Shown in pieces: positions 1 to 64,000 of a stretch of 64,000 bases of DNA. Under the pieces are notes generated by a model. That model searched no databases, was not told the origin of the DNA, and saw only the letters and a list, made by a program, of their open reading frames with translations. The translations under genes and the position numbers were made by a program. The DNA comes from Bacteroidia bacterium (GTDB lineage Bacteria; Bacteroidota; Bacteroidia; NS11-12g; UBA9320), in NCBI GenBank assembly GCA_965216465.1, contig CBDCFW010000001.1, forward strand, positions 192,001 through 256,000. The letters run 5' to 3'. How positions within the stretch are numbered: the stretch's first letter is position 1; every line of letters begins with the position of its first letter.

Positions 1-723
1 CTTTATAAAGCTTTTAGAAAAATTCTTTTCTGCAGCATATGACTTCAAAACATGGATTCCAGCAAAAGTTTCTTGTACAAATGAGGTGATTTTTGACAAT
101 TTGGTTTGAATAAGATCACTTTGTTTGTTCATCATATCACTCACCAGATAAATAGTAATTGCCAACAGGGGTAACGGAATTAACACATACAAAGTGATTT
201 TAGCATTGATGTATAACATCAGGGCAACCACCATGATAATCATACAACTTAAATTCAGCGTATACATGATGGCAGGACCAGCAAAAGCTCGAACTTTTGA
301 AACATCGTCGCTTATACGGTTCATCAAATCACCGGTATAGTTCTTGGCATAAAAGCTCTGACCCAAATTTTGGTAATGCTTAAATATGTCATTCTTTAAG
401 TCGTACTCGATGTATCTCGACATCACGATGAGGGTCATTCGCATAAAGAACATAAATATGCCCTTCATGAGTGAACTTCCAACAACTAGAATACCTGCAA
501 GCAACGCAATACGCGAGGTAGTTCTGAAGAACGGCGGAATTGAATCCATGTACTTTGGTGTTTTGTTTTCTTGTAGCAACAAAACAATGCCATCAATCGA
601 TTCTCTCACAATCGGAGGAATTACGATGGAGAACACATTTGAAAAGATGATAAATAGCAATCCTAAGGCTATGTATTTTCGATATGTGTAAAAATATTTT
701 TTAAGTGTGAATAGTGCTCTCAC
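1..723 (-). CDS. ABC transporter permease/ATP-binding protein (MsbA/MdlA-like), 5' part; truncated by window edge
   Basis: Manual minus-strand translation from GTG at 723: MRALFTLKKYFYTYRKYIALGLLFIIFSNVF...MRMTLIVMSRYIEYDLKNDIFKHYQ...TGDLMNRISDDVSKVR, an ABC exporter transmembrane domain. Not in the ORF track because it has no stop in the window. Confidence 0.85.
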   Translation of the reverse strand, partial: MRALFTLKKYFYTYRKYIALGLLFIIFSNVFSIVIPPIVRESIDGIVLLLQENKTPKYMDSIPPFFRTTSRIALLAGILVVGSSLMKGIFMFFMRMTLIVMSRYIEYDLKNDIFKHYQNLGQSFYAKNYTGDLMNRISDDVSKVRAFAGPAIMYTLNLSCMIIMVVALMLYINAKITLYVLIPLPLLAITIYLVSDMMNKQSDLIQTKLSKITSFVQETFAGIHVLKSYAAEKNFSKSFIK

Positions 724-752
724 GAAGTGCTATTTTATATTAAATTAAATCC

Positions 753-760
753 TACTTTTG
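753..760 (+). promoter_or_regulatory. Bacteroidota sigma-A -7 box (TACTTTTG)
   Basis: Matches TAnnTTTG, 35 nt upstream of the ATG at 796. Confidence 0.6.
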
Positions 761-795
761 CAGCAAAATTAAGAAACATAATAATCCTTAAAAAT

Positions 796-1896
796 ATGAG
801 TACATCAACAGTTAGCACCCACGATACAGAATTAGATCTATTTGCTGAGATTAAAACAACAAATCATGAGCAAATAGTGTTTTGTAACGACAATGCAACT
901 GGCCTTAAAGCCATTATTGCTATTCACAACACAATCTTAGGTCCTGGTTTGGGTGGAACAAGAATGTGGAATTATGCAACTGAAGCTGAAGCATTGAATG
1001 ATGTTTTAAGATTATCTCGAGGGATGACTTACAAAGCATCTATCTCAGGATTAAATCTTGGTGGTGCAAAAGCTGTAATCATTGGCGACGCTTCAAAACA
1101 TAAATCTGAAGCTTTAATGAGAAAGTTTGGCCGCTTTGTTGAGAATCTAAATGGAAAGTACATCACTGCAGAAGATGTAGGAACCACTACAAAAGATATG
1201 GAATATGTAAACATGGAGACTGACAGCGTTGTTGGACTTCCTGAAAGCATGGGTGGCGGAGGAGATCCTTCTCCAGTAACCGCTTACGGTGTTTACATGG
1301 GTATGAAAGCAAGTGCTAAAAAAGCTTACGGTTCTGATAGCTTGAGCGGAAAATCAGTATCTGTTCAAGGTATTGGTAAAGTTGGTATGCACTTGGTTGA
1401 ACTCGTACAAAAAGAAGGTGCTAAAGTTTACGTTTCTGACATAAACGAGGCAAACCTTAAGCATGCAGTAGAAACTTACGGTGCAGAAGTGGTTAACGGT
1501 GACGACATTTACGGTTTAGGAGTAGATATTTTCGCTCCATGTGCTTTAGGAGCCATCTTAAATACGGAGAACATCAATGCACTTAATTGCAGCATTATTG
1601 CCGGAGCGGCGAACAACCAATTAGCTAATGAAGATGAGCACGGTAATATGATTAAAGAAAAAGGATTGCTTTACGCTCCAGACTTCTTAATCAACGCAGG
1701 TGGTTTAATCAATGTTTATTCAGAGTACATTGGCTACAACAGAGAAAATGCAATGCGTGACACTGAGAAAATTTTCGATACTACGCTTAACATTTATGGT
1801 TTAGCTGAAGAAAAGAATATGCACACGCAGAAAGCTGCTACAGTTCTTGCTCAGAAGCGAATTGACGACATCTTAGGCGTTCAATCTACTTACTAA
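796..1896 (+). CDS. Glu/Leu/Phe/Val dehydrogenase (leucine dehydrogenase-like)
   Basis: GPGLGGTR, LSRGMTYK, GGAKAV, AEDVGT, QGIGKVG, GAANNQL and APDFLINAGG motifs. ATG at 796 preferred over GTG at 727 because of the -7 box at 753. Confidence 0.93.
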   Translation: MSTSTVSTHDTELDLFAEIKTTNHEQIVFCNDNATGLKAIIAIHNTILGPGLGGTRMWNYATEAEALNDVLRLSRGMTYKASISGLNLGGAKAVIIGDASKHKSEALMRKFGRFVENLNGKYITAEDVGTTTKDMEYVNMETDSVVGLPESMGGGGDPSPVTAYGVYMGMKASAKKAYGSDSLSGKSVSVQGIGKVGMHLVELVQKEGAKVYVSDINEANLKHAVETYGAEVVNGDDIYGLGVDIFAPCALGAILNTENINALNCSIIAGAANNQLANEDEHGNMIKEKGLLYAPDFLINAGGLINVYSEYIGYNRENAMRDTEKIFDTTLNIYGLAEEKNMHTQKAATVLAQKRIDDILGVQSTY

Positions 1897-1911
1897 TATT
1901 TGGTGCCTATT

Positions 1912-3354
1912 ATGAATTCTAGGCAATCATCTATTTTTCTGATATTATTGAGTGTATTGGTTACCAGTATACTCTTGTGGCTGAACATCATATCTCCTGG
2001 TTTAGAAGGGGGAATGGATTCGTATAACCACTACTTAATTTCGAAATTCTCGTGGCAAAATCCCGAATTGTTTCTTGACTATTGGGGAAAGCCTGTATTT
2101 AATGTTCTAGCCTCTCCTTTTGCCCAATTTGGACTTAATGGCATGTTTGTATTGAACTTGTTAAGTCTGTTGGGATCGGCACTTCTTGCCTATAAGATTG
2201 CTCAGCATTTGGAGCTCAAGCATTATGCTTTTTTAGCATTTACCTTGGCTTTGTTGAGTCCAATCTTTTTAGATAACACCATATCAGCACTTACAGAACC
2301 AATGTGTGCCTTTTTGGTGTGTTTAACGTTTTACTTCCTTGTAAAAGATCAAAATATACCAGGAGCTATTGTTGCAGGTTTACTCCCTCATGCGCGATCC
2401 GAAGGGTTTATCATACTATTTGTAGTATTTCTCTATTTTGTTATGAAGAGAGAATCGATTAAGACATTTCTTTACTTAGGATTAGGAAGCTTGATATTCA
2501 ATACTTTAGGATGGATAATTACCGGACAACCTTTTTGGATTTTTACCGAGAATCCATACATCAACTTCGAGATGTCGGGGAACAATATCTGTGGGTCTGG
2601 AGGCCTATTTCATTATGCTTGGGCTGCACCCTACACTTTTGGACTCGGTGTTAGTGCTCTTGCCCTAATTGCCTTGCTGGTAATTGCATTTCGAATTGTA
2701 AAAGAGCGTAAAATTAACCTCAAGCTCAATGTAGTTGCGTTATCGTTCGTTTTGTACATCCTTGCTCATGCTCTTATATGGTATAAAGGTATGATGGGAA
2801 GCTGCGGATATATCCGTGTTATGGTTGTTGTGGCTCCATTGGCAGCTATATTGGGGGCCTATGCATTTCAGCAAATTGCTCAGTTTATTGACCAGAAATA
2901 TAGTAAAATGGCAAGGACCATTACTTCTGGCTTGCTACTCGTTTTAATTGCTCATGTTTTGTACGTTCCCTATCGCTACTACATCTATAAGTATCCACTG
3001 ACCATTTCAGAGGAGCAGGAACAATTCGAAGAATTAAATCGTTGGTATCAGGAGCAAGACTATAAAGATCGCACCAAACTCTACTTATATCCATATTTTT
3101 CAATTATTGCGGATATCAATCCATACAATCAAGATGAACATTTAGAGCTTTGGGCTTCAAGTTTACAATGGACTAAAAAAGGAGATATTTTAATTTGGGA
3201 TGGCCACTTTGGTCCGAATGAATCAGGACTACCTCTTGATACGCTAAAAGCAAATGAAGAATGGCAGCTTATTCACTCGATAATTCCTAAAAAAACAATT
3301 AAAACGCTCAATGATTATAACTTTGAGATTCATGTTTTTGAAAAAATAAAATAG
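1912..3354 (+). CDS. Multi-pass membrane GT-C fold glycosyltransferase-like protein (PMT/ArnT-like)
   Basis: Many TM segments, acidic first loop (GGMDSYNHY), LTEP and RSEG motifs, soluble C-terminal domain. Confidence 0.6.
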   Translation: MNSRQSSIFLILLSVLVTSILLWLNIISPGLEGGMDSYNHYLISKFSWQNPELFLDYWGKPVFNVLASPFAQFGLNGMFVLNLLSLLGSALLAYKIAQHLELKHYAFLAFTLALLSPIFLDNTISALTEPMCAFLVCLTFYFLVKDQNIPGAIVAGLLPHARSEGFIILFVVFLYFVMKRESIKTFLYLGLGSLIFNTLGWIITGQPFWIFTENPYINFEMSGNNICGSGGLFHYAWAAPYTFGLGVSALALIALLVIAFRIVKERKINLKLNVVALSFVLYILAHALIWYKGMMGSCGYIRVMVVVAPLAAILGAYAFQQIAQFIDQKYSKMARTITSGLLLVLIAHVLYVPYRYYIYKYPLTISEEQEQFEELNRWYQEQDYKDRTKLYLYPYFSIIADINPYNQDEHLELWASSLQWTKKGDILIWDGHFGPNESGLPLDTLKANEEWQLIHSIIPKKTIKTLNDYNFEIHVFEKIK

Positions 3355-3381
3355 ATAGTTTTTCCAAGCGATAAAAAAACT

Positions 3382-3389
3382 TAGGTTTG
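3382..3389 (+). promoter_or_regulatory. -7 promoter box (TAGGTTTG) for nusB operon
   Basis: TAnnTTTG match in the intergenic gap, 17 nt before the ATG at 3407. Confidence 0.6.
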
Positions 3390-3406
3390 CCACACCAAAA
3401 CGTTCA

Positions 3407-4345
3407 ATGATAAATAGGAGATTAATAAGAATCAAGGTTTTTCAAGCCTTGTTTGGAGAGTTCGGACAAGAAGACACCAGACCCTCAACTATTACAAATA
3501 ATGTCAGAAAGTCGATTCAGGGTATCGAGCACAATCTTTTAAGCGTACTCAGTTTTGGACCTGAATTTAGCCATTTCATTTCGGCTGAACATGACCCTTC
3601 GGAGTTTAAGTACAATCCGACTTCAGACGATATAAAAACGTTTAATTTAATTACGAACAATAAGTTCATCAACGACTTAGAAAGTACTCCTGAGTTAGAA
3701 GAATACCGTAGCCGCCCATCATTCGATTGGCAGCAAGAAAAGGAAATCATGTTCTTGATTTATAAACATCTGAAAAACACAGATGCTTATAAGATTGCTA
3801 TGGTTTCTCAACTCGACGAGGAGAATTACTTCACATTCGCTAAATACATCTACAAATTTTTGCTGCTTGAATCTGTTGAGTTTGAACAGTTGATGGAAGA
3901 CAAGAATATTTTTTGGTACGATGAAAAAATTCCTATTCTGAAAAGCTTAGAACGTGTTTTTAAGGCGTACGAAGAAGAAGGAGTTATAAAGATGCCTGAA
4001 TTGTCGCGGAATGCCACTGAAGATTTCGAAATGGCTGATGAGCTGGTGAGCAACTATTTTGAGCACAAGACTGAAATTGAAGACTCCATTAATTCTTATA
4101 CCCCAGGTTGGGATAGTGAACGAATTACAAAGGTTGATTTTGTGTTGATGACCATGGCTTTATGCGAGTTCAAGTATATGCCAATGATTCCAGTTAAAGT
4201 AACCTTGAACGAGTACATCGAAATAGCTAAGATGTACAGTACTCCTAAGAGTTCTAAATTCTTAAACGGTACGCTAGACAAGATCTTACAAGACTGGACC
4301 GATCAGCAATTGATAAATAAAAAAGGAAGAGGATTGATTGGATAA
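3407..4345 (+). CDS. nusB: Transcription antitermination factor NusB (Bacteroidota long form)
   Basis: MINRRLIRIKVFQAL N-terminus; C-terminal IPVKVTLNEYIEIAKMYSTPKSSKFLNGTLD NusB domain. Confidence 0.93.
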   Translation: MINRRLIRIKVFQALFGEFGQEDTRPSTITNNVRKSIQGIEHNLLSVLSFGPEFSHFISAEHDPSEFKYNPTSDDIKTFNLITNNKFINDLESTPELEEYRSRPSFDWQQEKEIMFLIYKHLKNTDAYKIAMVSQLDEENYFTFAKYIYKFLLLESVEFEQLMEDKNIFWYDEKIPILKSLERVFKAYEEEGVIKMPELSRNATEDFEMADELVSNYFEHKTEIEDSINSYTPGWDSERITKVDFVLMTMALCEFKYMPMIPVKVTLNEYIEIAKMYSTPKSSKFLNGTLDKILQDWTDQQLINKKGRGLIG

Positions 4346-4356
4346 GAGGGATATTT

Positions 4357-4364
4357 TAATTTTG
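4357..4364 (+). promoter_or_regulatory. -7 promoter box (TAATTTTG)
   Basis: TAnnTTTG match between nusB and the DUF1573 gene. Confidence 0.5.
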
Positions 4365-4386
4365 CCAATAACGTAACGATCAAAGA

Positions 4387-4824
4387 ATGACAAATAAATT
4401 ATTACTGATTGCATTTCTAGCGTTTACACTAGCATCATGCAATTCGCAACCAGAAAGCTCTAATCAGATGTCAGCAGAGCTAATTGAAACTGACTCTGAA
4501 AGTGTAAAAGAAGCTAAAATTGAATTCAAAGAAACCGTTTGGGACTTTGGAAATATAGTAGATGGTGAACGAGTGATTCACACCTTTAAATTTACTAACG
4601 TTGGAGAAGGTGATTTACTAATTTCAAGCTGTACAGCATCTTGCGGATGTACAATTCCTGAATGGCCAAAAGAACCAATTCCTCCAGGTGGAGAAGGGTC
4701 GATTAAGGTTGAATTCAATAGTACGGGTAAAAGCGGAAATGTGACTAAAGACATTACCATTTTATCGAACGCTAATCCTGTAAAATCAGTGCTACAAATC
4801 AAGGTGTTTGTAAGCAAAAAATAG
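4387..4824 (+). CDS. DUF1573 domain lipoprotein
   Basis: Lipobox LASC; DFG...FKFTNVG...ASCGCTIPEWPKEPIPPG signature. Confidence 0.88.
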   Translation: MTNKLLLIAFLAFTLASCNSQPESSNQMSAELIETDSESVKEAKIEFKETVWDFGNIVDGERVIHTFKFTNVGEGDLLISSCTASCGCTIPEWPKEPIPPGGEGSIKVEFNSTGKSGNVTKDITILSNANPVKSVLQIKVFVSKK

Positions 4825-4830
4825 AAAGAC

Positions 4831-5109
4831 ATGACACAACAAATGATATTCTTCGTGCTATTTATAGCCGTGTTTTACATCTTCATCTTTTTACCTCAAA
4901 TTAGAAAGTCGAAGAAGCAAAAACAGTTCAGAGCTGAAATTAGCAAAGGAGATAAGATTGTAACAACGGGTGGCATACACGGTAAAGTTGCTGAAATAAA
5001 GGAACTTACAGTTGTTATAGAAGTTGGAGCAGGTGTTAAATTAACCATCGACCGATCAGCTATTAGCATGGAGGCTACGGCTTTAGCCAATGGCGAGTCG
5101 TCTAAATAA
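4831..5109 (+). CDS. yajC: Preprotein translocase subunit YajC
   Basis: N-terminal TM, PQ-R-K motif, KGDKIVTTGGIHGKV. Confidence 0.93.
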   Translation: MTQQMIFFVLFIAVFYIFIFLPQIRKSKKQKQFRAEISKGDKIVTTGGIHGKVAEIKELTVVIEVGAGVKLTIDRSAISMEATALANGESSK

Positions 5110-5112
5110 AAA

Positions 5113-5736
5113 ATGCAGCATTTAAGAATTGGTATAACCGGAGGAATGGGTGCAGGTAAATCTACCGTGTGCCAAATTTTCGAACGTATTGGGGTGCCAG
5201 TTTATAATGCTGATATTCGAGCGAAATGGTTAATGAACAATGATCTCGAGCTTAAAAAAGCCATCCAAGATCAGTTTGGTTGGGATGCATATACCCGAAA
5301 AGATGAGCTAAACACATCTTACCTTGCCAAAATAGTATTCAATCACCAAGAAAAACTTGAAATTTTAAACGGCTTGGTTCATCCAAAAGTTAAAATGGAC
5401 TACGAACAATGGACCATTGAACATCGTAATGAACCATACTCTTTAAAAGAAGCGGCCCTGCTCTTTGAAAGTAACAGCTATAAAAGCTTGCATAAAGTAA
5501 TTGTGGTTACTTGCCCTATTGAGTCCAGAATAGAACGAATTGTGAAGCGAGATCATGTTAAGCGTGAGGATGTTTTGAAGAGAATTCAAAATCAAACTAC
5601 CGACAAGGAAAGATTGAGCAAGGCAGATTATGTAATTTACAATGACGGAGTTAGGTCGTTAATAGAACAAACGCTTAGCATTCACCACAATATATTGGAA
5701 ATTAGAGAGCAAGAAGCAATTCCTTTAAAAGTATAA
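5113..5736 (+). CDS. coaE: Dephospho-CoA kinase
   Basis: GITGGMGAGKST P-loop, LNGLVHP, EAALLFE. Confidence 0.93.
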   Translation: MQHLRIGITGGMGAGKSTVCQIFERIGVPVYNADIRAKWLMNNDLELKKAIQDQFGWDAYTRKDELNTSYLAKIVFNHQEKLEILNGLVHPKVKMDYEQWTIEHRNEPYSLKEAALLFESNSYKSLHKVIVVTCPIESRIERIVKRDHVKREDVLKRIQNQTTDKERLSKADYVIYNDGVRSLIEQTLSIHHNILEIREQEAIPLKV

Positions 5737-6233
5737 TGACACGACTACCAATATTAAACCACAACGAAATTGCACTCAAGCTCGATCGTATTGCATGGCA
5801 AATTCTTGAAGAGCATTATGACGCAAAAGAAATCGTGTTGGTAGGTATTGAAGATCGTGGCTTTTTAATTTCTGGTTTTTTAGTAGAAAGACTTAGAAAA
5901 TTTAGCGAGGTTAAGATTTCGCACGCATCGATTGCTGTTGACAAAAAACACCCTTTGGTTAATCCAGTAAAATTCGAAGCTGGTGAATCAGTGGCTAAGA
6001 AACCCATAATACTTGTAGACGACGTATTAAACTCTGGAATTACTATGGCAGCTGCAATAAGAGAAATGCTTAACCATAATCCATCAAGTTTAAAAGTAGC
6101 CGTTTTAGCTAACAGAGATCATCATAAATATCCTGTTCAAGCCAACTTTGTTGGAATTTCTATGGCTACTACGTTGCAAGAACACATTACATTTCAAATA
6201 GTAAATGACCAAATGTCTGTTTGGTTAGATTAA
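5736..6233 (+). CDS. PyrR-like phosphoribosyltransferase
   Basis: RIAWQILE, PRPP loop ILVDDVLNSG, DHHKYPVQANFVG. Confidence 0.85.
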   Translation: MTRLPILNHNEIALKLDRIAWQILEEHYDAKEIVLVGIEDRGFLISGFLVERLRKFSEVKISHASIAVDKKHPLVNPVKFEAGESVAKKPIILVDDVLNSGITMAAAIREMLNHNPSSLKVAVLANRDHHKYPVQANFVGISMATTLQEHITFQIVNDQMSVWLD

Positions 6234-6244
6234 AATATCGCATA

Positions 6245-7060
6245 ATGATACACTTACAAAATACGATTAATGCTGCTTGGGAAGACCGCAGCTTGTTGAA
6301 AAACGAAGAGACGGAAGCAGCAATTAGAGAGGTTATTCAACTAATCGATAGTGGCCAACTAAGATGTGCTGAGCCTACTGCTGATGGTTGGCAGGTAAAT
6401 GATTGGGTGAAGAAAGCAGTTATTCTATACTTCCCTATTCAACAAATGGAAACCATCGAAGTCGGACCATTTGAGTTTCACGATAAGATGGCTCTTAAGT
6501 CTAACTATGCACAACAAGGCGTACGAGTAGTTCCTCACGCAGTAGCACGTTACGGAGCATTTTTAGCAAAAGGTGTTGTTATGATGCCAAGCTATGTAAA
6601 CATTGGAGCCTACGTTGACAGCGGAACCATGGTTGACACTTGGGCTACTGTCGGGTCTTGTGCTCAAATTGGTAAAAATGTTCACTTGAGTGGTGGAGTT
6701 GGAATCGGTGGAGTGTTAGAGCCCGTTCAAGCTGCTCCTGTTATTATAGAAGACAATTGCTTTATTGGAAGTCGTTGTATTATAGTTGAAGGAGTTCATG
6801 TTGAAAGTGAAGCCGTTATTGGAGCAGGTGTAACCTTAACACAGAGTACAAAGATTATAGACGTGTCTGGACCTGAACCAATAGAATATCGCGGACGAGT
6901 TCCTGCTCGCTCGGTGGTAATTCCAGGCAGTATACAGAAAGATTTCCCTGCAGGAGCTTATGGCGTTAATTGCGCTCTTATTATCGGAACACGTAAAGAA
7001 TCTACTGATAAGAAGACATCACTAAACGATGTGCTTCGAGATTTTCAAGTTGCCGTATAA
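6245..7060 (+). CDS. dapD: 2,3,4,5-tetrahydropyridine-2,6-dicarboxylate N-succinyltransferase
   Basis: WVKKAVILYF, VNIGAYVDSGTMVDTWATVGSCAQIGKNVHLSGGVGIGGVLEP. Confidence 0.96.
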   Translation: MIHLQNTINAAWEDRSLLKNEETEAAIREVIQLIDSGQLRCAEPTADGWQVNDWVKKAVILYFPIQQMETIEVGPFEFHDKMALKSNYAQQGVRVVPHAVARYGAFLAKGVVMMPSYVNIGAYVDSGTMVDTWATVGSCAQIGKNVHLSGGVGIGGVLEPVQAAPVIIEDNCFIGSRCIIVEGVHVESEAVIGAGVTLTQSTKIIDVSGPEPIEYRGRVPARSVVIPGSIQKDFPAGAYGVNCALIIGTRKESTDKKTSLNDVLRDFQVAV

Positions 7061-7062
7061 AC

Positions 7063-8160
7063 GTGCATACTTCTACTGAAAATACATCCAATTATAATTG
7101 GCCAAATATTGGCTTTGATGCTAAACGGTATTTTAACAATCAAACAGGTTTAGGAAACTATGCCCGTTGGTTAATCAATGGTTTAGCAGAAGATGAGCAA
7201 ATGAAGCTTCATCTTTATCACACAAAAAGAGTAAAAACCAGTGATCGTTTTGTGGTGCACAGCCCGAAGTATGCATTTAAACCTGCAGCGGCGGTTTGGC
7301 GCTCGAAGGGAATAACTAAAGACCTTGTTAATCAAAGTGTTAAGCTATACCATGGTTTATCGAATGAAATTCCTTTAGGTCTAAAAAAAGCCGGAATTAA
7401 ATCCGTGGTTACCATTCACGACTTAATCAATATGCGGTTCCCTGAGAACTACAATAGTATTGACTTAAGAATATATGAACAAAAACTACAGCATGCCATC
7501 GAAAATGCTGATGCCATTGTTACACCTAGTATTCAAACCAAGGTTGACATCCTCTCCTACTTTGATACCGATAGCGATAAAATTAGCGTAATTCCGCTTA
7601 GCATTTCACCACCTTTAAAAGCAAAAAAGAAAGCTAATGTTTCTCCCTATGTGCTTTGCGTAAGTGGATTCAGCAAGCGTAAGAATTTAGAAAACTTAGT
7701 AGAGGCTTATGGTGGACTAGATTCAAATGTCAAATTGATAATTGCTGGCAGAGAAGGTGATAGCTTTAAAAAAGTTGATCGACTAGCTAAAAATTTCACC
7801 AACATCGTTCTTGAATTAAACCCAAGCAACGAACAATTGGCTGAGCTTTATACCAACGCCTTGTGCTGTGTTTATCCTTCTGTGTTTGAGGGATTTGGAA
7901 TTCCTATTCTTGAAGCCATGTCTTATGGAAAAGCTGTTGCAACATCGAATGTAAGCAGCATGCCAGAAGTAGGAGGAAAAGCTGCTATATACTTTGACCC
8001 CAATGATATTGCTGATATTCAAAAATCGATTCAAGATATTTTGAAGCCAGAAACACGAATGCACCTAGAATCAGCAATCGACGAGCAGATCGCAAAATTT
8101 GACTCTGCAACTTTATTAGATCGATATAAGTCTTTGTATCAGAACGTGCTAAATTCATAG
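7063..8160 (+). CDS. Glycosyltransferase family 4 (MtfB-like)
   Basis: FDAKRYFNNQTGLGNY, TIHDL, EGFGIPILEAM. Confidence 0.88.
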   Translation: MHTSTENTSNYNWPNIGFDAKRYFNNQTGLGNYARWLINGLAEDEQMKLHLYHTKRVKTSDRFVVHSPKYAFKPAAAVWRSKGITKDLVNQSVKLYHGLSNEIPLGLKKAGIKSVVTIHDLINMRFPENYNSIDLRIYEQKLQHAIENADAIVTPSIQTKVDILSYFDTDSDKISVIPLSISPPLKAKKKANVSPYVLCVSGFSKRKNLENLVEAYGGLDSNVKLIIAGREGDSFKKVDRLAKNFTNIVLELNPSNEQLAELYTNALCCVYPSVFEGFGIPILEAMSYGKAVATSNVSSMPEVGGKAAIYFDPNDIADIQKSIQDILKPETRMHLESAIDEQIAKFDSATLLDRYKSLYQNVLNS

Positions 8161-8208
8161 TTCGTTTGAAATGACTGCGTTATGACAAAAGTTGAACAAC
8201 AACGTGCT

Positions 8209-8216
8209 TAACTTTG
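8209..8216 (+). promoter_or_regulatory. -7 promoter box (TAACTTTG) in front of candidate sRNA
   Basis: Exact TAnnTTTG match; no ORF between it and the terminator at 8288-8320. Confidence 0.55.
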
Positions 8217-8220
8217 TGTT

Positions 8221-8320
8221 AATATATTGTCGCCCATGTCTATTTGGGAGTTGACAATAGCAATATTTCAGTTTTAGTTTTTGGTTTCAAAAAGGGGGCG
8301 GTTTGACCCTCTTTTTGTTT
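8221..8320 (+). ncRNA. Candidate ~100-nt small RNA
   Basis: Own -7 box; 5' hairpin TATTGTC(8225-8231)/GACAATA(8253-8259) with inner CCCA/TGGG stem; G/U-rich single-stranded linker; intrinsic terminator. Confidence 0.4.
8288..8320 (+). terminator. Intrinsic terminator
   Basis: CAAAAAGGGGG-cggtttga-CCCTCTTTTTG stem (one G-U pair) followed by T run. Confidence 0.75.
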
Positions 8321-8329
8321 TATAGGGCT

Positions 8330-8370
8330 TTATTTATACCAAGTCAAAATAATTAAGTTGTTAATTATTT
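8330..8370. promoter_or_regulatory. Overlapping inverted repeats, putative operator(s) of the cox operon
   Basis: TTATTT-N11-AAATAA (8330-8352) and perfect AAATAATTAA-gttg-TTAATTATTT (8347-8370), upstream of the -7 box at 8406. Confidence 0.4.
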
Positions 8371-8405
8371 GGTGAAACTCTTCTATGTTAATTTAAAAAT
8401 CAAGG

Positions 8406-8413
8406 TATTTTTG
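8406..8413 (+). promoter_or_regulatory. -7 promoter box (TATTTTTG) for coxB-coxA
   Basis: TAnnTTTG match about 40 nt upstream of the ATG at 8453. Confidence 0.6.
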
Positions 8414-8452
8414 CCACGAAAATTTTCAAAATTTATATAATTGAGCAAATCA

Positions 8453-10249
8453 ATGAGTTATAAACCAAAAACGTTATCAAAATGGCTAATCCTAGTCATT
8501 GGCTTATTCTTTGTAAATCAATCATTTGCATTCAAAAACAACCTTGAAAGACCAATTAATGGTCAAGAGGGTTCAGATGCTCGGATTGAAGAAGGAAGTA
8601 ATTTATTTAGTGCTAACTGTGCATCTTGTCACGCACTTGATGCTAAAGTTGTAGGACCGGCATTAAGTGGAGTAATTGACAAGTACGACGAAGACTACGA
8701 TTGGCTAGTCGCTTGGATCAAAAACAATGTTGCACTTGTTAAATCTGGAGATGAACGAGCAATCACTGCCTTCAATGAAGGTGGAGGTCAAGTAATGAAC
8801 ATTTTTGAGAATCTATCGGATGATCAAATTACGTCAATCTTAATGTGGATAGACAACAATGGAGACGGAGATGCTCCTGCTGCCGAAGTTGGTGAGACTA
8901 TTGCTGCTGAGCCTGTAAGCGATTCAACGTTTAACAATATCAATTGGGCTGTTGTATTGCTAACAGCACTATTCTTATTGATTATCATTTTAATTTTTGG
9001 AATTTTAGAGTTAGTAGGAAATCTAACCGGAAGAGAAATCATCAACTGGAATAATGTAAACGCATTTATGATGATTATCTTCTTGATTTTATTCTTTGTT
9101 CTCGTATTGTACGAATACTCAATTCATGCACAATACTTGTTGCCTGAAGCTGCTTCTGAGCACGGACTTGAAATCGACAAGATGATGAAGTGGACGTTCA
9201 GAGCAACGTTGCCGGTATTCTTTATCACACAATTCTTATTGTTCTACTTCTCGTTTAAATACAGAAGAAAGCCAGGACACAAAGCTTACTACTATCCTCA
9301 CAACAATAACTTAGAATACGTTTGGACCTTGATTCCTGCCATTGTACTTGCTGCATTGGTATCAGGAGGTTTCAAAACATGGAATAAAATTTTAAGATCA
9401 GAAGCTAAAGAAGATGCTCAGAAAATCGAAGTATTTGCCTACCAATTTGGTTGGAATGCAAGATACCCTGGAGCAGACAATGAGCTAGGAAAAGCAAACT
9501 ACAATCTGATTAATGGTACTAACCCTTTAGGTGTTGCTAACAAAGATCACGCAATCGCTCTAATTTCTGAGCTTGAAGAAGATATTGTATCTCTACAACT
9601 CAGACACGATTCTATTCTTCCTATCGAGCAGGCTAAGCTACAGTCTACTTTAGGAGGACGTGTTGGAGCAGACAGAGAGGAACACTTAAGAAAAATTAAG
9701 AGTTATACTTCTGGCGATGTTGCCAACGATATCAAACTAACTATCAGAGCAAGAAAAACTCAAATTGCTCGATTAAAAGCTGCACTTGCAGTTGAGCAAG
9801 GTAGCATGTTTGATGGCAAAGGAAATGATGACCAAGTGGTTCAAGAACTTCACGTGGTAATCGGAAAACCAGTAACCTTGAAGTTTAGAGCAAGAGACGT
9901 AATTCACTCAGCTTATCTTCCATATTTTAGAACTCAAATGAACGTTGTACCTGGTTTACCAACCGAGTTCACCTTTACTCCTACCATTACAACTACTGAG
10001 ATGAGAGGAATTAAAAAAGACCCAGAATTTGATTACTACTTAGTATGTAACAAAATATGTGGTAACGCTCACTTCAATATGAAAATGAAAGTTATCGTTG
10101 AAGATGAAGCTTCATATAACGAATGGATTAGCAACCAGTCTGCATTATTTGTTCAGGCTGAAGAAACAGAAGAAGCTGCACCAGTAGAAGAAGAAAGTTC
10201 TGAAGAAACTGAGGCAGAAGAAACAGAAGAAACCGTAGCATTAAACTAA
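8453..10249 (+). CDS. coxB: Cytochrome c oxidase subunit II with fused N-terminal class I cytochrome c domain
   Basis: Signal peptide (..QSFA), CASCH heme motif (8618-8632) with candidate distal Met in QVMNIF, four TM segments, ASEHG, EYVWTLIP, DVIHSAY and CuA motif CNKICGNAHFNM. Alternative TTG start at 8441. Confidence 0.92.
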   Translation: MSYKPKTLSKWLILVIGLFFVNQSFAFKNNLERPINGQEGSDARIEEGSNLFSANCASCHALDAKVVGPALSGVIDKYDEDYDWLVAWIKNNVALVKSGDERAITAFNEGGGQVMNIFENLSDDQITSILMWIDNNGDGDAPAAEVGETIAAEPVSDSTFNNINWAVVLLTALFLLIIILIFGILELVGNLTGREIINWNNVNAFMMIIFLILFFVLVLYEYSIHAQYLLPEAASEHGLEIDKMMKWTFRATLPVFFITQFLLFYFSFKYRRKPGHKAYYYPHNNNLEYVWTLIPAIVLAALVSGGFKTWNKILRSEAKEDAQKIEVFAYQFGWNARYPGADNELGKANYNLINGTNPLGVANKDHAIALISELEEDIVSLQLRHDSILPIEQAKLQSTLGGRVGADREEHLRKIKSYTSGDVANDIKLTIRARKTQIARLKAALAVEQGSMFDGKGNDDQVVQELHVVIGKPVTLKFRARDVIHSAYLPYFRTQMNVVPGLPTEFTFTPTITTTEMRGIKKDPEFDYYLVCNKICGNAHFNMKMKVIVEDEASYNEWISNQSALFVQAEETEEAAPVEEESSEETEAEETEETVALN

Positions 10250-10270
10250 ACAAGAAATAGTACAATTAAT

Positions 10271-12142
10271 ATGAGCACACACGCAGATCATCACCATAAA
10301 GAGACGTTCATTTCGAAATACGTCTTTAGTATGGATCATAAAATGATATCCAAGCAATTTTTGATCACGGGTATCATCATGGGGCTAATTGGGGTAGCAA
10401 TGTCTATTGCTTTCCGTTTGCAATTGGCTTACCCTGATATGGGTTTTCCTATCTTAGAGTGGGTATTTGGTAGCAAATGGGCACCGGATGGAAAACTTGA
10501 TGCTGGATACTACATGGCACTAGTAACCTTACACGGTACTATCATGGTATTCTACGTACTTACAGCAGGTTTGAGTGGAACGTTTGCCAACTTACTTATT
10601 CCATTGCAAATTGGAGCAAGAGATATGGCATCTCCTTTCATGAACATGTTATCGTACTGGTTCTTCTTCCTTTCGAGCGTTGTTCTTCTTTCTTCATTAT
10701 TTGTTGAAACAGGACCAGCATCTGGTGGTTGGACAATCTACCCTCCTTTGAGTGCTTTGCCTAAAGCAATGCCAGGATCAGGTATGGGTATGACACTTTG
10801 GTTAGTTGCAATTGTATTGTTTATCGCATCATCTCTATTAGGTGGTATCAACTATATCAGTACCGTTCTTAACATGAGAACTAAAGGTATGACCATGACC
10901 AGAATGCCTCTAACTATTTGGGCATTGTTCTTAACAGCTGTTCTTGGTCTTCTTTCTTTCCCAGTATTATTAGGAGGAGGTTTACTGTTGTTATTTGACC
11001 GTGGTTTCGGTACAAGTTTCTACCTATCTGACATTTACTTAGGTTCTGGTGGAGCTCTTGAGCACAGTGGAGGTAGCCCTATCTTATTCCAGCACTTGTT
11101 CTGGTTCTTAGGTCACCCTGAGGTATACATTATTATTATGCCAGCCTTAGGTATTACTTCTGAGGTAATTGCTGTTAACGCGAGAAAGCCAATCTTTGGA
11201 TATACTGCGATGGTAATTTCATTACTGGGTATTGCATTCCTATCGTTTATCGTTTGGGGTCACCATATGTTTATTACCGGTATGAATCCTTTGCTTGGAG
11301 CAGTATTCTTGATTACAACGCTAATCATTGCGGTTCCTTCAGCGGTTAAGACGTTTAACTATCTAGCCACACTTTGGAGAGGTAACATTAGATTTACAAA
11401 CGGTATGATGTTCGCTATCGGACTTGTATCATTCTTTATTTCTGGTGGTTTAACGGGTATTTTCTTAGGAAACGCAACACTTGATATCCAATTGCACGAT
11501 ACTTACTTCGTAGTAGGTCACTTCCATATCGTAATGGGTTGTGCTGCAATATTTGGTATGTTAGCAGGAATCTATCACTGGTTCCCTAAAATGTTCGGTA
11601 GATTAATGAACAAGCCTCTTGGTTACATTCACTTCTGGCTAACATTTGCTTCTGCATACATGGTATTCTTCCCAATGCACTTTATGGGATTAGCTGGTGT
11701 ACCTAGAAGATACTACGCATTTACCTTGCTTCCTGAGTATGGAGTTTGGTTTGATGTAAACGTAATCATGACCTTAGCTGCCATTGTTGGTGGTGTTGCT
11801 CAGTTGATCTTCATCTATAACTTCTTCTCTAGTATCTTTATTGGCAAGAAGTCAGGTGCAAATCCATGGCAAGCAAATACTTTAGAATGGACTACTCCTG
11901 AAGAAAGAATTCACGGAAACTGGCCAGGTGAGATTCCAACTGTTTACCGTTGGGCATACGACTACAGCAAGCCAGGATACGATGAAGACTTTATTCCTCA
12001 GAATGTTCCAGAAGAAGGTCAAGAAGTCGAGTTGTTTGAAACAAGCAGTACTCCTGCTTCGGATGCAGTTGACGAACCCGAAAGAGAAACATTACATTTC
12101 TGGGCACTGCTTAAAAAGTGGTTTAGTCCCAAATCTGTTTAA
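10271..12142 (+). CDS. ctaD: Cytochrome c oxidase subunit I, type A1 (aa3)
   Basis: LHGTIM, RDMASP (D-channel), WFLGHPEVYI, WGHHMF, PSAVK (K-channel), HDTYFVVGHFH, PRRY. Confidence 0.97.
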   Translation: MSTHADHHHKETFISKYVFSMDHKMISKQFLITGIIMGLIGVAMSIAFRLQLAYPDMGFPILEWVFGSKWAPDGKLDAGYYMALVTLHGTIMVFYVLTAGLSGTFANLLIPLQIGARDMASPFMNMLSYWFFFLSSVVLLSSLFVETGPASGGWTIYPPLSALPKAMPGSGMGMTLWLVAIVLFIASSLLGGINYISTVLNMRTKGMTMTRMPLTIWALFLTAVLGLLSFPVLLGGGLLLLFDRGFGTSFYLSDIYLGSGGALEHSGGSPILFQHLFWFLGHPEVYIIIMPALGITSEVIAVNARKPIFGYTAMVISLLGIAFLSFIVWGHHMFITGMNPLLGAVFLITTLIIAVPSAVKTFNYLATLWRGNIRFTNGMMFAIGLVSFFISGGLTGIFLGNATLDIQLHDTYFVVGHFHIVMGCAAIFGMLAGIYHWFPKMFGRLMNKPLGYIHFWLTFASAYMVFFPMHFMGLAGVPRRYYAFTLLPEYGVWFDVNVIMTLAAIVGGVAQLIFIYNFFSSIFIGKKSGANPWQANTLEWTTPEERIHGNWPGEIPTVYRWAYDYSKPGYDEDFIPQNVPEEGQEVELFETSSTPASDAVDEPERETLHFWALLKKWFSPKSV

Positions 12143-12153
12143 CTAGATAAATT

Positions 12154-12186
12154 AAAAAGCCAAATGAGTTTCATTTGGCTTTTTTC
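12154..12186 (+). terminator. Intrinsic terminator after coxA (symmetric, possibly bidirectional)
   Basis: AAAAAGCCAAATGA-gtt-TCATTTGGCTTTTT perfect inverted repeat. Confidence 0.8.
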
Positions 12187-12197
12187 TTGCATTTGGC

Positions 12198-13232
12198 ATG
12201 CTCAAACGAAATTTCATAAGGCTTAACTGGTTATCCCTGTTTTTTGTATTTATGCTTTTTGCAATTGGTGGATTGGTGAGAAGCACAGGAAGCGGTATGG
12301 GCTGTCCCGATTGGCCTAAGTGCTTTGGAGAATACGTCCCTCCTACTTCGGCTGATAACTTACCAGAGAATTACGAAGACTATTTCAAGGATCAACGGAT
12401 CAAAAAAACCGAAAGATTTGTGGCCTTGCTTAGAATGCTGGGAATGGAAGACAAAGCAGAAGCCATTGAAAGCAACAAGAATATCGAAGAAACTCATGAA
12501 TTCAATGTCACCAAAGCCTATGTAGAATATGGCAATAGAATTTGGGGTGCGCTAACTGGCATTGTGGTCTTTCTTGGATTTTTAAGTTCATTGTTCTACA
12601 TCCGACAAGATTTCACATTGTTTCTTTACACCCTACTTGGTTTTATCGCGGTGTTTGTAAACGCCCTGTTGGGAGCCATTGTAGTAAGTTCAAATCTGAT
12701 TAGTGGATTAGTAACAGCACACTTCCTGGCAGCTTTTGCTTCTATCTGCTTTTTCATGCTTGCACGATTTAGAGTCAAGAAGATCGCATTAAGTTCAACT
12801 GTTCCAATTTGGGTTTCAGTTTACAGTTTAGCCGTTTTGGTTCTAATTGTATTTCAAACTGTATTAGGAACAGATGTAAAATCATATTTTGAAGCCTTAG
12901 AAAGTGGCGATTCGGTTATAAAAAATGTGATATTAACGGAGATTCCATCCTATCCGGCACACCGGGTTTATGCGGTAATTGCAGTTATTGCATCCGCAAT
13001 ACAATTAGCTCTTATTCAGCGATATACGTCAGATGCTTCATTCAATAAATTTGCCATTTTATTGGTCGTATTAACCCTGCTTCAGATTGCTTTTGGAGTG
13101 AGTATGATTTATGAGCTATTTATGGCTATTTCAAAACTATTCCATATTAGCATTGCTGCTTCAATATTTGGTATACAATTTTATATTTGCACCCTGCTAA
13201 TTAAAGCAGGCCTAAAACGAAACAGAAATTGA
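12198..13232 (+). CDS. ctaA: Heme A synthase (COX15/CtaA family)
   Basis: GGLVRSTGSGMGCPDWPKCFG, EYGNR, VTAHF, AHR, LFH motifs; multiple TMs; cox context. Confidence 0.88.
   Translation: MLKRNFIRLNWLSLFFVFMLFAIGGLVRSTGSGMGCPDWPKCFGEYVPPTSADNLPENYEDYFKDQRIKKTERFVALLRMLGMEDKAEAIESNKNIEETHEFNVTKAYVEYGNRIWGALTGIVVFLGFLSSLFYIRQDFTLFLYTLLGFIAVFVNALLGAIVVSSNLISGLVTAHFLAAFASICFFMLARFRVKKIALSSTVPIWVSVYSLAVLVLIVFQTVLGTDVKSYFEALESGDSVIKNVILTEIPSYPAHRVYAVIAVIASAIQLALIQRYTSDASFNKFAILLVVLTLLQIAFGVSMIYELFMAISKLFHISIAASIFGIQFYICTLLIKAGLKRNRN
13182..13189 (+). promoter_or_regulatory. Internal -7 promoter box (TATATTTG) upstream of cyoE
   Basis: TAnnTTTG followed by CAC, about 40 nt before the TTG at 13229. 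Confidence 0.4.
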
Positions 13233-14122
13233 AATCAGTAGCCGTAAATACGACCACAGTTACTTGGAAGGATAAGCTTCGTGACTACAATCAACTGATA
13301 AAATTCAGATTGACTTTCACCGTTGTACTTTCTTCTGTTCTTGGTTTTTTATTAGGAAACTCCGGAGCCGTAAATTACACCGATTTAACTGCTTTAATTA
13401 TTGGAGGTTTTTTAGTGGTTTCTTCATCAAACGGAATCAATCAAATTATTGAGAAAGACTTCGATAAGTTAATGACGCGTACTGCAAACCGCCCTATTGC
13501 TCAAAATAGAATGAGCATCCTAGAAGCAGGGATTTTTTGTGCGGTAACGGGTATTATAGGAGTTAGCATTCTAGGACTTTATCTTAATACTTATGCCGCT
13601 TTATTGGGATTTGGCTCGCTCATGAGCTACGCATTCATCTACACTCCGCTTAAAAGAGTGTCGAGCTTAGCCGTATTGGTTGGGGCATTTCCTGGTGCTA
13701 TTCCACCGCTTTTGGGTTGGGTAGCTGCCACTGGAGCTTTCTCTACCGCAGCACTTGTATTGTTCCTAATTCAATTCTTCTGGCAATTTCCTCATTTTTG
13801 GGCTATTGCTTGGATTCTTGACGACGATTATAAAAAAGCTGGATATCGATTACTTCCAACAAAAGGGGGAAGAGATAAGGCTTCTGCTCAACAAATCATA
13901 TTCTATTCTGCTCTCCTAATCCCATTGGCACTGTTGCCTTATTTCATCGGAATTAGCGGAATTGTTTCAATGATTATTGTAGTTCTAGGTTCTGTGTGGC
14001 TTACCGCACTAGGATTTAAACTCTACAAAACATTAAGCGTAAAAGATGCCAAACGACTCATGTTCGCATCTATCATTTACAATCCAATTGTATTAATTTC
14101 ATTACTGCTCGATAAAATCTAA
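13229..14122 (+). CDS. cyoE: Protoheme IX farnesyltransferase (heme O synthase)
   Basis: NQIIEKDFDKLMTRTANRP, YTPLKR, GAFPGAIPPLLGW, WQFPHFWAIAW. Confidence 0.95.
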   Translation: MKSVAVNTTTVTWKDKLRDYNQLIKFRLTFTVVLSSVLGFLLGNSGAVNYTDLTALIIGGFLVVSSSNGINQIIEKDFDKLMTRTANRPIAQNRMSILEAGIFCAVTGIIGVSILGLYLNTYAALLGFGSLMSYAFIYTPLKRVSSLAVLVGAFPGAIPPLLGWVAATGAFSTAALVLFLIQFFWQFPHFWAIAWILDDDYKKAGYRLLPTKGGRDKASAQQIIFYSALLIPLALLPYFIGISGIVSMIIVVLGSVWLTALGFKLYKTLSVKDAKRLMFASIIYNPIVLISLLLDKI

Positions 14123-14727
14123 TGACAGACGATGTAACATACAAAGGAAAAGTACATCCAAAGAAATTTGCCTTGTGGTTACTACTGCTTGGTATTTTGA
14201 TGTTATTCGCTGCATTTACCAGTGCTTATATCGTTCGTAAAGGAGATGGAAACTGGTTTAATTTTAGACCGCCAATAGTATTCCTATATTCTACACTTGT
14301 TGTTGTTCTCAGCTCTGTTTCAATGCTTTTTGCATACAAATCGGCAAAAAAGGACAACTTAGGCAATGTTAAGATTGGTTTAGGGATCACTATTTTGCTT
14401 GGTGTTGTATTTAGCTACCTTCAATACCAAGGCTGGGTTGTAATGAATAGCCTTGATCTTCATTTTGTAAATAACAACAATGAGATCAGCAATAATCTCT
14501 CTGGAGATCGAATATCTGCATCGTTTTTAATCGTTATTGCAGCTGTTCACTTAGTACATATTTTAGCAGGAATTATCTTCTTGCTTGTAGTATTACTCAG
14601 GACCTTTCAATTTAAAGTACACAAGAATAGCTCACTTCTAATCGATATGTGCAATACTTATTGGCATTTCGTAGGACTGTTGTGGGTATATTTATATTTG
14701 TTTTTATATTTTGCACCCGAATTTTAA
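14122..14727 (+). CDS. Cytochrome c oxidase subunit III family protein (first copy)
   Basis: MLFAAFTSAYIV, VHLVHILAG, YWHFVGLLWVYLY. Confidence 0.9.
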   Translation: MTDDVTYKGKVHPKKFALWLLLLGILMLFAAFTSAYIVRKGDGNWFNFRPPIVFLYSTLVVVLSSVSMLFAYKSAKKDNLGNVKIGLGITILLGVVFSYLQYQGWVVMNSLDLHFVNNNNEISNNLSGDRISASFLIVIAAVHLVHILAGIIFLLVVLLRTFQFKVHKNSSLLIDMCNTYWHFVGLLWVYLYLFLYFAPEF

Positions 14728-14729
14728 GA

Positions 14730-15581
14730 ATGTCAACACAAACAATTTCAAAAACTAGCATGTGGAGAGGTGGCAATTCACCTTTTAAAATTAGTTATGG
14801 TAAGCTAATGATGTGGATTTTTCTCCTGTCAGATGCTTTTACATTTTCATCTCTACTAGTAGGTTATGGAGCTCTGAGATATAGCTTCTCTTCTACTGAA
14901 GAATACATTGAGGAAGTAACTCCTGCACACTTAGAAAGTCAAGGAATTCCTATGGAAGGCGACTTGATTAACTTTGAGTTTAACAGCGAGATCATTGCTA
15001 TGTATGCTCCGGAAGGAACTGATCTTCACCATGACCATACCGACTACTTTGTTGAAAAACTTGGTGAGGTTGGAGTGTTTGCTGAAGACCACTGGCCATC
15101 GCCGGATTTGGTATTTAATCACTTCCCAGGTTTCCATGGAAAACATCTTCCTTTGATGTTCGTTTCGCTGATGACTTTTATCCTTATCTTTAGTTCTGTA
15201 ACCATGGTACTTGCTGTGGAAGCAGGACAACGTAACTCCAAAAATGAAGTTAATAAATGGCTGTTATGGACCATCTTAGGTGGTGCAGCATTCCTTGGCT
15301 GTCAAGCTTGGGAGTGGACGATGTTTATCAACGCCGGTGCTACTCCTTGGAGTAACCCTTATGGCCCTGCAACATTTGCAGCACTCTTCTTCTTGGTTAC
15401 AGGATTCCACGGATTTCACGTTTTCTCGGGTGTAGTTATAAATGTAGTTGCTTACGTTAACTCGCTAAAGGGAACCTACGAAAAGAGAGGACATTACGAA
15501 ATGATTGAGAAGGTTGGACTATACTGGCACTTTGTAGATCTAGTATGGGTATTTGTATTTACATTCTTCTACTTAATCTAA
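14730..15581 (+). CDS. Cytochrome c oxidase subunit III family protein (second copy) with enlarged loop
   Basis: SYGKLMMWIFLLSDAFTF, CQAWEW, TGFHGFHV, GLYWHFVDLVWVFVF. ATG at 14730 follows the upstream stop by 2 nt. Confidence 0.92.
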   Translation: MSTQTISKTSMWRGGNSPFKISYGKLMMWIFLLSDAFTFSSLLVGYGALRYSFSSTEEYIEEVTPAHLESQGIPMEGDLINFEFNSEIIAMYAPEGTDLHHDHTDYFVEKLGEVGVFAEDHWPSPDLVFNHFPGFHGKHLPLMFVSLMTFILIFSSVTMVLAVEAGQRNSKNEVNKWLLWTILGGAAFLGCQAWEWTMFINAGATPWSNPYGPATFAALFFLVTGFHGFHVFSGVVINVVAYVNSLKGTYEKRGHYEMIEKVGLYWHFVDLVWVFVFTFFYLI

Positions 15582-15607
15582 GGTAAAATTCATAAAAAAG
15601 AACAGAA

Positions 15608-15961
15608 ATGGCACACGCAAATCATAACGTAGATATACACGACGAAGAGAATTACGACCCAACAGTATGGGTACCTAAAGCTCATAGCCACGGAACAAGA
15701 GACATCTGGATTAAACTGGGAATTCTAGCATTCCTAACTATCATTGATGTTGCCTTATATTTCATACTTGATCCTTCTATGGGAAGAAATATCACATTCA
15801 TCATTTTAGGAATCTTTAAAGCAATCTACATTGTAGGAACGTTCATGCACATGAAGCACGAAAAACTAAGCTTCGCTACCATGATTATCGCTCCAATGTT
15901 ATTGATTGTTTTCTTCATCGCTTGGATGATGTATGAAGGAGACTTCTGGGGATCATTCTAA
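15608..15961 (+). CDS. Cytochrome c oxidase subunit IV family protein
   Basis: Three TMs, KAIYIVGTFMHMKHE motif; cox context. Confidence 0.85.
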   Translation: MAHANHNVDIHDEENYDPTVWVPKAHSHGTRDIWIKLGILAFLTIIDVALYFILDPSMGRNITFIILGIFKAIYIVGTFMHMKHEKLSFATMIIAPMLLIVFFIAWMMYEGDFWGSF

Positions 15962-15979
15962 AACCTTAACATTTAGCTT

Positions 15980-16633
15980 ATGAAAAGAACTACTGGCATA
16001 ATAATTCTAGTGGTTTTGTTAGCAATACCTGCAATCTGGATATTTCTCTGGAAGAATACTCAGTTTGGGTATAATGAACTACCGGTTTATACCACAGATG
16101 AAATGGGCGTTAAAGAGCCTTATTACATCGACTCTTTCTCTTTGGTTGATCAAAACAATAACGTCTTCACACGCGATAGCATAGGAGACCGTGTTTTTAT
16201 TTCAAGCTTCTTTTTTGCTACCTGCCCAGACGTATGTCCAACCATTAATGGACACCTAAAGATAGCTACCGAAAAACTAAAGAACAGTACCGATGTAATG
16301 TTTCTCACTCATTCTGTAGATCCTTATCACGACACACCCGAAGTCTTAAATAAATATGCAGAAGATTTTGAAGCAGACTACAACCAATGGAAGTTCTTGA
16401 CAGGTAAAAAGAGTACCATCTACTACCTAGCCACTCAAAATTATAGAACTGTAATTGAGGAGGTTCCTGACACCAATAACTTCATCCATAGTGATAAACT
16501 AATCTTGGTAGATAAAGAATTTCATGTTCGCGGTATTTATGACGGTCTAGACATTAAAAGCGTTCTTGACATGGTTGAAGATGCGCGATTCTTATTAAAA
16601 TCGTACAAAGACCAAGCTAGAAATGAAGAGTAA
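15980..16633 (+). CDS. SCO family copper chaperone
   Basis: FFFATCPDVCP (CxxxC), SVDPYHDTP, FIHS. Confidence 0.93.
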   Translation: MKRTTGIIILVVLLAIPAIWIFLWKNTQFGYNELPVYTTDEMGVKEPYYIDSFSLVDQNNNVFTRDSIGDRVFISSFFFATCPDVCPTINGHLKIATEKLKNSTDVMFLTHSVDPYHDTPEVLNKYAEDFEADYNQWKFLTGKKSTIYYLATQNYRTVIEEVPDTNNFIHSDKLILVDKEFHVRGIYDGLDIKSVLDMVEDARFLLKSYKDQARNEE

Positions 16634-17165
16634 CTGGAACGACAAACTTATATTTCGTCTTGCACTTGTAGTTTCAATCGTTGTTTTTGTATTGGTTGTT
16701 GTACTGAACAAACGTGTACTAAATCCACCTACTGAGTTTCCTGAATTTATTTACAAGCTCCCACTTTTACACGCAGTAATCAATGGAAGTTGTGCTGTAA
16801 TACTAATTCTTTCCTTGCGTGCTATACGCAGAAAGAATGTGGCTTTACATAAACGTTTAAACCTAACTGCTTTTGGATTATCTGCATTATTCTTACTGAG
16901 TTATGTTACGTTTCACTTCTTCGTTCCTGAGACTACTTATGGTGGTGATGGGGCTATGAGAATAGTCTACTATATCATTCTGATTTCTCACATCATATTG
17001 GCAGCAGTAGTACTTCCATTGATCCTACTATCATTTTGGCACGGTTTACAAAACAACGTCGACAAACATAAACGAATAGTAAGGTTTAGTTACCCAATTT
17101 GGCTTTATGTTGCCATTACAGGGGTTCTTGTATATCTCATGATTTCACCTTACTACAACTTCTAA
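16623..17165 (+). CDS. DUF420 family membrane protein (oxidase assembly)
   Basis: LHK, FLLSYVTFH, ILISHIILA, PIWLYVAITGVLVYLMISPYY. Confidence 0.88.
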   Translation: MKSNWNDKLIFRLALVVSIVVFVLVVVLNKRVLNPPTEFPEFIYKLPLLHAVINGSCAVILILSLRAIRRKNVALHKRLNLTAFGLSALFLLSYVTFHFFVPETTYGGDGAMRIVYYIILISHIILAAVVLPLILLSFWHGLQNNVDKHKRIVRFSYPIWLYVAITGVLVYLMISPYYNF

Positions 17166-17166
17166 A

Positions 17167-17898
17167 ATGAAATCTCTTATTCAACGTATACTTCAACGCC
17201 TGCTGGGTTATGACCTCTATTTATGGTGCTTTACGTTGTATAAGCTCAGGGTGTTGAAGTACGACAAGAATGAGAACGATTTCTTTCACTTCATTTCATT
17301 GATAGACCCAAAATCTACAGTACTTGATATCGGAGCGAACATTGGGCTTATGACATATTACATGGCAAAACGCTTTGATAACGTCATTGCATTTGAGCCA
17401 ATGCCAAATAACATCAAGATTATTCAAAGATTGATTCAGAAGTTCAAGTTTAAGAATGTAAAATTAGTACAATGTGCATTGGGCAACCAAAACACTCAAA
17501 TTCAATTGGTATTGCCTATTGTTGATGGAGTTAAGAAACAAGGGCTAAGTCATGTCGTTGATGAGAAAATGACTGAGTTCAACGAAGGTCGATTATTCGA
17601 AACGGAATGTTATAAATTGGATGATGTAGAAATCATTCAGAATAAAAAAGTAGATGCGATAAAGATTGACGTTGAAAATTTTGAATTTGAAGTGTTTCAG
17701 GGTGCTGAGCAGTTGCTTCTTGCCCATAAACCAATGATTTACTGCGAATTATGGAACAATAAAAATCGAATTGATTGCTTTGAGTTTTTAGCTGGATTGG
17801 GATATGACCGTTATGTATTTAATGGAGTCGATCTGGAGAAAATCGAGGGTAACCCAAGTGACATTCAAAATTTCTTCTTTATTGCTAAACAAGATTAA
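17167..17898 (+). CDS. FkbM family methyltransferase
   Basis: VLDIGANIG, AFEP, KIDVENFEFEVFQGA. Confidence 0.88.
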   Translation: MKSLIQRILQRLLGYDLYLWCFTLYKLRVLKYDKNENDFFHFISLIDPKSTVLDIGANIGLMTYYMAKRFDNVIAFEPMPNNIKIIQRLIQKFKFKNVKLVQCALGNQNTQIQLVLPIVDGVKKQGLSHVVDEKMTEFNEGRLFETECYKLDDVEIIQNKKVDAIKIDVENFEFEVFQGAEQLLLAHKPMIYCELWNNKNRIDCFEFLAGLGYDRYVFNGVDLEKIEGNPSDIQNFFFIAKQD

Positions 17899-17903
17899 CT
17901 TTG
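17896..17903 (+). promoter_or_regulatory. -7 promoter box (TAACTTTG)
   Basis: TAnnTTTG overlapping the FkbM stop, 5 nt before ATG 17909 (near-leaderless). Confidence 0.5.
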
Positions 17904-17908
17904 CACTG

Positions 17909-18127
17909 ATGAAAAAAATACTTTTCGCATTATTCCTTACCTTTTCAATTGGTCTAACTGCTGAGGCTCAGTGCCCTATGTGTAAGACTGCAGTTGAGAG
18001 TGGAATGGAAGACGGTCATTCTAAAGGAAAAGGACTAAACGATGGTATTCTCTACTTACTTGCAACTCCATACATCGCAGTTGCTGTTATTGGAGGAGTG
18101 TGGTACCGCAAAAACAAAAGACAGTAA
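17909..18127 (+). CDS. Small exported/membrane CxxC protein (72 aa), hypothetical
   Basis: Signal peptide MKKILF...AEA, then QCPMCK, GLNDGILYLL and a C-terminal TM with basic tail. Confidence 0.75.
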   Translation: MKKILFALFLTFSIGLTAEAQCPMCKTAVESGMEDGHSKGKGLNDGILYLLATPYIAVAVIGGVWYRKNKRQ

Positions 18128-18129
18128 CC

Positions 18130-18516
18130 ATGAGCGGACTTTCAGCCTTTGCGAGTGGTAAATGCCCTCAATGCAGGGATGGTAAGGTTTTTAAACACTC
18201 GCTTCTTAAAATCTCAAAATTTAAGGTTATGAATGAGCACTGCCCATCGTGTGGTGTAAAATTTGAATCAGAACCAGGCTTCTTTTGGGGAGCAATGTAT
18301 TTCAGCTATGCGTTAAATGTAGCTATGTTCATCATTATTGGAGCTTTATTTTTTATGATAAGCGACGATGTTAATCTTGGCTTACTCATTGGTACAATGG
18401 CAGTTGTATCGATTGCTGTATCTCCAATTTCGTTTCGATTGAGCAGAATGCTCATGATGTATCTTACTGCTCCTTATAGAAAGTTCAGATCAGGAGCAAA
18501 AAAAATCGGGAAGTAA
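18130..18516 (+). CDS. DUF983 family protein
   Basis: KCPQCRDG...CPSCG..FESEPGFFWGAMYFSY, two TMs. Confidence 0.85.
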   Translation: MSGLSAFASGKCPQCRDGKVFKHSLLKISKFKVMNEHCPSCGVKFESEPGFFWGAMYFSYALNVAMFIIIGALFFMISDDVNLGLLIGTMAVVSIAVSPISFRLSRMLMMYLTAPYRKFRSGAKKIGK

Positions 18517-18532
18517 ATACTCCCCGACTTTT
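18498..18532 (-). terminator. Intrinsic terminator of recA
   Basis: Minus strand TCGGGGAGTA-tt-TACTTCCCGA followed by T8, between convergent genes. Confidence 0.65.
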
Positions 18533-18549
18533 AAAAAGTTTTTCCCTAA

Positions 18550-19581
18550 TTATTCTGCAGCTGCTTGAGGAACTTCCTCTACTACCCCATTAATTTCATT
18601 GAAAATTTTCTCTTCAATTTCTTCCATAAGTTCAGGATTGTCTTTGAGCAAGTTTTTCACTGAGTCTCGTCCTTGGCCTAATCGTGTTTCACCATAGCTA
18701 AACCAGCTACCGCTTTTCTGAATAACATTGTTTTCTACTCCAAGGTCAATGATTTCTCCTACTTTAGAAATTCCTTCTCCGTACATAATATCGAATTCGA
18801 CAACTCTGAATGGAGGAGCCACCTTATTTTTGGCTACTTTAACCTTCACGCGGTTTCCGATTATATCTACACCATCTTTAATACTTCCAATTCTTCTGAT
18901 ATCCAATCGAACTGATGCATAAAACTTAAGTGCATTACCGCCGGTAGTTGTTTCAGGATTTCCGAACATCACACCAATCTTTTCTCTAAGCTGATTAATG
19001 AATATGCAAATACATCCGGTTTTGTTAATTGTTCCTGTAAGCTTTCTAAGTGCTTGAGACATCAAGCGAGCGTGCAATCCCATTTTAGAATCACCCATGT
19101 CGCCTTCTAATTCAGCTCTAGGCACCAAAGCAGCAACAGAGTCAATCACAATGACATCAATTGCCCCAGATCGAATCAAATTATCTGCAATTTCCAAAGC
19201 TTGCTCTCCATCGTCGGGTTGTGAGATTAACAATTCATTGGTATCAATTCCAATTTTCTCACCGTAAAACTTATCAAAAGCATGCTCAGCATCAATAAAT
19301 GCACAAATACCTCCTTTGCGTTGTGCTTCAGCAATACAATGCATCGCCAACGTTGTTTTACCTGATGACTCAGGACCGTATATTTCTATGACTCTTCCGC
19401 GTGGGAAGCCACCTACTCCAAGACCGATATCTAAGCCCAATGACCCTGTAGATATTGCATCTACCTTCTCAACGTTCTCATCATCCATCTTCATTACCAC
19501 ACCTTTACCATAAGACTTTTCTAACTTGTCGATGGTAAGCTTGAGGGCTTTTAATTTTTCTGCGTTTTCGTTCTTTGACAT
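18550..19581 (-). CDS. recA: Recombinase RecA
   Basis: [47 protein letters not shown]. Confidence 0.99.
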
Positions 19582-19605
19582 TATTATTATCTAACCTGTT
19601 TTATC

Positions 19606-19613
19606 CAAATATA
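19606..19613 (-). promoter_or_regulatory. -7 promoter box (TATATTTG) for recA
   Basis: Reverse complement of caaatata, 24 nt upstream of the recA ATG. Confidence 0.6.
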
Positions 19614-19732
19614 TAGAATTGGATGAAGTAATCAAAGCTTTGGAAAAGGTGTTGATATAATAAGCTTTTGCACCATAAACTTATACTATCATCCATCTAT
19701 TTTCGTTGGACATTAAACGCATTTCAGTCGCA

Positions 19733-21343
19733 TTGAAAAGATTACTAACACTGCATATTGGCATTCTTTGCTCTCTTGTTGTATTCAGTCAGAACACATC
19801 AACTGACAGTACAGATTTAGGTGATTATACCATCAACACCAAGTATAAACCCGATGTTGCAGAGTCGCATAAAATTGATTTAGAGCCTGCGCTTGAAGAC
19901 CCAAAGGTTGACCCACCTACCTTTAAATACAGGTTCCCTACTGTGGCCTACAAGCCTAAAGCTGTGTATTCCCCTATAGATCCTGTGTTCATTAAGCCCG
20001 AACAACCCGAAGACTATTTCGACAACTACATCGAAATTGGCGGAGGTAATTACTTAACTTCCTATGTTGATGCTAGCATTCATAACACCCGCGACAAGTA
20101 TTATACTTATGGCCTTCGTCTAAAGCATCATGCTGCCAGTGCTTCAAAAAATCCAAATCAAGGATTATTTAGCCAAAATCGCGTTACGGCATTCGGAACA
20201 CGTGAAAAAGGAAATGACCTTACCGGAGAAATTGACTACCAGCGTAATGTGGTGCATTACTACGGATACACAGATACTCCTAGCTTAGAGCTGAACGACA
20301 TCAATCAGATTTATAACGATGTGAACGCCAGTGCTGTGTGGTCATTTAAAAAGAGAAAAATAACGAGCGACCTTGGTTTTGCATTTAACCTGTTTGATGT
20401 TCTTGGTGAATTTGAAAATACGTACAATGTTTACTCCGACAACCAATTCAAACTGGGGAAAGACTATCTGCATATTGATGTTGGAGCTACCTATACGCGT
20501 TTAACGGAAAAAGCGAACTACAACCGATTATTTCTTGATATTAATCCGCATTACGAGTTTAAGTACAAGAAGTATCTCTTGAACATTGGAGCTATGATCA
20601 ATTACTTCAACGACTCAAATTCAAACCTTCTCTATTTTGCTCCATTCTTAAAGGCAGAAACCTATTTGGTTCCAGATCGCTTGAGACTTTATGCTGGAAT
20701 TACCGGTGGTTTGAATCAAAATACATTACGTAGCCTTTCCTATGAAAATATGTTTTTGGCATATGAATCACAATACAACAATCCTAGAACGTTATTCAAT
20801 GCTTATGTTGGAATGAATGGTAACTTTAAACGATTTGTGGAATATGGTATCAAAATTCAACAAGAAGCCATTCGTGATCAGTACTTCTTCGTAAATGACA
20901 CTTCCCGCTTAAGAAACTTTACAACGGTTTACGATAATATTGGAAGATTTACTTTTTCAGGAGAGATGAAATTTGATGTAAATCAAAATGTTGACATTGG
21001 ATTTAGAGGAAACTTTTATGCGTACTCTACCACAAATGAAAAAGAAGCCTGGCATATGCCAACTTACGATGCCGCATTGTTTGCAACTGTACGCATTGCA
21101 GATAAGATTTATGTGCGTGGAGGCTACTTTGCTACAAGTACAAGATTTGCACGTGACCTTGCAGGAAACCAATTTAGTTTAGCAGCAATTAACGACATTA
21201 ACGTAGGTGCTGAATACCGCTATAAAAAGAACATCTCAGGATTCATAAATGTGAACAATATCCTGAACCAACGATACGAATTGTGGAAGTTCTACAACGC
21301 CCAAGGACTAAACGTTTTGGCTGGGGTTACTTTTTCTTTATAG
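19733..21343 (+). CDS. Outer-membrane beta-barrel protein (TonB-dependent receptor-like, short)
   Basis: Signal peptide MKRLL...VFS from TTG 19733 (TATTTTCG box at 19698-19705), alternating aromatic beta-strands, C-terminal NNILNQRY...GVTFSL. Confidence 0.7.
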   Translation: MKRLLTLHIGILCSLVVFSQNTSTDSTDLGDYTINTKYKPDVAESHKIDLEPALEDPKVDPPTFKYRFPTVAYKPKAVYSPIDPVFIKPEQPEDYFDNYIEIGGGNYLTSYVDASIHNTRDKYYTYGLRLKHHAASASKNPNQGLFSQNRVTAFGTREKGNDLTGEIDYQRNVVHYYGYTDTPSLELNDINQIYNDVNASAVWSFKKRKITSDLGFAFNLFDVLGEFENTYNVYSDNQFKLGKDYLHIDVGATYTRLTEKANYNRLFLDINPHYEFKYKKYLLNIGAMINYFNDSNSNLLYFAPFLKAETYLVPDRLRLYAGITGGLNQNTLRSLSYENMFLAYESQYNNPRTLFNAYVGMNGNFKRFVEYGIKIQQEAIRDQYFFVNDTSRLRNFTTVYDNIGRFTFSGEMKFDVNQNVDIGFRGNFYAYSTTNEKEAWHMPTYDAALFATVRIADKIYVRGGYFATSTRFARDLAGNQFSLAAINDINVGAEYRYKKNISGFINVNNILNQRYELWKFYNAQGLNVLAGVTFSL

Positions 21344-21385
21344 TTCGTAAAGAATTAAACTCCGTTTTGTTAATATTGCAATAGA

Positions 21386-22363
21386 ATGAATTTAGCGAAC
21401 GACATAGCTTTTTTACTTTATAAGCACAACTGTGTAATCGTACCTGAATTGGGTGCTTTTCTTGTTAATGAAAAGCCAGCTGAACTCAATACGACTGCCA
21501 AGTATGCTTCTCCTAAACAGCGTGCTGTATCGTTCAATGAGCAAATTCAAAATAACGATGGGTTATTAGCCAATCAAATTGCATCTTCACGAAACATGAG
21601 TTATGAAGACGGAATGGTTTCTATTAAATCGTACGTTGAACAGCTCAAAACCAAGCTGAGTGAAAATAAAAATGTTGAGCTATCAGAAATCGGAACATTT
21701 TATCGAACTGATGAAGGCAAACTGATTTTTGTACCTTACCACACGGTTAATTTTTCACTAGACTCGTTTGGTTTACCTAAGCTTCGTTTAAAAACACTAG
21801 AAAAGCCTGTTGAGGTTAGTAAACAACCAGAAATTGCTAAGCAACCTGTTGTAAGTGTTAGATCTAAACCAGTTGAAAAGAAAATCGAACAGCAGGAAAA
21901 ACGTAGACAAAGCAAGGCTCCTAAACAAAAAAGAAGAACATCAAATTTATCAATAGTCAATGTATTGGGTTCATTCTTTCTGATCGGAATGTTTTTCGCT
22001 TTGTTAAACTTTGAACTTAATACAAATTCAGGAGCGGCATTTGACCAGAATTATGCTAGTATCTTAGATACACCAACCGTGGTGGATGATTCTGATTCTC
22101 ACCAAGCTTCTATTGATACTCAAGACGAAAAGCCATTATTCACGCTCTTCGAAATCTGCACTGAAGACATTTTAAGTTTGGAAGAGGCAGAAACCCTTAG
22201 AAGTGAGCTTATTGGGAAATATGCTCAAGCTCAAATACAAAAAAATGAGAATGGATCGTATCACGTATCCATTATTTCCTTCAGCAACGAAGGTTTGGCC
22301 CATGAATACATGGACCTAATCCAAAATAGAATAACACAACAACTATTTATCAATACAAAATAA
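21386..22363 (+). CDS. HU-CCDC81/SPOR domain protein
   Basis: LLYKHNCVIVPELGAF, SFNEQIQNNDGLL, SFGL motifs; single TM; C-terminal SPOR-like domain. Confidence 0.8.
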   Translation: MNLANDIAFLLYKHNCVIVPELGAFLVNEKPAELNTTAKYASPKQRAVSFNEQIQNNDGLLANQIASSRNMSYEDGMVSIKSYVEQLKTKLSENKNVELSEIGTFYRTDEGKLIFVPYHTVNFSLDSFGLPKLRLKTLEKPVEVSKQPEIAKQPVVSVRSKPVEKKIEQQEKRRQSKAPKQKRRTSNLSIVNVLGSFFLIGMFFALLNFELNTNSGAAFDQNYASILDTPTVVDDSDSHQASIDTQDEKPLFTLFEICTEDILSLEEAETLRSELIGKYAQAQIQKNENGSYHVSIISFSNEGLAHEYMDLIQNRITQQLFINTK

Positions 22364-22364
22364 T

Positions 22365-23057
22365 ATGTCTATACTACTTCAACTAGTAGAAGGAGGAACA
22401 GCTGTAACTGACTCATTATCTTCTGCATCTGGTGAGTCTACCATGAACGTTTTAAATCTTGTAATTAAGGGAGGTGTCGTAATGATTCCTATCGGAATCT
22501 TGTTACTAATAGCAATTTACCTGACTATAGAACGTTATTTATCTATTAAGAAAGCTGGTGTAATGGACGACAAATTCATGAGTGGCATCAAAGAAATGGT
22601 ATTGGATGGAGACATTAAAGGTGCTCAACGTCTTTGCCACGATCGCGGTACTCCTATCGGTCTTATGATTGAGAAAGGACTGTCGAGAATTGGTAAACCT
22701 TTGAAAGATATTAGCGTTGCTGTAGAGAACGTTGGTAAACTTGAAGTTTATAAGCTAGAAAAAGGAATGCCTGTATTAGCGACTATTGCCGGTGCTGCTC
22801 CAATGCTCGGATTCTTAGGAACAGTAACGGGTATGATTAGAACATTCTTCCAACTTCAAGATAGTGGCCAACAAATTACTGCTAACCTTTTAAGTGGAGG
22901 TATTGGTGAAGCGATGATGACCACAGTAGCTGGTCTTGTTGTTGGTATCTTTGCTTATATGGCATACAACCTACTATCAGCCTTGATAAACAAGGTAGTT
23001 TATAAAATGGAAGCAACTTCGGTTGAATTCCTAGATATCTTACACGAACCTGCATAA
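22365..23057 (+). CDS. exbB: MotA/TolQ/ExbB proton channel protein
   Basis: LATIAGAAPMLGFLGTVTGM, GGIGEAMMTTVAGL. Confidence 0.9.
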   Translation: MSILLQLVEGGTAVTDSLSSASGESTMNVLNLVIKGGVVMIPIGILLLIAIYLTIERYLSIKKAGVMDDKFMSGIKEMVLDGDIKGAQRLCHDRGTPIGLMIEKGLSRIGKPLKDISVAVENVGKLEVYKLEKGMPVLATIAGAAPMLGFLGTVTGMIRTFFQLQDSGQQITANLLSGGIGEAMMTTVAGLVVGIFAYMAYNLLSALINKVVYKMEATSVEFLDILHEPA

Positions 23058-23059
23058 TT

Positions 23060-23458
23060 ATGGATTTAAGACCAAAAAGTAGAGTATCAACTGAGTTTAA
23101 CATGTCGAGTATGACCGACATTGTTTTCTTGTTGCTTATTTTCTTCATTATTATCAGTTCAGTTGTGAAAGATCCTGCACTTAAACTGATCTTGCCAAAG
23201 GGTGTTAATAACGTAAATGTAGTTAACAAGGTAATTCGAATCGGAATTGAAGAAGACTTAACTTATTCAATAGATGGAAAAAATGTTTCGCTTTCTCGTT
23301 TACCTTCTGAGCTTCAAGCGGTATTAAATACTAGTCCAAATGCAACCGTAAGCATACACGGAGATAAGAATATCAAGTATGATAACGTTATGGAGATAGT
23401 TATGATCGCCGATAAGGCAAATGCAAAGGTGGTTTTAGCACTAGACGGAACTAAATAA
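23060..23458 (+). CDS. exbD: Biopolymer transporter ExbD/TolR
   Basis: MSSMTDIVFLLLIFF. Confidence 0.92.
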   Translation: MDLRPKSRVSTEFNMSSMTDIVFLLLIFFIIISSVVKDPALKLILPKGVNNVNVVNKVIRIGIEEDLTYSIDGKNVSLSRLPSELQAVLNTSPNATVSIHGDKNIKYDNVMEIVMIADKANAKVVLALDGTK

Positions 23459-23466
23459 ATTGAATC

Positions 23467-24252
23467 ATGGAAATATTAAAAAGAGACGAAGATAGAAAGG
23501 CCTTAGGAGGAACAATAATTGTTGCAGTCCTACTCTTCTTACTGCTTTTTTTAATGTTGGTGGGCAACTCGCAAACTCCAGATGAAATGGCACCTGGAGG
23601 TGTTACAATTAGCCTAGGAGAACCTGATCAAGGTGGTGAAGACAACAGTACAGCTAAACAAGAAGAATTTGTTGAACAGGTTGAAGAAGAGTATACTCCA
23701 GAAAATCAGCTAACCAGTGATGTAGAAGAAGCTCCAGCTGTTCAAGAAACGCCTCCAACAAATAATACAACCAAACCAAATACTACTAAACCGAAAGAAA
23801 CTACGACTCCTAAGGAAGAACAAAAGCCTAATCAACGTGATTTATTTGGTAGCTCAAAATCTGGAGGAGGTTCAAATGGTGGAACTACCGGTGGTGATAA
23901 AGGAGATAAAGACGGTACACCTGATGGAAGTCCAGACGGTCAGGGGAAAGGTGATTCAGGCGAAGGTATCGATTTAGGTGGTGGCATGTTCGGAGGTATT
24001 GGCGGATTTAAGGTTGCACATAAAGTTACTCCACGATCTGGCTCTCAAGAGTCAGGAGTTGTAAAACTACAAGTTTGCGTTGACGCTAGTGGACGTGTAC
24101 TACCCCATAAAATTAAGGTTCTTAGAGGAACCACAGGCGGTAGCGATCTCCAAAATAGATCGATAGAAGCCTTGAAAAAATTTAGATTTCAAAACACCAG
24201 TGGATCTAGCGGTGGCTGTGGTTACATCAGCTTCACATTTAAACTGAATTAA
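23467..24252 (+). CDS. tonB: Energy transducer TonB-like protein
   Basis: N-terminal TM, P/T/E-rich linker, Gly-rich stretch, TonB-C-like domain (GVVKLQVCVDASG...GYISFTF). Confidence 0.75.
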   Translation: MEILKRDEDRKALGGTIIVAVLLFLLLFLMLVGNSQTPDEMAPGGVTISLGEPDQGGEDNSTAKQEEFVEQVEEEYTPENQLTSDVEEAPAVQETPPTNNTTKPNTTKPKETTTPKEEQKPNQRDLFGSSKSGGGSNGGTTGGDKGDKDGTPDGSPDGQGKGDSGEGIDLGGGMFGGIGGFKVAHKVTPRSGSQESGVVKLQVCVDASGRVLPHKIKVLRGTTGGSDLQNRSIEALKKFRFQNTSGSSGGCGYISFTFKLN

Positions 24253-24258
24253 TACGAC

Positions 24259-25515
24259 TTGACCTACGAGCAAACGCTTGACTTTCTTTTCACAAAGCTA
24301 CCCATGTATCAACGCATTGGTAAACAAGCTTTTAAGAAAGATTTAACCAATATTACAAAACTGTGTAATGCCTTAGGCAACCCACATGACAAGTTCAAAT
24401 CCATTCACATTGCTGGAACCAACGGCAAAGGTTCAACTTCTCATATTCTATCGGCTATTTACCAACAAAATGGGTATAAAGTAGGGATGTACACCTCACC
24501 TCATCTGGTTGACTTTAGAGAGCGAATCAAGGTTAATGGTCAGCTATGCAGCCAAGAATTTGTAATTTCATTTGTAGATTCGATTTCTAACTTGATAGAG
24601 ACCATAGAGCCCTCATTTTTTGAGATTACGGTAGCAATGGCCTTTCATTATTTCGCCGAAGAACAGGTGGATGTAGCAATTATCGAGACAGGGTTGGGAG
24701 GCAGATTAGACTCGACAAACATTATAACCCCATTGTGCAGTGTGATAACATCTATTGGCTTTGATCATATGGACATGCTGGGTAATACACTAGAAGCAAT
24801 TGCTGGTGAGAAAGCAGGAATCATTAAACCCAATATTCCAGTTGTAGTTGGTGACCTACCTGACGAAGCACTCCATGTTGTACAAGAAAGAGCTAAAACC
24901 CAAAACGCTTCACTTACGAAAGCTAGTTTAACGAACCATGAAACGGATCTCTTGGGTGCGTACCAACAAGCGAATATCGCAATTGCTGTGCATGTAACAA
25001 GCGTATTAGACCAACAGCTTCCTACAAAAACAGAAGAAATAAAAACCGCTCTACTTAATGTAAGCAAATTATCAAATTTCGAAGGACGATGGCAAGTGAT
25101 TAATAACACACCCCCCTCTCCTACAGTGATTTGCGATGTTGGACATAACGAAGAAGGATTTAGATTGATTGCTGACCAATTGAAGTCGTTGAACAAAAAA
25201 ATTCATTATGTTTTGGGATTTGTATCCGATAAAAAACTGGATCAATTAATTCCTCTTCTACCCCAAGCTATATCGTATCACTTTGTTAGACCTGAAGTTA
25301 TTCGCGGTATGGATGTTGAAACCGTTCATAAGCACTTTTTGGAACACGGAATAAAGGGTACGACTCATGAAAAGCTATACCTTGCCCTCAAAACAGTGGT
25401 AGATCATGTTATTGCACAAAACGACAGTGAAGATTCAGTTGTTTTTGTTGGAGGGAGCAACTTCGTGGTTGCAGATTTACTACATTTGAAGGCTAAACAA
25501 GAACTCCCTTTTTAA
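24259..25515 (+). CDS. folC: Folylpolyglutamate synthase/dihydrofolate synthase
   Basis: HIAGTNGKGS, TSPHL, ETGLGGRLDSTN, EKAGIIK, DVGHN. Confidence 0.96.
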   Translation: MTYEQTLDFLFTKLPMYQRIGKQAFKKDLTNITKLCNALGNPHDKFKSIHIAGTNGKGSTSHILSAIYQQNGYKVGMYTSPHLVDFRERIKVNGQLCSQEFVISFVDSISNLIETIEPSFFEITVAMAFHYFAEEQVDVAIIETGLGGRLDSTNIITPLCSVITSIGFDHMDMLGNTLEAIAGEKAGIIKPNIPVVVGDLPDEALHVVQERAKTQNASLTKASLTNHETDLLGAYQQANIAIAVHVTSVLDQQLPTKTEEIKTALLNVSKLSNFEGRWQVINNTPPSPTVICDVGHNEEGFRLIADQLKSLNKKIHYVLGFVSDKKLDQLIPLLPQAISYHFVRPEVIRGMDVETVHKHFLEHGIKGTTHEKLYLALKTVVDHVIAQNDSEDSVVFVGGSNFVVADLLHLKAKQELPF

Positions 25516-25516
25516 C

Positions 25517-26008
25517 TTGGAGACAATCGAAATATACACCGACGGCAGCTCGCTTGGAAACCCTGGTCCAGGTGGATATGGTATTGTCTTAAAATACAAA
25601 GGAGTAAAAAAAACTGCAAGCAAAGGCTATCGCAAAACAACCAATAATAGAATGGAACTTAGAGCGGTTATTGAAGCTTTAAAGTTGCTAAACATTAACG
25701 CTCGCGATAAAAAAATCAAGATCTATTCCGACTCCAAATACGTAATCGATGCCATTGAAAAAGGATGGGTTTACAGTTGGCATCGTAAGAACTACAAAGA
25801 CAAAAAGAACGCTGATTTATGGCGATTGTTTATGCAGTTCTACCAAGGATATGACATTTCATTTGAGTGGGTTAAAGGTCATAGCGGGGTTCCCGAGAAT
25901 GAAGAGTGCGATAAGCTGGCAAAAAAGGCTGCAGGTGCCAAAAAACTAGCTATTGACAATGGCTATGAAGCTCAATCACGATCAGATACAACGGATAAGC
26001 TGTTTTAA
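25517..26008 (+). CDS. rnhA: Ribonuclease HI
   Basis: YTDGSSLGNPGPGG, TTNNRMEL, DSKYV, WVKGH..NEECD. Confidence 0.97.
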   Translation: METIEIYTDGSSLGNPGPGGYGIVLKYKGVKKTASKGYRKTTNNRMELRAVIEALKLLNINARDKKIKIYSDSKYVIDAIEKGWVYSWHRKNYKDKKNADLWRLFMQFYQGYDISFEWVKGHSGVPENEECDKLAKKAAGAKKLAIDNGYEAQSRSDTTDKLF

Positions 26009-26020
26009 ACGTCTTAATAG

Positions 26021-26028
26021 TATCTTTG
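26021..26028 (+). promoter_or_regulatory. -7 promoter box (TATCTTTG)
   Basis: Exact consensus 13 nt before GTG 26042. Confidence 0.65.
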
Positions 26029-26041
26029 TCAACTGACTAAC

Positions 26042-29000
26042 GTGAAAGCTATAAAGGCTATATCGCTGATCTATTTACTTTGCTTGGTTCATCTATCCTT
26101 TGGCCAGGTAAATGCTGATTTTTCAAGCGATTCAACTTCTGGCTGTGCACCGGTTACCATCAACTTTGAAGATAATAGTTCTGGCTCTAATTTGAGGTAC
26201 CTCTGGTCATTTGGCAACGGTAACATTTCAACAAAGCAAAATCCTTCTGCTATTTACTACCTTCCAGGGAAGTATACCGTTAGTTTGACCGTCACCGATC
26301 AAACCGGAACTAAATCAACCAAAACAGCAACGCAGTACATTACAGTATTTAAGAATCCTGAAGCTTTATTTTCGGGATCTCCACTAAAAGGTTGCAACCC
26401 GCTTCCAGTAAGCTTTGATCCCAATGTTAATTTAGGTGACACTGCAATTCGTGAATTCTTTTGGGATTTTGGTGATGGAAAAACATTAAAGCAAGACAGC
26501 CCCAATCACAGCTTTAACAACATTGGAAAGTATAATGTCTCGTTGCTTATAACCGACTACAATGGCTGTCAATCTAAACTGATAAAACGAAACTACATTG
26601 AGGTGATTCGAACACCTGAAGTAGACTTCGAAGTAGATAAGAATTTCTCATGCGATGCACCGTTTACCGTCCAGTTTACGGATAAATCGAAGAAAACACT
26701 TAACACAGATATTTACGAATGGGATTTTGGGGATGGTAATAAAAGCTCTGCACGAAATCCTTCTCATACCTATACAGCCAAAGGGCGATACACGGTAACG
26801 CTTACAATAAAAGCTGGAAACGGATGTGCTCCTGCCAAAATCAAAACGAACTTGATTAAAATTGGGGCCATAGTCCCAGATTTTGTCGTCGATAAGACTA
26901 AAATATGCAACCCCGATGAGGTCAACTTCACCACGACAACTTCTCCCCCAGGCTTAAAAACTTCTTGGGATTTTGGCGATGGATCAACTGGAGAGGGACC
27001 TTCTCCTGTACACACCTACGATACTGAAGGAAGCTATAATGTGACCATCTATGTCGAACAAAATTCAACATGTAAAGATTCGCTTACCAAATACAATTTC
27101 ATTACCGTAGTTAAGCCTCCGATTGCAGAATTTACCATTGACGATACCTTCTCTTGCAAGCTTCCTCATATTGTTTATACTCCTAGTAAAAGTAAACATC
27201 ACGTAAGACAAGAGTGGTATGTAAATGATAGCCTTTTTTCTAAAGAACAACATGGTTCGCTTGTAATAACCGAATATGGAACCTACGACTACAGACTTAA
27301 AGCCTATAACAGTTTTGGATGCGTTGACGAGGAGTTTATCCAAATTCGAGTGAACTCATTAGATGTAGAGCTTTCTAGTGACAAAATTGAAGGCTGCGTG
27401 CCGCTTACGGTTAATTTTAAAGACATTTCAACCCATGGGCAATCGGTTAGTGCAAAGTCCTGGAACTACGGTGATGGAACAATAGCAAACTTGAATACCG
27501 ATTCAACTACTCAAACCTTTACCGATACAGGAGTTTACGTCGTGACCCTTGAAGTTACTACAGCAGATGGATGCAGCGGTGAAGCCAGCCTAGAAATCAA
27601 AGTTGGGCAAAAAACAAATCCAGACTTTTCAGTAAATAAAGACACCTTCTGTAACAATGAAGAATTGGTAATCTACAACGAAACAGAGTTATTCAACCCA
27701 AAAGTTGAACGCATCCTATGGAATATTTTTTCTGACTCGAGTGACTTGCATGATTTTAAGGATTCAACTGAAAACCTGCCAGAAGAAAAAAATTATGACG
27801 AATGGCTTGATCGAGACTCTGGCTCATATCACATTGGTTTAATTGCCATTCGCAACGGATGCAGAGACACTACAATAAAATACGATGAGTTTTACATTCA
27901 TCCACCTTGGACCAACATCAACATGCTTCCTTATGACAGTTGTTTTGGTGATACGGTCTACTTTGTAAATGAATCAAAAGGGTACGATAGTCTAATCTGG
28001 GGCATTTATCCCGCTAAAATACCATCGTACGCAAGCACGGGTGACACCATTATGATTACCCGACAAAAGCACGGAACCACAGGTGTAACGTTAACAACTT
28101 CTAACTCTATTTCAAAATGCAGCCACTTCAAAGCGGCCCGTATTGAATTTGGTGAGCTCTTTGAACCTGACTTTGAATACGTTGGAGACCCTTGTGCCCC
28201 GGCTAACATGGTTTTTTCTGCTATAAAAGGTGATAGCCTTAAGCAAGATTATGAATACTATTGGACCGCAGATGGAGAGTACATAGGTTATGGTGGTAGC
28301 ATGTATATGGGCTTCGAACAGCCTGGAAGTCACACTGTTCAATTAAAAATGGTTCAAGATGTATCGGGTTGTGCAGATACTATTTCTAAGGCAGTAGCAG
28401 TAACTGGGCCAACCATTGAAGGTGAATTGACCTATACCGGTAGCTGTCCTCCTTTGGCACTTGAGCTCAAGTGTACTACAGACCCGTCGCAATACGACTC
28501 AGTTTATTGGGACCTTGGAGATCGCAAGGTGATGGTTACTTCGACTGCAACACTGTACGACTCACTATTTAAACCTGGAGCCGATACTGGCTATCATGAT
28601 GTTCGTTTAGTTGCTATTGATACGAACGGTTGTTCAGCGTACGAAAGTTTCCCTGTGTTTGTAGATGGTCCAGCCACCGCACACATTAAAACAAGAAGGT
28701 TTAGAGGCTGTAACGGAAACCAGTTTATCTTTAATGCAGAAACCCCAGGTTTCGACCCATCGGATTTTGAGTTTTTATGGGACCTAGGTAATGGCGACAC
28801 AAGCACACTTCAAAATGTAAATATCTACTACCCAGTTGATAGCACCTACCATATTACCTTAAAAATTAAGGATGAAAATGGCTGTGTTTCGACGTACAAT
28901 GAGACGATAATAATTGAACAAGAAAAGTTATATGCCAACTTTGAAGCTGATAGTATTGCCACCGATTGCCCACCCCTATTTGTTCAGTTTAAGAATAAAA

Positions 29001-31336
29001 GCATTGCGAAAAACAGAAGAATTACTTCTTATCTGTGGGAGTTTGGCGACGGTAGTACTTCTACATTAGAACATCCATCCAAACTGTACTTAACCGCAGG
29101 TAAATTTACCGTTAAACTGTACATAGAAGACGAGTGGGGATGCGAAGACTCAATCATTTTTCCCGAATTTGTAATTGTTAATGGTCCGGAGGGAAGCTAT
29201 ACCTTCGATAAGAAATCCGGATGTGTTCCATTGGAAGTTAATTTTGATAGTGAGACCTTACGCACTAGTGCTTATGAGTGGGATATGGGTGACGGAAATG
29301 TAATAGAAGACACCAATAAGTATACGCATAATTACACCTTGCCCGGCACATACATTCCGTTACTAATACTTAAAGACAGTTTTGGGTGCAGTTACACCCT
29401 CCCTCCTATTGATACCATTGAAGTATATCCTTACCCAGACCCTGATTTTGTATATTCTGGTACGTGCGTTAATTACCCGATTACGTTCTCTGCTTTTAAT
29501 AAGAACAATTCGACAACGGCAGAATTCATTTGGGAGATGATTTATGATACACACACCGATACAGTTTATGGAAAGGATGTAACTTATACATTCTTCGATA
29601 TTGATCAACCTCAGGTACAGTTAACCATAGTATCTGATAGTGGATGTGCTAACTCCATTAGTAAGCAGCTGTTGTTGAACAAGTTAGAAGCAAATTTTGA
29701 TTCCAAAAATGAAGCAAACTGTGTGGGTTCTATTATTGATTTGAAGAATTTAACCGTAAGTGACACTACAATCGTGAAAACCACATGGCTGATAGGTGAT
29801 AGCACGATTGAAGCAAATGAAACTTCATTTAGAGCTACAAAAATCGGCCCCATTGAAATTACGCTTATAGAAGAGAATATCTTAGGATGTATCGATACCC
29901 TAATCAGTCATACTGTAATAATTGGAGACACCATTCCTCCTCTAGATCCAGAAATGTTAAGAGTTACAGTAAATGATGATCACACCATTCAATTGGACTA
30001 CAAGAAAAGTACGATGGCTGATTTTAAATCGTATCTGATTTACAAAGACCTGGGAACAAGTTTTGAACCAATTGAGGAAGTTTTCGATGTGAATACGACT
30101 TCCGTATTTGACTATGGCAACGATGCCCTTTCACACAGTTACTGTTATAAGATTGAAGTTAAGAATACCTGCGACTTACTTTCAGACACATTCACCGACT
30201 TTAAACACTGTACTATAGAAACTAAGGCTAAGGGTGAGGAGAATAGGAATGTTGTTTCGTGGTCTCCTTATATTGGATGGGACTCTGTAGCAACCTATAC
30301 GGTGTTGAGAAAAGAAGTTAATGTACCTTCCACATTTCAGCCGATAGGAACTGTTATTTCTGACAGTTCAACTTACATTGACTCATTGCTTTATTGCAAC
30401 ATTGAATATGCCTACAAAGTGCAAGGAACAGAATGGAGTGGTAACAACCAGATTTCGTTCAGTGATACTGCTCAGGCGATGCCGGAATGGACTTACATCC
30501 CACCACCAAATAAGTTAATTAGGGTTACTGTGGAAGATGATCTTGAAATAAAAGTAGAATGGGATTCAAGTGCTAATTCAATTATTCCGATTGAGAAATA
30601 CATTATTGAAAAATCGCTAAATGGATCTACTTATTCCAAGATTTATGAGGGTCCTGCAGATGAGTTTAGTCTCATAGATTCTGATGTATTGGTTGACGAC
30701 CGTTCTTATTTCTATCGAACTTATGCCGTTGATGAATGCGAAGACACCACAGAAATTACAAACTTTGGCAAGTCGATACTACTCAATGCTGATACATCAG
30801 CAGATCAACGTCCGAAATTGGTGTGGAGTACGTACCTTGGGTGGACAGAACCCGTAGATTTCTATACCATTGAGATTAAGAATGAGGATAATACTTTCAC
30901 CGAGATTGCGTCGAGCACATCGCTTGACACCTTGCTAATTGATATTTGGACTGACCTTAACCAACGCCCAGATTATTGCTATCGCATAATTGGTCATAAA
31001 ACTTTGGTGAATGGAGAGTCTCGAGTTATCAGCATATCGAATGAAGATTGCTCGCCAGTACGTTCTGCAATATTCTACCCTAATGCCTTCACTCCTGATG
31101 GCAACGGAATAAACGACTTGTTTGTAACGCCTTCAATTTATATCAAAGAGTACCATATCCAAATTTACAATAGATGGGGTGAGCTCGTTTTTGAAAGCTT
31201 CGACAAGAATAAAAATTGGGATGGAATGTATTTAGGAGAACCGGCACAGCAGGATGCCTATGCCGTTATTGTGGTATCTACGGGTGTAGATAACGTAAGA
31301 AGAGTTCATCACGGAACTATAACACTACTGCGATGA
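26042..31336 (+). CDS. Large PKD-repeat surface protein with FN3-like domains and T9SS type-B (gliding motility-associated) C-terminal domain
   Basis: Signal peptide; at least nine W-x-F/Y/L/M-G-D/N PKD motifs; C-terminal PNAFTPDGNGIND...IYNRWG...WDG...GTITLLR. Confidence 0.9.
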   Translation: MKAIKAISLIYLLCLVHLSFGQVNADFSSDSTSGCAPVTINFEDNSSGSNLRYLWSFGNGNISTKQNPSAIYYLPGKYTVSLTVTDQTGTKSTKTATQYITVFKNPEALFSGSPLKGCNPLPVSFDPNVNLGDTAIREFFWDFGDGKTLKQDSPNHSFNNIGKYNVSLLITDYNGCQSKLIKRNYIEVIRTPEVDFEVDKNFSCDAPFTVQFTDKSKKTLNTDIYEWDFGDGNKSSARNPSHTYTAKGRYTVTLTIKAGNGCAPAKIKTNLIKIGAIVPDFVVDKTKICNPDEVNFTTTTSPPGLKTSWDFGDGSTGEGPSPVHTYDTEGSYNVTIYVEQNSTCKDSLTKYNFITVVKPPIAEFTIDDTFSCKLPHIVYTPSKSKHHVRQEWYVNDSLFSKEQHGSLVITEYGTYDYRLKAYNSFGCVDEEFIQIRVNSLDVELSSDKIEGCVPLTVNFKDISTHGQSVSAKSWNYGDGTIANLNTDSTTQTFTDTGVYVVTLEVTTADGCSGEASLEIKVGQKTNPDFSVNKDTFCNNEELVIYNETELFNPKVERILWNIFSDSSDLHDFKDSTENLPEEKNYDEWLDRDSGSYHIGLIAIRNGCRDTTIKYDEFYIHPPWTNINMLPYDSCFGDTVYFVNESKGYDSLIWGIYPAKIPSYASTGDTIMITRQKHGTTGVTLTTSNSISKCSHFKAARIEFGELFEPDFEYVGDPCAPANMVFSAIKGDSLKQDYEYYWTADGEYIGYGGSMYMGFEQPGSHTVQLKMVQDVSGCADTISKAVAVTGPTIEGELTYTGSCPPLALELKCTTDPSQYDSVYWDLGDRKVMVTSTATLYDSLFKPGADTGYHDVRLVAIDTNGCSAYESFPVFVDGPATAHIKTRRFRGCNGNQFIFNAETPGFDPSDFEFLWDLGNGDTSTLQNVNIYYPVDSTYHITLKIKDENGCVSTYNETIIIEQEKLYANFEADSIATDCPPLFVQFKNKSIAKNRRITSYLWEFGDGSTSTLEHPSKLYLTAGKFTVKLYIEDEWGCEDSIIFPEFVIVNGPEGSYTFDKKSGCVPLEVNFDSETLRTSAYEWDMGDGNVIEDTNKYTHNYTLPGTYIPLLILKDSFGCSYTLPPIDTIEVYPYPDPDFVYSGTCVNYPITFSAFNKNNSTTAEFIWEMIYDTHTDTVYGKDVTYTFFDIDQPQVQLTIVSDSGCANSISKQLLLNKLEANFDSKNEANCVGSIIDLKNLTVSDTTIVKTTWLIGDSTIEANETSFRATKIGPIEITLIEENILGCIDTLISHTVIIGDTIPPLDPEMLRVTVNDDHTIQLDYKKSTMADFKSYLIYKDLGTSFEPIEEVFDVNTTSVFDYGNDALSHSYCYKIEVKNTCDLLSDTFTDFKHCTIETKAKGEENRNVVSWSPYIGWDSVATYTVLRKEVNVPSTFQPIGTVISDSSTYIDSLLYCNIEYAYKVQGTEWSGNNQISFSDTAQAMPEWTYIPPPNKLIRVTVEDDLEIKVEWDSSANSIIPIEKYIIEKSLNGSTYSKIYEGPADEFSLIDSDVLVDDRSYFYRTYAVDECEDTTEITNFGKSILLNADTSADQRPKLVWSTYLGWTEPVDFYTIEIKNEDNTFTEIASSTSLDTLLIDIWTDLNQRPDYCYRIIGHKTLVNGESRVISISNEDCSPVRSAIFYPNAFTPDGNGINDLFVTPSIYIKEYHIQIYNRWGELVFESFDKNKNWDGMYLGEPAQQDAYAVIVVSTGVDNVRRVHHGTITLLR

Positions 31337-32500
31337 GTTATTTCTACGCTTGATTTCTTTCATAATCAAAGATAGTTCTCTGCCAGCTTGGCCTTTAACA
31401 CTTGTGTTTTCTTGAGCTCTTCTACTAAGGTAAGGAAGCACTTCACGAACAGGTCCATAAGGAAGATATTTAGCCACATTGAATCCAGCTTTTGCTAGGT
31501 TAAAACTGATATGGTCACTCATTCCATACAATTGAGCAAACCAAAATCGGCTATCTGATTTATCAATGTTATTGCTATCAATTAGCTTGGCCAAAAGGTA
31601 AGATGATTCTTCGTTATGCGTGCCTGCACACAGACTTACGATGTCTTTGTTTTCGAAACATAGTTCTAGTGCCTTATTATAATCTGCATCAGTCTCAGCT
31701 TTACTGTTTTGAATTGGATTTTCATAGCCCATATCTGCCGCACGTTCTCCTTCTTTCTCCATGTAAGCACCTCTAACCAATTTGTAACCAATTTTGTAGC
31801 CTTTCTCACGGGCAATTGCAATCTGCTTTTCCATTTCTTCAATACGGCCTTTGCGGTATAACTGAATGGTGTTATAGACTATGGCTGTTTCTTTGTTAAA
31901 CTTTTCCATGTTCGCATAGCTTACTGCATCAATTGGACTTTGAATCCAAGATTCTTCCGCATCTATAAAGATTTTGACCTTTTTATCGTGCGAACGCTTA
32001 CATAGCTGCTCTACACGTGACTTAAACTGGCTAAAATCTTGTTGATCAGTATCATTCAATTCTTGGTTTGCAGCCACTTTGGCAAAAACATCGAACGTTC
32101 CAATACCAGTGCATTTAAACACGGCAAATGGATACTCAGGTCTGGTCGCAGCTTCATCAATTACTTTACATAATTCAGTAAAAGTTCGTTCAAAGCTTTT
32201 AGCATTCCCCTCTCCTTCGACAGAGTAATCTAAAATTGCACCAATTCCGTTTGCATAAAGTTCTTTGGCAGATGGATAGCTATCGGCTATAGTCTCACCT
32301 CCGCAAAACTGGTGAAACAACGTCCTTTTAATAAGCCTTTTAATTGGTATCCCAATTGACAAAGCAAAATTTGCAATTCCTGGTCCTTTCTCGACTAAAA
32401 AAGGATAAGAAAATGCTTGAAACAGTCGGTAAGCTTTCTTAAGATCTCCCTTTGATTTATGGGCAAAAGCTATCTGAGTATCATCAAATGATAAGTTCAT
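31325..32500 (-). CDS. Monofunctional proline dehydrogenase
   Basis: FCGGET, LDYSVEG, IDAEESW, KLVRGAYMEKE, GTHNEES, QLYGMSD, KYLPYGP..YLSRRAQEN. Confidence 0.95.
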   Translation of the reverse strand: MNLSFDDTQIAFAHKSKGDLKKAYRLFQAFSYPFLVEKGPGIANFALSIGIPIKRLIKRTLFHQFCGGETIADSYPSAKELYANGIGAILDYSVEGEGNAKSFERTFTELCKVIDEAATRPEYPFAVFKCTGIGTFDVFAKVAANQELNDTDQQDFSQFKSRVEQLCKRSHDKKVKIFIDAEESWIQSPIDAVSYANMEKFNKETAIVYNTIQLYRKGRIEEMEKQIAIAREKGYKIGYKLVRGAYMEKEGERAADMGYENPIQNSKAETDADYNKALELCFENKDIVSLCAGTHNEESSYLLAKLIDSNNIDKSDSRFWFAQLYGMSDHISFNLAKAGFNVAKYLPYGPVREVLPYLSRRAQENTSVKGQAGRELSLIMKEIKRRNNSSQ

Positions 32501-32509
32501 TTTTCACAG

Positions 32510-32517
32510 CAAAATTA
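32510..32517 (-). promoter_or_regulatory. -7 promoter box (TAATTTTG) for proline dehydrogenase
   Basis: Reverse complement of caaaatta, 9 nt upstream of the ATG. Confidence 0.6.
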
Positions 32518-32548
32518 TACTTAAAATACTGTTCTGAAAACAGAAAAA

Positions 32549-33500
32549 CTAAAGATTTGAATTTACCCAATTGTAGAGATGTTCCATTCCTTTTTTCAAT
32601 GGATAATTGGGTGCCCATCCGAGTGAAGATTGGATGAGTCGATTGTCGCTGCATCGGCCATTTACGCCAACTGGGCCATCGATATTTTTAATCGACAAGT
32701 CTTTGCCACTTATTACAATTGTGAGCTCAGCTAATTCGTTAATTGTAACCATCTCATCTGAACCAATATTGATCGGCTGCTTAAAGCTTGATTTCATCAA
32801 TCTTTCTATTCCTTCTAAACACTCATCGATGTACAAAAAGGAGCGAGTTTGACTTCCTGTACCCCACACTTCAATTGATTCTCCAGACTTGGCTTGCGCC
32901 ACCTTTCGTGCCATAGCTGCTGGAGCCTTCTCTTTTCCGCCATCAAAGTAACAAAAAGGCCCAAATACGTTATGAAATCTAGCTATTCTTACATCTAAGC
33001 CATAGTTCTTGGCATAGTTAAGGAATAGCCGTTCACTAAAGAGTTTCTCCCAACCGTATTCAGAATCAGGATTTGCAGGAAACGCAGAGATTTCTTCACA
33101 ATTTGGATTTGCTGAATCAACCTGATTTTCTTCTGGGTATATGCAGGCTGAAGACGAATAAAAGAGCTTCGTTTCTGTTGATTTCAAGGCATTAGCGACG
33201 TTCAAATTAATCTGTGCCGAGTTGTGCATGATATCAGCGTCGTGTTCTCCTGTGAAGATATAACCCGCACCTCCCATATCCGCAGCGAGCTGATAAACTT
33301 CGTTGTATGTATTCTTGAAGATAGTCTCAACAAAGTTTTGATCGCGCAAATCACCAAGTATAAACTCATCTGCTTTAGAATCCATAAACGGGTTTTTTTA
33401 CAAGATCTACGGCCACCACATAACATTCAGACTTCTTCAGTCTGTTAACTAAGTGGCTTCCAATAAAACCTCCTGCTCCAAGTACTAATATTTTCTTCAA
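32549..33500 (-). pseudogene. GDP-mannose 3,5-epimerase-like extended SDR, frameshifted at an A7 tract
   Basis: 5' part from TTG 33500 (overlapping the upstream TGA) encodes KKILVLGAGGFIGSHLV..VAVDLV and then stops. The body (AADMGGAGYI, YGWEK, GGKEKAPAA) is in another frame. Removing one A from 33393-33399 joins them. Confidence 0.8.
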
Positions 33501-34645
33501 TTGATTGTGTTTAAAACATTAACTAAAAATTGTCCAAGCTTATTACCGTCAAAGTAGTCTCTTGCATATTGGTACCCACGCTTAGCAATCGCATCAGCTT
33601 CTCCAGTATTCTTATATCGTTCTTTAATTACCTCTGCTAAGCTAGAGGCATTGTCTACTTCGTATTTGTACACCTGATTTCTATCTTCAAAATCTTCCGC
33701 GAATCCTTTACCATTACTCATTAAGACCGGTTTATTGCAAGCAAAATACTCTCCCAGTTTAATTGGATAACCGTAGGTTGCAAAACTCGAGCTATCTCTA
33801 TTCATCAACAAGGTATCGCATTCTTGCAATAACCAAGGTATTTGCTCATACTTTACTGTTCCGGTGATTTCGATCGAGTCTTTTAGGTCAAGATCTTTAA
33901 CCTGTTGCTCCAATTTTTCGGGGTTTGGATTGTAACCAATGAGCCTAAGCTTTAGTCCATGGTTTTGTGCTTGGGCCTGCTTAAAGCCCTCCAAAATGGT
34001 TTGGAGACCATCTTTGCCTCCAAAAGACCCAATATATCCCAACATTCCTTTTATTTCAGCTCGTTCAACATCAAATCGTTCAAAGTCGACCATAATAGGA
34101 AATAAATGAATCACATCATTTCTTAATGCCGAGAAGTGCTCTTTTAATCGGTTCGAAATAACCAATAAAACACTTGCTCTTTTGGCCACTATTCGCTCCT
34201 CTGATTGATGTAATTTGATATTCTTCCCAGATGAAAAAAGCTCTGTCTGATCAACCACAATCTTCTTCTTGAGAATTGAAGCCAAGAGTAGTCCACCAAG
34301 AGAATCAGCCCATCTTGGATTATAGAAATAAAGTGCATCGAATCTTCTTGAGCCAAAAAGAATAAACCATATCAATCCAACATAGCCTGTAAATACTTGA
34401 AATATTCTTAAGATGAATAGCGATGGATACGTCCGTCCAAGGCTTAAGAATCTAATCTTAAAATTTCGCCATGTAGTAGGTTGGCTGCTATTTAAGGTCT
34501 TACTAAATCTGCTTGGATAAATCGATACAAATTCGCATTCCCAGTCTTCATTTAGGGTTTCTTGTGCTATCGTTTTTAAACGAGCATTCTTTGTGTTTCC
34601 CTCTGGGAAGTCTCCACTAAATATTAAAGCTAATCTATTAATAAT
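33497..34645 (-). CDS. Glycosyltransferase family 4; probable ATT start
   Basis: Frame is open from an in-frame TAA at 34663 down to 33497. N-terminal INRLALIFSGDFPEGNTKNARLK; C-terminal YIGSFGGKDG and GYPIKLGEY. No ATG/GTG/TTG before 34375. Confidence 0.75.
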   Translation of the reverse strand: MINRLALIFSGDFPEGNTKNARLKTIAQETLNEDWECEFVSIYPSRFSKTLNSSQPTTWRNFKIRFLSLGRTYPSLFILRIFQVFTGYVGLIWFILFGSRRFDALYFYNPRWADSLGGLLLASILKKKIVVDQTELFSSGKNIKLHQSEERIVAKRASVLLVISNRLKEHFSALRNDVIHLFPIMVDFERFDVERAEIKGMLGYIGSFGGKDGLQTILEGFKQAQAQNHGLKLRLIGYNPNPEKLEQQVKDLDLKDSIEITGTVKYEQIPWLLQECDTLLMNRDSSSFATYGYPIKLGEYFACNKPVLMSNGKGFAEDFEDRNQVYKYEVDNASSLAEVIKERYKNTGEADAIAKRGYQYARDYFDGNKLGQFLVNVLNTIN

Positions 34646-35625
34646 TAAGCTATTACTTGGTTATAAACAGACAGCACATTCGCAATTTCTTGCTCAAGAG
34701 AATAGCTATAAACCTCTTGTCTATAATCGTTTATTCGATCACGCTCAAAGTTGCTAATAGCCTGAACAGCTACTGATTTAAAGGCCAGTTCAGACAAGTC
34801 TTTAGCGATATAGCAACCTTCCAAGTGCCCAATCCTTTCTTGTGTATCTCCAACTGGAGTTGATACTACTGCAAGGTTGCAAGCCAATGCTTCCTTAACA
34901 ACATTAGGCGAACCCTCTTGTAATGAGGTTTGAAACAAGAAATCGGAGGCGGTCATGTACTCAAAAACTTCTTTTGGAGTTTTACCCCAAACCTGAACAA
35001 ATCGAATTTCTGGATGATCAAGAGCCAATTCGTTCACAACATTTTGAGCCATAATAAATCGTTTACCAACATTTTTAGTGTTCCCGACAAAAAGAATAAC
35101 AAGCTCATCTTTTCTAAATCCCAGTTTAGTACGAATCTCGTCTTTCGATTTTTTAGGAACATATTGAATGTCGCAACCCGATGGAATGACCGCTTCAACT
35201 TTCTTAGACTTGAAAAACGATTTTATAGCCTTTGACACATAGATATTGGCATCGCTCCTTTTGGCTGCAAAATGACTCACCCATTGAACCATTTTAGAAA
35301 TGTAATTATGCTTCCCTTTGGAGTTAAGCACTCCATATACATCTGAACCTCTGAAACTTACAACAATCTTTGATTGAACAAAAAATGGTATTACAGCTAT
35401 GGTTTGCCCCCAATTTATATGAATAAGATCGTAATTATTTTCTTTAATCAGTCGTTTAATTTCCTTGCGTGCCTTAAGGTAATTAGACCACTTTCTCTTT
35501 GCGACAAAATGATATAGTTCTATATCAATTTCTTTCTGTAATCCATAAAACAACCGCTCAATAAACGGTGACACATAGGGCCGTTCAATGGTCGGATAAT
35601 ATGGTGTAACAAAAAGTACTTTCAC
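34645..35625 (-). CDS. Glycosyltransferase family 4
   Basis: MKVLFVTPYYP, SFRGSD, EGSPNVVKEALAC. Confidence 0.88.
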   Translation of the reverse strand: MKVLFVTPYYPTIERPYVSPFIERLFYGLQKEIDIELYHFVAKRKWSNYLKARKEIKRLIKENNYDLIHINWGQTIAVIPFFVQSKIVVSFRGSDVYGVLNSKGKHNYISKMVQWVSHFAAKRSDANIYVSKAIKSFFKSKKVEAVIPSGCDIQYVPKKSKDEIRTKLGFRKDELVILFVGNTKNVGKRFIMAQNVVNELALDHPEIRFVQVWGKTPKEVFEYMTASDFLFQTSLQEGSPNVVKEALACNLAVVSTPVGDTQERIGHLEGCYIAKDLSELAFKSVAVQAISNFERDRINDYRQEVYSYSLEQEIANVLSVYNQVIA

Positions 35626-36758
35626 TAGCTTAGTACAGCCTTAAGTGCTTCTTGAATTCTTTGACGTTCAATGTCAGTAAGATTAGAACCGCTTGGTAAA
35701 CACAATCCAATTTCGAATAGTTTATCAGAAGTACCATTTACATAGCTCGGAAAGTCTTTAAAAACAGGTTGTTGATGCATTGGTTTCCATAACGGTCTAC
35801 ATTCTATATTCTCTTCCATTAAGGCTAGGCGAATGGTTTCCCGGCTAATATTCCTCTCGTTTGGCTTTACAAGAATGCAGGTAAGCCAGTGATTGGAGAA
35901 GAATTTAATATCCGGTTCTTTGAAAACCTCGATGAATGGGTAATCTTTAAAGAAGGATTGATACCATTCGTTCATAGCTCTTCTTTTGTCAATCCATTGA
36001 TCAAGAACTTCAAGCTGCCCACGACCAATTCCTGCTGCAATATTGCTCATGCGGTAATTAAACCCAATTTCTTCATGCTGGTAATGCGGTGTATTCTCTC
36101 GGGCTTGTGTAGCTAAGAATGTTGCTTTCTTCACATAATCTTCATTGCGCGACACAAGAGCCCCTCCGCCAGAGGTTGTAATAATTTTATTACCATTAAA
36201 TGAATAGATACCTATCTCGCTAAAGGTCCCCATTTTTTGACCATTATATTTCGCACCTAGTGCTTCAGCGGCATCCTCAATAATCGGAATATTGTGTTTA
36301 GCACAAATGGCCAACAGCTCCTCCATTTTGGCTGGCATACCGTAAAGATGAACCAATACACATGCTTTAGGTTTTTTGCCTTTTGCGATTCTATCTTGAA
36401 TTGCCTCTTCTAAAGTTTCAGGACTCATATTCCAGGTACTGGGTTCTGAATCGACAAAAACTGGAATTGCCTTTTGATAACGAATTGCATTCGCAGAAGC
36501 CGAAAACGTGAAGCTAGAGCAAAGTACCTCATCATCTTGTTCTACTCCTAGAAGTATTAATGCTAAATGCAAAGCTGCTGTTCCCGAACTTAACACCGTA
36601 CAATGCTCGATGTTGTTATACGTTGCTAGCTCTTTTTCCAGACCGTTCACATTTGGTCCTAAAGGAGCAATCCAATTGGTATCAAACGCTTCTTGAATGT
36701 ATGCAATTTCGTTTCCTCCCATATGAGGAGAAGAAAGATATATTCTATCCTTAGTCAT
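35625..36758 (-). CDS. DegT/DnrJ/EryC1/StrS sugar aminotransferase (PglE/EpsN-like)
   Basis: YLSSPHMGG, NWIAPLGP, SGTAALH, EDAAEALG, SFNGNKIITTSGGG, LCLPSGS. Confidence 0.92.
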   Translation of the reverse strand: MTKDRIYLSSPHMGGNEIAYIQEAFDTNWIAPLGPNVNGLEKELATYNNIEHCTVLSSGTAALHLALILLGVEQDDEVLCSSFTFSASANAIRYQKAIPVFVDSEPSTWNMSPETLEEAIQDRIAKGKKPKACVLVHLYGMPAKMEELLAICAKHNIPIIEDAAEALGAKYNGQKMGTFSEIGIYSFNGNKIITTSGGGALVSRNEDYVKKATFLATQARENTPHYQHEEIGFNYRMSNIAAGIGRGQLEVLDQWIDKRRAMNEWYQSFFKDYPFIEVFKEPDIKFFSNHWLTCILVKPNERNISRETIRLALMEENIECRPLWKPMHQQPVFKDFPSYVNGTSDKLFEIGLCLPSGSNLTDIERQRIQEALKAVLS

Positions 36759-37341
36759 TATTAGTTCTTATAATTCTTGCAGGGTTTCCTACAGCAATGG
36801 AGTTATCTGGAATTGGCTTTGTCACCACCGATCCTGCTCCAATTTTACACCACTTTCCAATCGTTATTCCTGGAATAATTGTAGATCCAGCTCCTACAAT
36901 TGTACCTTCTCCGACTGTAACAGAACCACATAAGGTTACTTGGGGTGCAATGTGGCAGTAATCTCCAACTTCACAATCGTGATCTACGCTTGCTCCGGTA
37001 TTAATTATTGTGTGGCGTCCAATTGTGCTATCTGCTTGAACTATACTTCCATGTAAAAGCTGACTTCCATCCCCTATTTTCACAGACTCGTCTACTTCAG
37101 CCGTAATGGCCTGCACAATTCCAAATTGATGAGTGATTTTCTCAACAACTATTTTTCGGATTTTATTGTCTCCTATTGCCACAACAACCTTCTCGTCAGC
37201 ATGAAGCTCACTGCTATACTTGGTTATTGGTTTGTTCCGAAAAGTATCTCCTTTCGGATTGTCGTCGAAGAATGCTATTACGTTTTGCTCAAGTGCTGAG
37301 GCAACAACTTTTCCGTGTCCACTTGCTCCAAATACTATCAT
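36751..37341 (-). CDS. Sugar acetyltransferase (PglD/NeuD family)
   Basis: GASGHGKVV, AIGDNKIR, hexapeptide repeats, DHDC, VGNPAR. Confidence 0.9.
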   Translation of the reverse strand: MIVFGASGHGKVVASALEQNVIAFFDDNPKGDTFRNKPITKYSSELHADEKVVVAIGDNKIRKIVVEKITHQFGIVQAITAEVDESVKIGDGSQLLHGSIVQADSTIGRHTIINTGASVDHDCEVGDYCHIAPQVTLCGSVTVGEGTIVGAGSTIIPGITIGKWCKIGAGSVVTKPIPDNSIAVGNPARIIRTNND

Positions 37342-37952
37342 TGATTTCCTTTAAATTTCTCCATAGTGGCAGAAGAATCGCTTGATATACCTTCAATCTT
37401 CAGCACTTTGAAAATGGTCATAAATATTATTTTAATGTCTAACACCAATGAATGGTTTTCGACGTACCATACATCTAGCCTAAACTTTGTAGTCCAGTCT
37501 AAGCTGTTTCGTCCATTCACTTGTGCCCAACCCGTAATTCCAGGTCTTACATTATGCCGAGCTCGTTGCTCGTCATTGTAAAGTGGCAAGTATTCCATTA
37601 ATAATGGTCTTGGACCAATTAGCGACATGTCACCTTTTATCACATTTATCAACTGTGGAATTTCATCTAAAGAAAGCTTTCGCACCCAACTCCCTATGGT
37701 GGTTAAACGCTCTGCATCACTAAGAAGCTCACCATGCTCATCCTTTCTATCGTTCATAGTCTTGAACTTAATTAAGGTAAATGGTACCTCATTTCTTCCT
37801 GGTCTAACCTGGGTAAAGAAAACGCTTCCTTGATTCGCAACAAACAAGAAAATAATGGTGATCAGAAATATCGGCAAAAGCAGTGTAAAGCCTAGTAAGG
37901 CAATAACAAAGTCAATACATCTCTTTAGAAAATTTCTATACAGCAATCTCAC
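37338..37952 (-). CDS. Initiating phosphoglycosyl transferase (PglC/EpsL-like)
   Basis: KRCID, KFKTM, SLDEIPQL.NV.KGDMSLIGPRP, RPGITGWAQVNGRN. Confidence 0.93.
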   Translation of the reverse strand: MRLLYRNFLKRCIDFVIALLGFTLLLPIFLITIIFLFVANQGSVFFTQVRPGRNEVPFTLIKFKTMNDRKDEHGELLSDAERLTTIGSWVRKLSLDEIPQLINVIKGDMSLIGPRPLLMEYLPLYNDEQRARHNVRPGITGWAQVNGRNSLDWTTKFRLDVWYVENHSLVLDIKIIFMTIFKVLKIEGISSDSSATMEKFKGNQ

Positions 37953-39132
37953 GAATTAGTTTCTTGGTCTGTTCTTCAACCTGCAAATGTTCATGGGCAA
38001 ATTTAAGAGCATTATTTCCCATAGTATTTAACTCGTTTGAGTCTTTATTAACAAGTAATTGAATTCCTTCAATAATGGTGTTTGCAGACTCAGGCTCAAC
38101 CACAACACCACAATTGTGCGTTTCGACAAAAAGCGGAAACCCAGCATAGGCCAACAAAATTGGCTTTGCTGCAAGACAGTACTCTACGTACTTATTTCTA
38201 CTATTTCCGTATTTATAGAGTTCTGATTTTAAATATCCATCAAAAAGTATATCGCAATCTTTTAGAAATGCGACCACTTCATTTTGATTAATTTTATTGA
38301 AAAAGTGAATGTGTTCTGAACTTGCTAGTTTTTTGGACTCAGTTAGCAACGGACCTTCACCTAAAATCACAAATTTTATTTTCTGAGGTTGAAGTTGATT
38401 GGCTGCTTCAATAAATACATCTAGGCACGAAGACATGTTAACACTTCCTGCATAACCAACAATCTTCCAACCTTCTTCTTTGAATTTATCAAGCGACTCA
38501 TGGTATCGATGATTCTCTTTGTAATTCATGTTTGGGTTTACCAGATGCGGAATCCAAGTTACACTTTTTGACCTACCAAGCACAGACTCTACATGTTCAG
38601 TGAGATTGGGCATGGTTCCAATAACTAAGTCTGCCTGGTCGTACCCTTTACGCTCAATTCTTGCTAAATAACGATACGCAATATTAAGTCTCGATAGTTT
38701 CTTGATGCGCTTTAAAATTAGAGGCCAAATATCCCGAACCTCAAACACCAGCTTGCAGTTGTACCTTTTCTTGTATCGAATACCGTTCAATATGCTGAGC
38801 AACGACAGCGAAGACACAATTACCACATCAGCAGGTTCATTTTTATTTTGCCTAAGAAACCCTCTTAACCTTCTTTCAAAACTCATCCAACTTAAGATTC
38901 GACGAATTCCATATACTTTAGAATACTTGAACGTTTTTATCCAACTAACTTTAACCCCATCGACCACATCGTTGTAATTTACGGGCAGTGTTTTTAGATT
39001 GTGGTTAGAGTCAGAAAGCACTAAGTGCACCTCATGACCTTGCTTTACCATTTCTCTAGAGAGGTAAATGTGCCTTGTATCCATGCCAAAAGGATTATAG
39101 GCCGCATATTTTGAGATATAAAGAATTTTCAC
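37936..39132 (-). CDS. Glycosyltransferase family 4 (WbuB-like)
   Basis: FEVRDIWP, GYAGS, NKYVEY. Confidence 0.85.
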   Translation of the reverse strand: MKILYISKYAAYNPFGMDTRHIYLSREMVKQGHEVHLVLSDSNHNLKTLPVNYNDVVDGVKVSWIKTFKYSKVYGIRRILSWMSFERRLRGFLRQNKNEPADVVIVSSLSLLSILNGIRYKKRYNCKLVFEVRDIWPLILKRIKKLSRLNIAYRYLARIERKGYDQADLVIGTMPNLTEHVESVLGRSKSVTWIPHLVNPNMNYKENHRYHESLDKFKEEGWKIVGYAGSVNMSSCLDVFIEAANQLQPQKIKFVILGEGPLLTESKKLASSEHIHFFNKINQNEVVAFLKDCDILFDGYLKSELYKYGNSRNKYVEYCLAAKPILLAYAGFPLFVETHNCGVVVEPESANTIIEGIQLLVNKDSNELNTMGNNALKFAHEHLQVEEQTKKLIREIAV

Positions 39133-40265
39133 TCTTTCGTGTTAAGTGCCATTTGATATTCTTTTAGCAAGGCTTCCCACACAACTCCTTGATCAAAATT
39201 AGCTATAATATCTTGTTGAGCTTTGGCTGCCAACTCTTGTCTTAGAACTTTGTCTTTATGCAGAATGGTCATTTTGTCGACCAATTCGGTTTCATTTTTT
39301 GGCTCAACCAACAAGCCGTTGATCCAATCTTTCACAATTTCATTGCATCCATTAATATCTGAAAGTATCATAGCCTTACCCATCGCCCCTGCTTGTAGCG
39401 GAACATTTGGAAACCCTTCACGATAACTCGGAAAAACTAAAATATCCGAAAGTGCTATATAAGGTCTAACATCCTGCTGGTAGCCAACAGAGATGATATC
39501 GGTATTCAATTTTATTTTCTGGTGTGTTTCTCTAGGAAGTGGATCAAGGTCTTCTTCAAAGTGGCCTACTAAGATTAATTTTGTTTTGGGAAGTGCACGG
39601 TTTACTTTTTCGAAGCTATTGATCAGCTCGACGATTCCTTTATCTGTAACTATTCTTCCTATAAAGATAAAAACTGTCTCATCGGTAATCCCAAATTCCT
39701 TCTTCTGCCAATCAATTACTTCCTTTGAAACCGCATTCTCATTAAAGGTTTTGAGATTAATGCCGTTGGTTGTTCCATTTCCTACAACTTTGAGCTTTTT
39801 GCTGTAATAAAGCTTCTTAGCAATGTAGTCTTTCAATCCAAAGCTGTTGCAATATACATGTGTTGAGCAGCTATAGGTAAACAGCTCAATCAGTTTGAGC
39901 ATGTTACGAAAGATTTTATTCTTTTCCATTAGCGGAAGCCCACCAACGGTATGCATTCTAATTTTAACACCACAAATTTTTGCTGCCAACATTCCTATCA
40001 AGCCTGCCTTCGGAGTATGTGAGTGTACAATATCCGGTTTGAGGTCTTTTATAATTTTAATGAGCTCAAGCAAAGATTTAAAATCTTGAAGTGGACGAAG
40101 CTTTCTATTGAAAGATTCTACTTCATTGTGGTTTGGATGATTAAAAAAGCCATGAGAAGCAGTGTGCATATCAAAATCGTTCGATTCCATGTATGCAATC
40201 TGACCGGTTAGCAGCTTTTCAAGCGATAGACTAATCGTTGTTATTCTCAGTATTTTGGGCTTCAA
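39129..40265 (-). CDS. Glycosyltransferase family 4 (CapM/PglA-like)
   Basis: HSHTPKAGL, GRIVTDKG, SYREGFPNVPLQA. Confidence 0.9.
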   Translation of the reverse strand: MKPKILRITTISLSLEKLLTGQIAYMESNDFDMHTASHGFFNHPNHNEVESFNRKLRPLQDFKSLLELIKIIKDLKPDIVHSHTPKAGLIGMLAAKICGVKIRMHTVGGLPLMEKNKIFRNMLKLIELFTYSCSTHVYCNSFGLKDYIAKKLYYSKKLKVVGNGTTNGINLKTFNENAVSKEVIDWQKKEFGITDETVFIFIGRIVTDKGIVELINSFEKVNRALPKTKLILVGHFEEDLDPLPRETHQKIKLNTDIISVGYQQDVRPYIALSDILVFPSYREGFPNVPLQAGAMGKAMILSDINGCNEIVKDWINGLLVEPKNETELVDKMTILHKDKVLRQELAAKAQQDIIANFDQGVVWEALLKEYQMALNTKE

Positions 40266-41400
40266 TTTGTTGGTAGTTTAAGTAACGTTGCCGTAGTTTA
40301 AGCGTGTAAATTATCGGAAACATAGCTAATAAAATCCAAAAAGGTGTAAAACGTAACCCCATATGCGTAAGGCTATAAAGAATTACGGGAAGCACATATA
40401 AGCTGGTACGCCACCTCAATCCTTTAAAAAGACTAAAAAAGAACAAGAGAAACAACGTGAATCCAGGTATCCCATAACTAAAGATAAGATTACCAAAAGA
40501 CGAGTGCATTTCGTGTTTAGTGATGTACGTATCAAATCTTTCATACATTCCTTCCCCAGAACCCAGTATCAAGAAATAGGGGTGATTGTTAATGCGGTCG
40601 TATCCTCTGTACTCCCACTCAGTAATATTGGCTTTTTTCGACCCATCATCCACTCGTTTAAGAACATAGGCTGTTTGACTAACCCCTTTTTCATTCTTCA
40701 CAACGAAGTAATAGCTTATTGAAAAGATGATTATGACCGCTATCAATCCATTGCCTTTAAGTATCTGGCTATCAAATAAATAAAATACGGACAAGAAAAG
40801 AATACCTCCTACTGCTGCCTTTGATGCACTAATTAAGGTCATCAACAAGCAGGCTAAAAATACGACTACAAAGAATACTAGATTAATTTTATCAAGCTTG
40901 TTGAGAATTACAAATATGCTAAGCATCAGCAGTGCATAGTATCCCAGCTGATTAGGTGTTGTAAAAAAGAAAGACGGTCTTAAGTCATCAAAGTTTTCCG
41001 AGCCAAAAAGAAGGTAATATCCTATTTGAATGACCACCGAAAGTACAATACCATATTGAGTAAACTTAACAAATTTCTTGATATTGATATTTGCCAAACC
41101 AATGGCATAGATAAGCACCAAGGCATTGTATAAGTAAAAGATTGTCGATATAAGTGGTAGTCCTTTATAATTCCCAAAGTAGATGATGAACAATACTAAG
41201 TTAGCAAGTAATGTATAACCCAAGAACATTTGCAATGAGCCTTTTTTGAATGTTGCTCTCTTGAAACCTGCTCTCAAAACAGAACCAGAAAGTATCATTA
41301 CACTAATCATGAGATAGTCGCTTACCTGAGGCGTTCCACTAGGAAACCAGTAGAATGGATTCAGAATTAAAAAAAGTGCCCACAAATAATAACGCATCAC
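40231..41400 (-). CDS. wzy: O-antigen polymerase-like membrane protein (Wzy)
   Basis: About 10 TMs, PNQLGYY, SASKAA, LGSGEG...EMHSSFG periplasmic loop; position inside a Wzx locus. Confidence 0.7.
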   Translation of the reverse strand: MMRYYLWALFLILNPFYWFPSGTPQVSDYLMISVMILSGSVLRAGFKRATFKKGSLQMFLGYTLLANLVLFIIYFGNYKGLPLISTIFYLYNALVLIYAIGLANINIKKFVKFTQYGIVLSVVIQIGYYLLFGSENFDDLRPSFFFTTPNQLGYYALLMLSIFVILNKLDKINLVFFVVVFLACLLMTLISASKAAVGGILFLSVFYLFDSQILKGNGLIAVIIIFSISYYFVVKNEKGVSQTAYVLKRVDDGSKKANITEWEYRGYDRINNHPYFLILGSGEGMYERFDTYITKHEMHSSFGNLIFSYGIPGFTLFLLFFFSLFKGLRWRTSLYVLPVILYSLTHMGLRFTPFWILLAMFPIIYTLKLRQRYLNYQQIEAQNTENNND

Positions 41401-42557
41401 ATTTTGCTAATAAATTCGGCTACAACATCGTCACTCTCACCAGAGTTTGATGCAAAATTTTCAAGGTAGTTTCGATAGTTTCTAAAATGATAATGTTCTC
41501 CGCTTAAGAACTCATCGAGTTGACCAGCTATTTCTGGTTCGTAAATATTTAATCCGTAAGCAACACTGTCTTGTACGTAGTCTCCAAGATAGTCGTGATT
41601 CTTAAGCTTAACCACACCCAACTTTTTACCATGTATAATCACATTAATACCCACGGTAGAAGCAAACACAATTCCAGCATCTACAGTATTGATGATAATA
41701 TCAATATCTGAGCTACTATCGTACACTTTCACATCTTTTAAATCATTGTTTTTCAGTATCTTTCGAAGATATGAAGCTGATTCTCTAGGATGATTTTTGA
41801 AGATAACCTCAAGCTTTCTTTTATGTCTCTTGCCGTATTCAACAAGCGTTCTGGCGAGATCGATATACAAGGCAAATTTTTCTTCTGTAGTCGTAAACTT
41901 TTGGTCGTCAATGGGGTTTCCAAATATGGCAACTCGACGTATTTTATCGGGGATAGAATCTAATGATTGCTGTATGTAAAGCGACTTGTCGTAACCCGGA
42001 CTTCCTAGGGCTACAACTTCTGTGTTTGATGCAACCACCTGATCAAAATAGGTTTTAGATTTTCGACCCCAAGCAATTAGCACATCTGCTCCAGAACCTC
42101 CATATTTTTTCGTTTCTTCAACGGGCAAAGGAAAGCGGATTCCTTCTTGCATTAGGATGGTCTTAATCTTTCTTTGTTTAAGATATCGTAAGATGTAGTT
42201 CCCTGGATAGGCCGTGTCATTAAGCATAACAGCATGTGTCGTATTCTTAAACCATTTTTTCAATTTAGGTTTAAGTACAACAGTCCAAAATCCCCAACGC
42301 AGAATCCCTGAAATCATTACGGTTAATTTACTTGGTTTTTGACCTTCTTGTGGTTTTGCCTTAGGTACATTGATATTGAACTTTTTATAGGGAAGACCAA
42401 CATCATTTAAGATTTGTTCTGGAGTGTTAAACTTTCTTACCTCACAAAGTGAAACAAACTTAGTTGGGACACCTCTTTTTACAAGCTTTCTTGCAACTGG
42501 AAGCGTAATTAGAACATGGTGATTCGGATTAGTTATGATAAAATCAACTTGCTTCAT
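41397..42557 (-). CDS. Putative ulosonic-acid (sialyltransferase-like) GT-B glycosyltransferase
   Basis: MQEG, AWG, KNHPRE and STVG motifs resemble the E/D-G and HP motifs of CMP-sugar-using transferases. Confidence 0.5.
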   Translation of the reverse strand: MKQVDFIITNPNHHVLITLPVARKLVKRGVPTKFVSLCEVRKFNTPEQILNDVGLPYKKFNINVPKAKPQEGQKPSKLTVMISGILRWGFWTVVLKPKLKKWFKNTTHAVMLNDTAYPGNYILRYLKQRKIKTILMQEGIRFPLPVEETKKYGGSGADVLIAWGRKSKTYFDQVVASNTEVVALGSPGYDKSLYIQQSLDSIPDKIRRVAIFGNPIDDQKFTTTEEKFALYIDLARTLVEYGKRHKRKLEVIFKNHPRESASYLRKILKNNDLKDVKVYDSSSDIDIIINTVDAGIVFASTVGINVIIHGKKLGVVKLKNHDYLGDYVQDSVAYGLNIYEPEIAGQLDEFLSGEHYHFRNYRNYLENFASNSGESDDVVAEFISKM

Positions 42558-43647
42558 CAATTAATTTAAAATAAGATTCTACACCTTCATTCACTTGATA
42601 TTTCTTCACGCTTTTCTTAGCTGCTTCTCCATACTTTTCTCTTAATGCGCTATCTGAAGCTAAGCTCAGCATTGCACCTGCTAAAACATTCGAGTCTCCT
42701 ACAGGAACTAAGATTCCGTTCTTTTCATGCTCAATGATTTCGTTTGGACCCGTTGGGCAATCTGTCGAGATGCATGCAACACCCGCTGCCATTGCTTGAA
42801 TGAGCACTCCAGGCATCCCTTCATGCAATGAGCTTAGAACAAATACATCAGCGTGTTTTAGGTATTTATAGGGATTTGGATCAAAGCCCACTAGTTGCAC
42901 ATTGTTCTTTAGGTTTAGAGCCTCAACTAACTGTTCAACTTTTGATTTTAGGGGACCTTTACCGAGAATAATCAATTCTGCTTCTTGAGTTTCAGTAAGC
43001 TTTTTAAATGCATGCAATAAGTTGGGATAATCTTTTTGTTTAACAAATCGACCTATAGCTATGAATTGCAGTTTAGCTTCTGATTTTTTAATCTCCAATG
43101 GCTCATCAAGCTGATTATAAAAGTGATTATCAATCAACGGATTATTCACCACAAATACCCTGTTGCTCTCAAGCTTAAATCTCGCAATTAGCTGATCTTT
43201 AATTCCGTGAGACACTGCTGTAACTAGTGAAGCTCGCTTATAGAGCCTTTTCTTGAGCCCCAAGAGCATTGACTTTTTAAAACTGGAGGAATAGGTTCTA
43301 TCTAAAGAGTTTCGTTCCGATACTATGGTGGTTCCTTTAAACCTCATGAATTGGGTTGCAAGCATCATTGGAATTGACATTCCACCACAAGTGCTAAATA
43401 CAACATCAAAATTCTCTTTTCTCAATAATCGTTGAATTGGCCTTATGCAAAACCACAGCGACGAAGCTCCCAGATTGTATACCGCAACATTTTTGTTCAA
43501 GTCACTTTGAAATTCACCATTGAGATGCATCAACGCCAAAGAGACATCGTACTTTTCTTTATCGTAATTGTTCAGCAGATTCAAGGTTACTCGATCAGCA
43601 CCGCCGTAACCCAAGCTTGGCCGTATGAACAATATTTTACGCTTCAT
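42544..43647 (-). CDS. Glycosyltransferase family 4 (PglJ/WabH-like)
   Basis: GYGGADRV, GRFVKQKD, NPYKYL, EGMPGVLIQAM, DCPTGPNEI. Confidence 0.88.
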   Translation of the reverse strand: MKRKILFIRPSLGYGGADRVTLNLLNNYDKEKYDVSLALMHLNGEFQSDLNKNVAVYNLGASSLWFCIRPIQRLLRKENFDVVFSTCGGMSIPMMLATQFMRFKGTTIVSERNSLDRTYSSSFKKSMLLGLKKRLYKRASLVTAVSHGIKDQLIARFKLESNRVFVVNNPLIDNHFYNQLDEPLEIKKSEAKLQFIAIGRFVKQKDYPNLLHAFKKLTETQEAELIILGKGPLKSKVEQLVEALNLKNNVQLVGFDPNPYKYLKHADVFVLSSLHEGMPGVLIQAMAAGVACISTDCPTGPNEIIEHEKNGILVPVGDSNVLAGAMLSLASDSALREKYGEAAKKSVKKYQVNEGVESYFKLIDEAS

Positions 43648-44263
43648 TAAGATAAAATACGTTAATTGACTTTTGTGCAATTAACTTATGTATTGGAAGG
43701 TCTCTTTGGTTAATCAATACATCTAACTTTTTTCGTCCCTGAATCACCAAAACCACTTGATTGGCATCTACAATTGGATGATAATTTAAGCTTAATCTAT
43801 GTGTTCCATCGCTAGGGTGCACGCAGCTAAACACATTAGTATCAAAAGATTGCTCAGGAAATACCGATGCAAAATGGCCATCCTCTCCCATGCCTAGCAA
43901 AACTAAATCAAGCTGATTTGGCAATTTCGTTGCATAAGCTTCAACACTTTCTTCAATCGTACATCCTTCCGTTTGAAAGGGATAAAATTTAACCTGGTCT
44001 TTTCTCAACCACAATTTATACGATTCAGCAAAATTATTGCGGCGGTCGCGTTGAGGAACAAATCGTTCATCCACCCAAAACACTGACAATTCTGACTTCG
44101 ATGAACCAATTGGGTTGTCTCCAAGATATTCAAAAATGGGCACCGGTGTAGAGCCACCACTAATAGCAACTGAAGTTTCGCGCTGTTGATTAGCAAGATT
44201 TAATAATAGGCCATGCACAGCCATATTGATGTCGTCTTGATCTATAAAAGTGGTAATCCTCAA
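43637..44263 (-). CDS. pgl: 6-phosphogluconolactonase
   Basis: AISGGSTP, FWVDERFVP, LGMGEDGHFASVFP, RLSL. TTG at 44263 lies directly after the HAD stop. Confidence 0.85.
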   Translation of the reverse strand: MRITTFIDQDDINMAVHGLLLNLANQQRETSVAISGGSTPVPIFEYLGDNPIGSSKSELSVFWVDERFVPQRDRRNNFAESYKLWLRKDQVKFYPFQTEGCTIEESVEAYATKLPNQLDLVLLGMGEDGHFASVFPEQSFDTNVFSCVHPSDGTHRLSLNYHPIVDANQVVLVIQGRKKLDVLINQRDLPIHKLIAQKSINVFYLNEA

Positions 44264-44264
44264 A

Positions 44265-44912
44265 TTACTTGAAGTAGTTGGTGATGACATCTTCTAGGTT
44301 TTCAATTGCAGATTCACCTTCGTCAATCCAAAAGTCGTGAAGCTCTGGTGAGTTTACAGCCTGAAAGTTTACCTGTGTTTTTTGAGCTGCATAAAAGTCG
44401 GTAGTTGCATCGCCTAAAAACAATGCTTCATCCGCTTTAATTTCAAATCGATGTAGACAATCGTTAACTATTGACTCCTTACTTTTTGGAGAACCCCAAA
44501 CTTCTTCAAAGTACGTATTTAGTTCTCGCTTTTCAACGATGGTATGAAGTTCGCGGTAAGGAGTTCCTGAAGCAACGACACAACGTATGCCGCTGGTTTT
44601 TAAATAGTTGAGAAGTTCTAAAGCACCTGGAATAAAGCTAGTCTTCAGGACTTCATTTAATACTATTTCGCTAAAACGATTTCCTAAGTTCTCTGACTCT
44701 TCAGCGGTAATTTCTTTTCCAAGCAGTTCACGATAAAACCAATCAAACTTTTCATATCTTGAAATTCCTTGGTTGTCAATATGATATTGTGTTATGGCTT
44801 CAAGATGTTCTGGATAGTCCTCAAATACTTGCGGGAATGCCTTTGTTTTGATATTGGCCGAATCAAGGACCACACCATCAAAATCGAAAAATACCAGTTT
44901 AATTTTGCTCAC
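44265..44912 (-). CDS. HAD-superfamily phosphatase
   Basis: FDFDGVVLDS, ASGTP, GSPKSK, GDATTD. Confidence 0.88.
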   Translation of the reverse strand: MSKIKLVFFDFDGVVLDSANIKTKAFPQVFEDYPEHLEAITQYHIDNQGISRYEKFDWFYRELLGKEITAEESENLGNRFSEIVLNEVLKTSFIPGALELLNYLKTSGIRCVVASGTPYRELHTIVEKRELNTYFEEVWGSPKSKESIVNDCLHRFEIKADEALFLGDATTDFYAAQKTQVNFQAVNSPELHDFWIDEGESAIENLEDVITNYFK

Positions 44913-45792
44913 CAGCTTCTTTTTCTTTTCTCATTTCTTCTAATAACTGAATGATACCTTGACCCATGTCAACATATTCGTTCGTTACTAGCTTTTTACC
45001 AATAGAAGGAAGATAAGTGTAAGGCGTGATGTTGTAATGACCATTCTTGCCGCTTGTAGTTTCCTCGTAGTTAATGTTCACCTTTTTATCTAGAATCTCC
45101 TCAAACATCTTGTAGAGTTCAGAAACCTCTAAGCGATCATTTCCTGTTAAGACATAATGTTTATTCTCATACTGCTTGCCCAAAATTTGAGCGCTTAGCT
45201 TCGCGGCATCGTATACGTGGATGTATTCCCGTTTGTCAGAAGGAGCTCCATCGTGATTGATTCTTTCATTGCTAATAAAATTGTTTAAGAGTCTATAAAC
45301 CCCATTGGTTTCGTCTGTACGAGGACCATATAAACTACCGTATCTCAAAACGGTATAATTCAAATCGTATTTTCGGTGAAATTCCTCGATGTAGGCCTCA
45401 CAAGCCTGCTTGCTACAACGATAAAACCCTCCTTGAGCACTAAAAACATAAACCGACGATCCAAAAACAAACCGCTTTATGTTGTTTTGAACACATCCAT
45501 TCAAAAGCACCGCCGTTCCTTTAATATTGATCTCAATAGAGTCTATAGGTCTTTCTTTTGCTTCATTTAAGTCTGCTAAGGCTGCCAAATGATATACGTA
45601 ATCAAACCCTTTTAGTGCTTCATTAACAAAATCTTGATTGCAAACATCGCCTTGAACAAACGACTGGTCGTGGCGTATATAAGCCGATTCATTGAGGTCT
45701 AAAATGGTTACTTCATGTCCTTCATCCGACAATGCATCTGCAATGTGACTTCCGAGAAACCCCGCTCCTCCTGTAACTATAATCTTTGCCAT
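44899..45792 (-). CDS. NAD-dependent epimerase/dehydratase (extended SDR)
   Basis: TGGAGFLG, HLAA, SSVYV, YRCSK (YxxxK), RYGSLYGP. Confidence 0.88.
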   Translation of the reverse strand: MAKIIVTGGAGFLGSHIADALSDEGHEVTILDLNESAYIRHDQSFVQGDVCNQDFVNEALKGFDYVYHLAALADLNEAKERPIDSIEINIKGTAVLLNGCVQNNIKRFVFGSSVYVFSAQGGFYRCSKQACEAYIEEFHRKYDLNYTVLRYGSLYGPRTDETNGVYRLLNNFISNERINHDGAPSDKREYIHVYDAAKLSAQILGKQYENKHYVLTGNDRLEVSELYKMFEEILDKKVNINYEETTSGKNGHYNITPYTYLPSIGKKLVTNEYVDMGQGIIQLLEEMRKEKEAGEQN

Positions 45793-46712
45793 TAATTAAA
45801 AAATGCTATAATTTTCTTAGCGCACTCCATCTCCATGTTGATACGCACCTCCTTAGCATACGAGCCAATATGTGGGGTTAAAAGCACTCGATCTTGCTCA
45901 ATTAACTCTCCGCTATAAGGTTCAGCTTCAAATGTATCGATGTATGCCTTTGCCTGTTCATTTTCTTTAAGGAAAGAAATCAACTCGTTTTCGTCAATGA
46001 GTCCCCCCCTGCTTGTATTTACAATCATGGCATCAGATTTCAGCAATGCGAACTCCGATTTCCCAATCATATGTTTATTGCTTGGTGTAAACGGAACATG
46101 AAGAGAAACGACATCTGCATTCTTCAATATTTCACCCTTGCTTGCTTTTCGAATTCCATTACTATTGGCAAACTCTTCGTCCCAAAACAAGTCTGTAGCT
46201 ATAATTTCAGTTTCAAATGGTTTAAGCAATTCGACGAGTCTCTTGGCAACTTTTCCTAGCCCAATGAGTCCAATTTTCTTACCCTTTAACAACGATCCCA
46301 TTGGCTTCTTCCAAATGTTTTGCTTCATGCTCGCATGAGCAAAACTTATATTTCGATGCAGGTCTAGAATTCCACCTAAACACAGTTCTGCGACACCATC
46401 AACATGAGCAATAGGAGTGTTTTCTACTGGAATGTTTAAGTTTTTTGCAGCCTCTAAGTCAACACTATCCATTCCTGTTCCTAGCCTACAGATATACCTC
46501 AACTGAGGATGCTGATTAAAAGTCTCATTATCAATTGGTTCTGTTCCGGCAATTAAGCCATCTATACCGCTAAGTAATGCTAAAGATTGCTCCTTGCTAA
46601 GGGTTTTTCCATGCGGATTAAGCTTAACTTCAAAGCCCGCATCTTTAAGCATTTGTAAAGGTTTAGGATTAACCTTTCCAAATGAGCTTGTTGAGATAAG
46701 TATCTTTTTCAT
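45792..46712 (-). CDS. D-isomer-specific 2-hydroxyacid dehydrogenase (phosphoglycerate dehydrogenase-like, no ACT domain)
   Basis: GTGMDSVD, GLGKVA, NTSRGGLIDE, DTFEAEP, TPHIGS. Confidence 0.88.
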   Translation of the reverse strand: MKKILISTSSFGKVNPKPLQMLKDAGFEVKLNPHGKTLSKEQSLALLSGIDGLIAGTEPIDNETFNQHPQLRYICRLGTGMDSVDLEAAKNLNIPVENTPIAHVDGVAELCLGGILDLHRNISFAHASMKQNIWKKPMGSLLKGKKIGLIGLGKVAKRLVELLKPFETEIIATDLFWDEEFANSNGIRKASKGEILKNADVVSLHVPFTPSNKHMIGKSEFALLKSDAMIVNTSRGGLIDENELISFLKENEQAKAYIDTFEAEPYSGELIEQDRVLLTPHIGSYAKEVRINMEMECAKKIIAFFN

Positions 46713-47461
46713 TACAGTCCACTTTCAGATGATTGTTCAAGTAATTTCGTAATTAGAGCTGGGTTATTAACCCACCATTCGCTAATTCCAATATCAAAAT
46801 GAGTATGTACATCTCTTCCTGTTACCCAGGTTCTAATAATAGGAGCTGAGCGTTTGCCCATCCACCACCAGGGATTAACTCCATCTTCGCTATATACGGT
46901 TTGATGTCTAAACGCCCACACACCTTGGTCGTAATAATATGCTTTCTTGTACGATTGGCGTTCCGTTGAAACTTTTCTATTCTTATCGCCATAGGCTTCC
47001 AAAATCCCTTCTTCGTTAATTTCCATTGCTCGATTTGGATGGTCGTCTTGGGCCTCCCAAACGGTCATGCAACTATCTAGGCTCGGATCGTTATCTAATT
47101 TGGCTAAGCATTTATCAATAATTTCTCCGTTGATGTATACCGTATTTCCTAAAAGTAAAACGACATTCTGAATTTCAGGATGTTTTTCTTTAACCCACTC
47201 CACGGCATGTTTAATTACAATTCCGTGATTTACAGTATCGCCGCTTAACTCTTCTGGTCTTGGAATTATAGTGGCTCCTAGCTCCTTTGAGGCATTGGCA
47301 ATTAGGTCTCCATCTGTTGATACAAAGATTTTATCAATCTTCTTGGCATCCATTGATGCTTGAATTGGATAGTGAATCATAGGCTTTCCTGAAACCATGA
47401 AAACATTTTTGTTAATTATCGATTTACTTCCTGCGCGGGCAGTGATAATTGCTACATTCAT
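46712..47461 (-). CDS. Acylneuraminate-type cytidylyltransferase (NeuA/KdsB family)
   Basis: ITARAGSKSIINKN, VSTD, RPEELSGD. Confidence 0.85.
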   Translation of the reverse strand: MNVAIITARAGSKSIINKNVFMVSGKPMIHYPIQASMDAKKIDKIFVSTDGDLIANASKELGATIIPRPEELSGDTVNHGIVIKHAVEWVKEKHPEIQNVVLLLGNTVYINGEIIDKCLAKLDNDPSLDSCMTVWEAQDDHPNRAMEINEEGILEAYGDKNRKVSTERQSYKKAYYYDQGVWAFRHQTVYSEDGVNPWWWMGKRSAPIIRTWVTGRDVHTHFDIGISEWWVNNPALITKLLEQSSESGL

Positions 47462-48573
47462 TTATTTATAAATTCTAATATTTTTTTTGCTCGTATATCC
47501 CAAGTGTATTTAGAAACTAAATCTTCATAGGCTTGGGTGCTTAGTTTGTCTCTTTGGTTTTTGTTCTCATTTAGAAGGAGAATTGCTTTTTCCCACTCTT
47601 CTACGTTGTCGCAGGTTGCAAACATGCAATTGTCAGCATTCAATACTTCATGAAGTACCGGAAGATCGGAAGCAATAATTGCTTTTTTAGCCTCCATATA
47701 TTCAAATATTTTAAGTGGCGACATATAGCTAGAGGTATTGTTACCGCTTGCAATAGTTACATTTTCTTGATAGGGAGCCAGTAGTATATCGCATTTTTTA
47801 CGAGCGATTACAGCTTTGCTGGGACTAACAAATCCATGGAAATGCAGATTTTCTTTCGTAACCGAGTCTGGATAGTAATCCAGTCTTTCCATTTGGGCTA
47901 CGGTACCTCCAATGATATGAAAATCGATTTGCGGTAATCTCTCACTCAATTGCACTATTAATTCCAGGCCCCTACCCTTCGAAATTGTTCCAACATAGCC
48001 CACTTGAGTTCTTTCTGCTTTACCAGGCCAAGTGTAGCTATTCAATTCTTCTAGAGTGGTATTGTAAACCGTTGCACCGTCGTGAACCGCTAATATTTTC
48101 TCACCAGTTATGAAATCTTGTTCACTTTTTAGTCTTTGCTTTAATGCATTCGACATGGTGACCAAGCCCAGAAAATTGGAGTGCGTGCAAAGCAGTGTAA
48201 AAACCTTCTTTCTCATACCATCCATTGCAGTGAATGGGTTGTGAGTTTCGTATGCGACCTTATATCCAAGTCTAGTAGCTAAATAGCAAGAAAATAATGA
48301 TCTGCCAAAAACAATATCTGGATTAAATTGCCTTAAAATTCTGCGAGCCCTAAAGGCATGTAACCACAAACCTATTTTGGGCAATGGTTCATTTGAAAAC
48401 TCTATTCTAAATGAAGATGTTCCGTACGCCTTGCTTACATCTCCCCAATTCCCTCTGAAGGCCGTTAACATAACATCGTGATTCTTTGAGAGAGCATTGC
48501 AAATTTGCATAACGTGCACACTGTTTGCCTTCTTTGACGGAATAGTTGAGTCTGATAAGTAAGCAATTCTCAT
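47458..48573 (-). CDS. Glycosyltransferase family 4
   Basis: PSKKANSVHVM, YETH, GYVG...GRG, SPLKIFEYM. Confidence 0.88.
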   Translation of the reverse strand: MRIAYLSDSTIPSKKANSVHVMQICNALSKNHDVMLTAFRGNWGDVSKAYGTSSFRIEFSNEPLPKIGLWLHAFRARRILRQFNPDIVFGRSLFSCYLATRLGYKVAYETHNPFTAMDGMRKKVFTLLCTHSNFLGLVTMSNALKQRLKSEQDFITGEKILAVHDGATVYNTTLEELNSYTWPGKAERTQVGYVGTISKGRGLELIVQLSERLPQIDFHIIGGTVAQMERLDYYPDSVTKENLHFHGFVSPSKAVIARKKCDILLAPYQENVTIASGNNTSSYMSPLKIFEYMEAKKAIIASDLPVLHEVLNADNCMFATCDNVEEWEKAILLLNENKNQRDKLSTQAYEDLVSKYTWDIRAKKILEFINK

Positions 48574-48574
48574 G

Positions 48575-49447
48575 TTACTTGAAGCGGTATAGCTGAGCAA
48601 TTGGTTTCCAAAATAAATTCTTTAAGAAAGAATGCTTAGTTGCTCGTTTATATCCATTTTGCTCTAAGTCTTGACCCGCAATGGTTTCAAATTTGCTAAT
48701 CTCTGAAGCTTCAAGTTTCTCCTTCCATTTGTTAATTGCATTGGCAATTGGTCGCTTGTCAATATTTTGGTGAAGCTCTTTTCCATAACGTTCCGGCACC
48801 TGATAATTCATCACGCTTTCACCTGGCTGCAATCCTATAAATGACTCGAGTTTCTTAAAGGCTTCATCTGTGTTTTGAATCAACTCTTCATACTTTAACA
48901 GCATAGTATTGTCTGGATGCTCCGCTTTAATCTTCTGTGCTAACCTCGCATACTGTTTCCACTGCATTGCTGAACGAATGGGATTGGTTTCAAAGGCTTT
49001 TTGTGTTACCGAATAAGTGCTATTCTTTTGAGAGCTAAAAATGGCCCTTCCATCTCGAACAAGTATGATAAACTTTGCGTTTGGAAAGTGAGCCTTCAAG
49101 TCTTGATAAACGTGGATGTAGTTTCCTTTTTTAATTCCGATAGTTGCAGCATTGCTTGTCTTAGTATTCTTATATAGCTCACACAATTCATTTAAAAATC
49201 CGCCTTTCGATTGCATGGCATACCCTAGCTCCTCAATATCGCTGTCAGCAATTTGCCAGTCTTTCATCTTCTTATCTTGGAGAATTAAATCTACCCCCCT
49301 ATCAGCTGTCCACGCATGATGATCAAGAAGCACACTTTGCATAATGTTTGACTCAGGCGGAATAATTACGGGATACCGCTCGCATAATTCTTTTGCTAAA
49401 AATGTAGAGCCAGAACGAGATAAATAAAAAATAAAAAATGCAGGCAT
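48575..49447 (-). CDS. Sulfotransferase family protein
   Basis: 5'-PAPS loop SRSGSTFL, 3'-phosphate motif RDGRAIFSS, LKYEEL. Confidence 0.85.
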   Translation of the reverse strand: MPAFFIFYLSRSGSTFLAKELCERYPVIIPPESNIMQSVLLDHHAWTADRGVDLILQDKKMKDWQIADSDIEELGYAMQSKGGFLNELCELYKNTKTSNAATIGIKKGNYIHVYQDLKAHFPNAKFIILVRDGRAIFSSQKNSTYSVTQKAFETNPIRSAMQWKQYARLAQKIKAEHPDNTMLLKYEELIQNTDEAFKKLESFIGLQPGESVMNYQVPERYGKELHQNIDKRPIANAINKWKEKLEASEISKFETIAGQDLEQNGYKRATKHSFLKNLFWKPIAQLYRFK

Positions 49448-50502
49448 TATGTGCTGGCTAGTCGCGTGTTAAGTTCTTCAAAAATTATATCACTATTGAG
49501 CTTAAGATCTAATTCAAGGTGCTTTGCATGGCTTTGAGGTATTTCGTTAGTCTTATTCAAAAATGCCGTCAATGTAGGCACGCTATAGCGTTGTTTTATG
49601 CTGTTTGCGTAATTCTCAAACGCTTTGTGCTTTCTTGTTGTAATTTTCAAATGAGGATTCTCATACCGCAATGCTGTATGCACAAATGGAATCAGACTTT
49701 CAAACAACGTACTCCCTTCTGAAAGTAAAATGCTTGGGATAAAGGGTTCGTCTTTAAAAACCATCAGATTTGAGGCATCGAAATAGTCTAAGTAATGTTC
49801 TCTAACTGCTTTAGGATGCAATGCTAAGTAATAGTTTTTGTTGGTATGTTGTTTGAGCGATTCCAGCGATTCTTTCAGGTGCGACAAATACTCTGTCTTA
49901 TCAATGATTGGCTTTCTAAAGTCCTTATTACCAAACAAGTATGAATCGACAAAAAGAATCACATCTCTGTTTTCAAAATTTTTACGGGCCAGAAAGTCAA
50001 CATCTTGATGGTTTACGAGTACCGTATTTTGACTCGATGGAGGCAGTTGAATTCGATCAAACTTCCAAGAGTCTGGTTCACTTACAAATTGAACGAAAGG
50101 TGCATTAATTTTATTAATGAGATACTTCCGAATGAGATGCACATTTCTCTTTAGGTGATACCAATTACTAAATGTATGCTTAAATGTTTCAAGATGGCTT
50201 TTATAAAACTTGATGTGCACAATGTAGTATGGTAGTTTAATTTGCTTCAACACCCTAATCAGAGAAACAAAGTTTTTCGACAAGCCAATATTTATCTGAA
50301 CAATATCAAATTGATCCCTATTCTTTTTGAGAAAGCCTATGGTTTCGTTCATTGTTAAAGGGAGTTTACTGGGATCTTCATGCTTTGGGCCTTCTAGCTC
50401 GACAATTTTTACATCAAAGTTGTTGAGTAATGGTTCAACTTTATCGTAATACTCCTTCTTGGTAAGAGACTTGTTACTGATAAAAAGAAGTCTTTTTTTC
50501 AC
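49447..50502 (-). CDS. Hypothetical protein, probable glycosyltransferase
   Basis: 351 aa, directly after the flippase; ILFVDS, ALHPKA and ST motifs suggest a GT-B C-terminal domain. Confidence 0.45.
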   Translation of the reverse strand: MKKRLLFISNKSLTKKEYYDKVEPLLNNFDVKIVELEGPKHEDPSKLPLTMNETIGFLKKNRDQFDIVQINIGLSKNFVSLIRVLKQIKLPYYIVHIKFYKSHLETFKHTFSNWYHLKRNVHLIRKYLINKINAPFVQFVSEPDSWKFDRIQLPPSSQNTVLVNHQDVDFLARKNFENRDVILFVDSYLFGNKDFRKPIIDKTEYLSHLKESLESLKQHTNKNYYLALHPKAVREHYLDYFDASNLMVFKDEPFIPSILLSEGSTLFESLIPFVHTALRYENPHLKITTRKHKAFENYANSIKQRYSVPTLTAFLNKTNEIPQSHAKHLELDLKLNSDIIFEELNTRLAST

Positions 50503-50508
50503 AGCTCT

Positions 50509-52017
50509 TTATTTGTAAAGCTTGTTAACCAGCCCTTTTATTTGAAGCTTATCCGTATTATTAAATACTAAATAATACACTATCGACACAAGAGCAGCAG
50601 TTATCCCTAGGCCTGCCAAAAGTAGGTGAATCCAATTTGCAACTCCCTCTAAGCTAACCCATTGACTGTTTAAGACCAGAACAAACAATACAAGTATACC
50701 CAAAGGCAACAGTGTTGTTTTGGCAAAGTATTTTCCGGCATTAACTCCTATTGCCTTGTACACAAAAAGATAGAGTAAAATTACAGTTACCGATCCTGTT
50801 CCGTATGTTGCTAGCACCGCTCCGGGACCACCAAGTTCAACTACCAGAAAGTACGTTAAAACCAGTCCGACAAAAGCCATTGTAATTGTAATTAATGAAT
50901 ACTTCTTAACGATTCCAGTTGCCAAAAGACTTTGATTTAGAATAGCCACCGATTTAACAATAAAAATGAGAATGAGTATCCATCTTATCAGGATGGCATA
51001 TTGTGCGTATTCGCTACCCACCCATAAATTTGTAAAGGGCACAATTAGTATGGCAATAGTCGCTACAATTACAAAATTCAGCCCGTTTAGTAACCTTCCT
51101 GAAGCCAGCGTTTTGGCTAGCAACTCTTCCTTCCCTTTTGTGTAGAACATTCTAACAAAGACTGGCATTATTGCAGAGGTACTGATTTCCATAAGTTTCA
51201 GCGTATTAATGATAAGTGTTTGAACAATACTATACGCTGTAATTGCTAGAGGACCACTCGCCGCAGCGATAATTATGGTATCAAATTGTTTAACTACAAT
51301 GCCTGAAACCTTATTCAGTAGTGTCCAAATGCTGAATGAATAAATTTCTTTAAGTGTTTTCTTATTGATGGAGAATAGTTTAAGTGACCACTTCAATTTT
51401 TTGTTAATAGACTTGCTCCAGTAGAACCAAAGTGGTATAAACAAAATCTGTTGAGTGACAAATATGTGCACAATCCCATAATCCAACATGGCCAATACAA
51501 TGGCACTACTTACAGAAACGATACTCAGAACTGATTTACCATAATTACGATAAGCGTGCATTTCCATTCCGAGCAAGGTTCCTTCTAGGATTTTTGCTGG
51601 CCACTTAATAAAGGAAAATACAATCATTACCAGAACAATAGTCGAGAATGCTCCAGTGTATTCTTCTGAAAGATTTAGCTTATCAAAAAAGAAGTTATTG
51701 AAGTAAAGTAGTATGGCAAGTGCTGCTGCATTTATTACTCCAATAATGGCATAGATGTTGGCACTGGTACTTATTACTTCGTTTACGTTCTTGTTATCTT
51801 TTAATGCTAGGTACTTAGCTGTAAAACGTGTAACACCTGAAGTTAACCCCGTATCCATAATTAAAAAAGTACCCGAGATTCCGTAAGCTAGAACCAATAC
51901 ACCATAGCCTTCAACTCCAAGAAACTTTATAAGAATAGGAATCGACAGAATATTAAGAAAGATGTTTATCACTCTAGCTACTCCGAACGACAAGGTATTT
52001 CTAAGCAGTGACGGCAA
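50509..52017 (-). CDS. wzx: Polysaccharide flippase (Wzx, MOP/MATE-like)
   Basis: LGVEGYG, DTGL...TRF, D-II motif, about 12-14 TMs. Confidence 0.88.
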   Translation of the reverse strand: MPSLLRNTLSFGVARVINIFLNILSIPILIKFLGVEGYGVLVLAYGISGTFLIMDTGLTSGVTRFTAKYLALKDNKNVNEVISTSANIYAIIGVINAAALAILLYFNNFFFDKLNLSEEYTGAFSTIVLVMIVFSFIKWPAKILEGTLLGMEMHAYRNYGKSVLSIVSVSSAIVLAMLDYGIVHIFVTQQILFIPLWFYWSKSINKKLKWSLKLFSINKKTLKEIYSFSIWTLLNKVSGIVVKQFDTIIIAAASGPLAITAYSIVQTLIINTLKLMEISTSAIMPVFVRMFYTKGKEELLAKTLASGRLLNGLNFVIVATIAILIVPFTNLWVGSEYAQYAILIRWILILIFIVKSVAILNQSLLATGIVKKYSLITITMAFVGLVLTYFLVVELGGPGAVLATYGTGSVTVILLYLFVYKAIGVNAGKYFAKTTLLPLGILVLFVLVLNSQWVSLEGVANWIHLLLAGLGITAALVSIVYYLVFNNTDKLQIKGLVNKLYK

Positions 52018-52023
52018 TATTAT

Positions 52024-52923
52024 CTAGGCTATTTTACGAAGTCCTTTCAGAATCTTCTCCCTCAGTAAGAATAGATTATACGAAACATTAAACTTGATAT
52101 TTGTCCAGCTCATGCCTAAGTTTCCTTCTTCATATCCTAACAGTTTAATATGTTTTTTCAGCTTGTAATTCGCTACGGGTATTAATTTCGAGTCGGCATT
52201 TTTCCATCGGTATACCGCAGAAGAATCAAACAACTTAGAAACATCTCCAAAGGATGAATTGTTGGTGTACTTCTTGCCGTCTCTTATTATGAGCTGTTCC
52301 AAATCTGGGGTAATGTTTGTTCCCAAAAACTCAGTAAGTTCTTTGCAGATTTCATCCTTTTGTAGGATTAAATCCTCGTACTTTAGAAAGTAGAAGTTCG
52401 AATATTGGTTAGAAAGTTCAATGGCTAGATTTAAGCTTTCAGTCATATCGCGTATGTATCTGCGAATTTCAAACTTCGCAAATCTGTTTTCTGATGAAAG
52501 GAGTACATCTCTAGGATCTCTATAAATGTAAATTACTTTATGGTTATTAATCAGTAATTGTTCTAAGTAATAAAGTTCTTCTGTTTTTTTAATACCTACG
52601 AGGTTAACATTCTCCGATTCATCGAGCTTTGATAGCTCATGTAGACATTGAACAAATAACTCGTTTACCGTATTAAACTTGCCTGCGTTGATGTTTAACT
52701 CGATATCAAAATTAAAACACTCTGCCTCCAAGCTACTGACTAAGATATTCTTTTCTTTAGGGCCTAGTGGCTTATTCATGTCTCTGATATCCAAGTCTTT
52801 ACCGTTATTAAATATCGACCTTAAAAAATCAGAATACACCACAACGTGATGCTGACTGTTGAGCAGGTTGCATAGAAATGTGGTTCCTGACCTCATTTTC
52901 CCGGTTATAAAAACACTATTCAT
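52024..52923 (-). CDS. Sulfotransferase family protein
   Basis: GKMRSGTTFL, RDPRDVLLS, LKYEDL. Confidence 0.85.
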   Translation of the reverse strand: MNSVFITGKMRSGTTFLCNLLNSQHHVVVYSDFLRSIFNNGKDLDIRDMNKPLGPKEKNILVSSLEAECFNFDIELNINAGKFNTVNELFVQCLHELSKLDESENVNLVGIKKTEELYYLEQLLINNHKVIYIYRDPRDVLLSSENRFAKFEIRRYIRDMTESLNLAIELSNQYSNFYFLKYEDLILQKDEICKELTEFLGTNITPDLEQLIIRDGKKYTNNSSFGDVSKLFDSSAVYRWKNADSKLIPVANYKLKKHIKLLGYEEGNLGMSWTNIKFNVSYNLFLLREKILKGLRKIA

Positions 52924-53722
52924 TTCCTGAATATACCTTGTCTTTTAAACTTCTAATTTGTTCTAAATTGTTTTTATAAAAATCACTGATCTTCTTAACA
53001 ATTTCGCTGTTTAAACTTGCTTGCTGACGCATACTATTTATGTCGAGTAACGCTGTTTCTTGCAAGAGCAGTTTACGTACATCTGCATACGATGGTATTT
53101 CAATTTTATCGAATCGATGAAAGAGTTGTGAGATCAATTCAAAATCTTCTGGATAATCAGATGTGATTCTAATATTTTCCAGTTTTAGATGTTCAGGTGT
53201 TTCAACTCTTAACACATTAAAAACATCTGGCTGATTAATTAAATGGCCCCAGATTTCCGTATCTATTTCTTCCTTTATTTGACAAACAACTTTTAATGCC
53301 CTTGTCTTCAATCCATATACCGCACAACCAATTGGCAATCCTTCGATATAGGCAAAGTCAGCCTGGTTCTCAATCAGTTCTGTTTTTAGCTGATGTGCCA
53401 TGTCAATTGAAAACAATGGGTTTTCTCCGGTTATATTGATTACGTAGTCTAAGCTATGGGTCTCAGCAGCATCTTTTAACCTTGTTAGCACATCTCCTTC
53501 ACTTCCTCTAAAACATTGAATACCTGCTTTTTTCGCAATCACTTCTAATGGATTATCCTGATAGAAGGTTGACGTACAGAGTATTACATTTTCTGAAGGA
53601 ATTACTTGCTTTGCTCGATCAATCACACGTTCAACCATCGTTTTGCCGTTAAGGCCTAACAATAGCTTGTAGGGCAATCTTGATGATTTCAAACGTGCAG
53701 TAATCAGAAATCCTATTTTCAT
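52916..53722 (-). CDS. Cytidylyltransferase (SpsF/KdsB-like)
   Basis: ITARLKSSRLPYK, FRGSEGDVL.R, ITGENP, RITSDYPEDF. Confidence 0.85.
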   Translation of the reverse strand: MKIGFLITARLKSSRLPYKLLLGLNGKTMVERVIDRAKQVIPSENVILCTSTFYQDNPLEVIAKKAGIQCFRGSEGDVLTRLKDAAETHSLDYVINITGENPLFSIDMAHQLKTELIENQADFAYIEGLPIGCAVYGLKTRALKVVCQIKEEIDTEIWGHLINQPDVFNVLRVETPEHLKLENIRITSDYPEDFELISQLFHRFDKIEIPSYADVRKLLLQETALLDINSMRQQASLNSEIVKKISDFYKNNLEQIRSLKDKVYSGNE

Positions 53723-54777
53723 TTTGTATTTTTAAATTGAGAAATATCTGCGATAGTGAATTTGTACTCGACTTTTCCGAAGTCTATGATTTCATCCTTT
53801 TCAATTCTGTGCTTAGTCTTAAGCCCTAAAATATCTTGTAATTGAAGCTGTTTTAATGTCGATGAATCATTGGTACGTTTAAAGGCTATGTGGTCTAGCG
53901 TTAGCAATTCACCTTGCTCAATAACTTTTGAAGCTACAATTGCCTTTTTCATTGGTCCTGTGTCTCCATACTTCTTTTCCGCAGCTGAAAGTTCAAGCGA
54001 CCCGTTTCCAAGTACCGTAAATGCTGTATTCTGAAGTTCTTTAATTTTCTTCATGGTGTCGATTGACACTGCACTTTGGGCATCAATTCTTTTATCGCCA
54101 TATGCATGCGTAAAATGCTTCTCTAAAACATTCACACCAACCGCTGTGGCCATCACGCTCACAAATGCATTATTGTCATCTTCGGGGTCGGTATGGTCTG
54201 CATAGCCAATGGGGTAATTGAATAAAGATTGATATTTCTTCAATCGTTCTAAGTTCACATCAGCATAGTCGGTTGGGTAGTTTTGAAATCCATACATTAA
54301 GAAAATGTCGGTTTTGTTTCTTTTCTCCAAGAAGTCGATGGCGTAAAATATTTCATCCAAAGAAGAACCACCAACGCCAAGAATGACAGTTCCATTAAAC
54401 TTTGAAGCTTCTTCGAGCAGGAAGTAGTCATTTAAACCTGTTGCGTGCAGTTCAATAGCCTTGCACGGAATGTTCTTATTCAAAATCCAACGCAGCGAGT
54501 TTACATCGTTGCAGAGGTAAATAACATCAATATTTTTACTCGAGGTATATTCCGAAATCTCAGTCCATTGACCTTCATCTAAACACCACTTAGCCAAATC
54601 GTTTATTGCAGCATGTTCAGCAATCATGTATTCATTGATATCCATCAACAAGTGAAATTTAACAGCATTCAACTTGAGACTTTCTGCATGATCAACTAAC
54701 TGCTTTAAAAAGGGCACATCCCCTTCATGATGAAATGCTGTTTCTCCTATGAGATAAGGTATGTTACTGGGAATCAT
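53719..54777 (-). CDS. Divergent NeuB-family ulosonic acid synthase with C-terminal SAF domain
   Basis: GETAFHHEG, AVKFH, YPT, GYADHT, EKHFT motifs; SAF-like tail. Confidence 0.8.
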   Translation of the reverse strand: MIPSNIPYLIGETAFHHEGDVPFLKQLVDHAESLKLNAVKFHLLMDINEYMIAEHAAINDLAKWCLDEGQWTEISEYTSSKNIDVIYLCNDVNSLRWILNKNIPCKAIELHATGLNDYFLLEEASKFNGTVILGVGGSSLDEIFYAIDFLEKRNKTDIFLMYGFQNYPTDYADVNLERLKKYQSLFNYPIGYADHTDPEDDNNAFVSVMATAVGVNVLEKHFTHAYGDKRIDAQSAVSIDTMKKIKELQNTAFTVLGNGSLELSAAEKKYGDTGPMKKAIVASKVIEQGELLTLDHIAFKRTNDSSTLKQLQLQDILGLKTKHRIEKDEIIDFGKVEYKFTIADISQFKNTK

Positions 54778-54783
54778 ATTGTT

Positions 54784-55830
54784 TTATAATTTAAGATGGT
54801 GTATATCTCTTTGAGCTTTTTCTAAATCTTGGTGCTTTCCGATATCAAGCCAGTACCCGAGGATTGGATAATGCAAAACCTTTTTATTGTTTTGAATCAG
54901 GCTGTCAATTAAAGAAGTTGCATCAAAATACTGATTGTCTGGAAGCATATCGATGAGTTCTTTTTTGAAGATATATATACCCGCATTCGAATAATACGTA
55001 TACGTGGGTTTTTCTTTAATATCGATTACCAATTCATTCTCCGACTCTACAACGCCATAAGGAATTTCTACTTCGTGAGTAGTTGTTGCTACTATTAAGT
55101 CTCCATCTTTATCAATTAGATCCTGAAAGATATCTTCAAAGTCAATATCGGTTAGAATGTCAGAATTCATAACCAAAACATAATCGTTGTAGATTTCTGG
55201 AATTAGGGTAAGGGCTCCCATCGTACCCAAAGGTTTATCTTCGTCTGTGTAGGTTAAGTTGATATCCTTCGCTGAGCCATCTCCAAAATAGTTCTTGATC
55301 TGATCAGATAGATAATTAACTGTTAGTACCTGTCTCTTCATTCCGAAGTCTCTAAGACGGTCAATATTGTATTCAACAATAGGTTTGCTACCAACTTTGA
55401 TTAAAGGTTTGGGAAGGTTTTCGGTTAGCGGCATTAGTCTTTTCCCTCTACCTCCAGCCATAATTACCGCATCAATGGGTAGGTATGACTTTTGTATTCT
55501 GAAATTTACAATATCAACTATGTTATGCTCATCATCAACAACCGGAATTATTCTAAAATTCTTTTCCCGCCATTCTTGCATTTGGCTTATAGAATAAGCG
55601 TTTACAGAAAAGTATTTGGGGTCTTTACCTACAAAACTAGATATGTCTGACTCCAAAGTGAGACCATTAATGAAGCCTCTTCTAATATCTCCATCTGTTA
55701 AAGATCCAATGAGTTTCTGATTTTCATCAACGAGAAACAAAATAGCATCAGACGCCAACTTGTCTAGCCGCTGAAGCACAGACCTAACACTTATATCTTT
55801 GCCAATAATGTGTTCTGAGATTGTAGTCAT
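54784..55830 (-). CDS. CBS-domain sugar-1-phosphate nucleotidyltransferase (PtmE/LegX-like)
   Basis: GSLTDGDIRRG CBS pair; MAGGRGKRL.PLT..PKPL; YWLDIG. Confidence 0.9.
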   Translation of the reverse strand: MTTISEHIIGKDISVRSVLQRLDKLASDAILFLVDENQKLIGSLTDGDIRRGFINGLTLESDISSFVGKDPKYFSVNAYSISQMQEWREKNFRIIPVVDDEHNIVDIVNFRIQKSYLPIDAVIMAGGRGKRLMPLTENLPKPLIKVGSKPIVEYNIDRLRDFGMKRQVLTVNYLSDQIKNYFGDGSAKDINLTYTDEDKPLGTMGALTLIPEIYNDYVLVMNSDILTDIDFEDIFQDLIDKDGDLIVATTTHEVEIPYGVVESENELVIDIKEKPTYTYYSNAGIYIFKKELIDMLPDNQYFDATSLIDSLIQNNKKVLHYPILGYWLDIGKHQDLEKAQRDIHHLKL

Positions 55831-56933
55831 ATTCTTTTTAATGCATTTATGATTGTTGTAGCACTATTAGCAGATTGATAAATGTTTTCACCTGTAAATT
55901 CTGGATCATTTTCAATCGCAGCAATAGCCTTTTTAATTTCATCCCAACTCACCGCAGTGTTGTAAATGTTTTTGCTTTGAGCTCTACCCTTTTGTCGATC
56001 TCCGATGTTAATTACATATTTTCCAAATGAAGCTGCTTCGATAATGCCGCTTGATGTATTTCCTAACAGAAATTGGCTCAGCTTCATGCATGAAAAGTAG
56101 CTTAAGGTGCCTAATGACTCAACGCATTTAATGTTTTGATGCTCTTCTGCGAGCTCTGAGAATAACGCTCTAAATTGTGCATTATTCGTATCCATGTTTG
56201 GCATCGTTATTACTACTTGATACTGTTCTGCAATTTCTTCTAAAGACAACTTAAGCTCAGTAATGTGTTGATCATTTTGAACCGTATTAACCGTTTCAGG
56301 ATGAAACGTGAATAGCACTGTTGAAATGTCCATATCGATGTTCCATCTGCTCAAAAACTCTTCGCAATTCAAAAGCGACATGTTATTCAGGTTCTCGAGG
56401 CTGATTGAGCCACTATTCCAAACATTTTCATCACTTCCCACCATGTCCGCAACTCGCTCCTTATATTGGGCAGTCGTTGTGAAATGATATTTAGCCATAG
56501 CAGTAATAGCATGTCTATATTTATTGTCGATTGCACCCAACGTTGTTTCTCCACCGTGAATATGAGCAATGTCAAGATTAAAAGGAACGGTTGCAGCTAC
56601 AGCGGCAAACATTTCATATCGGTCACCAAGCGCAAATACAAGGGGATTGTGCTTCGATACTTCTTGCCAGATGGTTGAAAATTCATTTTGCAAGTCTCCC
56701 ACATATCGCGATATAGCTTCCGCTGAATCGTTTTCCGGTAAGGCCTTAACTCGATGAGATACCTTAAAACCATCTTTTATGATCGAATCAATTGTGTATC
56801 CATGATTTTTTGACAAATGAGATCCAAAAGCAATGATGTTTAAGTCAAAGTACGGGTCTTCTTCAAGCCGCTTTAACAGTGGCAAATAAATCCCGTAATC
56901 GGCTCTCGAGCTGGTTAATACGTATACGTTCAT
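55827..56933 (-). CDS. neuC: Hydrolysing NDP-sugar 2-epimerase (NeuC/LegG)
   Basis: SRADYG, LGDRYE, HIHGGE, RHAIT, FHPET, GNTSSGIIE, GDRQKGR. Confidence 0.9.
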   Translation of the reverse strand: MNVYVLTSSRADYGIYLPLLKRLEEDPYFDLNIIAFGSHLSKNHGYTIDSIIKDGFKVSHRVKALPENDSAEAISRYVGDLQNEFSTIWQEVSKHNPLVFALGDRYEMFAAVAATVPFNLDIAHIHGGETTLGAIDNKYRHAITAMAKYHFTTTAQYKERVADMVGSDENVWNSGSISLENLNNMSLLNCEEFLSRWNIDMDISTVLFTFHPETVNTVQNDQHITELKLSLEEIAEQYQVVITMPNMDTNNAQFRALFSELAEEHQNIKCVESLGTLSYFSCMKLSQFLLGNTSSGIIEAASFGKYVINIGDRQKGRAQSKNIYNTAVSWDEIKKAIAAIENDPEFTGENIYQSANSATTIINALKRI

Positions 56934-57949
56934 TCTAAATCGTGCCAAGAAAGCATCATTTCTTGATCAGCATTCTTCTTCATTCTTTTACCCAGAACCT
57001 GATCAATTTCCATTGGACTAATACCATCTCCGGGTCTCTTGATGCTCAGATCATCCATCGTTAAAATATGGCCCTGTTTTGTATTGGCTTTAACAAATAT
57101 GCTCTTACGTGCAATTGCTCGGTTTTTCAGCTCAGAGTTTGATGGTCTTTTAATTCCATCACCAAGTGCTTTTTCAATATTTCTAATTGAGCGAATCATC
57201 TCAGTCAATTCATTAGGATCTAAAGATGCTTTATGATCTGGACCATCCATTTGCTTATCGAGCGTAAAGTGTTTTTCGATGCAAACAGCTCCCATAGCCA
57301 CAGCCGCAATAGGAATTTCAATTCCAGTTGTATGATCAGAATAACCGGTTCTTACATCTAGCTCATTAGCCATAGTAACCATAGCAGCCAGATTCACATC
57401 CGACATCGGAGTTGGGTATTCTGTATTGCAATGAAGAAGCATAAGGTCTTCGTTTTTAACACCATGCTCGCGAAGCACAGCTACTGCTGCCTTTACTTCA
57501 TCCATTTCACACATTCCAGTCGACATGATAATGGGCTTCTTGGTTTGTGCAATTTTTCTCAAATAAGGTAAATTGGTAATTTCCCCAGATGGTATTTTGA
57601 ACAGGTCTAAATCTAAGGCAGATAGATAGTCAATGCTTGCTACATCAAATGGAGTAGACAAGAATTTAATTCCTTTAACAGCACAATGTTTCATAAGCTC
57701 AGAATGCATGCTTGAACTCAGCTCCAGTTTCTTGAGCATTTCAAATTGAGTCTCATCCTTATCTGAACCATTTTCTATTTGATATTGAGCTTTTTGAGCA
57801 TTTCGGCTAACCAAACTTTCGGCCTTGAAAGTTTGAAATTTCACGTAATCAGCCCCAGCTTCGGCAGCAACATTTACCAGTTCTTTAGCGAGGTTTATAT
57901 CACCATTGTGATTGACCCCTGCTTCTGCTATAATTAGAACTTTGTTCAT
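56930..57949 (-). CDS. neuB: N,N'-diacyllegionaminate/N-acetylneuraminate synthase (NeuB/LegI)
   Basis: IIAEAGVNHNG, KFQTF, STPFD, KIPSGE, GYSDHT, EKHFTLD, SAF domain. Confidence 0.93.
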   Translation of the reverse strand: MNKVLIIAEAGVNHNGDINLAKELVNVAAEAGADYVKFQTFKAESLVSRNAQKAQYQIENGSDKDETQFEMLKKLELSSSMHSELMKHCAVKGIKFLSTPFDVASIDYLSALDLDLFKIPSGEITNLPYLRKIAQTKKPIIMSTGMCEMDEVKAAVAVLREHGVKNEDLMLLHCNTEYPTPMSDVNLAAMVTMANELDVRTGYSDHTTGIEIPIAAVAMGAVCIEKHFTLDKQMDGPDHKASLDPNELTEMIRSIRNIEKALGDGIKRPSNSELKNRAIARKSIFVKANTKQGHILTMDDLSIKRPGDGISPMEIDQVLGKRMKKNADQEMMLSWHDLE

Positions 57950-58831
57950 TTATTTTAAGATTGTTCCTACGGCAATTTCAGACTCTGATCGATAACTAAG
58001 TATCTTAATTGCCGAGTCTAACGTTTTCACTACTAGTGATTTACCTTCTGCTTCTAAAACTTCTCCCGGAACTCCTTCTGTTTCAACCTCAGCGAGTTCA
58101 ATCGCTTTTTCTATTTGAATTTCTTCGCCGTTTGAAGTGGTTCTTGCATTGGGTCCTGGATGGCTAATTGCTCTTACAAAATTGAACAGCTGTCTGCTAG
58201 TTTGATTCCAATCAACAATCTCGTCGCCAACTTTTCGCATTCTACAATACGACCCTTTAGCATCGATTGATTCTTGACTTATTCGTTGCACCTTCTTCTC
58301 TTTAATATTCACCAAGGCTTCGTGTAGAATAGAAGCACACTCGGTGTGGGCTATTTTAAGTAATGAGCCATAATTGTCTTCATCGCTGATAGGATAACTT
58401 CGTTGTAAGATAATATCTCCGGTATCTATCCCTGGATCGATGTAATGCACGGTAATACCGAACTCCTTCTCATCATTAATCAATGCCCAATTCAAGATGT
58501 TTCGACCTCTATAAAAAGGAAGTTTTCCCGCATGGCAATTGATTGTTTTAAGCGGTGGGAGCTCGATCATTTCTTCTTTGAAGATTTGATTAAACGACAT
58601 AGAGACAAAAATGTTGCAGTCGTACTTTTTCACAGTCTCAATAAATTCTTCAGAATTTATGTTTGCATGTTTCAGGACGTCTATACCTCTTTCTTTAGCT
58701 TTTTGAGCAAGTACAGCATCGGTAGAATCATTTCGTACACAAACAAATTGGATGCTAAACCGAGGGTCAGAGATGATCTTGTCGAATGCATTGTGTGCCC
58801 AGATCCCATCTCCAAAGTATCCTAGCTTCAT
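57950..58831 (-). CDS. Sugar N-formyltransferase (Fmt-like)
   Basis: INCHAGKLPFYRG, GITVH.ID.GIDTGDI; located within the nonulosonic acid cassette. Confidence 0.85.
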   Translation of the reverse strand: MKLGYFGDGIWAHNAFDKIISDPRFSIQFVCVRNDSTDAVLAQKAKERGIDVLKHANINSEEFIETVKKYDCNIFVSMSFNQIFKEEMIELPPLKTINCHAGKLPFYRGRNILNWALINDEKEFGITVHYIDPGIDTGDIILQRSYPISDEDNYGSLLKIAHTECASILHEALVNIKEKKVQRISQESIDAKGSYCRMRKVGDEIVDWNQTSRQLFNFVRAISHPGPNARTTSNGEEIQIEKAIELAEVETEGVPGEVLEAEGKSLVVKTLDSAIKILSYRSESEIAVGTILK

Positions 58832-59817
58832 ATATTATATATGTCGGCTTTGTAAGCCTTTAAGTTTTCTTTGATTGAGAACCACTCAATTGTTTCAGCT
58901 ATGGCTTGTTCAAATGTGAATTCAACGTCCCAATCGGTTAATTCCTTAATTTTTGAGTTATCACCAAACAATCTAAAAACCTCAGATTTTGCTGGTCTTA
59001 TTCTAGTTTCATCCAATACGATTTTAGCGTTTGGATTTATCTGTTGGATGATAATGTTTGCCACATCACCAACCGAAATTTCTGAATTGGTCGCAATGTT
59101 GCATTCTTCTCCTATTAAGGCTTTGCAATTTGCGATTGCCATAAAGCCTTTAACCGTATCTTTAACATAAAGCAAGTCTCTGGTCGGAGTTAAATCTCCA
59201 AGTTTAATTTCTTCCATTCCATTTAGAACTTGAGAAATAACCGTAGGTATAAATGCTCGTGCCGATTGTCTAGGACCAAATGTATTGAAGGGTCTAACTA
59301 TGGTTACGGGCAGATTAAATGATCTAAAGAACGAATCTGCAATCGAGTCCGCTCCAATTTTTGTAGCAGAATAAGGCGATTGAGGTTGCTTCGGATGTTT
59401 CTCGTCTATTGGAACATATTGTGCCGTTCCGTACACCTCAGATGTTGATGTACAAAGAACGCGTTCAACATTAAATTCTTTAGCTGCTTGAAGAATGTTT
59501 AAAGTCCCTTTAATGTTGGTATCTACATACGAATCTGGTGAATGATAAGAGTACGGAATAGCTATTAAAGCTGCTAAGTGATAAATCTCGCTGCACCCTT
59601 TAACCGCTTCTCTAACTCCGTTGGGGTCTCTAATATCTCCTGAAAAAATCTCAATTTCATTGAGGAGTTCTTTGGGCAAAGTATCAAGCCATCCCCAAGA
59701 ATTAAAAGAATTGTAATAGGTAAAAGCCTTTACAGATTTACCCGACTTAATAAGTTGCTCTACAAGATGGCTACCGATAAATCCATCAGCACCAGTAACT
59801 AGAATTTTTGAATTCAT
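58828..59817 (-). CDS. legB: NDP-GlcNAc 4,6-dehydratase (LegB-like)
   Basis: TGADGFIGSHL, YNSFNSWGWLD, HLAALIAIPYSY, STSEVYG, YSATK, RPAKSEVFRL. Confidence 0.9.
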   Translation of the reverse strand: MNSKILVTGADGFIGSHLVEQLIKSGKSVKAFTYYNSFNSWGWLDTLPKELLNEIEIFSGDIRDPNGVREAVKGCSEIYHLAALIAIPYSYHSPDSYVDTNIKGTLNILQAAKEFNVERVLCTSTSEVYGTAQYVPIDEKHPKQPQSPYSATKIGADSIADSFFRSFNLPVTIVRPFNTFGPRQSARAFIPTVISQVLNGMEEIKLGDLTPTRDLLYVKDTVKGFMAIANCKALIGEECNIATNSEISVGDVANIIIQQINPNAKIVLDETRIRPAKSEVFRLFGDNSKIKELTDWDVEFTFEQAIAETIEWFSIKENLKAYKADIYNI

Positions 59818-59821
59818 TAAT

Positions 59822-60886
59822 TTACTTTAGTTCGTCTAACAAGAACCTTCGAATAACTAAAATTACAATAGAAGCTGCTATTCCCATGATCATACCAATC
59901 ATGGAATAAACAAATACTGATTTTCTTTTCTTAACCAGTGGTAAAACTGGATGCTCTAAAACATCAAATATTGAGCTATTTGTTTTCAAAGAGAAAGACC
60001 GCAATTCATAGTTCTGACGCATTTGAGCATATACTCCAGTCAGAACAGTAATATCACGTCTCATTTCCTCTTGATTAACTTGATTACTTCTTAAGATTAT
60101 CCCATAGTTTCTATCTTGAGCTCCGGCCAATTCTAGCTCTTTTGTTTTCAATAAATTTCCTACCGAATCAATTTCTCGCTTTAAGTCATCAAGTGTACTT
60201 TTGGTTGTAGAAACCTCATCATTTAGATAAAATTGGTTGAGACTTAAGAAGATGTGATTGCTTAGGTTGTATGAAAGCCCTTCGTTCAAACTTCTAACCT
60301 TAAAGCTAAGCATATCGGTAAGCTCGTTCATTTCAATGGCCAGTATTCCATCATTTTTCTTATTTCCTCTTAGGAGGTTTAAAATGCTTTTAAATGCAAC
60401 GTTTTGAACAATACTTGAATCGTTGTTTTTTTGTTCAATTTCGAATTTATCGAAGTTATTTAACAGGTCTTTATCCTTCCATTTATCTTTTAAACCATAT
60501 GCTTCAGCGAAATGATTTGCAAGCAAGTCATGTTTTCCATCAATAACCACCGAGTCGTACAGTGCTTCTTTTAAAACAGATTTTGAGAATGCAACAGACT
60601 TAACCTTAGGCAAATTGGCATTACCTCCACTTGCACCCCAGCCTAATTGACCTAGAATATTGTCGAGCCCTACCCCTTTGCTGTCTTTAGTTTTGACAAC
60701 AAATGTGAGATCAGCTTCGTAGTACGACTTAGAGAAGTATGCATACAATCCTACTGCAGTTGCTCCAGCAGCACCTAAGATGACAATAAAAAACCACTGC
60801 TTTAATACGCTTCTGAGATAATACAGTATTTTCTCGTAGGCTTCTTTGATGCTAATAGACTTTTCTTCTCCGAATTCTGGTAACAT
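59822..60886 (-). CDS. Chain-length determinant / polysaccharide co-polymerase (Wzz-like)
   Basis: Two terminal TMs flanking a coiled-coil periplasmic region, Pro-rich motif before TM2, no kinase domain. Confidence 0.8.
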   Translation of the reverse strand: MLPEFGEEKSISIKEAYEKILYYLRSVLKQWFFIVILGAAGATAVGLYAYFSKSYYEADLTFVVKTKDSKGVGLDNILGQLGWGASGGNANLPKVKSVAFSKSVLKEALYDSVVIDGKHDLLANHFAEAYGLKDKWKDKDLLNNFDKFEIEQKNNDSSIVQNVAFKSILNLLRGNKKNDGILAIEMNELTDMLSFKVRSLNEGLSYNLSNHIFLSLNQFYLNDEVSTTKSTLDDLKREIDSVGNLLKTKELELAGAQDRNYGIILRSNQVNQEEMRRDITVLTGVYAQMRQNYELRSFSLKTNSSIFDVLEHPVLPLVKKRKSVFVYSMIGMIMGIAASIVILVIRRFLLDELK

Positions 60887-60888
60887 AA

Positions 60889-63639
60889 TTATCTGCTTAA
60901 TTCTCGAACTAGTAAAACTGAGGTTATTGCTGTAGTAACAGTTGAGGTTGTAATGGTAATGATAGTTTGCAATTGCATTAACCTTTCTGTAACTGTCATA
61001 TCAGCTTTCTCTTGCTTGATTCGCTGTCTCTTTTCCGATTTAGCATCCTTTTGGAATGCAATTATTGTACTCCCTGGTTCAAGTTTTGGGTAAACTTTAA
61101 AGAGTATAAGATTCTTTGTTTTCTTAATCTGACCGCTTTTAGTTTCGACTACAGTCTTTGACTTCTTGCTCCCTTTGGCGAATCCTCCAACAAAATTATT
61201 GATGTAGTAATTCGCTCTCTTACCGCCTTTGTATGCAACATTCATGGTTTCGCTCAAATAGTCTTCAGTGTAAATTTCTGAAGCACGTGTAGAGCTTGTA
61301 TAAATATGTACGATGCTCTCTGAACGTGGCACTGTAACCTTATCTCCCTCATCAAGAATAACATTGTAATCTGATTTAACTCGTTTCAACGCCTTGTGCA
61401 TTTTCGTAATAATATAGCCTTTAGAGCCTTTTGTTCTGAGGATTTTCCCTCCTTTTAGGTTAGCTTCATCGGTTACTCCTCCAGCTGCAGCAATTAGGTC
61501 AGATAGTTTATAATTATCACCTACGATGGCATATGGACCTGGATATTTCACTTCTCCTTCAATGTTTACAAGCTTGATGGGGTCAAATTCAGGGGTGTTT
61601 CTAACAACAATTTGATCGAATGGCATCAATTCAAATTGATTTGGATCTATTTCATTAATGTCTTTATTGATAGTTATTGACGTAGCTAAGGTTCGAGTTG
61701 GTTCATTTTCATTTATCTCTAATCTGTAAACATCAATTCGGTTACTTGCGGCTTCATAGGTTAAACCACCAGCCATTGCAACCATTTGTTGAAGTGTCAA
61801 CGTTTCATCGTAAGTAGCCGAAACGGGTCTTCGAACAGCCCCACCTATTGAGATGTTCAATTGGTCGTTAAACAACTCGATTGCAGGAATAACGATTCGA
61901 TCGTTAGGACTTATCTTTATGTTGTATGGCGAGTTGAAGTCTTCCATTGCTTTACGAGCTTCAATAAACACATACTCGAATTTCTCAGCGTTATTTGGTG
62001 ATCTTCTTACGATATATCCAAATGAGGTTGCATTAGGTAAAAGACCTCCAGCCATCAATATTGCATCAGATAATTGCAAGGTTTGAAACGGTGCCCATTC
62101 ATGTTTTAGGTCTCTTTTTACAGCTCCTTGGATAGAGAAGGTATAGTTCTGGATATAATCCTTCTGATTTAAGATGTTTAATTTATCTTCCTTTTGAAGA
62201 ACAATATTGTCTTTTCCATCAGGGTTAGCAATGGCACTTTGCGGATGAACTCGCTCTATTCTGTATTGACCATTTAACAACCTTCTAACCAGATACCCTA
62301 CTTCAAGCTTTGCAAAATCTTCAATTTCGCCATGATTCATAAGGTCTACCAGTCGCATGCCTTCTTTCCATTCATAACGTCCTGAATTTTTTACCGCTCC
62401 TGAAATATGTACTACGTTTTCTAGGCGTCTGTCTTCAAAGGCTACTGTAATCCTATCTAAGTCTTGTAAAGCGAAGTTGTTATCTACAAGATGCTTATAA
62501 TCAAAGTTATACAGTTTGTTTTGACCATCTTCTTTTCGTACAATCTCTATATTTTCAGCACGACCAGAAGAGGTAAGACCTTCAGTAAAGAGCATTAAGT
62601 CTTTAAATCCTTCTCCTTCCTTCAATTCAAAGTTGCCAGTTCTACGAAGCTCTCCAAAACCGGTAACTACGTTACTCGCGATGGGCACATAGATAATGTC
62701 ATTGTTTTTTAGGTAGTACTCAGGTTTCACCTCACCGGAGTAGAGAAATTCATAAATATCAATAGTTCGTTCTTTTCCGCCACTCAATATCTTAATATTT
62801 CTCACCGAGCCATTAGCTTTAAGACCATCTGACAACACCAAGGCATTCAATACTGAATTTAGTGCTGACAATGTATAATTTCCTTCTCGGGTTACCTGAC
62901 CAAAAATACTGACGCTAATTGTTCTTGCAGTTTTAAGGTCAATGGCAATTTGGTCTCTTGAATAGCGATAAGCCATCATGAAACGCTTGGTGATTATCTC
63001 TCGGGCTTTGGCTAGTGTTACTCCTTTCAAGTAAATTTTAGGAATGTTTGATGGCCTTATAAATCCATCTTTATCTATTTGATATACCAAATCGGCCTGT
63101 GAGACACCAAATATGTTAATTGCCACTTCGTCACCTTCATCCAATACATAGTTTCCTGGTATTTTACCTGTTGAACTCCCTCTGTATACTTCAATGGTAT
63201 TGTTTACAAAGATATGTTGACCGTAAATCTTGTTTGCTCCTTGAACTTTGTTCTCAGCCAATTCTTCGGTTACGGCTTCATTAAAGGTAGAGCCTTCTTT
63301 TAAGCGTTGAACGATATCGTCTGCAACACGCGGGTCATCAATAATAATAGACTCTTCTAGTGGCGATGATACTACTTCTTCTCTGTAAGCAGTTGTCGCT
63401 CCAGTCGTTTTATTTACCTCACCAATAGTCTTTCTAATTACATCTTTTGTACTTTGTACGTTAGACGGGTCTATTTTATCTAAGGAAATACCTTTCTGTT
63501 TTAACACATCCGAAAGTGGATCCTTAACTTCTTTAACGGGCGATTCGCCTATATTTTCTTCGTTTCTCAAAGTATCTTGACTGAACGAAGTATGGGCAAA
63601 GAACAGAAGTGTCAGAATTATTTTAGCTCTTAGTAACAT
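60889..63639 (-). CDS. SLBB-repeat polysaccharide export protein (Wza/KpsD-like)
   Basis: YVLDEGDEV.I.IFG export domain and repeated G-x-V-x-x-x-G-x-Y SLBB motifs. Confidence 0.88.
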   Translation of the reverse strand: MLLRAKIILTLLFFAHTSFSQDTLRNEENIGESPVKEVKDPLSDVLKQKGISLDKIDPSNVQSTKDVIRKTIGEVNKTTGATTAYREEVVSSPLEESIIIDDPRVADDIVQRLKEGSTFNEAVTEELAENKVQGANKIYGQHIFVNNTIEVYRGSSTGKIPGNYVLDEGDEVAINIFGVSQADLVYQIDKDGFIRPSNIPKIYLKGVTLAKAREIITKRFMMAYRYSRDQIAIDLKTARTISVSIFGQVTREGNYTLSALNSVLNALVLSDGLKANGSVRNIKILSGGKERTIDIYEFLYSGEVKPEYYLKNNDIIYVPIASNVVTGFGELRRTGNFELKEGEGFKDLMLFTEGLTSSGRAENIEIVRKEDGQNKLYNFDYKHLVDNNFALQDLDRITVAFEDRRLENVVHISGAVKNSGRYEWKEGMRLVDLMNHGEIEDFAKLEVGYLVRRLLNGQYRIERVHPQSAIANPDGKDNIVLQKEDKLNILNQKDYIQNYTFSIQGAVKRDLKHEWAPFQTLQLSDAILMAGGLLPNATSFGYIVRRSPNNAEKFEYVFIEARKAMEDFNSPYNIKISPNDRIVIPAIELFNDQLNISIGGAVRRPVSATYDETLTLQQMVAMAGGLTYEAASNRIDVYRLEINENEPTRTLATSITINKDINEIDPNQFELMPFDQIVVRNTPEFDPIKLVNIEGEVKYPGPYAIVGDNYKLSDLIAAAGGVTDEANLKGGKILRTKGSKGYIITKMHKALKRVKSDYNVILDEGDKVTVPRSESIVHIYTSSTRASEIYTEDYLSETMNVAYKGGKRANYYINNFVGGFAKGSKKSKTVVETKSGQIKKTKNLILFKVYPKLEPGSTIIAFQKDAKSEKRQRIKQEKADMTVTERLMQLQTIITITTSTVTTAITSVLLVRELSR

Positions 63640-64000
63640 ATAAAGTACGGATTAAGTAGGTTCTGTTTATTATAGATTAACTCGCTGGTGCTGTTTTGTT
63701 GCAAGACTTGAATGCCAAGCGATCGAAGAACAGCATGTGCAGCTGCAGTATCCCACTCCATTGTTGGAGCAAAACGTGGATACACGTCTGCTTTTCCATC
63801 AGCAATAGCCATAAACTTTAATGAACTTCCCATTGAAACAATCACTGGTTCATTCAAATCGTTAAGAAACATTTGAGTATCGTCGTTCAGATGCGAACGA
63901 GAAGCAACAACACGTATTCCAATCTTGTCTTTCAAAACATTTAAAGCAGTAGTTTGATCTCTTTTTTCAAGTTTATGCTCTTCACCACCGACTATTTTAA
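63630..64000 (-). CDS. cysQ: 3'(2'),5'-bisphosphate nucleotidase CysQ, 3' part (truncated by window edge)
   Basis: VASRSH, GSSLKF, YPRFAPTMEWDTAAAHA, YNK..LLNPYF; frame open to the window end. Confidence 0.92.
   Translation of the reverse strand, partial: KIVGGEEHKLEKRDQTTALNVLKDKIGIRVVASRSHLNDDTQMFLNDLNEPVIVSMGSSLKFMAIADGKADVYPRFAPTMEWDTAAAHAVLRSLGIQVLQQNSTSELIYNKQNLLNPYFICY

Follow-up and report, generated by a model that had tools for sequence, protein, structure and literature searches.

Five genes on the minus strand of the window (the whole stretch of 64,000 nucleotides from a Bacteroidia bacterium that was analyzed) lie side by side in a surface-sugar locus of a marine-type Bacteroidota member. 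They constitute a widely shared cassette, which probably makes an unusual acidic sugar and activates it with no need for a sialic-acid-type synthase. The product of the cassette is possibly a CMP-hex-2-ulosonic acid.

Conservation of the cassette and its surroundings

All five reading frames reported in the preliminary description were recovered, and Pfam searches matched the families it had named: a cytidylyltransferase (CMPT1, 46712-47461; PF02348 CTP_transf_3, 69.6 bits), a D-2-hydroxyacid dehydrogenase (HACID, 45792-46712; the 2-Hacid_dh families PF02826, 164 bits, and PF00389, 73 bits), a GalE-like extended short-chain dehydrogenase (SDR, 44899-45792; PF01370 Epimerase, 146 bits), a HAD-IA hydrolase (HAD, 44265-44912; PF13419 HAD_2, 72 bits) and a 6-phosphogluconolactonase-type protein (PGL, 43637-44290; PF01182 Glucosamine_iso/6PGL, 133 bits). 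By ORF coordinates, successive cassette frames overlap by 1, 1, 14 and 26 nt, which makes the translational coupling claimed for them plausible, and the GT4 glycosyltransferase gene directly upstream of CMPT1 (47458-48600; PF00534, 43 bits) shares 4 nt with it. After the cassette come another GT4 gene (42544-43680; PF00534, 137 bits; PglJ-like model, 171 bits, below cut-off), the gene for a soluble protein, unk387 (41397-42560; GT-B fold in its AlphaFold model), that for a multi-pass membrane protein, unk389 (40231-41400), and the GT4 gene of the conserved block (39129-40265; PF00534, 110 bits), all on the minus strand. The unk389 protein is hydrophobic throughout and gave no family matches in profile searches; it is a candidate Wzy-like polymerase. 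Also on this strand, at 35625-37952, profile matches identify a PglC-like phosphoglycosyl transferase (PF02397, 210 bits), a NeuD/PglD-type acetyltransferase (TIGR03570, 208.7, above cut-off) and a LegC/PglE-type aminotransferase (TIGR04181, 387.8, cut-off 420), whose genes may specify the initiating sugar of the repeat unit.

Gene neighborhoods were compared for 26 loci with CMPT1, from Bacteroidota and one planctomycete, and 25 of them keep the cassette arrangement; many of these loci are from related Roseivirga, and the counts overstate independence. Across the 25 loci CMPT1, at 69-87% identity, is always adjoined by HACID (25/25) and is accompanied by SDR in 24 and by HAD in 24, the one locus without HAD being cut short. 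A GT4 gene follows the cassette in 23 loci, unk387 in 21 and the Wzy-like unk389, beside unk387, in 20. The GT4 represented here by 42544-43680 lies directly after the cassette in every locus extending that far, a homolog of the one at 39129-40265 is kept downstream in most loci, PglC and PglD occur after the conserved block in many, and GT4 homologs with 27-51% identity are found upstream of CMPT1 in 21. Flanking genes vary while the cassette set persists in at least two phyla, and two divergent cassettes with altered gene order (L040, L041) retain four or all five genes. Recurrence of this gene set in 25 other loci shows that the five genes are more than chance neighbors.

Partial arrangements were also observed. 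Locus L045 of genome G814 holds CMPT1, SDR and HAD with a Gfo/Idh/MocA enzyme and lacks HACID, and the planctomycete G332 encodes a CMPT1 homolog (63% identical) with no HACID or HAD nearby. Distant HACID-SDR pairs (L042, L043) have as neighbors either an HpcH aldolase with a KdsB-like gene or a radical-SAM gene, and for this reason the pair may have a different function from that proposed here.

CMPT1, its candidate transferase and the NeuB genes

The solved relatives of CMPT1 are the CMP-ulosonic acid synthetases PseF, NeuA and KdsB, not TagD, TarI or IspD-type enzymes; the nearest is PseF (6ifd, 80.6 bits). CMPT1 scores 106.3 against the PseF model (cut-off 205.7) and 24-47 bits against KdsB, and it shows 63-90% identity with homologs in Bacteroidota, Planctomycetota, Acidobacteriota and Myxococcota. 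Judged by sequence, it is a member of the NeuA/KdsB superfamily belonging to a distinct and very conserved clade. A separate housekeeping kdsB lies elsewhere in this genome (199 bits), and each of the four genomes checked within the genus carries a KdsA/DAHP-synthase-type gene.

The preliminary description called the five-gene route NeuB-free, which holds for the cassette and fails for the locus: the same surface-sugar locus carries, at 52916-59817, family matches to LegB, a formyltransferase, NeuB, NeuC, a PtmE-like protein, a second NeuB-like protein and a second cytidylyltransferase (CMPT2). That the five genes travel together without neuB is borne out both by their wide co-occurrence and by the cassette-bearing genome G014, which is 100% complete and has no NeuB, its sole NeuB-family match being a DAHP_synth_1/KdsA-type ORF; a search of G014 did not find CMPT2. 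Conversely, CMPT2 is present in the NeuB-bearing genomes (this genome, G024 and G008), Roseivirga loci with NeuB have a NeuA-like gene of their own, with 26-30% identity to CMPT1, and every NeuB set examined is accompanied by one or the other, the second cytidylyltransferase thus co-varying with the NeuB genes. Some CMPT1 homologs carry the JGI name 'CMP-N,N'-diacetyllegionaminic acid synthase'. The reading of CMPT1 as simply LegF was rejected, given a cassette without NeuB in G014 and NeuB sets with a cytidylyltransferase of their own.

A candidate CMP-sugar transferase had been noted one gene away from the cassette, and the corresponding ORF, unk387, is present with a single GT4 gene between. 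It has no Pfam matches and shows a weak match (33.9 bits, cut-off 200) to the C-terminal portion of family NF046086 BFO_1060. In structural comparison its AlphaFold model (pLDDT 88.4) matched NeuC (Z 22.0), TarL (Z 20.0), TagF (Z 18.9) and polysialyltransferase (Z 17.0). Q138-E139-G140 and H257-P258 are invariant among its homologs, and QEG and HP motifs are described, in part of PMC5420450, for bacterial sialyltransferases and the Tannerella Pse/Leg transferases, the latter being the family that unk387 resembles in its HP motif and weak profile match. The GT-B fold and these similarities agree with the earlier proposal and make unk387 a candidate transferase for the CMP-activated product.

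The remaining enzymes and the source of the lactone

HACID is a protein of 306 aa without an ACT domain that scores below every PGDH cut-off (210.5 against TIGR01327, cut-off 454) and reaches 121 against GhrB (cut-off 492). Its best solved relative is a short PGDH (1wwk, 173 bits), with human PHGDH at 150 and the 2-ketogluconate reductase 9m0t at 112.7, so that GhrB and 2-ketogluconate reductases are more distant from it than short 3-PGDHs are. Compared with human PHGDH, the catalytic Arg, Glu and His are kept, whereas the Arg of 'VRS' is replaced by an invariant AGTE; an invariant Arg has been gained in the C-terminal helix. The 2-Hacid_dh enzymes KguD and TkrA interconvert 2-ketogluconate(-6-P) and gluconate(-6-P), and we propose that HACID may be a 2-dehydrogenase of a phosphorylated aldonic acid.

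The nearest solved relatives of SDR are UDP-/GDP-sugar 4-epimerases (6dnt, 4zrm, 8rdg). Azf provides a precedent for an extended SDR acting as glucose-6-phosphate dehydrogenase, and the match of SDR to it is sub-threshold (44 bits, cut-off 400). The YxxxK motif and many Arg are invariant, and SDR would be either a sugar-6-phosphate 1-dehydrogenase or a 4-epimerase of an activated sugar. HAD gave weak matches to the beta-PGM family, phosphoglycolate phosphatase and the 6-phosphogluconate phosphatase YieH (34 bits), and among solved structures it comes closest to BT2127-type inorganic pyrophosphatase (49 bits), followed by beta-PGM (35 bits). In the Kdo and Kdn routes a phosphatase acts before CMP activation; the cassette HAD, which is of subfamily IA and in this unlike the KdsC type, is proposed to be a phosphatase of a 2-keto-acid phosphate or, alternatively, a pyrophosphatase.

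PGL scores 104.1 against the TIGR01198 pgl model, under the cut-off of 124.45, and all five orthologs tested from other cassettes exceed this cut-off; each of its 17 solved matches is either a 6PGL or a G6PD-6PGL fusion, and it is the only Pgl-family match in this genome. We compared 27 cassette genomes, 14 with and 13 without a cassette Pgl. Neither Zwf nor a second PF01182 match above 100 bits occurs in any of the 14, and 12 of the 13 encode a stand-alone Pgl of at least 200 bits. Because cassette and stand-alone Pgl are complementary across these genomes, the Pgl step appears to be required by the cassette, and the restriction of the cassette Pgl to genomes that lack Zwf and any other Pgl supports an intermediate of the 6-phosphogluconate type. 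The SDR-less locus (L030, Aureliella) lies in a genome that has Zwf and Pgl. Family searches of the present genome found no zwf, gnd, gntK or edd, so the cassette must here supply its own lactone, perhaps through SDR. The earlier suggestion that the precursor comes from the oxidative pentose-phosphate pathway is not supported, given these absences and the lack of zwf in all 14 cassette-Pgl genomes. If SDR were instead a CMP-sugar 4-epimerase, the origin of the lactone in Zwf-less genomes would be unexplained.

Alternative readings and the proposed route

It is conceivable, though unlikely, that CMPT1 joins CMP to the phosphate of a sugar acid, yielding for example CDP-6-gluconate or CDP-6-(2-keto)gluconate, that HAD as a pyrophosphatase pulls the reaction, and that unk387 is a TagF/TarL-like phosphotransferase adding sugar-acid phosphate in the style of teichoic acids. 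In Campylobacter, a cytidylyltransferase and a reductase produce CDP-6-glucitol, the unk387 model fits TarL and TagF about as well as other GT-B proteins, and Pgl complementarity suits any route via 6-phosphogluconate. Tannerella NulO transferases are noted as TagB-like in part of PMC5420450. The top solved relatives of HAD also favor a pyrophosphatase, but that match is weak and close to the one with beta-PGM; moreover, CMPT1 belongs to PF02348 with CMP-ulosonic acid synthetases as solved relatives, and the role of HACID becomes no clearer. We likewise regard as improbable a C3 side group, in which HACID would be a 3-phosphoglycerate/glycerate dehydrogenase that provides, with the HAD phosphatase, glycerate or hydroxypyruvate for acyl or ketal decoration, the substrate of CMPT1 would be an ordinary ulosonic acid, for instance Kdo, which to our knowledge every one of these bacteria makes, and SDR would epimerize a nucleotide sugar for the neighboring GT4. 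PGDHs are indeed the best matches of HACID and sugar 4-epimerases the nearest solved relatives of SDR, and KdsA/DAHP-synthase-type genes occur throughout the genus genomes checked. N-glyceroyl nonulosonic acids are known in Bacteroidota, as the Tannerella Pse5Am7Gra in part of PMC5378307 illustrates. However, HACID falls short of all PGDH cut-offs and lacks both the ACT domain and the 'VRS' Arg, a housekeeping KdsB is already there and CMPT1 scores poorly against KdsB models, the cassette has no conserved acyl-activating enzyme alongside it, and it is left unexplained why Pgl sits in the cassette precisely in those genomes that lack another.

Tailoring of a nonulosonic acid is a distinctly improbable explanation; here CMPT1 would be a CMP-Leg synthetase, and an epimer would arise through oxidation and re-reduction of the CMP-sugar by HACID and SDR. 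The window does contain a full Leg-type gene set, the JGI name on some homologs fits, and a Gfo/Idh/MocA gene, of the ElaA family, lies beside the cassette in five loci. ElaABC, in which a cytidylyltransferase works with two NAD(P) enzymes to turn Leg into 8-epi-Leg, is a precedent described in part of PMC13656337. Against this, G014 has the cassette without any NeuB, every NeuB set examined has its own CMPT2 or NeuA-like gene, the target of a 2-Hacid_dh enzyme is the carbon beside the carboxylate, i.e. the anomeric carbon of a nonulosonic acid, and HAD and Pgl are given no role. Least probable, to our mind, is that there is no single pathway and that a frozen set of unrelated helpers (an epimerase for the GT4 donor, a pyrophosphatase, a stray Pgl) has been inherited with the locus. 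The mosaic nature of polysaccharide loci, the generic annotation of each gene taken singly and the large share of the synteny contributed by related Roseivirga genomes speak for this, but the set is retained in at least two phyla, also with its genes rearranged, amid differing flanking genes, CMPT1 remains 63-90% identical across phyla, and the presence of Pgl tracks the Pgl and Zwf content of the genome.

We prefer a route to a CMP-activated hex-2-ulosonic acid, in which we infer every substrate and the order of the steps, and which builds on the observed family assignments, synteny, NeuB independence and Pgl complementarity. A hexose-6-phosphate would be oxidized at C1 to a 6-phospho-lactone, in a Zwf-less genome by a cassette enzyme, for which SDR is put forward because this genome has no Zwf and SDR is the only candidate in the cassette. 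The Pgl-type enzyme would open the lactone to 6-phosphogluconate, HACID would oxidize C2 to give 2-keto-6-phosphogluconate, and HAD would remove the 6-phosphate. CMPT1 would then couple CMP to the hemiketal OH of the hex-2-ulosonic acid, and the GT-B protein unk387 would transfer the activated sugar. We found no literature report of a hex-2-ulosonic acid in bacterial glycans, barring one list of E. coli K-antigen sugars that includes a 'hexulosonic acid' without further specification. The GT4, the HP-motif protein unk387 and the Wzy-like protein would together bring the sugar into a glycan on the unit initiated by the PglC, PglD and aminotransferase proteins. With a probability of roughly 0.4, the five genes would represent a mobile, self-contained cassette that supplies a CMP-activated, non-NeuB acidic sugar to a Wzy-polymerized surface glycan by this six-step route.

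Conservation and spread of the cassette

The polysaccharide locus of G000, the genome to which the window belongs, lies on the minus strand at about 31.3-63.6 kb of the window (genome GC content about 0.37-0.40) and contains a cassette of five minus-strand genes at positions 43637..47461. These are CMPT1 (46712-47461), a NeuA/KdsB-type cytidylyltransferase of the CTP_transf_3 family; HACID (45792-46712), a D-2-hydroxyacid dehydrogenase of 306 aa that has both 2-Hacid_dh domains and is without an ACT domain; SDR (44899-45792), an extended SDR of the Epimerase family; HAD (44265-44912), a HAD-IA hydrolase; and PGL (43637-44290), a 6-phosphogluconolactonase-type protein of the Glucosamine_iso/6PGL family. 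Consecutive reading frames overlap by 1, 1, 14 and 26 nt, and the GT4 gene upstream overlaps CMPT1 by 4 nt. Both the ORF coordinates and the profile matches agree with the preliminary description, which had placed genes of these five families here.

Orthologues of HACID, 63-67% identical, were found in 3 of the 40 relatives searched (4 of 41 when the window's own genome is included). In two of these genus-mates, G014 and G024, the same five cassette genes are consecutive, with an inserted methyltransferase gene in G024, and in the third, G008, the contig stops after the HAD gene. A wider locus scan, restricted to one genome per species and with partner genes sought by tblastn and blastp, returned 26 loci, 25 of which encode a CMPT1 of 69-87% identity. 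HACID accompanies CMPT1 in all 25; SDR is present in 24, being absent from the planctomycete Aureliella (locus L030), and HAD likewise in 24, the exception being a locus (L012) that stops inside the SDR gene. Downstream of the cassette there is a GT4 gene in 23 of the 25 loci, a gene for unk387 (a soluble protein and candidate transferase) in 21 and a gene for a multi-pass membrane protein in 20; another GT4 gene, then PglC and PglD usually come next. These 25 loci are not independent, since they include three genus-mates and about ten Roseivirga. None of the partner genes is present in the 26th locus, L033, where the CMPT1 homologue is 40% identical. The expectation that the five genes travel together, including without neuB, is thus supported by the synteny of the 25 loci and by G014. 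The cassette is rare: of the 401 Bacteroidota sampled, 4 encode a CMPT1 orthologue, counting the window's genome, as do 3 of the 401 Planctomycetota sampled.

More distant or rearranged versions were also recovered. A locus from another class of Bacteroidota (L041) has the altered order HACID-SDR-x-HAD-PGL-x-CMPT with a cytidylyltransferase 45% identical to CMPT1, and a planctomycete MAG whose frames appear to be broken (L040) has the order HACID-SDR-HAD-CMPT. In G332 a CMPT1 homologue 63% identical has neither HACID nor HAD nearby, and the best HACID-like gene is 32% identical. The locus of G814 (L045) has the order CMPT1-SDR-Gfo/Idh/MocA-HAD and is without HACID. The same Gfo/Idh/MocA oxidoreductase gene, 61-69% identical among copies, is accessory in L008, L016, L030 and L032 (copies at L007:3720-4772, L030:7895-8962, L016:13344-14393, L032:6503-7561 and L045:8579-9607); its best models are inositol 2-dehydrogenase and UDP-GlcNAc 3-dehydrogenase, with scores far under cut-off. 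It is an optional cassette member, which in L045 occupies the place of the missing HACID.

Distant HACID-SDR pairs (37-38% and 44-48% identical) occur with other neighbors in two further loci (L042:4645-14414 and L043:393-8338), each with an FkbM methyltransferase gene. The first also encodes an HpcH/HpaI aldolase, a KdsB-like cytidylyltransferase that exceeds two KdsB subfamily cut-offs, a B12-radical-SAM protein, an LIC12162-family transferase and a TIGR04326 protein, and the second a HAD, a radical-SAM/SPASM protein, a weak CTP_transf_3 match and a TIGR04326 protein; proteins of the LIC12162 or LIC13510 families are found in both. To judge by gene content, these loci appear to encode additional routes to CMP-activated keto acids that do without NeuB. 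Their differing neighbors make the HACID-SDR pair the deepest conserved unit, and this pair may serve several ulosonic-acid-type pathways.

A Methyltransf_23 gene lies inside the cassette in three loci, between SDR and HAD in both genus-mates concerned (L007:7313-8104 in G024 and L009:2776-3567 in G008) and between CMPT1 and HACID in the third (L027:9747-10517). In R. echinicomitans an FkbM methyltransferase gene (L017:8129-8887) is encoded just upstream of the cassette. The cassette product may be O-methylated in some lineages.

The preliminary description had also called the route NeuB-free. This holds for the cassette, as its presence in G014 indicates, but not for the window locus, which encodes NeuB proteins upstream of the cassette. 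There we identified LegB (505.7 bits, over cut-off), a true NeuB (496.8 bits), NeuC (365.6 bits) and a CBS-nucleotidyltransferase of the PtmE type. A formyltransferase gene resembling fmt and the N-terminal part of ArnA (57950-58831, minus strand; 150 bits, under cut-off) lies between LegB and NeuB, and the legionaminic-type acid made here may bear an N-formyl in place of an N-acetyl group. A divergent NeuB-like gene (PF03102, 106.8 bits; 141.7 against the 399.65 of the NeuB equivalog) is paired with CMPT2, a second, KdsB/SpsF-like cytidylyltransferase (52916-53722, minus strand; the pair at 52916-54777), which also matches the N-terminal part of a 'spiro-SPASM' model. The best solved relatives of the two carry generic names, 'N-acetylneuraminic acid (sialic acid) synthetase' for the NeuB-like protein (6ncs, 81.6 bits) and 'Cytidylyltransferase' for CMPT2 (6oew, 74.2 bits). 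Within the genus this pair co-varies with the true NeuB set, which suggests either that a second ulosonic acid is made or that the CMP-Leg step is unusual.

Sulfotransferase-family genes are found twice in the window locus (48575-49447 and 52024-52923, minus strand) and once in the G014 locus (L005:3527-4351), and the window-locus glycan is probably sulfated. At the end of the locus (32549-35625, minus strand) are a 278-aa Epimerase-family ORF, whose alignment starts at profile position 44 and which is without the N-terminal Rossmann start, and two short GT4 ORFs of 292 aa (C-terminal domain only) and 326 aa, 270 nt apart; all three may be decayed or split genes. A proline dehydrogenase gene closes the locus, and converging on it is the gene for a 1764-aa protein (26042-31336, plus strand) whose repeat region is PKD/polycystin-like and which ends in a T9SS type-B sorting domain, a feature that assigns the organism to Bacteroidota.

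Predicted functions of the cassette proteins and of unk387

CMPT1 matches PF02348 with 69.6 bits (cut-off 22.6), aligned over residues 3-134 only, and has no equivalog-level match: it reaches 106.3 of the 205.7 bits needed for PseF (TIGR03584) and at most 47 bits with KdsB models, for which cut-offs are at least 193. Among solved structures in the PDB it is closest to PseF (80.6 bits), followed by NeuA (61 and 53) and KdsB (24.5), and its ESM Atlas clusters carry only the generic name 'acylneuraminate / legionaminic acid cytidylyltransferase'. Of 633 database matches, the best 120 each share 63-90% identity with CMPT1, and source names among the matches listed include Bacteroidota, Roseimaritima, Lewinella, Deltaproteobacteria, Thermoanaerobaculia, Kofleriaceae and Acidobacteriota. 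Judged from these alignments, conservation of CMPT1 is unusually high.

We rejected the possibility that CMPT1 is the housekeeping KdsB, which is present elsewhere in the genome (199 bits). It also does not appear to be simply LegF, tied to a legionaminic acid synthase, an outcome the preliminary description had named as fatal to its proposal. G014 (100% complete) carries the cassette, and its sole NeuB-family match, at 37.5 bits, corresponds to a DAHP_synth_1 protein (243 bits) of the window's genome and is a cross-match of KdsA/DAHP-synthase type. NeuB sets have cytidylyltransferases of their own: CMPT2 occurs in G000, G024 and G008, all with both NeuB genes, and was sought and not found in G014, and Roseivirga loci with a NeuB gene carry a separate NeuA-like gene just 26-30% identical to CMPT1. 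Together with the separate KdsB, this distribution argues against LegF.

HACID is closest to short 3-phosphoglycerate dehydrogenases (1wwk, 173 bits; human PHGDH, 150 bits), with the catalytic Arg, Glu and His aligned, and is below equivalog level with the SerA models (210.5 of 454 bits for TIGR01327; 163.5 of 404 for PRK11790). The GhrB model NF011938 gives 121.1 bits (cut-off 492), and a 2-ketogluconate reductase structure (9m0t) gives 112.7 bits, which is under the 150-173 bits of the PGDHs. The HACID family has an invariant A-G-T-E at the site of the VRS stretch of PHGDH and 1wwk, and an invariant Arg in a C-terminal E-V/T-R-x-N-M-E stretch. In PGDH the Arg of the VRS stretch contacts the 3-phosphate, and its loss in HACID would fit a longer substrate.

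For HAD, a DxD nucleophile motif is present, and the Pfam matches are to HAD_2, Hydrolase and HAD only (subfamily IA), not to the subfamily IIIA Hydrolase_3/KdsC type. The best NCBIfam matches, to the beta-PGM family and to phosphoglycolate phosphatase, are all under cut-off. Matches to BT2127-type pyrophosphatase (49 bits) and to beta-PGM (35 bits) are about equally weak; HAD may be a phosphatase of the keto-acid phosphate, with a pyrophosphatase as a live alternative.

Two positions in the pathway are considered for SDR. To our knowledge 2-Hacid_dh enzymes do not oxidize hemiacetals, and since the two cassette dehydrogenases are the only candidates, SDR would be the lactone-forming enzyme, acting first as a sugar-6-phosphate 1-dehydrogenase. 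Azf, the SDR-type glucose-6-phosphate dehydrogenase of haloarchaea, establishes that an extended SDR can do this chemistry, and the sole SDR-less cassette (L030) sits in a genome with Zwf and Pgl. Against this placement, the match of SDR to the Azf model is weak (44 bits against 400), its closest solved relatives are all UDP- or GDP-sugar 4-epimerases, and it keeps an R-x-Y-I-H-x-x-D stretch that we take to be associated with nucleotide-sugar-binding SDRs. The preliminary description had SDR acting last, as a CMP-sugar 4-epimerase would, a variant that leaves the origin of the lactone unexplained. 

The candidate transferase unk387 (41397..42560, minus strand; 387 aa) is encoded next to the Wzy-like membrane protein unk389 (40231..41400, minus strand). 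Its predicted model (pLDDT 88.4) has a GT-B fold, and Q-E-G and H-P motifs are invariant in 19 sequences. Fold searches (Foldseek on PDB; VIA-align wide) returned GT-B matches with Z of 17-22 that do not separate hydrolysing 2-epimerases (21-22), TarL/TagF (19-20), ordinary GT-B transferases (17-19) and a polysialyltransferase (17); KpsC/KpsS-type Kdo transferases are not among the 50 fold matches listed, which excludes nothing. The C-terminal part weakly matches NF046086, the BFO_1060 family (33.9 bits, cut-off 200). Two members of that family in Tannerella, Tanf_01245 and TFUB4_00887, are described as required for transfer of Pse or Leg derivatives; both a TagB-like domain and the motifs D/E-D/E-G and HP were reported for them (PMC5420450). 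Besides the weak profile match, unk387 resembles this Tannerella forsythia family in its GT-B fold, its HP motif, an E-G motif and its place next to CMP-sugar genes. It differs in length, 387 aa against about 445, and in having Q and not D or E as the first motif residue.

The cassette Pgl and the metabolism of the host

The window Pgl scores 104.1 bits against TIGR01198 (pgl), under the cut-off of 124.45, and its orthologues from five other loci score 128-169 bits, all five over the curated cut-off. All 17 of its solved matches are 6-phosphogluconolactonases or G6PD-6PGL fusions. We rejected a NagB-type deaminase, as NagB models give at most 37 bits against 104 for pgl and the solved matches are all 6PGLs. 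A search for long fused forms of Pgl returned four proteins (with 6PGD, a gluconokinase-type kinase and others) and none fused to an SDR or HAD, so an SDR-Pgl unit gains no support from it, although such an absence is weak evidence.

Among the 23 loci that reach beyond HAD, 12 encode a Pgl within the cassette. We compared the 14 genomes with a cassette Pgl (G000, G014, G024, G041, G052-G056, G058, G059, G061, G062 and G635) with the 13 that have the cassette without it (G043-G051, G057, G060, G814 and G125). In the former, neither G6PD_C (PF02781) nor a second Glucosamine_iso match above 100 bits was found (0 of 14 each), and the other Glucosamine_iso matches are NagB-like fusions of about 640 aa or weak ORFs (66-72 bits). 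In the latter, a stand-alone Pgl of at least 200 bits is found in 12 of 13 (the exception is G125) and Zwf in 8 of 13; the pattern consists of raw counts, and related genomes share states. The contrast is seen in more than one lineage, between a Roseivirgaceae MAG with the cassette Pgl and Roseivirga species without it, and likewise between G635 and G814. In R. echinicomitans a stand-alone pgl (192 bits, over the pgl cut-off) lies two genes from a GntK-type gluconokinase gene (128.4 bits, over cut-off; L034:7270-9451), and a G6PD_C match was sought in this genome and not found, which implies, from gene content, that 6-phosphogluconate would be reached from gluconate and not from glucose-6-phosphate. 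The simplest reading of these distributions is a pathway that depends on Pgl activity and supplies its own where the host has none, and this complementarity is new evidence that supports a 6-phosphogluconate-type intermediate.

The sole Pgl of G000 is the cassette Pgl. Matches to G6PD_C, 6PGD, a GntK-type gluconokinase and Edd were sought in G000 (100% complete) and none was found; the edd search gave no first-look candidate, so an IlvD-type dehydratase was likewise not seen. Judged by these searches, the organism appears to have neither the oxidative pentose-phosphate branch nor an Entner-Doudoroff route. The preliminary description had proposed a CMP-hexulosonate derived from the oxidative pentose-phosphate pathway, a source that cannot hold in this genome. 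That proposal is otherwise supported in part: synteny, G014 and the Pgl/Zwf pattern indicate that the cassette is real, conserved, mobile, NeuB-independent and tied to Pgl activity, and a CMP-hexulosonate is its putative product. Provided that Pgl truly acts as a lactonase, a cassette enzyme must form the lactone in G000, where there is no Zwf.

A possible aldolase-free route and its rivals

The reading we put forward is a self-contained oxidation route that starts from a hexose-6-phosphate, passes through 6-phosphogluconate and ends in a CMP-hex-2-ulosonic acid, for which we estimate a probability of about 0.4. In its most far-reaching form, bacteria whose oxidative pentose-phosphate pathway is lost would use SDR as their private glucose-6-phosphate dehydrogenase, the private Pgl would open the lactone, and HACID, as a PGDH-derived 6-phosphogluconate 2-dehydrogenase, would oxidize C2. 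HAD would then remove the phosphate, CMPT1, as a new clade of CMP-sugar synthetases, would activate the acid, and the HP-motif GT-B transferase unk387 would install the sugar in a surface polymer. The product would be a hex-2-ulosonic acid of 2-keto-gluconate type, analogous to Kdo but with six carbons and a 3-hydroxyl, and the cassette would have spread through several phyla by horizontal transfer. That all of these elements hold jointly, as a new aldolase-free route, we consider rather unlikely.

Parts of this logic are found in known systems. In the Kdo (KdsD-KdsA-KdsC-KdsB) and Bacteroides CMP-Kdn routes, a HAD enzyme dephosphorylates a 2-keto sugar-acid phosphate, which a CTP_transf_3 enzyme then activates, and the cassette would share this order of steps. 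Those routes use a PEP-dependent synthase (KdsA or NeuB), whereas the cassette is without any and has a 2-hydroxyacid dehydrogenase in that place; the HAD of the Kdo route is of KdsC type and that of the cassette of subfamily IA; CMPT1 is far under the KdsB, PseF and NeuA equivalog cut-offs; and the predicted product has six carbons and retains its 3-OH. The chemistry proposed for HACID is that of KguD (2-ketogluconate-6-phosphate reductase) and TkrA/GhrB (2-ketogluconate reductases), D-2-hydroxyacid dehydrogenases for which (6-phospho)gluconate and its 2-keto form are the two partners of the reaction. These reductases serve catabolism, in the reductive direction, and HACID, which is closer to the short PGDHs, is not orthologous to them. 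The Zwf-Pgl branch also has a Pgl-type lactonase, and an extended SDR could replace Zwf as Azf does, but G000 is without Zwf and Gnd, and SDR is nearer to NDP-sugar 4-epimerases than to Azf.

Several rival explanations bear on the same genes. One is that they are unrelated neighbors, against which stand the rearranged loci L040 and L041 and the way the cassette Pgl tracks the Pgl and Zwf content of the host. The product could instead be a CDP-linked sugar-acid phosphate: as modeled, unk387 fits a candidate CMP-dependent transferase with which CMP-glycoside and CDP-diester donors are both compatible, and the best solved relatives of HAD are pyrophosphatases of BT2127 type. A C3 side-group route with Kdo activation is a further rival, favored by the kinship of HACID to the 3-phosphoglycerate dehydrogenases, with the altered VRS site of HACID and the distance of CMPT1 from KdsB against it. 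Finally, the cassette could be a tailoring module like ElaABC of Acinetobacter baumannii KL49, described as a cytidylyltransferase and two oxidoreductases that act on CMP-Leg and are encoded beside lga genes (PMC13656337). ElaA is a Gfo/Idh/MocA enzyme and ElaC is described as an NAD(P)H-dependent enzyme (PMC13656337). Both systems cluster a cytidylyltransferase with two NAD(P)-dependent oxidoreductases, and a gene of the ElaA family also joins the cassette in 5 loci; in the window cassette a Gfo/Idh/MocA gene was sought and none was found. Unlike ElaABC as described, the cassette has a 2-Hacid_dh enzyme and an extended SDR as its oxidoreductases, has HAD and Pgl in addition, and does not need leg genes or NeuB. 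The aci and ela modules of Acinetobacter are reported to adjoin lga genes (PMC5595891), of which the cassette is independent.

In the open literature searched, no description of this gene combination was found. A hex-2-ulosonic acid as a residue of bacterial glycans was likewise not found there, except that a 'hexulosonic acid', not further specified, is listed once for the K antigens of E. coli.

In all CMP-activated sugars known to us (Kdo, Kdn, sialic, pseudaminic and legionaminic acids and their epimers), the 2-keto-acid head comes from a PEP-dependent condensation. If the self-contained oxidation is correct, making a CMP-sugar acid by dehydrogenating a central metabolite would be a new biosynthetic logic, and the product would probably also be a new monosaccharide for bacterial glycans. 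The cassette is compact, with five genes and a candidate transferase, and its high conservation and its occurrence in cultured strains, Roseivirga echinicomitans KMM 6058 (L017) and R. seohaensis SW-152 (L021), make the question directly testable by glycan analysis and standard enzyme assays. That the cassette Pgl complements the Pgl and Zwf of the host is a clear example of a biosynthetic island that brings with it a housekeeping step which the host lacks.
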